Of a DNA stretch of 64,000 bases, positions 1 to 64,000 are shown in pieces. Position 1 is the first letter of the stretch, and every line of letters begins with the position of its first letter. The position numbers and the translations under genes are program-made. The stretch lies in the NCBI GenBank assembly GCA_012295275.1, contig CM022674.1, positions 7,688,001 through 7,752,000 on the forward strand. The letters are read 5' to 3'. Below the pieces are notes generated by a model that saw nothing but the letters and a program-made list of their open reading frames with translations, had not been told where the DNA came from and did not search any database. The DNA is from Chrysomallon squamiferum. Taxonomy: Eukaryota; Animalia; Mollusca.

Positions 1-69
1 TCGTGCTCAGATACATAAACATATGTACACAGACATCTCTGTTTAAACACGTACACACTCGAATGTATA

Positions 70-252
70 TAGCTGTCTATCTATATATAAACACGTGCAT
101 CTAGCTGTCTATCTATATATAAACACGTGCATCTAGCTGTCTATCTATATATAAACACGTGCATCTAGCTGTCTATCTATATATAAACACGTGCATCTAG
201 CTGTCTATATATATATAAACACGTGCATCTAGCTGTCTATCTATATATAAAC
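70..252. repeat. 32-bp minisatellite (also at 46350-46533)
   Basis: Unit CACGTGCATCTAGCTGTCTATCTATATATAAA, ~5.5 copies. Confidence 0.9.
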
Positions 253-955
253 GTGCTCACGCACACATTCTGATGAACACTACTGTACGAGTACATGATG
301 TGAACATACAAACATACATACAAGCATACATACACAGGCTACCCTGGTTTAAGCCGGGGAAGAAGGGCAGAGATGAACCAGAGAGCGTTTTCAAGAATAT
401 TAACAATTGACGCTCTTGTTAATGTTTTAATCAGTTCATTGTGGTAAAACGTATCACCGACGTACCGTCACAGCAACCTCTTCACGACGTAAATTCGAAG
501 AAAGAATGCAGTGGTATTTTGATACGATTTGTTCTTTTCACGCTAAAAGAAAACTAGTTACAACATATCACGTGTCATTTTTGGCTCGCCAGTTTTGTTT
601 GTATATCAGCGTGTTTTCCTATGTAGCTTCCTTAATTACATATTATATAAACTCGTTAATGCTAGCCGCTTCCATTCTGATTAAAAAACACAAAACTATC
701 TGACTTGCAGAAGAAAAAAGAAAAAAGAGAGACTCATTTTATAATATTTTTTAATTTTTAATTTTATTTAGTCCTTGCGTCAAAAGAACAAATCATTAAA
801 TTTTTTAGAAATGTTTCTTATTTCTACTAACACGTTACACGGGTATCTAAACATTATTTTACTAACACAAACGAACAATTTATTCTTGTTCAAACTTACA
901 GAAATAACTATATATCTGTCCTCTCTATTTTAGTTTGATATTTGAAAATATTAAC

Positions 956-1179
956 CTGAAACCAGGTTGAAATAGTTAAACAGCGAACATCAGGATACAG
1001 CTCGATTTGATGGAAAGTTTTTTCATCTTCATTACCAAAAACGACGGCAACAAGGGCAAAGAACTCTGATTCTTTTATTCTGAGATTCTTTTCCCAGTTT
1101 AATACCAAGATAAATCTCAGAAGGTAACATTTGAAAGCCTTCTTTGTTTCATATCTGTCAAACCACGTTTTGTTAGGAT
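956..1179 (-). pseudogene. Duplicated exon 6 of the PIN nuclease gene, lacking upstream exons 1-5
   Basis: Same translation as 47100-46877 with AG/GT retained; upstream on this strand lies antisense pedal-peptide sequence instead of intron 5. Confidence 0.75.
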
Positions 1180-1631
1180 CTGAAAAAGACTCGTTTGATT
1201 CTATAGATGGTCACAGAGGACTTTCTGGATTCGCTAGGCGTTCATTTGATTCAATCAATGGAAACAGTGGACTCTCAGGATTTGCTAAGCGCCCATTTGA
1301 TTCTATTAACGGGTACAGTGGTTTGTCCGGATTCGCTAGAAGGTCGTTCGATTCCATAAATGGCAACAGCGGTCTTTCCGGATTTGCAAAGAAGTCTTTT
1401 GACTCCATCAACGGTAATAGCGGATTATCCGGATTTGCAAAGAAGTCTTTTGACTCCATCAACGGTAATAGCGGATTATCCGGATTTGCAAAGAAGTCTT
1501 TTGACTCCATCAACGGAAATAGCGGGTTATCCGGATTTGCAAAGAAGTCTTTTGACTCCATCAACGGTAATAGCGGATTATCCGGGTTTGTAAAACGGGA
1601 AGCTGAAGTGGTTGACGGAACCGAGTCGTAG
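1177..1631 (+). CDS. Pedal peptide/orcokinin-type neuropeptide precursor, 3' part (8 peptides such as SFDSINGNSGLSGFA)
   Basis: Eight 15-mers separated by dibasic RR/KR/KK sites, resembling molluscan pedal peptide (Aplysia PLDSVYGTHGMSGFA). Stop TAG at 1629-1631. No ATG or signal peptide in the window (the track ORF starts at TTG). Possible acceptor TTTTGTTAG| at 1176. Confidence 0.85.
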
Positions 1632-1735
1632 ACGAATCAAACAAACTGAATTTTAGATACACAAAGTGGACATTGTTAACTTTTCAAACACAACATGCTT
1701 TATTTAGCTCAGAAAATTATCTTTTTATGGATGGA

Positions 1736-1741
1736 AATAAA
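1736..1741 (+). terminator. Candidate polyadenylation signal AATAAA for the pedal peptide gene
   Basis: First AATAAA, ~105 nt after the stop; another at 1898. The AT-rich background weakens this. Confidence 0.35.
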
Positions 1742-2149
1742 GTAAAAGAAAACCTCTTGAATTCGGTTAAATTGTTCACTTAGTGGTCAGTTTAAGAGAC
1801 ATTTTGCAGTGAACGTGATCAGTGACAGCATTTCAATTTATCTTTAGTTTTGTTTCACGTTAGCTCATGTCATAAGTACAAATATTAATACAGTTTAAAT
1901 AAATATTGAATACGAAATGAAATACATAATACATATTAATACTTATTAAATTATTATTAAATTCATAATGAATGTTATATACATAACAGTATTACATAGC
2001 ATAAACAACTTAACTGATTCTGATGTTTGAAAATTTCATAAAATATTGCACACAAAACGTTTTACTGCGAGCGTCTTCTTTTGTTCTTTATTTACAAATG
2101 TCTGTTGGTTTTATTTTATTTAATTTTTAAAAATGTTTGCCTCTCCATG

Positions 2150-2180
<31 letters not shown>

Positions 2181-3570
2181 ATTTTTTGTATATTAATTAT
2201 AAATTTAGTTTCCTAAAGGTTTTTTTTGTGTCTTGACAATTGATTTTTTAAACCTGACTTTCTGTCTGTTTGTCAGTTGCTTTGCTTTTTTTTAACCTGT
2301 CTAAACCTATGTCTGCAGATCAGATGAATGTCTGTATGTTTGTAAATATGTCTGTCTATATGTCTGTCTATATGAATGTCTGTATATGTTTGTAAATATG
2401 TCCGTCTGTATGTTTGTTTGTAAATATGTCTGTCTGTATGAATGTCTGTATATGTTTGTAAATATGTCTGTCTGTATGAATGTCTGTATATGTTTGTAAA
2501 TATGTCTGTCTATGTCAATATCTGTATGTATGTTTGTAAATATGTCTGTCTGTATGTATGTCTGGAGGTCTGTATTATATATGTATATATATCTGTAAAG
2601 GTGTCTGTCTTTATGAACGCATTATTTGTGCGTATTAATCACTACTAATTACACACTAAATAATCTATTAAAACATGACACCACAGTACTCGTGGTTTTC
2701 AGAACAATACATCGCAATACGCTTTATCATTTGTCGAGACTGGAATCTCAAACAAACGTACTGAAGTTATTTTAATAACACAGCGCTGTTGGCTAATTTT
2801 GTTATATTGTTAACCGAAGGAATAAAATTTAGAAAAAGCGTTTAACAAATTTCGTCATTGTTTGTCAAATAATTTCAATTCATAATATAAATTGCTTATT
2901 TTGTGATATAATAAATTTCACTTCTTTGGGGCCTTAGACAAATTTATAAAAGACACGTTGAATAACAAGAAATGTTTTTTTACAAATTTATGAAGAATGT
3001 TACGCCTACATTTCTTACCAAAGCTACCACCACTTCAGTAACAACAAATTGTGTCGGTCATTCCACTTAAATAAACACTGGTAATGCTGCTGCAGCTGCT
3101 GCTGCTTCTACTACTAATTCTACTACATCTACTATTACTACTACTACAACCACTGTTGCTACCACTCTTACAACTACTGCTGCTATTGCTGCTTTTACTA
3201 GTACTGCTATTGCTACTACTATTACTACTATATTAACCTACTACAGCTACTATTATTATTACTACCACTGTAAGAAAAACGACAACAACAAATACCACTA
3301 CTACTACTTCTACTAGTAATTATAGTAGCTGCAGAAGCAGAAGCAGTATTACAAAACATCAACCAACGACCTAATAAAACTTCTACAACTATTACTATTA
3401 CTAAACGTTAACGTAATAAAACTTAATAACTGTTAAAACTTCAATCATGGATCTAGTAAAACGTAAGCCGACAACCTAGTAAAACTTCAATCAATAACGT
3501 CGTAAAATTTCAACCACTAAAGAACAGCACTGAAAGTTAAAAGGGAACATAAAAGAAACACTAACCAAAT

Positions 3571-3722
<152 letters not shown>

Positions 3723-4775
3723 ATTTGTTACAGGAAATACGCATAATTCCTGAAAATTTCAGAAAATATGTGTAATGTCAGATTCATTCAGCAAACTGTT
3801 AATGTAATGGCTGCAAGTAGATCATCCTCTGACACCAATCGATGGAGAATTTCAGGAAGAAGGTTAGATGATGACAGGCCAAAGCGAGGACCAGAACCTA
3901 ACAGTGCTGCAAATGCGGAACATTTAATTTCTCTTTGAAGGCTGTAGTTCTTCTGAAACTGAACAAATTTTAGTCCAACAGTCCATTTAGCTTTTGCTAT
4001 TATGTCCCAACACACAAACAAACGTGTCCTTCATGTCAAAGTTTGCCCTTTATATATATAACATACACTAACTCATACCAGTAAACCCATACAGACATAC
4101 AGACATGCACACAAACAAATTAAGTGATACTACTGGAAAAAAAGAATGTTTTTAATTTTTGGTAGTAATGCTATTGAAAATCTGTAATTCTTTCTGGTTG
4201 AATGGTAAAGAATAGGACACTTTTCGTGATAATACAACACGGTCACTTTATTCGTGAAGAAGAAGAAATGTCAGAAAGAGGAAATGACTTACTCAAGATT
4301 TTTATTATTTCTGATTAGAAAATGGCGTGACATTTATTTTATAGATTGCTGGACGAATTATTGCAGTGTACTTTTCGTAAATTTAGCAATCAGTAAAAAT
4401 TAAAGGCCACTTTTAATATTATCTGATGGAATTTTAGAAACAACAGCAACAATAACAACAAACCTTTACTAAAACAAACACATTTTTGTTATTCCCAAAA
4501 CAAAAACAAAAAACAAAAAAACCATGTAAAAGTAGATTCCGAGAAACATCAGTTTATTTAAAAAGTTATTTTCTGTTATCAACATGAAGAACGGAACAAG
4601 AACAACAACGACGTCGACAACTATCACAACAACAACAATAATAATATTGACAACAACAAGCATGAAGACAATGATGATAGCAAAATGGTTGTAACAACGA
4701 CAACAACAATAATCGAACCATACCGTATCAGTTCGTCCGGTGGTTGTAACCCAGCTGATATCGATTTCGATAAAT

Positions 4776-4790
4776 ATACTACTACTACTT

Positions 4791-4821
<31 letters not shown>

Positions 4822-5150
4822 TACTACTTCTACTACTACTACTACTACTTCTTCTACTACTACTACTTCTACTACTACTACTACTTCTTCTACTACTACT
4901 ACTACTACTATAACTACTACTACTACTATTACTACTACTACTACTACTACTATTACTACTACTACTAATACTACTACTAATACTAATACTATTACTACTA
5001 CTACTACTATTACTACTACTCCTAATACTAATACTAATACTACTACAACTACTATTACCACTACTACAGCTACTAATACTACTATTACTACTACTACTAC
5101 TATTACTACTACTGCTACTACTACTACTACTGCTAATAATAATAATAATA
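4776..5150. repeat. (ACT)n/(AAT)n microsatellite
   Basis: Direct inspection. Confidence 0.95.
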
Positions 5151-5189
5151 ATATCCTTATGATCATTGCATTACTGTTTGCAGAAGAGT

Positions 5190-7160
5190 AGTGATTAATA
5201 ACAGTAATACACACTAACTGATGTGTGATGATTAATAACAGTAATACACACTAACTGGTCTGTGATGATTAATAACTCTAATACACACTAACTGATTTGT
5301 GATGATTAATAACAGTAATACACACTAACTGATGTGTCATGATTAATAACAGTAATACACAGTAACTGATGTGTCATGATTAATAACAGTAATACACAGT
5401 AACTGATGTGTGATGATTAATAACTCTAATACACACTAACTGATTTGTGATGATTAATAACAGTAATACACACTAACTGATGTGTCATGATTAATAACAG
5501 TAATACACACTAATTGATGTGTCATGATTAATAACAGTAATACACAGTAACTGATGTGTGATGATTAATAACAGTAATACACAGTAACTGATGTGTGATG
5601 GTTAATAAAAGTAATACACACTAACTGATGTGTGATGATTAACAACTCTAATACACACTAACTGGTCTGTGATGATTAATAACAGTAATACACACTAACT
5701 GGTCTGTGATAATTAATAAAAGTAATACTAACTGATTTGTGATGATTAATAACTCTAATACACACTAACTGATTTGTGATGATTAATAACAGTAATACAC
5801 ACTAACTGGTCCGTGATAATTAATAAAAGTAATACTAACTGATGTGTGATGATTAATAACTCTAATACACACTAACTGATGTGTGATGATTAATAACTCT
5901 AATACACACTAACTGGTCTGTGATGATTAATAACTAATACACACTAACTGGTCTGTGATGATTAATAACAGTAATACACACTAACTGATCTGTGATGATT
6001 AATAACAGTAATACACAGTAACTGATGTGTGATGGTTAATAAAAGTAATACACACTAACTGATGTGTGATGATTAACAACTCTAATACACACTAACTGGT
6101 CTGTGATGATTAATAACAGTAATACACACTAACTGGTCTGTGATAATTAATAAAAGTAATACTAACTGATTTGTGATGATTAATAACTCTAATACACACT
6201 AACTGATTTGTGATGATTAATAACAGTAATACACACTAACTGGTCCGTGATAATTAATAAAAGTAATACTAACTGATTTGTGATGATTAATAACTCTAAT
6301 ACACACTAACTGGTAGGTGATGATTAATAACAGTAATACAACTAACTGATGTGTGATGATTACTAACTCTAATACACACTAACTGATGTGTGATGATTAA
6401 TAACTCTAATACACACTAACTGGTCTGTGATGATTAATAACTAATACACACTAACTGGTCTGTGATGATTAATAACAGTAATACACACTAACTGATCTGT
6501 GATGATTAATAACAGTAATACACACTAACAGATGTGTGATGATTAATAACTCTAATACACACTAACTGGTCTGTGATAATTAATAACAGTAATACACACT
6601 AACTGATCTGTGATGATTAATAACTCTAATACACACTAACTGGTCTGTGATGATTAATAACTCTAATACACACTAACTGATCTGTGATGATTAATAACTC
6701 TAATACACACTAACTGGTGTGTGATGATTAATAACAGTAATACACACTAACTGGTCTGTGATGATTAATAACTCTAATACACACTAACTGGTGTGTGATA
6801 ATTAATAACAGTAATACACACTAACTGGTCTGTGATGATTAATAACTCTAATACACACTAACTGGTCTGTGATGATTAATAACAGTAATACACACTAACT
6901 GATCTGTGATGATTAATAACTCTAATACACACTAACTGGTGTGTGATGATTAATAACAGTAATACACACTAACTGGTCTGTGATGATTAATAACAGTAAT
7001 ACAGACTAACTGGTCTGTGATGATTAATAACAGTAATACACACTAACTGGTCTGTGATGATTACTAACTCTAATACACACTAACTGATCTGTGATGATTA
7101 ATAACTCTAATACACACTAACTGGTCTGTGATGATTCAAAATAGCAGTACACACTAACTC
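5190..7160. repeat. 37-bp minisatellite (~53 copies)
   Basis: Unit TGTGATGATTAATAAC(AG/TC)TAATACACACTAACTG(ATG/GTC). Confidence 0.95.
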
Positions 7161-8439
7161 TGAGGCAAGAAGAATACTACGTCACGTAAAAGCTGTTTTA
7201 AGCTTAAACGAAAATAAATAATTAGCTAGAATGAATTATAACGTTACTTGCATCGAATCAACACAGGATCATAGACGTGATTGGAGATTTTATTTCGGAA
7301 ATCGATTTTGTTCTAATTAGTAGAAGAATATTACAACCAGAAATCCTCTACACGAATATACTATATATATATATATATATCACCTTCATATATATTATAA
7401 AATAGTACTTTCATCTTCAGAAGTATTATATGTAGAACTTTTATCTTTAAATATGTCACATAGTATCTTCCTCTTCACATATACCATATCTAATGTTTAA
7501 ATCTTTAAATATATTACATAATTAAATACATCATATATAGTACCTTCATCTTTAAATATCTCATATACAGTACCTTCGCCTTAAATATACCATATCTTGT
7601 GTTTAAATCTTTAAATATATCATATCTATTGTCTATATCTTTAAATATATCATAAGATGTGTCTATGTCCTCAAATACATCACATGTAATATAAAAACTC
7701 CACATTTATCTTTTAATATGACATACGAAGTGCGTACATCATTCATATATATATATATATATATATTCGCACATGTAATATGTTTTTAAAGGCAGGATTC
7801 TACAGATGGTTCTGTTATCTCTCTGTGATTTCTGATATTCAGCCAGCTGAAGAGAAAGAATTGTTTGTTCACTGGTTTGGAAATAATGTCCACATTTCGC
7901 GCAGTTTTCCTAAGGCAAAACGCCTCGTGGTTCGGAACTGTTTCATATTGCGCTTCGTCAAGCAAATTCGTGAACGCTCTCGCTTCCTCTTCAAAGAGAA
8001 CTTGCCAATTACGTTTGTAACCGGAGCTGTTAATGGCATGTCAACTAAGTCCGGAATCGGCAGGTCACTGCCTTAATTTGGAGTCAAATTGCGAAAGAGG
8101 ACATCTATTAGTTGCGACCAAACTAATTAGTCCTGGTCGAGCTCAGATAGGCGGTATTAATTAAAGAGGGACCCTGAGCTCATCTTCTGACCTCTTTTGT
8201 TAAAGTTCAGATGGATGTTAGCACACTGTTGTCATCGATCTCTGTGGTTTACAGAAAGCGGGGACAATATGGTCTAAGCGGCGCGAATTAATCTATGAAG
8301 TGGAGTCAATGAATAGATTGCTATCAAAACAGTCTTCTGCTCCACCTTAACCGTCTCTGTGGTGAACAGGTCATTATTTTTATTATTATTATTGTTGTTG
8401 TTGTTGTTCCTCTGCTCCTTCTTCTTCTTCTTCTTCTTG

Positions 8440-8750
8440 TAATATGTGTTATATTTAATTACAGTGTATTATGTGTTATATTTAATTAGTGTAATACGTG
8501 TGATATTTAATTACAGTGTGATGTGTGTGTTTTAATTACAGTGAAATGTGCTATTTTTAATTACGTGTAATATATGTTACATTTAGTTACAGGTGTAATA
8601 TGTGTTATTTTTAATTACAGTCTAATGTGTTGTTTTTAATGACAGTGTAATATATGTTATTTTTAATTACAGTGTAATGAGTTAGTTTTAATTACAGTGT
8701 AATATATATCATATTTAGTAACAATTTGATGTGTGTTATATTTGATATCA
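8440..8750. repeat. Degenerate ~27-bp tandem repeat
   Basis: Unit ~TGTAATATGTGTTATATTTAATTACAG. Confidence 0.75.
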
Positions 8751-8823
8751 ATGTTTACGTATTACTTTAAATACCATCAAAATATATACAATGTTCTATA
8801 TTTTCAACAATGATTAACATAGT

Positions 8824-8959
<136 letters not shown>

Positions 8960-9743
8960 GGAGGTAGGGTGGTTAAATGAACCTCTAAAATATAACCACT
9001 ACAACGAAGACATCTGTGAGACAACGACAACAGCGGCCACTTCCTACTGCACAGTGAAAACGAACAACGCCAGAGGTGACTGATAATCGATGTATTCTGA
9101 ACAAGAATTGCTTCAAGCATTTCACTTACAGCGATTTGCAATTTTGCCACCAACAATGAGTGTTCAAAAAAACCAACCAAACAACAAGAGTTAAATGACT
9201 GCGCCAAACTGTTGATGATCGACATCGTTACAACTAATAAAGAATTAACCCTTTTCAGCTTGTAACACGAACCGAAGACAAATCGACCGCTGTCTGTGCG
9301 GAATATGTCTGACACACAGACTGAGGGAGGGTTTACAAACAATCCTGATACTTAGGTTTTCACATTCCTACAATGTGCCCACCCCACCGTATGGAAATTG
9401 ATAAAAACGTGTTAGCACAAACCCTGACCGGTTCGATACCTTTACTAAAAAAAAAATAATATTAATAAAAAGATACCTTACCACCTCGAGATGAATATCT
9501 AACGTCTTATAATTTAAAATAAATTTTTAAACAGTCACTTCAAAAAAGTCGCTTAAATGTTGGTCGTTACAGTAAAAAGACAATGCAACAGCGCTGTAGT
9601 CTTTTAATAAGTATACATTTTGTCACACTAAATTATACAGATTTGGTTTTTTTTTTTTTTTTGATAAAAATTTTGAAGATTGGTACTGTTATTTTTTTTT
9701 TATTAAAGTGTGGAAACTTTCTTTTGGTTTTTAGTGCTGTTTT

Positions 9744-9796
<53 letters not shown>

Positions 9797-11660
9797 TTGC
9801 TCTAAATATAAAAAATTTCTCTTGATCTTTAAGAAAATAAGAAATTATTTTATTTCTTTACTGTTGCCAAAAAAGAACCCAACATACTCTAAGTGTAAAA
9901 TTTCTTATTTTGCACACATTTAAGAAAATAAGATTTTTGGTATTTTTGTTTAAAAGCATTCAAAATATTAAGATTTTGTTTTGGACTCTTTTAAGAAACA
10001 CAATTTTTATTTATTGCAATTAAAAAAAATATTTAAAAAATTAAAATCTTTAACTGTTGAAATTATATTTTTGTTGTATTTTTTATTCATACTAAAAACA
10101 ACTCTATGTGTAGAAAATTTCACTTGCTTGTGTTTTTAATTTTTATTTATTATTACTAAGAAATATACTTTATTATTAACTTTAGAAATGTTTGCTTTTT
10201 CCCGATCAGTCCTTTTTAACAAACATTCTCTGTCTTCCATCATCAGTTTGAAATTTTTATGCGTTTTCTTATTTTTGCCTTAGAATTAATTTTTTCTTTT
10301 GTTCTTCTTGCAGCTGAAGTAGAACAATATGAAGTAATATTTTGATAGTTGTTGGAGGTAGTGGTGGTTGTGGTGATGGTGTTATAATTGTTGTTATTAC
10401 TTAACAGAACATTCTGTCTAGAAGCTCTATAATTTAATAAAGAAAAATTTAAAAAAAAAAGTGATAACATAAAATAAATGAATGAATGAATAATAAAAAA
10501 GTAATAAATAATAATTATAATTAAAAAATAATAAAATAAAATAAAGTGTAATAGATGTTTCCAATGTTTTTAAAGAAACTTATATATATAGTATCACTTG
10601 TACTAGAAAGTTGGTTTTATGTTACAATTGCTTTTCATGTTACAACTCATCTATTTTTACCTGTTCTTCCTTTGTTTCTTCAAACTGTTTAATGAAAAAA
10701 AAAAAAAAAAAAAAAAAACATTCTACTTAAAAATATGTATGTACTACAGATTATGTATGTATATTTTATGAATTTACATACACAAACACATATACGAACA
10801 TATCTACATATCTATATAATACTTAAATAATTCCTACATAATACAAATATATTTACATACATACACAGATATACCTATTATTTATAATAAATAATCTGAG
10901 GAAAGGAAATATTTTTTGAATATTCTAAGATAATAAAGATATCAGTCAGCTTACGGTGTGACAGCCAGTGACAGTTCAAGTTCAGCTTTGCTAGATTCAA
11001 ATTTCTTGATATCGTCTGATGCTTGTTGAACATGATTAATACTGTTCACTTGCTGAAGATTTAACTCAGGAGTAGATAACTGTGGACGCTTGTCTTTTTC
11101 CCCCGTACCTCTTACTGTGCTGTCTTACAGCACATGGTAACTTACTATGCTTTATTATTGTCAAATAAAGATGCATTTTATATGACTCGAAAGACATTCA
11201 ATCCTAAATATAAAACAAAAAAAACACAAACAAGTTTGAAGATATCTAAAATATTGACAAAAATATCATATTTCAAAGTTGTCAAAAATCCACACTCCGA
11301 TCGTAGACATCAATATGTTTTTTTTTTTTTTTTTTTTTTAAAGTGAACCTTAAGTCACAAAAACCTTATTTCAAGAGACATCTTTATCAAGTTTGCATGA
11401 TCTATTTAGTAAAGTTTTCTCTTTATAAAGAACTTCATAGCGTTAGTCTTATTGAATTAAATACTATGTTTTTTTGGCCTGTTTCAATCAGTGTATAACG
11501 AACGCGATCATTCTTGAGTAAGAGTTGTTGGTGGTGAATAGATAATTTGCCAATTATTTTCATATTTACTTCTACAGGCGATAAATATAGAGTTGTCTTT
11601 CCTGGCGTGTTATTTTCCATGGATTAGATTTTATCGCTTCACTTCAAATGGTTCTTAAAT

Positions 11661-12183
11661 TAGCATGGACCAACAGGAACGATAACTCGTAATGGCACAA
11701 ATTGCTTCTGCTAAAAAAAAAAAAAAATAAATAAATAAATAAAAAGTCTACAAATTTCTCCAGTTTAATGGGTACAAACTATGCCTGAATATTCTTTTCT
11801 GAGGGGTTCTGACATCGGGAACATTGCCAACTAGAAAAGTGAATTCATTAATCTTATAACAAATTATAATTTCAGTTTATTATGCACGCATTTGCACAAA
11901 AATAGTCGTTTGAAAAGTTCGATTAAGTTGAAAAAGTAGTTAGGAAAAGTATCATACATCATGGTTTGATAATATGAACAATCGTCCTTACCTTTACTAG
12001 TGTAAATAATAAATAATTCTGGAAATGAAAGTAATTTTTTTTTTTTTTTTTCAAATATTATTACGACGTCGTAATAAATAAATAAAATAAAATGAAACAA
12101 AAACAAAAACAAAAACAAAAACAAAATAATTTTCAAGAGACATGACTATTTTCATTAGGTACCATAATGTGCACAGTTCGGAG

Positions 12184-12258
<75 letters not shown>

Positions 12259-12413
12259 ATACATACACATATATATTAATAATATTATTGATTTCCATTT
12301 TTCAATGCATTAGAGGTCATAGTTACATGTAAAAAGCAAATTAATCATGTGTTATATGGATGACTGCCCTGATACATTCATTATAGAGCTTGATACCAGT
12401 TTTAGAACAGAAT

Positions 12414-12451
<38 letters not shown>

Positions 12452-12560
12452 GTCTGTCAAATTGCTTCTGCTGTACAAAACAAAAAGCATTCATCTTCTA
12501 AAACCTCTACTATTAAGTATCCAACAATCAGTTACAATGGACAATCATTGGACCATGTTA
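11661..12560. mobile_element. Putative non-autonomous TIR element with a relative in MIB-PARP intron 1
   Basis: Left end TAGCATGGACCAA is the exact reverse complement of TTGGTCCATGCTA at 30217-30229 and has 2 mismatches to 12548-12560. 12065-12560 resembles 29720-30230. Confidence 0.5.
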
Positions 12561-12616
12561 CTTAAATAAATACCGAGGTTATTTGTCAAACACCTTTTAG
12601 AATGTTCCATTTAAAT

Positions 12617-12901
12617 CATAGGTTTTCAATCTGGGGGTCGCCAGCCTTTTTTCTGGGGTTCGCGAGATCGTCCTTGAGCGAGGGGGTGTTTTAGTTTTTT
12701 TCAACTTGACTTGGAAGGAGGAACAAGTAAAAACATATAGATTGGTTTGGGACCCGTTATGGTGAATATAGATTCATTTTGTACTGTCTTTGGTTGATGA
12801 AAATATGGTAACCCTAGATATTATTGAATCAAAAAATTTAAAGGAGGTCATATTGAATTGCTCATAAGGGGTCGCGGTATAAAAAAGGTTGAAAACCAGT
12901 G
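12617..12901. mobile_element. hAT (Charlie-like) MITE
   Basis: TIRs CATAGGTTTTCAATCT / AGGTTGAAAACCAGTG with a perfect 8-bp TSD ATTTAAAT (12609-12616, 12902-12909). Confidence 0.8.
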
Positions 12902-14608
12902 ATTTAAATAATCTAACAAGCCTAATGGACCGTTTTTATTTTATACTTTTTTCTAACATTCAGTTATTTTTTCTTATTTCCGTTATTCACTTTATCTTCA
13001 GATTTTCAATTACGCCTTTATAAGAAATGCCCCTAACAAATTAAACTGACATTTGAATTCATTCTAGTTTTAAACATAGAGTAAATTATCGTTACATTTG
13101 TAGGTCGGGAATTCGCCCATTTCTGAAAAAAGTGGCAGACAGCGCCACTAACGGCCGTCAGCTTTGCTACTTCACCGCGCCGTTTAGTTTTGTACTGATG
13201 AAATCAAACACTACGAGTACTGTAGTTTTTCAGTCGCCTTTAGATTAGTTTTCTTCATAAAATACAACCTTCAAAATTAATAATAATAGTAATAAAATAT
13301 TGTAAATTGTGATTTTGTTTTACAGGATTCATTATAATTATTTCTATACTGTCTAATCAGTCACATTAGTCAAAGGATTACAGTACACTTTCAAATTTCT
13401 TTCTATTCACATAACTTGGCTGTGGTGGCTTAATTAAATAACATTAACCTATGATTTGTTGGCAGTTTTAATTTCTCAGCAGGTAAAAAATAAATAAATA
13501 AATAAATAAATAATAATAACAGTAATCACGATACCCATGAAATAACAACAAAACCACTGCAATGAACCCCACAACTTTAATTTTATTTGTATAATTATTT
13601 ATTATAATTCACAAACAATTACTAGAAGTGTTACAGCTGTCACAGTTAATTCTACATATGATCTCAACTATTGTTCAACCATAAGTAATATCACTACAAG
13701 TTATTAAGATTATATAATATTCCTATTAAAAATATATATGTATATAAAATATAGATAAAATTCTTATTGAAAGAAAAAGTAAATTAGCAACATTTTATTC
13801 TGAATAAGATTCAAGTCTAATAGCTTGGAGTAAAACTATACTCAAATCCTATTAAAACACTTTTATTAAAAAATAAATAAAGATCCACTTACACTGAAGC
13901 TGTTAAAGTAAATGCTTTAAATAAGATCACACAGAAAAACCACTATTAAAAGCAACACCTCATTATGAAGTCATTCCTATAAACAAATGTAGAAATATTT
14001 TATGTTGATGTGGAGATGTCCAGAACATCATCTGTTTTCTACAATATCCTTTTTTTAAATATCACCTTCATATATGTTTGTGTTCATCGACTGAATAAAG
14101 ATAAATATTTTTATAGTACATGCTCAAGTGTATCAAAGAGAAAACTATGAAAATTACAAAGCGTTTGATTGTTGTGATGTTCTAACTAAAAAATATAATG
14201 TTCTGTCTTTCTACAAAGTACATGTCAGAAATTTCGTCATACAAATAATTCTGAATTACAGTGTAATTAGTTTTAGAAAATATAATTTTTGAAATATTAC
14301 TTTAAGTGAAAAACTTCAATAACTGGTTGAAAGTTTCTCTTGTTCCTGTTTAAAACAACAGATTTAAAATATAAATGATTACTACTACACCAGTTGTATA
14401 TTGTCTTAATAAAATTAATTTTCATCACTGTTAACTTTAAATATCATACTGATATTGATTTTGTATCATCTTTCATCTTAGTAATCTATTTTATTAATGT
14501 CTTTAATGAAATGTAAGTTAACAACACCTTATATTTACACTATTTTCATCACATTATTATAAACAAGAGTTCAACCAGATATGTTGTGTCTATCTGTCAT
14601 TTTGATTA

Positions 14609-17215
14609 CTAGTTTTGATGATACTCTATTAAGTATTCTGCATAGCACTGGGCATTGTCAAAAATTACAAATATCTTAGGTTGGTATGTGTTATCGACGA
14701 CACAGTCATAGAGTTCATCTGGCTTTGACTCGTCAACTGGTGGTGGTTTTTTCATTCCTCGTTCACCTTTCGTATATTTTCCAACAAGTACTCTCACATT
14801 GAACATAAACCTAGGAAAATATAATCATAGCCATTGCAGTTTTTTTTTATTTGTAAAAAAAACAACAACCCCAAAACCCAAAACAACAACAACAAGATGG
14901 TAGATAGATATATAGACAGAAATTCAGTAATTAGGGTAGGCTGAAAAGTAAATGGCTATGAAGGAGTAATGCTAGAACAGTGAAACTACTCAGAGAAACT
15001 GGGATACCTGACTGAAAAAACACCAGGTTGATCACACTATGAGAGAATTTGGACTGTTTTGAAACAAATCTGCAAATTTCATGGCTCACTTAGAGCCAGA
15101 GGCAAAGAAATAATCAATGCAATTATCATTCTCACTTCCTCCAAAGAAGGCCAGGGTTGTTTCATTAGTGAGGAAGGTGATGGTGTGGTTTTTTTTTTGA
15201 AATACAAAAGTATAGTGTTTATAGACTATCTTCAAACTGGCCAAACAGTAAATGGGAGTGTTCTTTGCTAACTTGTTGAGGCAGTTGTATGAGTCTATCA
15301 AGAACAAACGTACAGGAAAACTTTCAAGTCTGTGGTTACATGGCTAGTATGCACATTTGGCTTTGAACTGACTGATAATTTTCCAAACTCTCCTGATTTG
15401 GCAGTATCTGATTATCATCTAATTCCAAAACTGAAACAAAAACATTTGGCTGGCAAACCATAATGGAACTGTAATGTTGAGTACTTATGTACTAAATACT
15501 GCAGCACTGCTGAAAGAAGTGTATGGTCTGTAAGCAGTCTGTGTTGAATAAAAACTATATATCATCATATTCCACAAGGGCATCGTGTTAGGCTATGAAC
15601 TTTTCAACCTGTTCTGTTCTATAACGATTGCTTTTTTCAGTTTTCTTTTTTTGTTAAATTGATAAAACATTTCTATTCAAAGATGACCCTCATTTTTATT
15701 TCTACAAAACGAAAAACAAAATTTAAAATTTATCCGTTAGCTTCTTTTATCAATTCAACTTTTATAAATAATGCTTTGATGAAACTATGCCATTATTAAT
15801 TATTTGAAAATAAATCAACATTCTAAATATGATAAAGTAAAATTTATTACAATTAACTTTTAAAAGTCTATTTGTAAATATAATATGATTACATGCAAAC
15901 ATAAATTTATTTATTTTGAGTTGGGTGTTTTTTCTTTGGTCATGTTGATTCTAATGAAACTTTAAAAATTTGTGTTACCTGTTTCCTTCTTCATTTGGTT
16001 CTGTGTAGCCATCAGATGTTTTGGATTCTGAAGCAAAGTAGGCACCATCACCATACAATGCTCGCTTTACCACTCTAAAGTCAATACCTTGATTTACAAT
16101 GCGATCAACAATGTCTGCTTTGGTACCATGGAACAGTTGTTGCTCATTTGCACCATCTAGGCCATAATTTCGGTCCATGATTTGTTTTTTCCTGAAATTT
16201 GAATAATTTGTATAATTATTTATTATAATTCACAAACAATTATTAGAAGTGTTACAACTGTCACAGTTAATTCTACATATGATCTCAACTATTGTTCAAC
16301 ATAACAAGAACTTCTCACTAAAATCCTTGTTACAAATTTCTTAGGACATCAGTATGACATGGTTCATATGCAGCATGGAAATCCTGGAAGTATAATATGG
16401 AATTTCAAAATTAATTTGACAAATTCTGGTAAATTCTTTAAATTTTAGTTTTGTTACCGAATGTTCTAATTTTACTCATCCTGTGATTAAATTTTATTTT
16501 CCTCTCTAATGTTATGATAGTTAAGTTTTTATTTTAATCAGCTGCACTTTTTGATTCAACGATGCTATCAAAGCACATATCTCTGAACATGTGGTTTTCT
16601 TATTTCCCCACTTAAATTACAGACTAGTATGAATGATGTGATGTGATAATGTGATACGGTGGATGCAGTCTGCTCATGAAGGTATATGACAGGGAGTGTA
16701 AAATGAATTTACTTTAGTATGATGATGAGATATAACATTAGATGTGCTAAATAGAAAGCTAAATTTCCTCCAACTGCATTTAATGTGTCAAATCAGACAA
16801 AGACATTTTTACAACAAAATCTGCTGTCAGTTTTAGGAAAACATCACTGATCTGAAGTCACAGATTTTCTTTTATTAAAAGCTAAATCATTAATTACATT
16901 TTTTTTCTCAAATCTTAAAATATGTCATATTCAAACACTTATATAAAATGTAAGAAAATTAGGTTCAGAATACTGAATACATACAAAGCAAAAGGTTCCC
17001 ATCTGTCAAGATTCTGAATTCTGTGTATTGCTATGACAGATTTTGTAGGGAGCGTCCTCTTGAAATCATTAGAAACTTTCTGATATTCTTCAGATGTCAA
17101 GGGGTCTTTATAACTCAGAGAGATTTTCTGGACCTTGACACCTTGTTGCATGGACTGCCAGTACGAGGGTGAATCAATGGCTGTTTTTGATTTAGTTCTA
17201 ACATTTTGAGCAGCT
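14609..17215 (-). other. PARP catalytic domain exons (17-19) of the MIB-PARP gene, H-Y-I triad
   Basis: Translation PSYWQSM...EEYQKVSNDF...IHRIQNLDRW...NEQQLFHGTK...YGDGAYFASESKTSDGY...MFNVRVLVGKYTKG...PP...LYDCVVDN...PKIFVIFDNAQCYAEYLIEY has the signature order of PARP7/11/12/14/15 domains. Confidence 0.9.
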
Positions 17216-20200
17216 CTGAAAGTAGAAGTCATTTTAGAAATATTACTTAGTTATAAACTTTTAACAATTCTGTATCTGAACATGAGTTTTAACTCATAAA
17301 TTTAAATAACTCAAGTGCAGTCATCAATATAACTAAGATAATGTTTTAATATTCAGCATAGAGCAGTCTAAAGGAGGAAGTGACTGCATTTCATGTGGCT
17401 AGCTAAAGTGTTTAGTATAGAATATTGCAACTGCATTTATTTACTGTGTTAAAAAAAAACAACTTGGAAAAGAGAAATTCATAATTCTGCTTATAAAGAA
17501 ATCCTAGCATTTACCTCATCAGTACCCTGGCTAATTCTTTGTTTTGTATCAGGTCTATGGTTGTATTGCCATCTTTGTTTTTTATTGTGAGATTTGCTCC
17601 TTGATCAGCCAGCATGTAAAGAATATCAATAGATGTATCATCTTTTTCTGTTATCTCATTCCCATCCTGGATAAAAGTGTCCTGAAATGAACAACACAAC
17701 ATCAGACAACAACATATAAATTTATTATTGTTTTAATGATGTTACTGTTTCAATGTTATCATAGGTGCTACAAATACATGGTCTATTAAAATTCTTTATA
17801 CATCCAAGTAATTATTTTATTATCATCATTCAAAAATTTTGCGATAGTAAAAGTAACTAATAATATTACAAGACATTTATAATATTTACACTCACTAACT
17901 TAAGCTGATACTGTAGTTTTATGACGTTAGTAGAAACTTTAACACAAGCAGATCCATCTCTACATGATGACATCACAAATTTTAAATAATGCATAATATA
18001 CTTCAACATAAAACTTTTATCAAATTAATATTTTTCTTTCCTAAATAACTTACTAGCAATTTTAAGGAAGGTTTTTTAAGAACCAAATGTGATGGTGTAT
18101 TTCCATTGATATCCTGAGTATTTACATCTGCATCTATCAAAACATAAGAGCAAAATTATAGTACATTTTCACACCCCCTACCCCAGACACATACTAACAC
18201 AGACTATGACACAGATGTGGACACTTACATATACACATACAGATGCAAACAGACCCATCCACTGACATATTGACACACAGACACATGAACTAAACAAACA
18301 CACACACTGAAAAATATCCTAAGAAATAAGCAATAGGTAAGCAGAAAAAATAATTTTAACATAATCTCACTTGTGAAAAGAAGAACGTCAACAATAGGCA
18401 AAGATTTCCTGATCATAGCCAGGTGAAGAGGTGTCTGGTGACTGTTATCCTTAACATTTACATCAGCTTTTCCCTAAAATACAATGTTAAATCCTTATGA
18501 GAAGCAGCATCAAAAGTTAAATATAGGCAGTGATAGGTCTAGAATAAGATAAAGATTTAACTTTCTGAGAAAATAAAAATGTTATATGTTTCCTAATGGA
18601 GATATGAATAATTAATGAAAAATAAATCCATCTTGATGTTCCTACTGGAGATATGCATGAATTAAGTAATGAAAATAAATCCATCTTGATGTTCTTACTA
18701 GATATAAATAATGTAATGAAAATAAATCCATCTTGATGTTCTTACTAGATATAAATAATGTAATGAAAATAAATCCATCTTGATGTTCTTACTAGATATA
18801 AATAATGTAATGAAAATAAATCCATCTTGATGTTCCTACTGGATATAAAAATAGTATAATAGAAGACCAATCATTCATTGTGCTCCTACTAGATATAAAT
18901 AATGTAATAGCAATTCATCACTTATCTCTTAATGAAAATGAATACCTTACTAAGAAGACAGCTGACAAGAGACCTGTATCCATTGATAACTGCAATGTGC
19001 AGTGCAGTGTATCCTCCTTTCTTTGTCTTTAGGTTGACAACTGATGGCTGATTTTTAAATATCAGTTCAGCTAACCTGAAATTAAAAGAAAAATATTTTT
19101 TATCACTTACTTTATATGTGCACAAACATTTTCAAATAATTATCAACAATATAAGGAAAAACCAAGTTTTTTTTTTTTTTTCACTATCCACACTTTCAGA
19201 AATCGATAGAGAGCATTAATTTGAAAATAATGAGATTATAAAAAGTGTTATTTACTAGATATGAAACAATTGTTAACAATATAGTCTAGCACTGTTTGAA
19301 TGTATTGACAATAAGTAGTCATTTGAGTCTACAAATCAGTGAGTGAGTGAATGATATCCCAGGTCGTAAAACAATTTAGCTATTGTGTCAGACAGAGGTA
19401 TAAAAATGATTTATATATAAAATTAAATGGTAAAACTGTATAAAAATATACTGTCTCATGTGGTGCTTAAAATAATTACCCTTTATGTTAACATGTCTTT
19501 ATTGGAAAAATAAAAAAATAAACATCTTTGTATCACTATGCCAATTAAAGGATGTTCCAGCTTCAGGTGTTGTAAACTTGGAGGCACAAAAAAAATGTGT
19601 CAGTTAAATAAGATATTGGGATGAAGCCTTTTTTCATTAGTTCCAGGGCTTTAAAGTCTGCCCAAACTTCAAGAGTAATAAACATACTGAATCAAGCAAT
19701 CTCATGGAAATGTCAATGTCTGACTGAAAAAACACTGCACATCACAGAATTCCCATCCAGGTGATTCATCTGAATTGATAGAAATTCAGTCACAGTATCT
19801 TCCTCAAATGTCTACTAAAAGTTGCTGATATATAGATGCATCTGAACAATGTTTTTTTTTTTTTTTTTTTTCAAATGCCCCAAATCTAGCACAGTCTTTG
19901 GTGGTTAAAATAAATAATATAATATGTCAGAGAAATCAGTTCTGGCAACAGATTAAATACTGCATGATAAAAAATCCAAAAATAGGTATGGCACTTGGCC
20001 TCACATCAAATATATATTTATTATCAGAAACTGCATTTCAAGTAGGATGTTTTGGTAATGATTTTATCTTCATACTATATAGCAGAAACAGTCAGTCTGC
20101 AAACATTTGGATGAGGATGCCTTTTTTTTAAAATCAGTTCCAGGGCTTTAAAACTATCTACAGGTACAAGCTCTCTCCAATACAAAGTCTGAACACTCCA

Positions 20201-20223
20201 GAAACAAAGTCTAAGATCTTGGC

Positions 20224-20254
<31 letters not shown>

Positions 20255-23147
20255 GTAACAGTTATGGCATTTATTCAATGAATCCATAATCCAATTTAGA
20301 CCTTACAAAAGATCAACAAAGTAGGAGCATATATTACTGCCTGTAACTTTTCAGGGTCTTTAAGATATTTTTAACATATTTTTGATGGAGTACCAAGGAC
20401 AACCTTTCCACCACAGGATTTGGATTTTTATCCAGAAATAGTTGTGGATTTAAATGTAGATCTCTTTTATGGCAGATATACATACAATTTCTCTGAGTCT
20501 TTGAAAACTAAAACCATTATCTGATGCCCATTGCTGAAGTTTATTCATGCAAAGCTGCAGCTGACACTGGATGATATTAATTTGGATGATCTCTTGCAAA
20601 TCAGAAAGAACAATCAATACCAAGTTTTAAACCCTGAGTGATGCTGTTAATTTTCACTGAAAATATAGTTTTTGATTATCCTGAAGTACACCCATCTCTT
20701 GCAAATTTGAAAATGTAGATGTCATCCAAGATTTGTAAAAATCTTTTTTAAAAAGTTATCTATAACAATAGGAGGGTGACCTCTTAGAATGAAGCTATGG
20801 AAGTCCTTCATAATACCATTCTTCCTCATTATATCATAAGCTTTCTCCAAATCAAAACACACTGAAACTAGGTGTTGATTGTGTATGAATATTTCCCTAC
20901 AAAATATTTCAAATCCAACAAGTTGATCAATCGAGTTACATCTGGTCATGAACCCATGCTGCATTTAAGTAATAAAGAAACCAGACAAATCTGCAACTGA
21001 TAATTCATTTCATTGTTTTACAGATGCAGTTTGTCAAGGAAACAGGGTAATAATTAGCAGGACTTGATGGATTCTTAACAGCCTTTGGAGCAGGAATGAC
21101 TATAACTGTCCTCCAATCAGAAGGAAAGTCACCAGAAATCCAGATTTCATTAAAATATTTAGAAGAGCTGGGTAAACATGTAAGTAATTAGTAGTATGGA
21201 CACTACCAGAAGGGTTGGGACTAATTTTCATGGAGAAATCAAGAAAAAGAGACAAATTACAAAGGGTCTGATCTATGAAAGTGACTGTACCATTTACAGA
21301 GTGAAAATATGTATGGCTGTTATCATTAAAAAGAATCAAGTCTTTTTAGAGAATTAAATCTTCCAATTATTTACCTCTGTTTTTCACCTTCTTCATATTC
21401 CTACAAGGTGTGATGATGCCTGAAATCTCCCATTAGAATAAAAAGGGACAGGAGTTGGCCTACAAGATCTTGAAGGTCCTTAAGATTAAAACTGAAATGT
21501 TTCGGAGGAGGTAAATAAACTGAACACATAGTTTTATGACTGCAGCCAATAAGTTTAGTATTTTATGCAACTTTACTCTGGGAAATATTTTCATTAACAA
21601 GAAAGAAAACTTTCTTGGAAACTCTGTTTTTGATTTCCTTGAATTTGTGACTAATAATATTAGTGTCTTTGGGGGAAGTTTTCTGAAAACATATTTAACA
21701 ACTAATTCATCAAAAGTGGGTCAAATCCAGGGAGCCTGATGAGCCTCTTGAAAGATTCTTAGAATCCTGAGAGATCTGTACTGATTTAGAATAAACTGTC
21801 TTTACTTTAGCATTCCATTTCTTTGTTTTCTGAATGTCAGAAATCTTTTTAAATTTATCCTCATCATTTGACCATGTTACGTTAGTCTAATAGCAGCAGC
21901 ATATGACAAGTCCTACTAATTATGAAGATTAATCAACATTTTTCTAGCCTCAGGGAATTACAGATAAGTAGTACCATCTTTGTTCCTAGTAAAATTAAAC
22001 AAATCAATAGCTGTTAGCTGCATGAACTCTGGACCAAAGTGAAGAATTGTCAGTGGCAATGTACTTAGTTGCAGACATCAATCATGACTCAACCACCAGG
22101 ATCCCATCATCCACTTCACATGTCACATCTCACAACAAACAAGGTGCCTCATTCGAGGAGGTGGTGCAGTTACTGGTCATTTTAAGAATGTTCTCGTTTT
22201 CAATTTTATTTCTAAGAAATCATTGTACAACTTTACATTTATGTATTTTCAGGTAGTGGTTACATCATACAAAATATAAACCTAGGATTACATGAAAGAC
22301 AATGATATAATAAAAATAAAAGCAAAGAGTGTTCACATACTCAAAATGTTCTTCAGGTACAGCCAGTATGTGATAACCAGACTATAATGGGTTTGTTTCA
22401 GGAACAATTAATATTCTAATTAGCTAAGTTGTTTAAAATTTGTTTCATGATGATACTTTATAGCGATCATCTTAATGATATGTGACTACAAAGTTTAAAA
22501 TAATAATAATAATAATAATAATAAAATCTTTAAAAAATTCTGATAAAGGCAACTGACTGACTTGACAGCTGAAAGCCATACATACTTTTCTTTATTATTC
22601 ATTACAGCCACATGAAAAGCAGACATCCCCTCACTGTTGAAAATGTCACATCTAATTTTCTTCACCTTCATCAACATCTCACAAATTGGGTAGTTATCCA
22701 TAGCATCATGGAGTGGAGTGTCTCCATCATTGTCCTTTTGTCAGAACAAACTCAATGTTTACATAATATAAGAGATCATGTTTTCAAAAATAATTATATA
22801 AAATTATATGATTAAGAAATAATTTTATAAATCACAATAAATTGACAATTAATAGATGCAATACAAAGTTAAAACTTTATTATAAAGCTACAAGAATAAA
22901 TGTATCAATGCAAAATTTGCAAACAGGAATAATAATTAGAAAAGGGCATTTTTTGAATTAGGTGGGTTTTTGGGTTGTTTTTTTCTATAACATAATTAGA
23001 ATCAAGGCTCAAAATTAAATAAATATATATTTAAATGTATTTTGTGAACTTCAGTTGAAAATACATGAATAAGGTACTGAGGAAAAATATACTGTGCCAT
23101 TGTATTAAAAATTAATCTCTCTCTCTCTCTATATGTGTGTGTGTGCC

Positions 23148-23181
<34 letters not shown>

Positions 23182-23790
23182 TACACATGCATATACACCT
23201 TTGAATAAATAAAAAGAAAATATGTGACATGTTAATAAAAAATGAATACATATATAACCTGTGTGTTAACATCACATCCCTTGTCAGTGAGGATTTTCAC
23301 AATTTCTTTATTGTTTGCAGTCACTGCTTGGTGACATGGTGTCAGTCCTTTTTTATTCTTTTTGTTCATGTCAGCACCTTTATCAATTAGGATTTTCACA
23401 ATTTCATCTTTGCCTCTGAAAAACATAATAATCATGAAATGACACAATGTTTATCTGTGTTACATAAAAGTATAATTACAGCATTAAAGAGAATAGCGAT
23501 GCAATAATTTAAAGATACACATTTAACTTACAGTGAAACCACATGATGAAGTGATATGTTATACAAATGTTATATATTTAACATACTGTTAAACAGCATG
23601 ATGAAATGATCTGGTGTATAAAAATCTAGATATAAATTGTAAAATAGTATGATGAAGTGATCTTATATAAAGAAAGAGATTTAACTTACTGTGAAATGTT
23701 AAAAAAAATACCAATCTAACTATGAAGCAGCCAGTTGAAATATGTTGTATAAAGATACAGATACATCATAAAAAAACAGCATGATGATAC

Positions 23791-23831
<41 letters not shown>

Positions 23832-26800
23832 CATCTTAATAAAACAGCATGATGAAATGAAATGATATTAAATAAAGATATAGATTTAATTTACTATGAA
23901 ATAGCATGATTAAGTGATCACATATAAAGAAAGAAATTTAACTTAGTGTGAAATAATGTTAAATAAATACTCATCTTACTATATAGCAGCTAAATGAAAT
24001 GATATGTTGTATAAAGATTTAACTTCCTCTGAAGTGATGTTATGTAAAGTTTAACTTACTGAGAAACAGCAAAATGAAGAGCAGTGTCTCCTTCTTCGTC
24101 AACCAGATTTGGATCAGCTTTATACGATAAGAGAATTTTCACAACTTCACTGCTACCTGTGTAGCAAGCCAGTTGTAATGGACTGTTTCCATCAACAGTC
24201 TCATTCACCTGCATATATGTATACACCTTTTCTTAATAAAACCTTTCATTATGGAATAAAAATATTTTATTTCTGATCATCATTTCTCTTATTATATATA
24301 TTTAAAATTTTGTGCATTACAAAATGCCCCAAATATGTAGTCTGAAAACAAATAAAAAGAAAAATAAAGAAAAAGAAAAATCCCTCAGTAATCTTAGTTT
24401 GATGGTTAATGTCAGTTACTCTGAACTGGTTTAACTGTTGTGTTTAAAACTGTACATAGTTATAGAGTCAACACACTGATTAAAACCTCTTCAATATACA
24501 TGTCACAAAATTTGATTTAAACCTAATTTGAGATAACTTTGAATTTATCATGTGCAATCTAGCAGAGACTGAAATATCTTTAACTGATGAAATATGAATA
24601 ATAAAAAAATAAAAAAAATTGTAATTTGTTACCAAGGTGGAACTGACCAGCTCATATACTTTATATTTCATATGAAAATATCTTTGAATGTGGTACAAAA
24701 ATACACATTTTTGCAATAGTATTATGGAAAAAATGCTATGACATTAGAACTATGATGTTGCTTTTAGGATTATGAAAATAATCTGATCAAAAAAGGATTA
24801 TTGGAAACAATATAATCAAACTAGGACAATGGAGAAAAATCCTGTCAAACTAGGAATTAGTTTACGATGTTAGCAAACAAGGATTTGGAAAAAGATGTTA
24901 TCAAACAATAACTATGGAAAAGATCAATGGTAGGGGGAAAAAATAGAATTATGGAAAAGATCTTACCAAACCAGGATTATTGGAAAGAATTTCTTTGACA
25001 GTTTTGATGTCTTCCTGTGCTGCTGCTTCTATAAGTCGTTCAGATAAACTGATTTTATCTCCCTTCTGTATCAGTGACAAAATCATTTCACTAATGTTAC
25101 TCCCTATGTCTGAAAATGCTAAAAAAAAAATATCATTCGTATGAAAACTTTTATTTTTTATTATTTTATTTTTTTAAATTTATCTTTCCAATTCATTTTC
25201 AAAAAATGAATAGATGTTAGGTATAGTACATTTATTTATTTACAGCAATATACTTTTATTTTGAATAAACTTATTTTAAAATAAATAAATTTTAATTTGT
25301 TTGTGTTGTTTATCATCTAATTTATCATTCCAATTGATTGTTAAAAAAGGATGAATTTAGAGTATTGATTATTTATTTATTAGCAGCAATTTGTTGTTGT
25401 TTTTTTGTTGTTGTTGTTCATTCTGTTTGTTGTTTATCTGTTTTATTGACAACATAGAAATGAACATTATCTTAATATATAACTTTGCTATAAGTTACAG
25501 AATAATGATCAGTACACTGAGATAGGAATTCGTCTAATTCTTTGTACATCAAAACCTACTAAGAACTTCATCTCAAGAAGTACCAGTACATCATAATTAT
25601 AGAAAGTTGGTGTTTGCAGACTGATAAAAACTTTATTAGATGTTTTTTGTTAACAGTCTATATATGACATCCCATGATATTTTCAGCAAAACTGTTTGAC
25701 ATCAGATGAAATTGACTGTAATTTTAATTCATATCTCTTGAACAGCTCTGTTTTAAAGTGAATAATACAATTGAATAGTTACTTACCACCAGGAATTATT
25801 TCCATTGGTGTCTCTGATACCTGGTGTTTTGATCTATTCTCATCAGCTGACTCTACATACTGACAACACACAGGACTAAACATCCACTGCTGTTCTCCTA
25901 CTTTGACTGTCAGGTCACCATCATCATCAACAGCTACAATGATTCCTAACTCACCAAGAGCCTGGCATCAAATCCACATTAATAATTATGTTAAGTAAGA
26001 GAAAGTAACTCATACAAACTAGCTAGGTTATACATGATCTATTTGACGTCATTTTGTGATTGTGTTACATGATGTTTGAATTTTCAGAAACGAAATATAA
26101 ACAATTTAAAAATAATTTTAATTCCATTCACTGAGAAAATTAGAAACTTTACATCGCAGAAAGAAATAAAATACTGGGATAAAAAATGAAATCAATTATA
26201 CTAGTCATAATAATGAACTAATTGACTAATCAAATTTCAAATAATATCAAAATGAACTTAGTGCTGCTCACTGGAGTTTACAAAACAATCTGAAATGAAA
26301 TCAAGATAAAAATAAATTTATACTTTTTCCATTTCATCATTCCAGCCACCATGTCCTTCCTGCAGCTCCTGAACAGCATTGATGTTTTCCAGAATTTGAA
26401 CAGTCTCACCAACAGAAAATGAGTGAATCTGAAAAAAGTGAAAACAGTAGATGTGAAACACATAAATATTTCTTAATTCATAGTAAAGAAAAAAAAAGAA
26501 AACATAAATTATATTAAAAATATATATAGAATATTTAGATACATATAGATATTTCTTTACTTTAAAATACATAGAAAATAAATGACCCAAATAAATACTT
26601 CTGAAAAATAAACAGAACAGCATAAAATGGAATTTCGTTAAAAAATAAATAAAACAACATAATAAATATTACAAATATATCATTTTAAATTAAAAATAAA
26701 GAAAAGACCAATTAAAAATGAAGAAAAAACATTAAAGCAATACTTTTCAAAATTAAATTACATAAAGACTATAGAAATATTTCTTTAATTATATCTAAAG

Positions 26801-27005
26801 AACCCAAGATAAAACAAATGTACAATTTAAATTAAAATTAAATAAATAACAGATTACCTTAGTTAATACTGATCTATAGAAATACCATGTTTGTGCATCT
26901 TCATACTGAACTTTTGCTATACTTGAGTTTTCTATTTCAATGATTGTTCCTAACTGTGACAAATACTTGAAAAAAAAAAAATAATAATAATTATAAAAAC
27001 TAAAA

Positions 27006-27065
<60 letters not shown>

Positions 27066-29000
27066 TAAGGACAATAGTGTTGCTCTGATATTAAGATATC
27101 CTCTAGTCACTACTGACCGCAGAAGAAAGATATTTGCATAATTTTATTTTATAAACACAAACACACACACACACACACACACCACATTTATTTTCATTTG
27201 GTAATTATTGTGAATAAATAAACATTTATGTTATAATTAATTAAAGTAAATAAATACAAACATCAGATATCTTTTCATGCCACATTCCTTTAGTTTCTGA
27301 AAAAATTTTCTTCACCACTTTGGCATCTATATCCACTTGTACCTTGTCTCCAGGTTTCAGCTGATATTCTGACTGGCTTCTCACATCTAAACCAATAAAC
27401 TACATTGGTTAATATTTTATCTTCATCATTATCGTCCTCATCATAATCTCATCATGTGGATCATCATTATTACTATTATTATTTAATATTATTATCTGTG
27501 ATAATTTAATCAAAGTAAAAAAAAAAGATATTAAAATGAAAGTCAAAAACTATTATGAGCTTCTGTGGTACATCTATAGTGCTTCTTTTAAAATTAACTA
27601 AAATTATTAAAACTTAGTATGAGTAACAGGTTTATACAGATTAAAAAACATTGTTTTTAATTAGTTTGTTAATTTATCGTTTTGATATTATTTGTTAGTA
27701 TAGTTGTTATGTATTTGCTGGTAGTTTAAGAAACACACCTAACACAGGAAGATGCTGTGGAAAGTAATACATGCTTTGTGTTTCAGCAATCAGAATGAGA
27801 TCCATACAACCTTCTCCTCCACATCTGTAGTTATTCATTGAACCTTTTTGCCACTTAACTTCAACACCACCTCTATAACTATTTCTTCCCCACTTTACTA
27901 AACGTATGACTTCACCAGCTTCTTTACTGCCACCTAAATTTTAAGACAAAATAAAAGGAAAATTTCTTTGAAAAGATGCAAAATTCAGATTTCATAATTT
28001 TCAAAACAGAAAAAGATATTTGTTAAAGGAATTTAAATGAAATGAGTATAATTAATTACCTTTATGATTACAAAATAGTGTGATGCTTATTGTCACAATT
28101 ATTGTAGGGGAAAGTTAATCTCACTTCAACTGTTATTTTTGTTGATATCTCACCATTCAGTCTATGTCATATCATATCACCTGTCATACTACATAATAAC
28201 AGGTGACACAAAAATTAGTTGTCCATTTTGATCCATGATTATATTACTGAGTGAGCTCAATATTTATGAGGATTTTAATATCTCAGGTGAGTGGCAGCAC
28301 ACAGAATCTAAACCTTGTATGAATATTTTCTTTCTACAATTTCAATGAAATGTTTTCCACTTTTATTTGTAATATTTGTCAGATTATTTCTTTTTGTATT
28401 ATATATTAATGAAAATATAAAATTTCAGTAGGTATCACATTAATAAATATAGAGGAACATATCATTAATTTCATCAGGTAGTTCCTCAAATAAAACATCA
28501 AATAATTGATAAATAATAACACACAAAGATTATAAAAATCAGTCTTATGATTAGTATAAAATTACTAAACTTCTTGGTGTTAATTCTTCTAATTGTAAAA
28601 TTTTAAAAGAAAAAACTCCATTTTTGACCATAAATGTATTTTAACATAGTAAGAAGTACACTACTGACCTCATTATGAACTCTTTACTGCGAAAATACTT
28701 ACCATCCTGATTACTCCACTTCCAGTGTAACCCTCTCTTAACACTAGCACCTGGTAAAATTCCATGCACAGTTTCTGGTTTTAGCAAATTTCTTGAATCT
28801 ATAGGCACTCTAAAAATTATATTAACAGAAATGAATATGTCCTGTTTCAAACGTGACTATTATATATATTTTAATAAAAATATTGGAAGTAAATAATATT
28901 ATTAAGCAATAATACATACCTTTTTGAAATCGTTTGAGAAGATAAATTAGTATTAAATTCAGCAAAAATAAATGTGCAAAACTCTTAATAGTAAAAGGTA

Positions 29001-29047
<47 letters not shown>

Positions 29048-31591
29048 TTTTTTTTTTTTTTTTTTTTTTTTTAATGTAATCTCAGGTTTGCTAACTTACA
29101 GTGTAGATTGCTGTGTTTGATGGAGAAGGAAAGGATGACTAAGATCATGTTTTCCACTCATGTAACACAGAGTGCAAAGGTCGAAGTCACTGCAGGTAGC
29201 ACAATTCCATCGCATACCTTCTATTGGATCCTTTTTGCAAATATCACATGCAATACCGTCATGAACACAACCTAAAAGTTACATAATACTGTTTTTGTGA
29301 GTTAATGATGATGATGATGAGGAAATAATCATTACTTTCTAAATATGGTAAAATGTTATATATCAATAACAATGGAAGACATACAAAAACTAGTTACACT
29401 AAAAAGGTCTGAAAAATGGACGCAAAATAATTTAATTTGGAAGTTTAAAAATTTCCGAGAGCTCACAGAAAATTCAGATCGAAATTAATATGGCTGCGTC
29501 GAACGCCGATTAGTGTTTACAAGCGTTTAAATACGTATGCCTTCATAATACAATCAATTTTACATAATAATTTGGGGAAATATGTCATTTAATCAATGCC
29601 TCGCATACATAGATGTCTATTATTGAGTAGAAATTTTCTGCAAAGGTCGAAACCTTTTGTTGTTGTTGTTGTTTTTTTTGGTAACTTTGACGTGATACCA
29701 TCTCATACTCGTTTCGTTTACGACGTCGCCAGCCAAAATTAAAAAAAAAAAAATAATGATAAAATAATAATAAAATAATATAAAATAAATAATTTTCACA
29801 GACCCTGGCGCGTGAATATGAAGATAACTATTCTCATTAGGTACCATAATGTGGACACGTTACTTTGCTAAAACTCCATACCAGACACCTCTCAGTACGA
29901 AGTTGTAAAACGATACTTCAAACCATTATATTCTTTTTTATATATATTTATTTCCTTTTTCAATGCATTAGAGGTCGTATTTACCTGTAAAAAGCAAACT
30001 GATCACGTTTTATCTGAATGATTGCCTTGATACATTCAGTATAAGGCTTGAATCAGTTTTAAAACAGAACATTTTTTTTTTAAAAATTGAAGGTCCGTCA
30101 ACCGGCCTTATAAAATGTTTAGTCTTTTTCGTTAAAACAAAAAGCATTCAACTTCTAAAACATGTACTATTATGTATGCAAACAATAAGTTTCCTATTTT
30201 TATTTTTAAAAAATCATTGGTCCATGCTACTTAGATTATCATTATGGTTATTTATGACTTCAAATTAATAATTTATTAGCGAGAAAACAAAATTACTCCA
30301 AGATTGTTTACCTCTGTAGAAAATAAAATGACATTTTTGCTTTGGTTTTCTTTAATATTCTTGATTCACTTTTTTAGAGATAATTTGATTTTGGTTCAGA
30401 ACGGACGCTGGTGACAGACGACATCTATCTGTAGAAGGGACATAACTGATGTTGTATTTCCGCATGATATTCATGCTTTAGAGATTTATAAATAAATAAA
30501 TAAATAAAATAAAATAATCATTATCTTGTGATATACATATGAATTTATTACTACTACTATTTTATTTTTATTTTCAAAACATTCGAAAGATTCAAAGAAA
30601 AACCTGTAATTCTGTTTATTTTAGAAACGATTTCGTACTTAATTTTGAGATTAACACGAACGACATCTACAGAAGGGACGTAACTAATACTTTATTTTTC
30701 GTAGTATTTTAGAGGTTGAGAATTTATTATTTGTCGGAGCCCTCGTCGAATAACTAACTACATCTTGTTATTTAAAGATTTCTGAGAATAAAATTTAGCT
30801 TGTTCACTGAACTTGACGCAAACAAAACAGTGGTGTTCTATTAATAGTGTGATGTAAGGGGAATAACTGTAATAAAGCGAATGATTTGTACATGTCAGAG
30901 TATGAGAAAAGAGGGCTAATAAATCCATCGAAGTCTTACATGCGTTCGCGACATCTATGCTGCTGCATAATTGTGTAGCTACATAAAAGTGCTCCAGAAC
31001 AACAAGAATATTTCCTTAAACCCTTGTATTAATTCTTTCAGAATAAAACCATTTCGAGTTTCAGTACAGTGCACAACGTACTGACAATAAACAACTGACG
31101 TATTATGATAACTAATTTATGAAAATTTTTCTTAGAAGAAAGAAATAATGAACGTATCGATATAGATATCATTTGTTAATATTTTTCGAATCTTACCTAT
31201 TTAAAGAGAGTTTGTTGGGTTTTCGTTTATTTATTTATTTAGTTAGTGGGTTAGTTTTCATGATCTAAATCACGGAGTAATAATTACTCTGCTAGCTCAA
31301 CAGCAACAACAACAACAACGAAAAACTAATATAATATTAGGTGTAAAAAATCTGATAGATTTTTTTTCTTTTTCTAAATAGTTTACCTGTCGGTGCGTTA
31401 TCATATATTTTGAGTTCGTGTCGTCCATCATATCCAGCACGATAATGACCTTCGTGACCTATATCCCATATGACCTTCACCTTGCCATTAGCGACATCCT
31501 CTTTCACAACAGTGCCAAGACAACCTTCGCCACCATCTTTCCCTTCACCAGCCCAGTCTGGACCTCGAACTACACGTGTTCCTACCGACAT
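14609..31591 (-). CDS. Mind bomb (MIB2)-like MZM-REP-ankyrin protein fused to a C-terminal PARP (mono-ADP-ribosyltransferase) catalytic domain, ~971 aa, 19 coding exons
   Basis: GT-AG exons with matching phases: 31591-31387, 29271-29100, 28809-28703, 27933-27739, 27386-27262, 26965-26858, 26428-26324, 25961-25787, 25109-24967, 24208-24060, 23415-23259, 22734-22586, 19075-18946, 18473-18371, 18133-18054, 17681-17515, 17215-16985, 16191-15979, 14810-14609; total 2916 nt ending TAG. Motifs: MIB/HERC2 (VGTRVVRGPDW..DGGEG..GTV; GASVKRGLHWKWSNQDGG), ZZ (CDIC..IEGMRWNCATCSDFDLCTLCY..KHDLSH), REP (LKPGDKV; FSVGETV..LQEGHGGWNDEM), ankyrin (GDTALHFA, GLTPCHQA, GDTPLHDA, GYTALHIA, QTPLHLA), PARP (LFHGT, YGDGAYFA, KIFVIFDNAQCYAEYLIEY). 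Confidence 0.85.
14931..15615 (+). mobile_element. Degenerate mariner transposon in intron 18
   Basis: Remnants ..SIVFIDYLQTGQTVNG..LLRQL and SPDLAVSDYHLIPKLK (cf. YSPDLAPSD); imperfect inverted ends GGCTGAAAAGT / ACTTTTCAACC. Confidence 0.75.
18610..18910. repeat. 47-bp intronic tandem repeat
   Basis: Unit AATGAAAATAAATCCATCTTGATGTTCTTACTAGATATAAATAATGT, ~5-6 copies. Confidence 0.85.
19337..21950 (-). mobile_element. Degenerate I/Nimb-like LINE (endonuclease-RT-RNase H remnants) in intron 12
   Basis: RT motif QHGF...DQLV...HLVSVCFDLEKAYD (20722-20964), endonuclease LFNDNSHTYFH...FIDQTLC (21100-21339), RNase H-like remnant near 20100-20170, (CACT)n 3' tail at ~19337-19350; many stops. 5' boundary approximate. 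Confidence 0.8.
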
Positions 31592-31778
31592 CACTCTAAG
31601 TCTCTTTCAAAAAGAATTAAATGGAATAATTTTGCAGTGAAAATATTTATCTGTATGTCTGCCTATCTATCTATCTGTCTATTTATCTATATATATATAT
31701 CTGTCTATCTATCTGTCTGTATATCTATCTGTACTATTATCCATCTGACTGTCTGCCTGCAGGTCTGTCTATATGTCC

Positions 31779-31823
<45 letters not shown>

Positions 31824-33058
31824 GCTATCTAGCTATATGTCTGTCAATCTATACGTCTGTCTGTCTGTCTATATTTCTATTTATTTGTCTGTCTATATTT
31901 CTATTTATGTATTGTCTATATTTCTATTTATTTGTCTGTCTCTCTGTCTATCTACACAGAGTTGTACGTTTCTCTAGCAGACTCTGAGATGAGCGGTCAT
32001 CTACGATGTACGGACAGTTTTCCAGGGCCCATTTCTTTTCACTGGATATGTCCCTTAGATCAGCGGTCACCTACAGAACGCGATTTTGGAAAGCATTTTA
32101 AAATTATAATTCAACTGCTAAATGTATTTGGATTTTTTCTCCAATATTAATAATTTTATTGTTGTACGGCAGTTTTATACTATATTTTCTGCGCTGCACA
32201 ATGCATTCTGGAATTGTCACTTCTGTCGAATACAAGAATCTGCGAAATGCAGTCGCTTGGCTGTTAAACCGCGCGAATTCACCCCATTTGGTACACAACT
32301 TTGATGATGTTTAGCGGTCTTTGGGGTCGATAAAATGGTGCGGCTGGCACGATTTGGAGCTCTGTCTCGATTTCAAATTCAATATTTTGCTAAAACATAA
32401 ATATAATTTATGCTTATTATGACTGTTATGAACTGCAAAAGTACGATTTATTTACATTTGTCAGTGAACTCGATATGTTTGTTTTAGAGTTTAGCAGAAA
32501 GCTCTGGCGCTTGATGTAATTCTCGGCCACGGTTTATGTTTGTTATGGGTTCTGGTGTGGTGGATGTGAACAACGATAGTAAATAGGTTATTATGGAAAA
32601 TAATAAAATTGCCTGTTATTTTTGTCCCTCTGATGAGGAGACACCTGCGTTGTAGGGACACTTTTGCTTGGCTCCACAGGTGTCCTTACAAGACAGGTTC
32701 CATTCTGTGTGTGTGTGTGGCTCGCTCAGCTGAATGCAATTAATAAACATATTTTTACTACTACTGATAACTGATAAAAATGATAATATTTATAAAAGGG
32801 TTATTATTCATCATTACACATTTCTTAATTTGCTAAGCAAGTCATCCTTATTATAAATATTTCCAATACCTTTGCAGATTTATATATAAACGTTTACACA
32901 TATACCGTAATTAATTTTGAAAACAAAACCAAAGCTAAAAACGAAGACAAAAACGAAAAAAAAAAAAATATATATATATTTAAATAAATACAAAATATAA
33001 CCGTCTAAAGGTTTTAATAATTTTTGCAAGTATTATGATGATGATGATGATAATAACG

Positions 33059-33111
<53 letters not shown>

Positions 33112-33432
33112 CGTTATTATTATTCTGTTTATATGAGTCTGGACATTAAAAAATCATTTTTAGATTTCCTTTGAATAGACATCTTACGAAATACGCGGTT
33201 TAACGTTTCCTGAGTAGGGATCATGTATCATATATCGAGACAATAGTTGTGACAAGTTTTTACGTGTTTGTCTAAATTACATCCTGGTATGTAAAATGTT
33301 GTGGATTAAATGTATATTATTGTTATGTTTCATTTCACCGCAAAACTCAAACTAAATATATCTTCTTTAAAGTATAAACAATTTTTTTATATTACTAGGT
33401 TTACCGTATCTGGTTAAAACTGTCAAACTTAC

Positions 33433-33525
33433 CGGGTAAACGGTGTAGTTGTTATCTTGTTCTGCATTCTGGTCGTTCGACGTTGCCTCAGTCTTCGTAG
33501 CAATTATCAACACAGAAATCTGCAT
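33433..33525 (-). other. Candidate upstream (5'UTR or N-terminal) exon of the MIB-PARP gene
   Basis: Strong donor CCG|GTAAGT at 33433/33432 in a CpG-richer stretch. ATG at 33525 gives 31 codons, in frame with the acceptor TTTTGAAAG| at 31603, 12 nt before the MIB ATG. No transcript evidence. Confidence 0.35.
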
Positions 33526-34708
33526 GACAAAGGCATGTCGGGAACGTTTCAAATATAGACGACCCGTCAGACTACAGTGATAATTAGTTTATAGAGCATT
33601 TTTATCTGCTACAGTAGTTACCATTTCGCGCTTCGTAGCGGTCAAGTTCGATTTCCTATTCACAAGATATTACTCTTACTATTATTATTATTGTTGTCGT
33701 TGTTGTTATGCAATGGACTGCTAGAAATTTAAATTAAACAAATGTTAAATTTAAATTAAATAAATGTATGAAATACAACCGTACATTTTCTCCTTTTGCT
33801 TCTTGTTATCAAAAAAACAGCTCAAGTCACACAGCGTACGCACCGAAACACCACGGTCCATTTCTTTCTCAACAGCTCTACTTTACCTTGGATCGACATG
33901 GACTGGTGTTTACGTTTTGACACCATGAGAGATAGTTTCACTTGTCTTAGAAGCCATAGCTAGGTGAAGTTGAAGCGAAATAAGCTAAGAATCTCACAGA
34001 ATTGCGGTATCACAGAAGTGCAGTGTAAATAATGTAAATAAGCACGCCCTACACATAACGCCATCTGTGGCTGCCCAGTAAACAATTCTCTATGTAATTT
34101 TGTCCGGACTAAAGGAGGTGCCGGGAATTCGGTGGTGTACCTGCAGTATAAATAGGTGAAAGACTTATCCTCGTGGAGCTGGTTACGATTCGATATGCTG
34201 GACACTCTCTTGTGTCCTGCCTAATACTAATTTTAGTAATAATCCCTTTCTGTTTCCTTCCCAAAAACTATTTTTCTACGGCAGACACGCCCGCTGACCT
34301 GTGAGAAAGCATGCCTGTCGTACACGTGCTTCGCAATAGCACGCTCTGTTTAGCACGTTAAATTTTTCCCCAGGTCCCAGATCCTCTTGGGGAATCCCCG
34401 AAGAGGTCACATGTACTGAAAGTGTACGGATCATAGTGAAGCCGCAATAGCGCTATTCAACTCGTTCGTTGTAATGTATCACACTTCTATGCTACATATC
34501 AGTATTAACAAAATTATTATTAACTGGCGCGTGGTCCAAAACTTCAATACGTTTTTGAGTTTTATTTTAATACCATTTGTACTTATTAAATTATCACAGA
34601 TAATACTATTAAATAATAATAGAAATAATGATGATGCACATGTTGAGATTATGATGAGGAGGATAATGATGCAGATAAATTATAAACTAATGTATTTTGT
34701 GGGTTTAG

Positions 34709-34833
34709 ATGTGAGAAGCCAGTCAGAATATCAGCTGAAACCTGGAGACAAGGTACGAGTGGATATAGATGCCAAAATAGTGAAGAAAATTTTGTCAGAA
34801 ACTAAAGGAATGTGGCATGAAAAGATATCTGAT
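34709..34833 (+). pseudogene. Orphan inverted copy of MIB-PARP exon 5 (REP domain) with flanking intron
   Basis: AG|(D)VRSQSEYQLKPGDKVRVDIDAKIVKKILSETKGMWHEKISD|GT; ~34540-35030 is a reverse-complement match to ~27050-27550; no neighbouring exons. Confidence 0.75.
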
Positions 34834-34999
34834 GTTTATTTACTTTAATTAATTATAATATAAACATTTTTATAATCACAATAATAACCAAATAAAAATA
34901 AATGTGTGCGTGTTTATAAAATAAAATTATGCAAGTACCTCTCTTCTGCAGTCAGTAGTGACTGAAGGATATCTTAATATCAGAGCAACACTATTGTCA

Positions 35000-35033
<34 letters not shown>

Positions 35034-35427
35034 CATATTTATTTATATATATTTTATTTTTTATATGGTGTCTGAATAATAGGAAGCTTCTATCAACCAA
35101 TTAATAATGCTGAGACATAGACAGTCGGTGACAGCCCGATTTTTATATCTGAAGCAGTCATTGGCTGTAATAGATTCCTTTCCTAGTGAGAGCCAGACGT
35201 TTACAGGACTGAGAAAAATGTTCCATGTTTCTCCTAAACTTGGCAGAACATATGATTAATTCTAACAAGCTCAGTTTGAATTAGTGTCTTGAAATGAGAG
35301 ACTGGTGAATGATAAAATAGAAAGAAAATTAGAAATAAATAAATAGACGAAACGATAAATAAGCTTGAAATGAACCAATTAATAAAAAAGAAGGAACAAA
35401 ATAATGATAATAATAATAATGATAATA

Positions 35428-35461
<34 letters not shown>

Positions 35462-35708
35462 TTAATACAAATAATAATAATAATTATTATTATTATTATT
35501 ATTATTATAAAAATAAATAAATAAAAATAATAATAATGGTGTGTCTGTCTGTATCTAAGTATGTATGTATGTATGTATGTATGTAAATTGAAGCTACCAG
35601 TGACAATGAAGCAAATGCTTTTCAGTACATAGTTTTAATTCATTTTTAAAATTGCACAATTGATATATTTACAGGATACAGACAGAAATAATTATCTTAT
35701 CTTATTAC

Positions 35709-35908
35709 NNNNNNNNNNNNNNNNNNNNNNNNNNNNNNNNNNNNNNNNNNNNNNNNNNNNNNNNNNNNNNNNNNNNNNNNNNNNNNNNNNNNNNNNNNNN
35801 NNNNNNNNNNNNNNNNNNNNNNNNNNNNNNNNNNNNNNNNNNNNNNNNNNNNNNNNNNNNNNNNNNNNNNNNNNNNNNNNNNNNNNNNNNNNNNNNNNNN
35901 NNNNNNNN
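35709..35908. other. Assembly gap (200 N)
   Basis: Run of exactly 200 N. Confidence 0.99.
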
Positions 35909-36319
35909 GGCAGCACACAGAATCTAAACCTTGTATGAATATTTTCTTTCTACAATTTCAATGAAATGTTTTTCCACTTTTATTTGTAATATTTGTCAGA
36001 TTATTTCTTTTTGTATTATATATTAATGAAAATATAAAATTTCAGTAGGTATCACATTAATAAATATAGAGGAACATATCATTAATTTCATCAGGTAGTT
36101 CCTCAAATAAAACATCAAATAATTGATAAATAATAACACACAAAGATTATAAAAATCAGTCTTATGATTAGTATAAAATTACTAAACTTCTTGGTGTTAA
36201 TTCTTCTAATTGTAAAATTTTAAAAGAAAAAACTCCATTTTTGACCATAAATGTATTTTAACATAGTAAGAAGTACACTACTGACCTCATTATGAACTCT
36301 TTACTGCGAAAATACTTAC

Positions 36320-39200
36320 CATCCTGATTACTCCACTTCCAGTGTAACCCTCTCTTAACACTAGCACCTGGTAAAATTCCATGCACAGTTTCTGGTTTTA
36401 GCAAATTTCTTGAATCTATAGGCACTCTAAAAATTATATTAACAGAAATGAATATGTCCTGTTTCAAACGTGACTATTATATATATTTTAATAAAAATAT
36501 TGGAAGTAAATAATATTATTAAGCAATAATACATACCTTTTTGAAATCGTTTGAGAAGATAAATTAGTATTAAATTCAGCAAAAATAAATGTGCAAAACT
36601 CTTAATAGTAAAAGGTATTTTTATTATTATTATTATTATTATTATACGGTATTTTTTTTTTTTTTTTTTTTTTTTAATGTAATCTCAGGTTTGCTAACTT
36701 ACAGTGTAGATTGCTGTGTTTGATGGAGAAGGAAAGGATGACTAAGATCATGTTTTCCACTCATGTAACACAGAGTGCAAAGGTCGAAGTCACTGCAGGT
36801 AGCACAATTCCATCGCATACCTTCTATTGGATCCTTTTTGCAAATATCACATGCAATACCGTCATGAACACAACCTAAAAGTTACATAATACTGTTTTTG
36901 TGAGTTAATGATGATGATGATGAGGAAATAATCATTACTTTCTAAATATGGTAAAATGTTATATATCAATAACAATGGAAGACATACAAAAACTAGTTAC
37001 ACTAAAAAGGTCTGAAAAATGGACGCAAAATAATTTAATTTGGAAGTTTAAAAATTTCCGAGAGCTCACAGAAAATTCAGATCGAAATTAATATGGCTGC
37101 GTCGAACGCCGATTAGTGTTTACAAGCGTTTAAATACGTATGCCTTCATAATACAATCAATTTTACATAATAATTTGGGGAAATATGTCATTTAATCAAT
37201 GCCTCGCATACATAGATGTCTATTATTGAGTAGAAATTTTCTGCAAAGGTCGAAACCTTTTGTTGTTGTTGTTTTTTTTTTTTGGTAACTTTGACGTGAT
37301 ACCATCTCATACTCGTTTCGTTTACGACGTCGCCAGCCAAAATTAAAAAAAAAAAAATAATGATAAAATAATAATAAAATAATATAAAATAAATAATTTT
37401 CACAGACCCTGGCGCGTGAATATGAAGATAACTATTCTCATTAGGTATCCATAATGTGGACACGTTACTTTGCTAAAACTCCATACCAGACACCTCTCAG
37501 TACGAAGTTGTAAAACGATACTTCAAACCATTATATTCTTTTTTATATATATTTATTTCCTTTTTCAATGCATTAGAGGTCGTATTTACCTGTAAAAAGC
37601 AAACTGATCACGTTTTATCTGAATGATTGCCTTGATACATTCAGTATAAGGCTTGAATCAGTTTTACAACAGAACATTTTTTTTTAAAAATTGAAGGTCC
37701 GTCAACCGGCCTTATAAAATGTTTAGTCTTTTTCGTTAAAACAAAAAGCATTCAACTTCTAAAACATGTACTATTATGTATGCAAACAATAAGTTTCCTA
37801 TTTTTATTTTTAAAAAATCATTGGTCCATGCTACTTAGATTATCATTATGGTTATTTATGACTTCAAATTAATAATTTATTAGCGAGAAAACAAAATTAC
37901 TCCAAGATTGTTTACCTCTGTAGAAAATAAAATGACATTTTTGCTTTGGTTTTCTTTAATATTCTTGATTCACTTTTTTAGAGATAATTTGATTTTGGTT
38001 CAGAACGGACGCTGGTGACAGACGACATCTATCTGTAGAAGGGACATAACTGATGTTGTATTTCCGCATGATATTCATGCTTTAGAGATTTATAAATAAA
38101 TAAATAAATAAAATAAAATAATCATTATCTTGTGATATACATATGAATTTATTACTACTACTATTTTATTTTTATTTTCAAAACATTCGAAAGATTCAAA
38201 GAAAACCTGTAATTCTGTTTATTTTAGAAACGATTTCGTACTTAATTTTGAGATTAACACGAACGACATCTACAGAAGGGACGTAACTAATACTTTATTT
38301 TTCGTAGTATTTTAGAGGTTGAGAATTTATTATTTGTCGGAGCCCTCGTCGAACCCACTAACTAACTACATCTTGTTATTTAAAGATTTCTGAGAATAAA
38401 ATTTAGCTTGTTCACTGAACTTGACGCAAAACAAAACAGTGGTGTTCTATTAATAGTGTGATGTAAGGGGAATAACTGTAATAAAGCGAATGATTTGTAC
38501 ATGTCAGAGTATGAGAAAAGAGGGCTAATAAATCCATCGAAGTCTTACATGCGTTCGCGACATCTATGCTGCTGCATAATTGTGTAGCTACATAAAAGTG
38601 CTCCAGAACAACAAGAATATTTCCTTAAACCCTTGTATTAATTCTTTCAGAATAAAACCATTTCGAGTTTCAGTACAGTGCACAACGTACTGACAATAAA
38701 CAACTGACGTATTATGATAACTAATTTATGAAAATTTTTCTTAGAAGAAAGAAATAATGAACGTATCGATATAGATATCATTTGTTAATATTTTTCGAAT
38801 CTTACCTATTTAAAGAGAGTTTGTTGGGTTTTCGTTTATTTATTTATTTAGTTAGTGGGTTAGTTTTCATGATCTAAATCACGGAGTAATAATTACTCTG
38901 CTAGCTCAACAGCAACAACAACAACAACGAAAAACTAATATAATATTAGGTGTAAAAAATCTGATAGATTTTTTTTCTTTTTCTAAATAGTTTACCTGTC
39001 GGTGCGTTATCATATATTTTGAGTTCGTGTCGTCCATCATATCCAGCACGATAATGACCTTCGTGACCTATATCCCATATGACCTTCACCTTGCCATTAG
39101 CGACATCCTCTTTCACAACAGTGCCAAGACAACCTTCGCCACCATCTTTCCCTTCACCAGCCCAGTCTGGACCTCGAACTACACGTGTTCCTACCGACAT
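36320..39200 (-). other. Second copy of MIB-PARP exons 1-3 inside the gap-adjacent duplicate
   Basis: Exons 39200-38996, 36874-36703 and 36426-36320 match exons 1-3; the copy is cut off by the N gap. Confidence 0.8.
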
Positions 39201-39387
39201 CACTCTAAGTCTCTTTCAAAAAGAATTAAATGGAATAATTTTGCAGTGAAAATATTTATCTGTATGTCTGCCTATCTATCTATCTGTCTATTTATCTATA
39301 TATATATATCTGTCTATCTATCTGTCTGTATATCTATCTGTACTATTATCCATCTGACTGTCTGCCTGCAGGTCTGTCTATATGTCC

Positions 39388-39432
<45 letters not shown>

Positions 39433-40671
39433 GCTATCTAGCTATATGTCTGTCAATCTATACGTCTGTCTGTCTGTCTATATTTCTATTTATTTGTCTG
39501 TCTATATTTCTATTTATGTATCTGTCTATATTTCTATTTATTTGTCTGTCTCTCTGTCTATCTACACAGAGTTGTACGTTTCTCTAGCAGACTCTGAGAT
39601 GAGCGGTCATCTACGATGTACGGACAGTTTTCCAGGGCCCATTTCTTTTCACTGGATATGTCCCTTAGATCAGCGGTCACCTACAGAACGCGATTTTGGA
39701 AAGCATTTTTAAAATTATAATTCAACTGCTAAATGTATTTGGATTTTTTTCTCCAATATTAATAATTTTATTGTTGTACGGCAGTTTTATACTATATTTT
39801 CTGCGCTGCACAATGCATTCTGGAATTGTCACTTCTGTCGAATACAAGAATCTGCGAAATGCAGTCGCTTGGCTGTTAAACCGCGCGAATTCACCCCATT
39901 TGGTACACAACTTTGATGATGTTTAGCGGTCTTTGGGGTCGATAAAATGGTGCGGCTGGCACGATTTGGAGCTCTGTCTCGATTTCAAATTCAATATTTT
40001 GCTAAAACATAAATATAATTTATGCTTATTATGACTGTTATGAACTGCAAAAGTACGATTTATTTACATTTGTCAGTGAACTCGATATGTTTGTTTTAGA
40101 GTTTAGCAGAAAGCTCTGGCGCTTGATGTAATTCTCGGCCACGGTTTATGTTTGTTATGGGTTCTGGTGTGGTGGATGTGAACAACGATAGTAAATAGGT
40201 TATTATGGAAAATAATAAAATTGCCTGTTATTTTTGTCCCTCTGATGAGGAGACACCTGCGTTGTAGGGACACTTTTGCTTGGCTCCACAGGTGTCCTTA
40301 CAAGACAGGTTCCATTCTGTGTGTGTGTGTGGCTCGCTCAGTTGAATGCAATTAATAAACATATTTTTACTACTACTGATAACTGATAAAAATGATAATA
40401 TTTATAAAAGGGTTATTATTCATCATTACACATTTCTTAATTTGCTAAGCAAGTCATCCTTATTATAAATATTTCCAATACCTTTGCAGATTTATATATA
40501 AACGTTTACACATATACCGTAATTAATTTTGAAAACAAAACCAAAGCTAAAAACGAAGACAAAAACGAAAAAAAAAAAAAATATATATATATTTAAATAA
40601 ATACAAAATATAACCGTCTAAAGGTTTTAATAATTTTTGCAAGTATTATGATGATGATGATGATAATAACG

Positions 40672-40727
<56 letters not shown>

Positions 40728-42321
40728 CGTTATTATTATTCTGTTTATATGAGTCTGGACATTAAAAAATCATTTTTAGATTTCCTTTGAATAGATATCT
40801 TACGAAATACGCGGTTTAACGTTTCCTGAGTAGGGATCATGTATCATATATCGAGACAATAGTTGTGACAAGTTTTTACGTGTTTGTCTAAATTACATCC
40901 TGGTATGTAAAATGTTGTGGATTAAATGTATATTATTGTTATGTTTCATTTCACCGCAAAACTCAAACTAAATATATCTTCTTTAAAGTATAAACAATTT
41001 TTTTATATTACTAGGTTTACCGTATCTGGTTAAAACTGTCAAACTTACCGGGTAAACGGTGTAGTTGTTATCTTGTTCTGCATTCTGGTCGTTCGACGTT
41101 GCCTCAGTCTTCGTAGCAATTATCAACACAGAAATCTGCATGACAAAGGCATGTCGGGAACGTTTCAAATATAGACGACCCGTCAGACTACAGTGATAAT
41201 TAGTTTATAGAGCATTTTTATCTGCTACAGTAGTTACCATTTCGCGCTTCGTAGCGGTCAAGTTCGATTTCCTATTCACAAGATATTACTCTTACTATTA
41301 TTATTATTGTTGTCGTTGTTGTTATGCAATGGACTGCTAGAAATTTAAATTAAACAAATGTTAAATTTAAATTAAATAAATGTATGAAATACAACCGTAC
41401 ATTTTCTCCTTTTGCTTCTTGTTATCAAAAACAGCTCAAGTCACACAGCGTACGCACCGAAACACCACGGTCCATTTCTTTCTCAACAGCTCTACTTTAC
41501 CTTGGATCGACATGGACTGGTGTTTACGTTTGACACCATGAGAGATAGTTTCACTTGTCTTAGAAGCCATAGCTAGGTGAAGTTGAAGCGAAATAAGCTA
41601 AGAATCTCACAGAATTGCGGTATCACAGAAGTGCAGTGTAAATAATGTAAATAAGCACGCCCTACACATAACGCCATCTGTGGCTGCCCAGTAAACAATT
41701 CTCTATGTAATTTTGTCCGGACTAAAGGAGGTGCCGGGAATTCGGTGGTGTACCTGCAGTATAAATAGGTGAAAGACTTATCCTCGTGGAGCTGGTTACG
41801 ATTCGATATGCTGGACACTCTCTTGTGTCCTGCCTAATACTAATTTTAGTAATAATCCCTTTCTGTTTCCTTCCCAAAAACTATTTTTCTACGGCAGACA
41901 CGCCCGCTGACCTGTGAGAAAGCATGCCTGTCGTACACGTGCTTCGCAATAGCACGCTCTGTTTAGCACGTTAAATTTTTCCCCAGGTCCCAGATCCTCT
42001 TGGGGAATCCCCGAAGAGGTCACATGTACTGAAAGTGTACGGATCATAGTGAAGCCGCAATAGCGCTATTCAACTCGTTCGTTGTAATGTATCACACTTC
42101 TATGCTACATATCAGTATTAACAAAATTATTATTAACTGGCGCGTGGTCCAAAACTTCAATACGTTTTTGAGTTTTATTTTAATACCATTTGTACTTATT
42201 AAATTATCACAGATAATACTATTAAATAATAATAGAAATAATGATGATGCACATGATGAGATTATGATGAGGAGGATAATGATGCAGATAAATTATAAAC
42301 TAATGTATTTTGTGGGTTTAG

Positions 42322-42446
42322 ATGTGAGAAGCCAGTCAGAATATCAGCTGAAACCTGGAGACAAGGTACGAGTGGATATAGATGCCAAAATAGTGAAGAA
42401 AATTTTGTCAGAAACTAAAGGAATGTGGCATGAAAAGATATCTGAT
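42322..42446 (+). pseudogene. Orphan exon-5 copy in the duplicated block
   Basis: Same sequence as 34709-34833. Confidence 0.7.
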
Positions 42447-42613
42447 GTTTATTTACTTTAATTAATTATAATATAAAAACATTTTATAATCACAATAATA
42501 ACCAAATAAAAATAAATGTGTGCGTGTTTATAAAATAAAATTATGCAAGTACCTCTCTTCTGCAGTCAGTAGTGACTGAAGGATATCTTAATATCAGAGC
42601 AACACTATTGTCA

Positions 42614-42650
<37 letters not shown>

Positions 42651-43039
42651 CATATTTATTTATATATATTTTATTTTTTATATGGTGTCTGAATAATAGG
42701 AAGCTTCTATCAACCAATTAATAATGCTGAGACATAGACAGTCGGTGACAGCCCGATTTTTATATCTGAAGCAGTCATTGGCTGTAATAGATTCCTTTCC
42801 CTAGTGAGAGCCAGACGTTTACAGGACTGAGAAAAATGTTCCATGTTTCTCCTAAACTTGGCAGAACATATGATTAATTCTAACAAGCTCAGTTTGAATT
42901 AGTGTCTTGAAATGAGAGACTGGTGAATGATAAAATAGAAAGAAAATTAGAAATAAATAAATAGACGAAACGATAAATAAGCTTGAAATGAACCAATTAA
43001 TAAAAAAGAAGGAACAAAATAATGATAATAATAATAATG

Positions 43040-43078
<39 letters not shown>

Positions 43079-44139
43079 TTAATACAAATAATAATAATAA
43101 TAATTATTATTATTATTATTATTATTATAAAAATAAATAAATAAAAATAATAATAATGGTGTGTCTGTCTGTATCTAAGTATGTATGTATGTATGTATGT
43201 ATGTAAATTGAAGCTACCAGTGACAATGAAGCAAATGCTTTTCAGTACATAGTTTTAATTCATTTTTAAAATTGCACAATTGATATATTTACAGGATACA
43301 GACAGAAATAATTATCTTATCTGATATTACTCTAAGATAAATTTCTGAATGTGAGTTTATATTTTTAATAGCACCATTTAAAAGCTGATAGCTGTTTTTA
43401 AAGGAGAGATCAGTTAAATATTTTATTATGTACAATTATTTTGTTTTACTTTTAGCCTGATAGTCTACTTGTTTCTGATTAGACAAGAATAAATCAATAC
43501 ATATTCAACTTCTCATAAAGAGAAAAGTTCATGCAAGGGGAAGTACTCCTTACAGCAGACTGACGAATGCTTTTATACGGTATAATAATACAACATATAA
43601 TATTATTTAGATAATTTTATCGCATAGTTAGAAAATAATTAATTATAATTATCAAGTAAAAAGAAATAAAATTTGAGAAATTCTCGTCAAACTACAGTGT
43701 CCATTGAATACTAATATTAGAATCAAAATATATACATGTTAAAAAAAGAAATAAAGAAATAACAATGCTGATTAAAGATTGTTTATACAGATTTATTATC
43801 CAGTTTAATATGATTATTAATAAAATTATTTCATTAAAATTAAATGATGTATTAATACAAAATTTACAGCAGTAATTAAGTATCACTTGTTAAAACAAAG
43901 TTCATTAAAAATATATAAAATCTTTCGAAATATTAATTAAAAAGTGATCCTGAATTGGAGTACACATAGTTATAACAGATAGCAAAGAGTATATATATAT
44001 ATATATATTTGATTTCAAGTGTGTAACGTTAAAACTATGATTATATAAATTTGTTGCACACTTGTAAATCTATGGACTGCTATTAATAATAACCTACTAT
44101 AATTATGATTTATTATTGTTATTGTTCTTAAGACAACAA

Positions 44140-44960
44140 ACATCTCTATATAATTAATGTAAGTATACACTACTGACAATAACCATCTCTGTATAGTTAA
44201 TGTTATTGCACACTACTGAAAATAACCATCTCTATATAATTAATGTTATTGCACACCACTGAAAATAACCATCTCTGTATAATTAACGTTATTTCACACT
44301 ACTGATAATAACCATCTTTATATAATTAATGTTATTGTACATTACTGACAACAAAAAACTCTATATAATTAACGTTATTGCACACTACTGACAATAACCA
44401 TCTTTATATAATTAATGTAATTACACACTACTGAAAATAACCATCCCTATATAATTAATGCTACTGCACACTACTGACAATAACCATCTGTGTATAATTA
44501 ATGTTATTGCACACCACTGAAAATAACTATCTCTATATAATTAATGTAATTACAGACGACTAACAATAACCATCTCTGTATAATTAACGTTATTTCACAC
44601 TACTGATAATAACCATCTTTATATAATTAATGTTATTGTACATTACTGACAACAAAAAACTCTATATAATTAACGTTATTGCACATTACTGAAAATAACC
44701 ATCTCTATATAATTAATGTAACCTCGAACAATAACCATCTCTGTATAATTAATGCTACTACACACTACTGACAATAACCATCTCTGTATAATTGATGCTA
44801 CTGCACACTACTGAAAATAACCATCTCTATATAATTAATGTAATTACAGACTACGAACAATAACCATCTGTGTATAATTAATGCTACTACACACTACTGA
44901 CAATAACCATCTCTATATAATTAATGTAATTAGAGATCACTGAAAATAACCATCACGGTA
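44140..44960. repeat. ~43-bp minisatellite (~19 copies)
   Basis: Unit AATAACCATCTCTATATAATTAATGTTATTGCACACTACTGAA. Confidence 0.9.
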
Positions 44961-45159
44961 TAATTATTGTTATTATCATTATTATTATTATTATTATTAT
45001 TATTGTTAACAAACATCTAGGTATAACTATTATTATTATTACATGCTATTATTAACAGACCTGTGTATAATTACTGTTATTACTTTCTGTTGAAACAAGT
45101 ATCTAAAATGTTATTAGAATCAGTATTATTGTTCCATTATATACATAAACCAAAAATAA

Positions 45160-51356
<6,197 letters not shown>

Positions 51357-51578
51357 GTCTATTTTTGTTTTCCTGCAAATTCAAAAACGAATATGAATAT
51401 CGTTTTAGAAAATTATGTAAACATTATTTTAAAATTAACACCGTCTATACTTATTACATTTTGTTTTTCTTATTTTCTTTTCATTTTTTTTTTTTTTTTT
51501 TTTTTTTTTCGGTGGGGGTATCTTGAAAGGACACAAAAAATCTGGTTAAACCAAAAAAAAAAAAAAAAATTGGTTTGT

Positions 51579-51610
<32 letters not shown>

Positions 51611-53044
51611 TTATTATTATTATTAGTGTAGTAATAGTTATTTTTGTTACTGTGCAGTAGTACTAATAGTACTAGAATGAGTTGTAGTATAATTATTCTA
51701 GGTAGTAGGACCATTAGTAGCAGTAGCAGCAATATTAGTATATATGCAAATTCAAGAACTAATATGAACATATATATATATACTAATATTGCTGCTGCTA
51801 CTACTACTACTAATCGATACCCCCACACACACACACACAGTAAAAAAACATATAACAGAGATTAATGACGAACGTTAATAACTAAGTAAGTTTTGAAGAT
51901 CTAACCAAACACTTTGCATTTTTTTTTTTTTAAATAGGAGAAAACTTTCCAAGTATAAATTTGTGGAAATACACCAAAATAAACTTTATTTTCCAACTTA
52001 TATTAAGTTTTGTTTCCTTTCGAAAAATAAATTTTATTCTATTATTTATTGCTGTTTATATTTGTGTTACATACAAATGGTGCACCAAAATTGTTTTAGT
52101 GCTTAGAGCCTCTAAAGATCTTAATCCGACCATGGCGGTAGTTCTACGCCTAGTCAAACACAGAAACAGGACAGCTTTCACCACGTTTCTCACTGCTCTT
52201 TATTGTTGATTACATATTATTTGTTAATCATAAACACAACTGGCCCCTTCTCTGATCTCACCTAACAGTGGTGACCGTAGCACTCAAAAATCACAATAAC
52301 TTGAGAATTAACGTAAATAATATTTTAATTAATAATCAATTAAAGTTTAACCAGCTTCTCGCATGACGGAAGATCGTACTCCTTGTTACAGCTCTCGAGT
52401 CAGCGCACCTTGGTAACAGAGATTTGCTCCACCCATTACACTACCCGCTGTTTTTTCCTCCCATATTTATAACGAAGATACGGAAATTTCAAATATTCTG
52501 TTCTATTTATTTAAGAATTAAAAGACAGACGGGTTGGGTTTTTTCTCGCCTGTCTCTCTTAAAGCAGTCTATAAAAATATAAGCTCAGTGAAAAATGAAT
52601 AAAATGTATTGTTATTATTGATTTGATCTGAATTATGACAAGTATAATGATTAGATAACAAAACCGAAACTTACCTTTAATTCACTTCCTGGTTATAATG
52701 GCATGTAATAAGTGTACAGTAAATTAACAAAGTTTAAATAATTAAAAATAAAAACACATAGATTAAAACAGAAATGTTAAATATTACTTGGGTAAAATTG
52801 TTTTTCTTCAGCAGCGTGATTCTCATATGACTGTTCTCTAATCACTCATGGAATTATGAATTTTCCTTTACTTCAGCTTTTGTAGGCGTTTTCACATATT
52901 GACGTATCCGATTACTATCGACGTGATTGTGCATATCATTGCACACCGATAAGCTTGCACAATACGCAATGATATTTCTAAATGTGTTAATTTATTCGAA
53001 TGTTTACCATACTTATCAAATTCCAGGAAACTTAGTCACGTGAC

Positions 53045-54790
53045 TTTTCTTTCATATCTCAGTTTCTGTTTCTGTATTGTTATATATCGGCTGACAGATG
53101 TCACATTTTTAAATCTACATGACTGATAAAGGTGAGTAAGAATGTAGAACTGTCATAGTTTTGTTAAATAAAAGGTAGAAATATGTGTTATGTACAGGTT
53201 AGGAGTTATTTGAATTTAACAAAACTATTTTTTTTATCTTTCTTTCTACAAAGGGAGCTCACTCAGCAGATTTGATATTTCTTAATGTGCTCACTGATCC
53301 GAATATTTACCTCATTTTTCAAATTCCACGAAAATTAGTCACGTGTTATTTCACTTTGTTTAATTCGCGAACATTATCGGCCAAATTTCGTAGAAAATAA
53401 ATATTGCATTAAAATATGTATTTGATATCACATTTCTAAATGCGCTCTTTAATCAAGCATCAAGTTGCACAAACCAAATAAATTCACGTTACGAATGTAC
53501 ACTTTATTTTTACATAACATTACCTTATTAGGAAACATTTCGTATATCGCTTTCACAATGATTTTCTTGTCTTACCGAACCCCGATTCGTGGAATTTAGA
53601 AAGGAAACTAGAAAGTAGTCGTTTATATAATACTGACTGTTCGTTTGAGAGTAGGGAACATCCAGCGAGAACGTGTAAGTTTGATTTAAGATTGTTATTC
53701 CTATACTTTATATTTAACTAATAGTTTATTCATTACTTGTTCATTAAATTATAACTATGATTAACGAATAGTTTATAGATATATAAGAGTTTCAACTACA
53801 AGGAAGTGTCATATACAAACACACAAGAAGGAAACAACACAACACACCAACTAAAAATTCAGCTCAGCACAGTAAGAGCTCGTAAATCTGCGGGAAAGTT
53901 TTTTGGAACCAGTCAGATTTTCATGGTCTAATAAATATTAGTATTTACATAAGGGTACAGCAAATATTTTTTTCTTTAATTATTTTATTTTTACATTATT
54001 GAATTTAAAAACTAGACGCAGGATATTTGTTGATTATTCTCTGATCCAAACATTAGACTGCTTTAATTCTCAGACTAATAGAAATAGAAACATCAAACTG
54101 AAAACTGCTTTACAAATATTTCTTACATCTTTCTGGTCTGACTACTCGCTATTTTTCTTTCATATCTCAGTTTCTGTTTCTGTATTGTTATATATCGGTT
54201 GACAGATGTTACATTTTTAAGTCTACATGACTGATAAAGGTGAGTAAGAATGTAGAACTGTCACAGTTTTGTTAAATAAAAGGTAGAAATATGTGTTATG
54301 TACAGGTTAGGAGTTATTTGAATTTAACAAAACTATTTTTTTTATCTTTCTTTCTACAAAGGGAGCTCACTCAGCAGAGATGATATTTCTTAATGTGTTC
54401 ACTGATCCGAATATTTACCTCATCTTTCAAATTCCACGAAAATTAGTCATGTGTTATTTCACTTTGTTTAATTCGCGAACATTATCGGCCAAATTTCGTA
54501 GAAAATAAATATTGCATTAAAATATGTATTTGATATCACATTTCTAAATGCGCTTTTAATCAAGCATCAAGTTGCACAAACCAAATAAATTCACGTTACA
54601 AATGTACACTTTATTTTTACATAACATTACCTTATTAGGAAACATTTCGTATATCGCTTTCACAATGATTTTCTTGTCTTACTGAACCCCGATTCGTGGA
54701 ATTTAGAAAGGAAACTAGAAAGTAGTCGTTTATATAATACTGACTGTTCGTTTGAGAGTAGGGAACATCCAGCGAGAACGTGTAAGTTTG
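53045..54790. repeat. ~640-bp direct repeat (53045-53682 and 54153-54790) carrying AAG|GTGAGT donors
   Basis: Near-identical copies upstream of the + paralog ATG; donors at 53131 and 54239. Confidence 0.85.
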
Positions 54791-55515
54791 TCGTAGAAAA
54801 TAAATAGGTATTTCAAATCACATTTCTAAATGAGCTGTTTAATCGAGCTATGCAATACTGTAACATATAACAAAACAAAGTTACGCTCAGCGAATTAAAT
54901 ATGTAAAGATGAAATAATAAACGATTTATCTATATTATTTATTTATGTATTTTTAACATTGCCGTTTCTTTATCATTTTATCATTAGTAGCAAAAATATG
55001 CGTATGAATTAAAATCATCTGAGCGACATGCACACCCTCCACACACACACACAATGCAAAGACGCATACAGAGAGAGATTTTCACTGCAAAATTATTCCA
55101 TTTAATTCTTTTAAAAGAAACTTAGAGTGATGTCGGTAGGAACACATTTAGTTCGAGGTCCAGACTGGGCTGGTGAAGGGAAAGATGGTGGCGAAGGTGG
55201 TCTTGGAACTGTTGTGAAAGAGGATGTCGCTAATGGCAAGGTGAAGGTCATATGGGACATAGGTCGCGAAGGTCATTATCGTGCTGGATGTGATGGGCGA
55301 CACGAACTCAGGATATATGATAACGCACCGACAGGTAAAATGTTTAGAAAATAAAAACATCTGTCAGATTCCTCCTCTATAGTGTTGATAATTTTATTTA
55401 GTGTTGTTGTTGCAGCAAATGTTTTAATAGTAGCAGTAGTAGTAGTAGTAACAGCAGCAGCAGCTGCAATAATAGGAACAAAGTCAGTTTCGAAATCCTG
55501 CAGGATTACTGCGTT

Positions 55516-56090
55516 AGAGCTAGCAGAGTAATTATTACTCCGTCATTTAGATCATGGAAACTAACCCACTAACTAAATAAATAAATAAACGAAAAAATCT
55601 ATCAGATTTTCTACACCTAATGTTATATTAGTTTTTCGTTGTTGTTGTTGTTGTTGTTGAGCTACCAGAGTAATTATTACTCCGTCATTTAGATCATGGA
55701 AACCAACCCACTAACTAAATAAATAAATAAACGAAAAAATCTATCAGATTTTCTACACCTAATGTTATATTAGTTTTTCGTTGTTGTTGTTGTTGTTGTT
55801 GAGCTACCAGAGTAATTATTACTCCGTCATTTAAAGAAACCCCACTAACTAAATAAATAAATAAACGAAAAAATCTATCAGATTTTCTACACCTAATATA
55901 TATATATATATATTGTTGTTGTTGTATATATAAATATATAAAAGATATATATATATATATATACCCCATATCTTTCTAACATTCTTTTCACCGTAGTTCA
56001 CGTGATTAGTAAATATCATATATAACAGCAGCAACAACAACAACGAAAAACTAATATAACATTAGGTGTAGAAAATCTGATAGATTTTTT
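55516..56090. repeat. ~142-bp unit x3 plus an inverted partial copy in paralog intron 1
   Basis: AGAGTAATTATTACTCCGTCATTTA...ATCTATCAGATTTTCTACACCTAAT repeated three times; reverse complement at ~56030-56090; single copy at 31230-31370 in the other gene. Confidence 0.85.
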
Positions 56091-56186
56091 TGTGTGAGGA
56101 AAAATTAATGCTTTTTTGTCAAATTTATTGGTAATGCTAAATAAAATTACTACTTCTCATTTATGATACCTATTCACGAGGTTTTT

Positions 56187-56222
<36 letters not shown>

Positions 56223-57328
56223 CATAAAACAAATCTAAACTCAAACATAAAAAATAAACAAATATCACATACCTATAACACAAAAATGTAAACAGAACGA
56301 AAGATTTCCGAAGAATATGCTGTGCATAACATTACGAATATGAAATCTGATAAAAATAACTCAAAAGTGCATTAACTTATTTCACTCTTTCACTCTTGCG
56401 GAACCCAGGTTGAGAAACGGTGCTCTGGAGTTATCGTACTATTAATAGAGGCACAACGTTTCTATATATAAAGTTTTATCAACATTTTATGGGTTAAACT
56501 ATACAGTCAGAAACTTTTAAATAAATGTTGTTATTTACTCGACAAGTTTTTGCTGATTGTTTAAAACTTGTTTTGATTAAATCGCAATCTCTCAACCAAG
56601 AAAATCATGCGGAAATACAGCATCAGTTATGTCCCTTCTATAGATATCGTCTGTCACTAGTGTCCGAATTCAAAAATCTAATTATCTCTGAAAAAAAACA
56701 AAAAACAACAACTAAAAAAACTGAATCAATAATATTAAAGATAACCAAAGCAAAAATGTAATGTTATTTACAGAGGTAAACAATGTTGGAGTAATTTTGT
56801 TTTCTCGCTAACAAATTATTAATTTGTAGTTCTAAATAATTATAATGATAATCTAAGACTAATGATAATTTGCAATCATTACTTAGTGTAACTAGTTTTT
56901 GTATGTCTGACACTGATATATAACATTTACCATCTTTAAAACGTAATGATTATTTTATTTATTTATTTATTTATTATTATCATCATCATCATCATCATCA
57001 CCTCGCAAGAATAGTGTTATGTATTTTTTAGGTTGTGTTCATGATAAATTTTATTGTGATGTTTGCAAAATGAATCCAATAGAAGGTATGCGATGGAAGT
57101 GTGCTACTTGCTGTGACTTCGACCTTTGCACTCTGTGTTACATGAGTGGAAAACATGATCTTAGTCATCCTTTCCTTCTCCATCAAACACAGCAATCTAC
57201 ACTGTAAGTCAGCAAACCTGAGATTACATGAAAAAAAAAAATAAAATAAAAAATAATAATAATAATAATAAAATTAAAAAGGCCGTTTACTATTAACAGC
57301 TCTGTATATTTATTTTATTTTGATTTTA

Positions 57329-58022
57329 CAGTATACCCTCACCTATTCGCGGTTCCCCATTCGCGGCCCCTCATATTCGCGGGTTAGGCTCTTAACCATA
57401 TCGCATCGTATGCTGGTATACCAGGCTAGCGTCATAACGTCATAAAAACAAATGCTCGGTAAACCGCACAAACAATATCAAATTTTTTCAGTTATTATTG
57501 CAATACAGTACGTATTTTTTTTATAAATGCATACACTGTATATACAGTGCATATTTTTTGTGACCGTGTATTAATAATGTTTTTAATTGCATATTATTAC
57601 CTGAACTGTGCGTACTGTATTTATCTGTCTGTTTTGCCTTTAAATTTGTTCCACTTTCTGTCAATTCTAATACATATGTTGTACGCATAGAAAATGACTT
57701 TACGGTGCAGTAATACTGTATGGGTAACTATGCTATGCGGTGTTACTGTCCTCATGTACTTACGTTTCTTTCTGATTAAAATATTGTTTCAGTACAAAAT
57801 TAAAATGTGTTTACATTATCATTACTACATTAGTGAAATACATAACTGCATTATTACTGTATTAATGAGTAAGAGTGTCTTTAGAAAGTGTTTGGGAAGC
57901 ATTTAGTACCGTATATAATCTCATAATAGACGTTTTAAAACTGCATCCAATATTCGCGGTTTTTCGCTATTCGCGGGGGGGGGGTAAAGAACGTAACCCC
58001 CGCGAATAGCGAGGGAATACTG
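57329..58022. mobile_element. Tc1/pogo-type MITE with TA TSD in paralog intron 2
   Basis: TIRs CAGTATACCCTCACCTATTCGCGG / CCGCGAATAGCGAGGGAATACTG flanked by TA; absent from the matching intron of the minus-strand gene. Confidence 0.85.
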
Positions 58023-59503
58023 TATTTCTAATTTACCTTCTCAAATGATTTGAAAAAGGTATGTATTACTGTTTAATAATATTATTTATTTCTAATCTTT
58101 TCATTAAAAAAGTATATATTTCAGTTTGTATGATATCAATAGGTGTGTACAGATAGACATATGTCAAACAGAAGATGTTCATTTCTGTTAATATAATTTT
58201 TAGAGTGCCTATAGATTCAAGAAATTTGCTAAAACCAGAAACTGTGCATGGAATTTTACCAGGTGCTAGTGTTAAGAGAGGGTTACACTGGAAGTGGAGT
58301 AATCAGGATGGTAAGTATTTTCTCAATAAAGAGTTCACAATGAGGTCAGTAGTGTACTTCTTACTATGTTAAAATACATTTATGGTTAAAAATGGAGTTT
58401 TTTCTTTTAAAATTTTACAATTAGAAGAATTAACACCAAGAAGTTTAGTAATTTTATACAAATCATAAGAATAATTTATCAATATACTGTATTTAACTGG
58501 TGTTTTATTTCAGGAACTATGTGATAAAATTAATGATATGATCCTCTATATTTAATAATGTGATACCTACTGAAGTTTTGTATTTTTATTAATATATAAT
58601 AAAAGGAAATAATCTGAAAAATATTACAAATAAGAGTGGAGAACATTTCAATGAAATTGTAGAAAGAAAATATTCATACAAGGGTTAGATTATGTGTGCT
58701 GCCACCCACCTGAGATATTAAAATCCTCATAAATATTGAGCTCACTCAGTAATATAATCATGGATCAAAATGGACAACTAATTTTTCTGTCATTTTGTGA
58801 TGCAGTATGATAGGTGTTCAGTCATGATGTGACATGGTGGGACATGAATAAAAATAACAGTTGAAGTGTGATTAACTTTTCTCTACAATAATTGTGACAA
58901 TAAGCATAACACTATTTTGTAATCATAAAGGTAATTAATTATACTGATTTCATTTAAGTTCCTTTAATAAATATTTTTTTCTGCTTTGAAAAAATCTGTT
59001 TTTGCATCTTTTCAAAGAAGTTTTTCCTTTATTTTGTTCTTCAAATTTAGGTGGCAGTAATGGAGCTGGTGTTGTCATAGGTTTAGTCATGTGGGGAAGT
59101 AACAGTTATAGAGGTGGTGTTGCTGTTAAATGGCAGAATGCTTCAGAGAATATCTACAGATACAGATGCGGAGGAGAAGGTTGTATGGATCTCATTCTGA
59201 TTGCTGAAACACAACGCACGTATTACTTTCCACAGCATCTTCCTGTGTTAGGTGTGTTTCTTAAACTACCAGCAAATACATAACAACAATACTAACAAAT
59301 AATATCAAAGTGATAAATAATAGAAAACTGATTAAAAACAAGAGTATTATATTTTAATAATATCATTTAACATTTCCTTGGTTTATATTAATGACATGCT
59401 TACACCAATACATTTAACATCAGTCAAAACTCAACTGTAGAAATAGTTCATTTATCCAAACAGTAACAAAATTTATTCTCATATTTTTCACTTTCTTAAA
59501 TTA

Positions 59504-60123
59504 CAGTGGTACCTTGACTTACGAGTGCCCCAACTTACATGTTTTTTGAGTTACAAGCAGTTGCACAGTAAATTTTCTGCTTTTAGTAGGCTAGCCAAAA
59601 TACAAGTTATGAGCAAGCCGTTAGTTGGTGCAGTGAACAACATAACATCCAGCCAGCATGCCACATCTCACTTGTTTACTTCACGTGGTTACCTCGCCGC
59701 AGAAGCATATCTGTTGTGTTGTGCTCGCATTTTGTGCAGTATTTTGCCAAATTTCTTTTTTCTAAGAAAGTGAGTGCAAAGGACTGTTTGGAGAAGAAGA
59801 ATCAGATAATGTTCATTGAATTAAAGCTTGAATTTATTAGAAAAACATGAGCGAGGTGTGCATGTAGTTGACTTGGCTAGGCAGTACGAGCATAGTACTT
59901 CTACGATATGTACCACACTGAAGCTGAAGGAGTTGATAAAGACTAACTCCAGCTAAAGGTGTTAAAATAATTTATCTGATCTCCAAGATAAATACACTTT
60001 ACAAAACCAATTTATTTCTTTACATTCTCTTTTGTTTTGTTTTTATACAATATTTAGCATTTAAAAATTGATTTGTTTTACAAGTCGCAGAACGAATTAA
60101 ACTCATAAGTCAAGGTACCAGTG
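59504..60123 (+). mobile_element. Internally deleted Tigger/pogo transposon in paralog intron 4
   Basis: 22-bp TIRs CAGTGGTACCTTGACTTACGAG / CTCATAAGTCAAGGTACCAGTG, TA TSD; internal CENP-B-type HTH remnant KHERGVHVVDLARQYEHSTSTICTTLK. Confidence 0.85.
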
Positions 60124-62536
60124 TATTTTTTAAAGGTGATATCTATTTATAGAGTTAAGACATCTGAGACAATACATTATTTATAACTAACAATAGTGTG
60201 TGTTTCATAAGAACAAAATCTAGTTAACTTCACTTTGTAATTTTATGCCAAACTTATTTTTATTGAAAATAACTGGGGCACAATTAAACGAAAATGAAAA
60301 TATTTTTTAGTGTTTTTTTGTAAAAAAAAAAAGGAAAAAAGAAATAAAGATAAATGAACAAGAAAAACAAATAAACAAAAAAAAAAAAACACCTAGCAAT
60401 TTCTAAGCTTAGTTTTAAGACACATTTGTTACATTTTTTATTTCATGATCAGATTATTTCTTACCAAAGGTAATACAGTTAAATAATAATAATAATAATA
60501 ATAATTCTCATGAAGGTATGTGATAAATTATAAACTAATGTATTTTCTGGGTTTAGATGTGAGAAGCCAGTCAGAATGTCAGCTGAAACCTGGAGACAAG
60601 GTACAAGTGGATATAGATGCCAAAGTGGTGAAGAAAATTTTGTCAGAAATTAAAAATGTGGAATGAAAAGATATCTGATGTTTGTATTTGTTTATTTTAA
60701 TTAATTATAACATAAATTTTATTTATTCATTGCAATTAATAAAAATTAAATACGATATCTAGGTATGTATAGATAGATAGATAGATAGACAGACATATGT
60801 TTTTTTTTTATTATTTATTAATACTGTGTTTGCTAATTGAAATGAACTATTTTCACGCTTTAAATTTAATAATGACTATCTGTTTCAGACTGAAGGAGAA
60901 CAACAACACTTTTTTGTTCTATTTTATTGATTCTATTTACTGTTAATTTTTAATTTTATTTATTTATTTATTTATTTATTTATTATTTTAAGTATTTGCC
61001 ACTGCATGGAACAGTCACTGAAATAGAAGACTCAAGAATAGCAAAAGTTCAGTATGAGGATGCACAGTCATGGTATTTCTTTAGATCAATGTTAACTAAG
61101 GTAATCTATTATTTACTTTAATTTAAAATGTACATACCTTTGTTTCGTGTTCTTTTCTTAATTTTTTCTAGATAAAGTATTTCCTAATTATGTTCTTTTC
61201 TTTATTTTTAATTTAAATTATCTATTTGTAACATTTTTTTATTTATATTGTTTTATTTATTTTTCTGTAAAGAAATTCCATTAAAGACAGGTCTATGTAT
61301 TTTAAAGTAAAGAAATATCTACATGTATTTAAGTATTCTATATTTATTTGTAAATGTAATTTATGTAAGTGTCTACTGTTTTCTTTTCTTTTTTCTTTAC
61401 TATGAACTAAGAAATATTTTTAATATAATTTATGTTTTCTTTTTTTTTTTCTTTACTATGAATTAATAAATATTTATGTGTTTCACATCTACTGTTTTCA
61501 CTTTTTTCAGATTCACTCATTTTCTGTTGGTGAGACTGTTCAAATTCTGGAAAACATCAATGCTGTTCAGGAGCTGCAGGAAGGACATGGTGGCTGGAAT
61601 GATGAAATGGAAAAAGTATAAATTTATTTTATCTTGATTTCATTTCAGATTGTTTTGTAAACAGTGAGCAGCATTTTGAAATTATTTGAAATTTGTTTAG
61701 TCAATTCATTCATTATTATGACTAGTCCAATTACTTTTATTTATTTTTTTTGTATTTTATCTCTTTCTAAACTATTTATATTTTGCTTCTAAAAACTCAA
61801 CCATCACATAACACAGTCACAAAATAACATCAAATACATGTATAACATAACTAGGTTGATTGAGTTATTGTCTCTGTTACTTAATATAATTATTAATGTG
61901 GATTTGATGCCAGGCTCTTGGTGAATTAGGAATCATTGAAGCTGTTGATGATGATGGTGACCTGTTAATCAAAGTAGGAGAACAGCAGTGGATGTTTAGT
62001 CCTGTGTGTTGTCAATATGTAGAGTCAGCTGAAGAGAATGAATCAAAATCTGCAAAACGCCAGGGTATCAATGCCACCAATGGAGATACTCTCTGGTGGT
62101 AAGTAAAACTGTTCAGTTGTATTATTAGTAACAGAGTCTTCATGTTAAAACAAAACTGTTCAAGAGATATGAATTAAAATTACAGTCAATATCATCTGAT
62201 GTAAAACAGTTTTGCTGAAAATATCATGGGATGTCATATATAGACTGTTAACTAAATACAACATCTAATAAAGTTTATCAGTCTGCAAAGATATTATCAT
62301 CAAATAGCTTGGGGTTCAGAACAAAAAACCCTGCTTACTATAATTATGATGTACTGGTACTTCTTGAGATGTAGTTCTTATTAGGTTTTGATGTGCAAAG
62401 AATTACACAAATTCCTATCTCAGTATACTGATCATTACTCTGTGTAACTTTTAGCAAAGTTATACATTAAGATAATCTTCATTTCTGATGTTGTCAATAA
62501 AACTGATAAAAAAACAAACAGAATGACTAACAACAA

Positions 62537-62572
<36 letters not shown>

Positions 62573-64000
62573 CTGCAAATAAATAAATAATCAATACCCT
62601 AAATTCATCCTTTTTTAACAATGAGTTGGAATGATAAATTAGATGAAAAAAAAATGTTTTCATATGACTGACATTTTCAAACATTTTCAGACATTGGGGA
62701 TAACATTAGTGAAATGATTTGTAAGCTGATGTGCAGGAAGAGATGACAAATTTTCCTGAACGTCTTATAAAAGCAGCAGCACAAGAAGACATCAAAACTG
62801 TAAAAGAAATTCTTTCCAGTAATCCCAGTTTGGTAAGATCTTTTCCATAATTCTAGTTAGGTCAGATATTTTTCCCCAAACCCTATCTTTTCCATAGTTA
62901 TAGTTTGCTAACATCTTTTTCCAAATCCTTGTTTGATAACATCTTTCCTGTAATACTAGTTTTGTAATATATTCTCCTATAATTCTAATTTTGTAATAGT
63001 CTGTAGTTAAGATTGTTTCCTATAATGCTACTTTGATGAAATTTGTTTCCATACTACTGTTGTGAAAATTTGTATTTTTATACCACATACTAAGATAGTT
63101 TCACATGAAACAGAAAATAAATGTGGTCAGTCCTAGCTTGATAAGAAATTACAAGTTTCTTTGTTTATTTTTTTTCATATTTTTCAATGATTTATGAGTT
63201 AAAGATATTTCAGTCTCTCCTAGTGTTGTACATGATAAATTCAAATTTATCTCAAATTAGTTTAAAATCAGATCTTGTGACATGTATATTGAAGAGGTTT
63301 TGATGACAGTGTGTTCACTCTATAACTATGTACATGTTTAAACATAACAGTTAAATCAGTGTAACTGACATTAATCATCAAACTAAGATTACCGGGGGAT
63401 TTTTCTTATTTTTTATTTCTATTAATTTTTTTTCAGACTACATATTTGGGGAATTTTGTAATGCACAAAATTTTAAATATATATAATAAGAGAAATGATG
63501 ATCAGAAATAAAATATTTTTATTCCATAATGAAAGGTTTTATTAAGAAAAGGTGTATACATATATGCAGGTGAATGAGATTGTGGATGGAAACAGTCCAT
63601 TACAACTGGCTTGCTACACAGGTAGCAGTGAAGTTGTGAAAATTATCTTATCATATAAAGCTGATCCAAATCTGGTTGACGAAGAAGGAGACACTGCTCT
63701 TCATTTTGCTGTTTCTCAGTAAGTTAAACTTTACATTACATCACTTCAGAGCAAGTTAAATCTTTATACAACATATCATTTCATTTAGCTGCTATATAGT
63801 AAGATGAGTATTTATTTAACATTATTTCACACTAAGTTAAATTTCTTTCTTTATATGTGATCACTTAATCATGCTATTTCATAGTAAATTAAATATAAAT
63901 CTTTATTTAATATCATTTCATTATGCTGTTTTATTAAGATGTATCTGTATATTTATATAACATCATTTCATCATGCTGTTTTATTAAGATGTATCTGTAT

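Follow-up and report, generated by a model that had tools for sequence, protein, structure and literature searches.

A gene that joins a Mind bomb scaffold to a PARP catalytic domain (MIB-PARP) was identified in Chrysomallon squamiferum, within the 64 kb stretch of contig CM022674.1 analysed here (the window). The gene represents an undescribed, conserved molluscan PARP subfamily, likely a writer of mono-ADP-ribose in immunity. The sequence-only reading knew of no described protein of this kind, and no description of the architecture was found in the literature searched, from which subscription papers were excluded. A term look-up in PMC2964712, PMC9334734 and PMC8195603 gave no mention of Mind bomb, and the passages of PMC8102003 contained no such fusion. 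The architecture amounts to a natural swap, in which the recognition platform stays the same and the chemistry used to modify proteins is a different one, and both gastropods and bivalves have retained it. MIB-PARP probably acts as a target-guided mono-ADP-ribosyltransferase on the Mind bomb scaffold, probably in molluscan innate antiviral signalling. In this mechanism the MZM-REP region is predicted to hold short motifs of target proteins, the PARP domain is predicted to attach single ADP-ribose units to them, and the fast-changing recognition half would probably bind targets other than those of canonical MIB2. The substrate choice of most mono-ADP-ribosyltransferases is poorly understood; targeting by MIB-PARP is directly testable because the protein contains a peptide-binding module of solved structure.

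The MIB-PARP gene occupies positions 14609..31591 of the minus strand, on which all features below lie unless stated, and runs from an ATG at 31591 to a TAG at 14611-14609. Splicing by coordinates yielded a coding sequence of 2925 nt in 19 exons with a sole, terminal stop. The 19 in-frame GT-AG exons first proposed were recovered (18/18 introns), and the product was corrected from ~971 to 974 aa. Exon 1 (31387..31591) encodes the first MIB/HERC2 domain (PF06701, E 2.6e-15) and exon 2 (29100..29271) a ZZ zinc finger with 8/8 Cys/His ligands intact (PF00569, E 1.2e-13). The second MIB/HERC2 domain, which completes the MZM, spans 27739..28809 in exons 3 (28809-28703) and 4 (27933-27739; PF06701, E 4e-4 and 4.2e-12). 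Two REP (Mind bomb SH3) repeats at 25787..27386 are encoded by exons 5 (27386-27262), 6 (26965-26858), 7 (26428-26324) and 8 (25961-25787), as indicated by PF18346 on exons 6-8 and by alignment to MIB2s. A linker and MIB-type ankyrin repeats follow at 17515..25118, in exons 9-12 (25118-24967, 24208-24060, 23415-23259, 22734-22586) and 13-16 (19075-18946, 18473-18371, 18133-18054, 17681-17515). The PARP catalytic domain (14609..17215), assigned by PF00644 and conservation, is carried by exons 17 (17215-16985), 18 (16191-15979) and 19 (14810-14609). The previously proposed order MIB/HERC2-ZZ-MIB/HERC2-REP-REP-ankyrin-PARP agreed with Pfam searches of the 19 exons singly, in which MIB_HERC2 matched exons 1, 3 and 4, ZZ exon 2, SH3_15 exons 6-8, ankyrin exons 10-14 and PARP exons 17 (weakly), 18 and 19; exons 15 and 16 gave no Pfam match, and exons 5 and 9 gave weak, unrelated matches only. 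NCBIfam returned ankyrin matches only, below cut-off. Two possible polyadenylation signals, ATTAAA at 14507 and AATAAA at 14495, lie within 14490..14507, about 110 nt beyond the stop; such motifs often arise by chance in AT-rich DNA. Two database proteins, P0001 and P0002, are collinear across the exons, P0001 being the closest homolog (56% identity over residues 1-911). MIB-PARP was thus confirmed as a real gene with an intact reading frame, under the splicing predicted for it.

The same architecture was found in snails, bivalves and one chiton, mostly labelled as a ubiquitin ligase. In the best 120 of the 978 matches of P0001, the top 38 all combined PF06701, PF18346, ankyrin repeats and PF00644, and none had the RING domain PF13920; of the other 82, 80 had PF13920 and none a PARP domain. 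The 25 named proteins among the 38 are all from molluscs and represent 19 species. Canonical RING-bearing MIB2 occurs alongside, in six related genera among the P0001 matches listed. NCBI names these fusions 'E3 ubiquitin ligase MIB2-like', and therefore the induced 'MIB2' of oyster, mussel and abalone immune transcriptomes may partly be an ADP-ribosyltransferase, with CGI_10020681 as one likely case.

The MZM, the two REP repeats and the ankyrin array are all present in the order and folds of MIB1/MIB2, and homology to these extends to residue ~760-780. P0001 matches the MIB1 structures 4xi6 (E 5e-84) and 8v0e (E 7e-51), and the predicted model of P0002 matches MIB1 MZM-REP (4xi7) and MIB1 ANK (8v0e). 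In MIB1, MZM-REP is a peptide-binding module according to passages of PMC11887331, and recruitment of substrates through this region of MIB-PARP would seem rather likely. A MIB recognition half is also joined to another writer, in that case a kinase, in 2/29 scanned representatives (P0312 of Diadema setosum and P0256), both single predicted models with a MIB-ANK-kinase arrangement. The plant KEG is another effector swap on a Mind bomb scaffold.

The recognition half has diverged from that of MIB2. Its domains are 33-56% identical to those of mollusc MIB2, and only 103/168 MZM-REP positions that are invariant in MIB2 (at least 95% across 33 canonical MIB2s) are kept, with 10/31 kept in REP1. 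Within the same six genera, the recognition halves are 34-56% identical among fusions versus 65-91% among MIB2s. Since sequence change in the recognition half far outpaces that in MIB2, canonical Mind bomb substrates, proposed initially, are doubtful. Rapid change can also mean relaxed constraint. An active enzyme might still bind such substrates (Notch ligand tails or proteins of the cFLIP/CYLD/RIPK1 type) and compete with or counter-mark MIB2, with a role in development or the control of cell death and not in antiviral defence. The modelled conservation of the MZM, REP and ANK folds, the nearly invariant ZZ ligands among the fusions, the coexistence with RING MIB2 and the dominant-negative effect of RING-less Mib in flies, as cited in bioRxiv 10.1101/2024.03.01.582834, are in keeping with this, but the lost invariant positions and the identity gap make it unlikely.

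The PARP catalytic fold is indicated by PF00644 and by the predicted model of the relative P0002, which superimposes on PARP15 with a TM by target of 0.90 and an rmsd of 2.2 A. The nearest solved domains are PARP12 for exon 18 and PARP15/14 for exon 19; the closest PDB matches of the ART domain were thus split between PARP12 and PARP15, and the ART tree included no named PARP7/11/12/13. MIB-PARP shares the H-Y-I pocket with PARP7/11/12/13 and PARP14/15 but differs from the mono-ART PARPs by its N-terminal Mind bomb recogniser and by lacking RNA-binding zinc fingers, macrodomains and, in gastropods and bivalves, WWE. The CCCH and tandem WWE that precede the ART domain in PARP12/ZAP/PARP7 are present in the chiton protein P0038 and absent from the window, where the chiton insert gave no tblastn match. 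Tankyrases follow a shared logic, described in PMC10789625: their ankyrin-bearing N-terminus binds peptides and so brings substrates to the PARP domain at the C-terminus. They differ in having ARC ankyrins, a SAM domain and a catalytic Glu; MIB-PARP has no SAM match, an Ile at the Glu position, ankyrins of the MIB type and the additional MZM-REP, and its PARP domain matches tankyrases more weakly than PARP12/14/15. MZM-REP could instead serve as a localiser only, with an active domain modifying mainly itself, nucleic acid or bystanders near the complex. A donor of the ZAP/PARP12 type, and the statement in parts of PMC10789625 that some antiviral PARPs may modify RNA, would suit this option, which is improbable given that MZM-REP binds peptides in MIB1 and that neither the gastropod nor the bivalve forms have an RNA-binding domain.

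The pocket residues proposed beforehand, an H-Y-I triad with a Ser and a Tyr, were located at H858 (16130), Y888 (16040), S896, Y899 and I954 (14674). In an alignment of 43 fusions, H-G-T, Y-F-A, S896 and Y899 are invariant (43/43), and the catalytic-Glu position 954 holds I in 37 and V in 5, is missing in one partial sequence and never holds E. I954 is aligned to the Leu of PARP15 'PKLFVVF', which we take to be the equivalent of Glu988. By sequence, Ile or Val at this position is the pattern of the mono-ADP-ribosyltransferases of the PARP7/10-15 group. Catalysis by MIB-PARP is very probable from the intact triad, which is in itself no proof of activity. PARP9 and PARP13, described as without activity in passages of PMC10789625, illustrate the alternative of a pseudo-enzyme or NAD/ADP-ribose-binding module in a scaffold or decoy, and the His-to-Tyr stretch is 3 residues shorter in the window protein, P0001, P0002 and P0003 than in the other 39 fusions; with His, Tyr, Ser and Tyr invariant in a domain that outside the pocket averages 47% identity, this alternative is improbable.

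MIB1 and MIB2 owe their E3 activity, and MIB1 its dimerisation, to a tail of RING and coiled-coil-RING; MIB-PARP has neither. The absence of a RING, claimed earlier, was borne out by a six-frame motif scan of the 64 kb and by tblastn of 8 RING-MIB2 tails, whose single match (E 0.28) lies inside intron 3. The RING motif was found in 0/43 fusion tails versus 33/33 canonical MIB2 tails, and no hidden RING or WWE exon was found in or after the gene. For MIB1, bioRxiv 10.1101/2024.03.01.582834 reports that joining MZM-REP to ccRING3 is sufficient; the recruiter is therefore portable, and the E3 activity resides in the part lost from MIB-PARP. The clean phase-2 junction described before stood as well: exon 16 ends at 17515, exon 17 begins at 17215, and the 299-bp intron between them (17216..17514), in phase 2 at R760, has no RING or WWE remnant. 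Its 18 AG sites allow an open in-frame join only from 17215 and 17245, of which 17215 is the one with a pyrimidine tract. Exon shuffling, as suggested earlier, would fit this intron. The aligned part of the old PARP-only oyster model P0143 begins at the same junction residue. In relatives, full-length fusion ORFs lie on transcript-sized contigs of 3.2-4.2 kb; 7 Logan members of the oyster cluster, 998 aa long, contain motifs of MIB as well as PARP, their contigs measuring 3167-3619 nt, and the whole fusion on ~3.2 kb therefore indicates that relatives produce a single spliced message. That a truncated MIB and an adjacent PARP gene were merged by gene prediction, as P0143 with its PARP part alone and the sequence-predicted splice of the gene might suggest, is hardly credible in view of the same order in 19 species, the transcript-sized contigs and an in-frame intron, with neither a stop nor a RING exon following exon 16.

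The proposed antiviral link of MIB-PARP received modest, indirect support from oyster data, and an immune role is somewhat favoured. In the supplements of PMC7064767, CGI_10020681 rose after poly(I:C) (log2FC +0.59 and +0.96), and the RING-bearing CGI_10024105 gave log2FC of -0.06, -0.11 and +0.10. The induction is small, at most ~2.2-fold, and the CGI identifiers were paired with fusions by length and domain content only, the 851-aa model ending early in the PARP domain. By the same supplements, the non-PARP, MIB2-named CGI_10026441 was also up (+0.47, +1.17), 4,577/28,027 genes changed in the experiment, and CGI_10020681 was also classed as 'sustained' in the seawater control. In a supplement of PMC6182001, CGI_10020681 is among the genes listed as antiviral, with a change of +0.39 at 12 h that was confined to the resistant family.

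The evolutionary history of the fusion may be depicted as follows. A duplicate of a MIB2-type gene, before the gastropod/bivalve split, is the likely starting point, and its RING tail would have given way to the 3′-terminal part of a gene of the PARP7/12/ZAP type. In the tree of the MIB half, the fusions of gastropods and bivalves group together as a single clade (99/97), and the fusion event is old because the two groups share it. In the PARP-half tree, 18 fusions fall on one side (99/97), opposite 21 other PARPs; as a test of the donor it is weak because the PARP-region search (24 proteins) gave no named PARP7/11/12/13. Chiton P0038 carries a CCCH-WWE-WWE module between ankyrins and PARP that matched the central domain of ZAP (7kzh, E 1.7e-17), and its MIB half stands apart: one origin with the other fusions was rejected on that half (AU p 0.00042), in a tree that left out 17/56 rows, had no MIB1 root and may be affected by long branches. 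A mixture model (21 rows) did not recover the grouping of the chiton with the other fusions and left the topology unchanged. More tentatively, the fusions could constitute an ancient virus-responsive class of mollusc PARPs, in which the Mind bomb substrate-recognition platform changed from writing ubiquitin to writing ADP-ribose and the fast-changing MZM-REP surface tracks viral or immune-adaptor targets, the chiton MIB-CCCH-WWE-WWE-PARP being a reader-writer form from an earlier or parallel ZAP-type fusion.

Two further copies were detected in the window. At 35909..43330 (minus strand), across a 200-N gap, lies a copy of 28293-35708 with second exons 1-3, 99.2% identical (12 substitutions and 21 gap events in 7442 columns), likely an assembly duplication. 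An inverted paralog of exons 1-10 on the plus strand (55130..63718) runs off the window and has frameshifts in exons 5, 8 and 9; it is likely a pseudogene. Positive selection was considered for this paralog and rejected, as a pN/pS of 0.73 (0.071/0.096) and the frameshifts fit decay.

The predicted MIB-PARP gene, whose exons were joined by coordinates, runs from 31591 to 14609 on the minus strand in 19 exons, and its 18 introns, all GT-AG, leave a single open frame of 974 aa. Pfam, run exon by exon, gave the domain order MIB_HERC2, ZZ, MIB_HERC2, SH3_15, ankyrin and PARP, which bears out the in-frame gene (about 971 aa) and domain order proposed in a sequence-only reading. The phase-2 splice claimed there between ankyrin and PARP, over the 299-bp intron of the exon 16/17 junction, held when the acceptors of that intron were surveyed: 2 of 18 AG sites give an in-frame open join, and one of these, acceptor 17215 of exon 17, has a pyrimidine tract. 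The absence of RING was likewise confirmed, as a motif scan of all six frames of the window found none and the tails of RING-bearing MIB2, the canonical Mind bomb ligase (n = 8), matched the window at best with E 0.28. The whole gene sits to the left of a 200-N gap at 35709-35908.

MIB-PARP is a real, conserved and misnamed molluscan family. The closest homolog, P0001 of the snail Gigantopelta aegis, was found via exon 18 as the sole longer protein among 22 candidates; it has the same domains as the window gene and is 56% identical to its protein, so that the window probably comes from a gastropod. In the architecture search suggested earlier, with P0001 as query (978 matches found), the top 38 of the 120 matches listed carried MIB_HERC2, SH3_15, ankyrin and PARP and in no case a RING family, whereas the remaining 82 contained RING in 80 and PARP in none. 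The named rows among the 38 fusions (n = 25) represent 19 mollusc species, made up of limpets, abalones, a periwinkle, mussels, oysters, scallops, a pearl oyster and one chiton; further searches also yielded fusions from Haliotis asinina, Potamilus and Solemya. The matches listed included no fusion from a cephalopod or a heterobranch, though RING MIB2s of Aplysia and Elysia appeared; such searches do not by themselves show absence. One Atlas cluster combined Ank, PARP and MIB_HERC2 (54 members, phylum known for 18, Mollusca commonest). The proteins are mostly named E3 ligases by NCBI, and some are called PARP by UniRef. A RING-bearing MIB2 alongside the fusion, as had been expected for the genome itself, was established from the P0001 matches for six related genera, Gigantopelta, Patella, Haliotis, Littorina, Pinctada and Mizuhopecten. 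In agreement with the earlier claim of novelty, no description of MIB-PARP was found in the literature searched, subscription journals being outside its coverage. The sole literature match for MIB_HERC2 with PARP was an unrelated paper on HECTD1.

Across 43 fusions, a set containing near-identical mussel sequences, H-G-T, Y-F-A, S896 and Y899 were invariant, and position 954 was Ile in 37, Val in 5, missing in one partial sequence and Glu in none; the H-Y-I triad and NAD-pocket Ser and Tyr read from the window were thereby upheld. Mono-ARTs are marked by loss of the catalytic Glu. The closest solved domain was PARP12 for exon 18, PARP15/14 for exon 19 and PARP12 for the chiton fusion. An AlphaFold model of the relative P0002 (mean pLDDT 79.6), whose low pTM of 0.41 does not fix the domain arrangement, matched PARP15 (TM by target 0.90, rmsd 2.2 Å) as well as the MZM-REP and ANK of MIB1. 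The His-to-Tyr stretch in the window's lineage is 3 residues shorter than in 39 other fusions. In ARTD enzymes NAD+ is held by His and Tyr, and most members of the PARP family can carry out mono-ADP-ribosylation only (PMC10789625). Judged by its sequence, MIB-PARP is a predicted ART of PARP7/10-15 type to which a new targeting module is joined. The missing RING excludes it from the Mind bomb E3 ligases, and it is not a tankyrase. Its working logic would be most like that of a tankyrase and its chemistry most like that of PARP12.

Two studies report that MZM and REP of MIB1 bind peptides of ligand tails (PMC11887331) and that MZM-REP tethered to ccRING3 suffices for MIB1 function (bioRxiv 10.1101/2024.03.01.582834). 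By analogy with these roles, the fusion would have kept the Mind bomb recruiter and dropped the E3 and dimerisation part. Per domain, identity across six genera was 34-56% for fusions against 65-91% for RING MIB2, a gap that may be inflated by paralogs among the fusions, and of 168 positions that are invariant across 33 canonical MIB2s the window protein retains 103 (ZZ 23/28, REP1 10/31). Because the recognition half has drifted in this way, it likelier binds different targets, and the Mind bomb-type substrates proposed at first are not favoured.

Separate trees were built for the two halves, as had been recommended. On the MIB half, gastropod and bivalve fusions formed one clade (99/97) adjoining fast RING-bearing MIB2-like proteins; the halves of the chiton form, P0038, disagreed. 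Its PARP domain grouped with the other fusions (99/97, outgroup weak), whereas its MIB half fell outside the fusion clade (AU p 0.00042; a second tree run gave the same placement). A single origin with long-branch error, two separate origins or a merged chiton gene model may each account for this. In P0038 the ankyrins and the PARP domain are separated by a CCCH-WWE-WWE insert that matches the ZAP central domain (E 1.7e-17), and this insert points to a putative PARP donor of PARP7/12/ZAP type. Effector swaps on the Mind bomb scaffold appear to recur, since 2 of 29 scanned MIB-bearing representatives, chosen from 150, had a kinase tail; these two, P0312 (Diadema setosum) and P0256, have a C-terminal protein kinase in place of RINGs on the MIB-REP-ANK scaffold. 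Six MIB2-like proteins (P0039, P0053, P0055, P0218, P0231 and P0239) have doubled MZM-REP modules, the RING match missing in some.

Among 15 listed members of an oyster cluster of 121, seven from Logan, on contigs of 3167-3619 nt, were each 998 aa long, and both halves were present in 14 of 14 full-length Logan/ENA members checked. A 3-kb ORF on contigs of this size implies that the oyster fusion is made as a spliced transcript. In an old oyster PARP-only model the aligned stretch starts at the residue matching the window's exon 16/17 junction, and a second old model ends at that matching the exon 17/18 boundary, which suggests that oyster and window fusions share introns.

Oyster gene models (CGI_ numbers) were matched to fusion proteins by length and domains. 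CGI_10020681 has ANK, ZZ, MIB and PARP signatures over 2556 nt (annotation table in PMC6971885), as long as the 851-aa model P0163, which is 99% identical to the full-length fusion P0162; CGI_10013263 is PARP only (699 nt, as P0143), and CGI_10006104 is named MIB2 with an ADP-ribosyltransferase term. With poly(I:C) against seawater, log2 changes in PMC7064767, whose time points were inferred from DEG counts, were +0.59, +0.96 and +0.21 for CGI_10020681 (p 9e-10, 5e-25 and 0.09), +0.45, +0.36 and +0.70 for CGI_10013263, +0.26, +0.60 and +0.34 for CGI_10006104, and -0.06, -0.11 and +0.10 for the RING-bearing CGI_10024105. CGI_10020681 also rose by log2 0.31 and 0.75 after herpesvirus challenge, and PMC6182001 has it on an antiviral list for resistant oysters. 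Weighing against an antiviral role are the small size of these effects, the change seen in 4,577 of 28,027 genes, the rise of a MIB2-named gene without PARP, the shift of two of the candidate genes in the seawater control too, and the matching of gene models by length and domains. We lean towards a full mechanism in which MZM-REP would grip targets and the PARP domain would add a single ADP-ribose, a guided mono-ADP-ribosyltransferase probably serving innate antiviral signalling in molluscs. CGI_10020677, CGI_10020678, CGI_10015482 and CGI_10015483 combine MIB/HERC2 with WWE and/or vWA domains; two of these models are numbered near CGI_10020681, a hint that MIB-ADP-ribose-reader fusions may form a broader group.

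Elsewhere in the window, an inverted paralog of exons 1-10 lies at 55130-63718 (plus strand), and its exons 5, 8 and 9 are frameshifted. Identity to the intact gene is 100% for exons 3 and 7 but 83-87% for exons 4, 6, 8 and 9, and gene conversion may explain this patchwork. A 7.4-kb tandem copy (28293-35708 and 35909-43330, 99.2% identity across the 200-N gap) is probably an assembly duplication. Isolated inverted copies of exon 5 are found at 34709-34833 and 42322-42446 (plus strand, 96.8% identical). A neighbouring gene of the XPG_N/PIN (asteroid/FAM120-like) kind has exons at 48504-51380 on the minus strand (Atlas score 0.95 for 50970-51359), and Pfam gave no match on them. The 3.5-kb intron 12 holds a decayed LINE-like element at 19600-22000 (minus strand; weak RVT_1 match, E 0.007, at 20725-20964). 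Near-identical local repeats (98-99%) pair 1-1193 with 46282-47114 and 53045-53683 with 54153-54790, and a tandem array of about 2 kb occupies 5181-7159.
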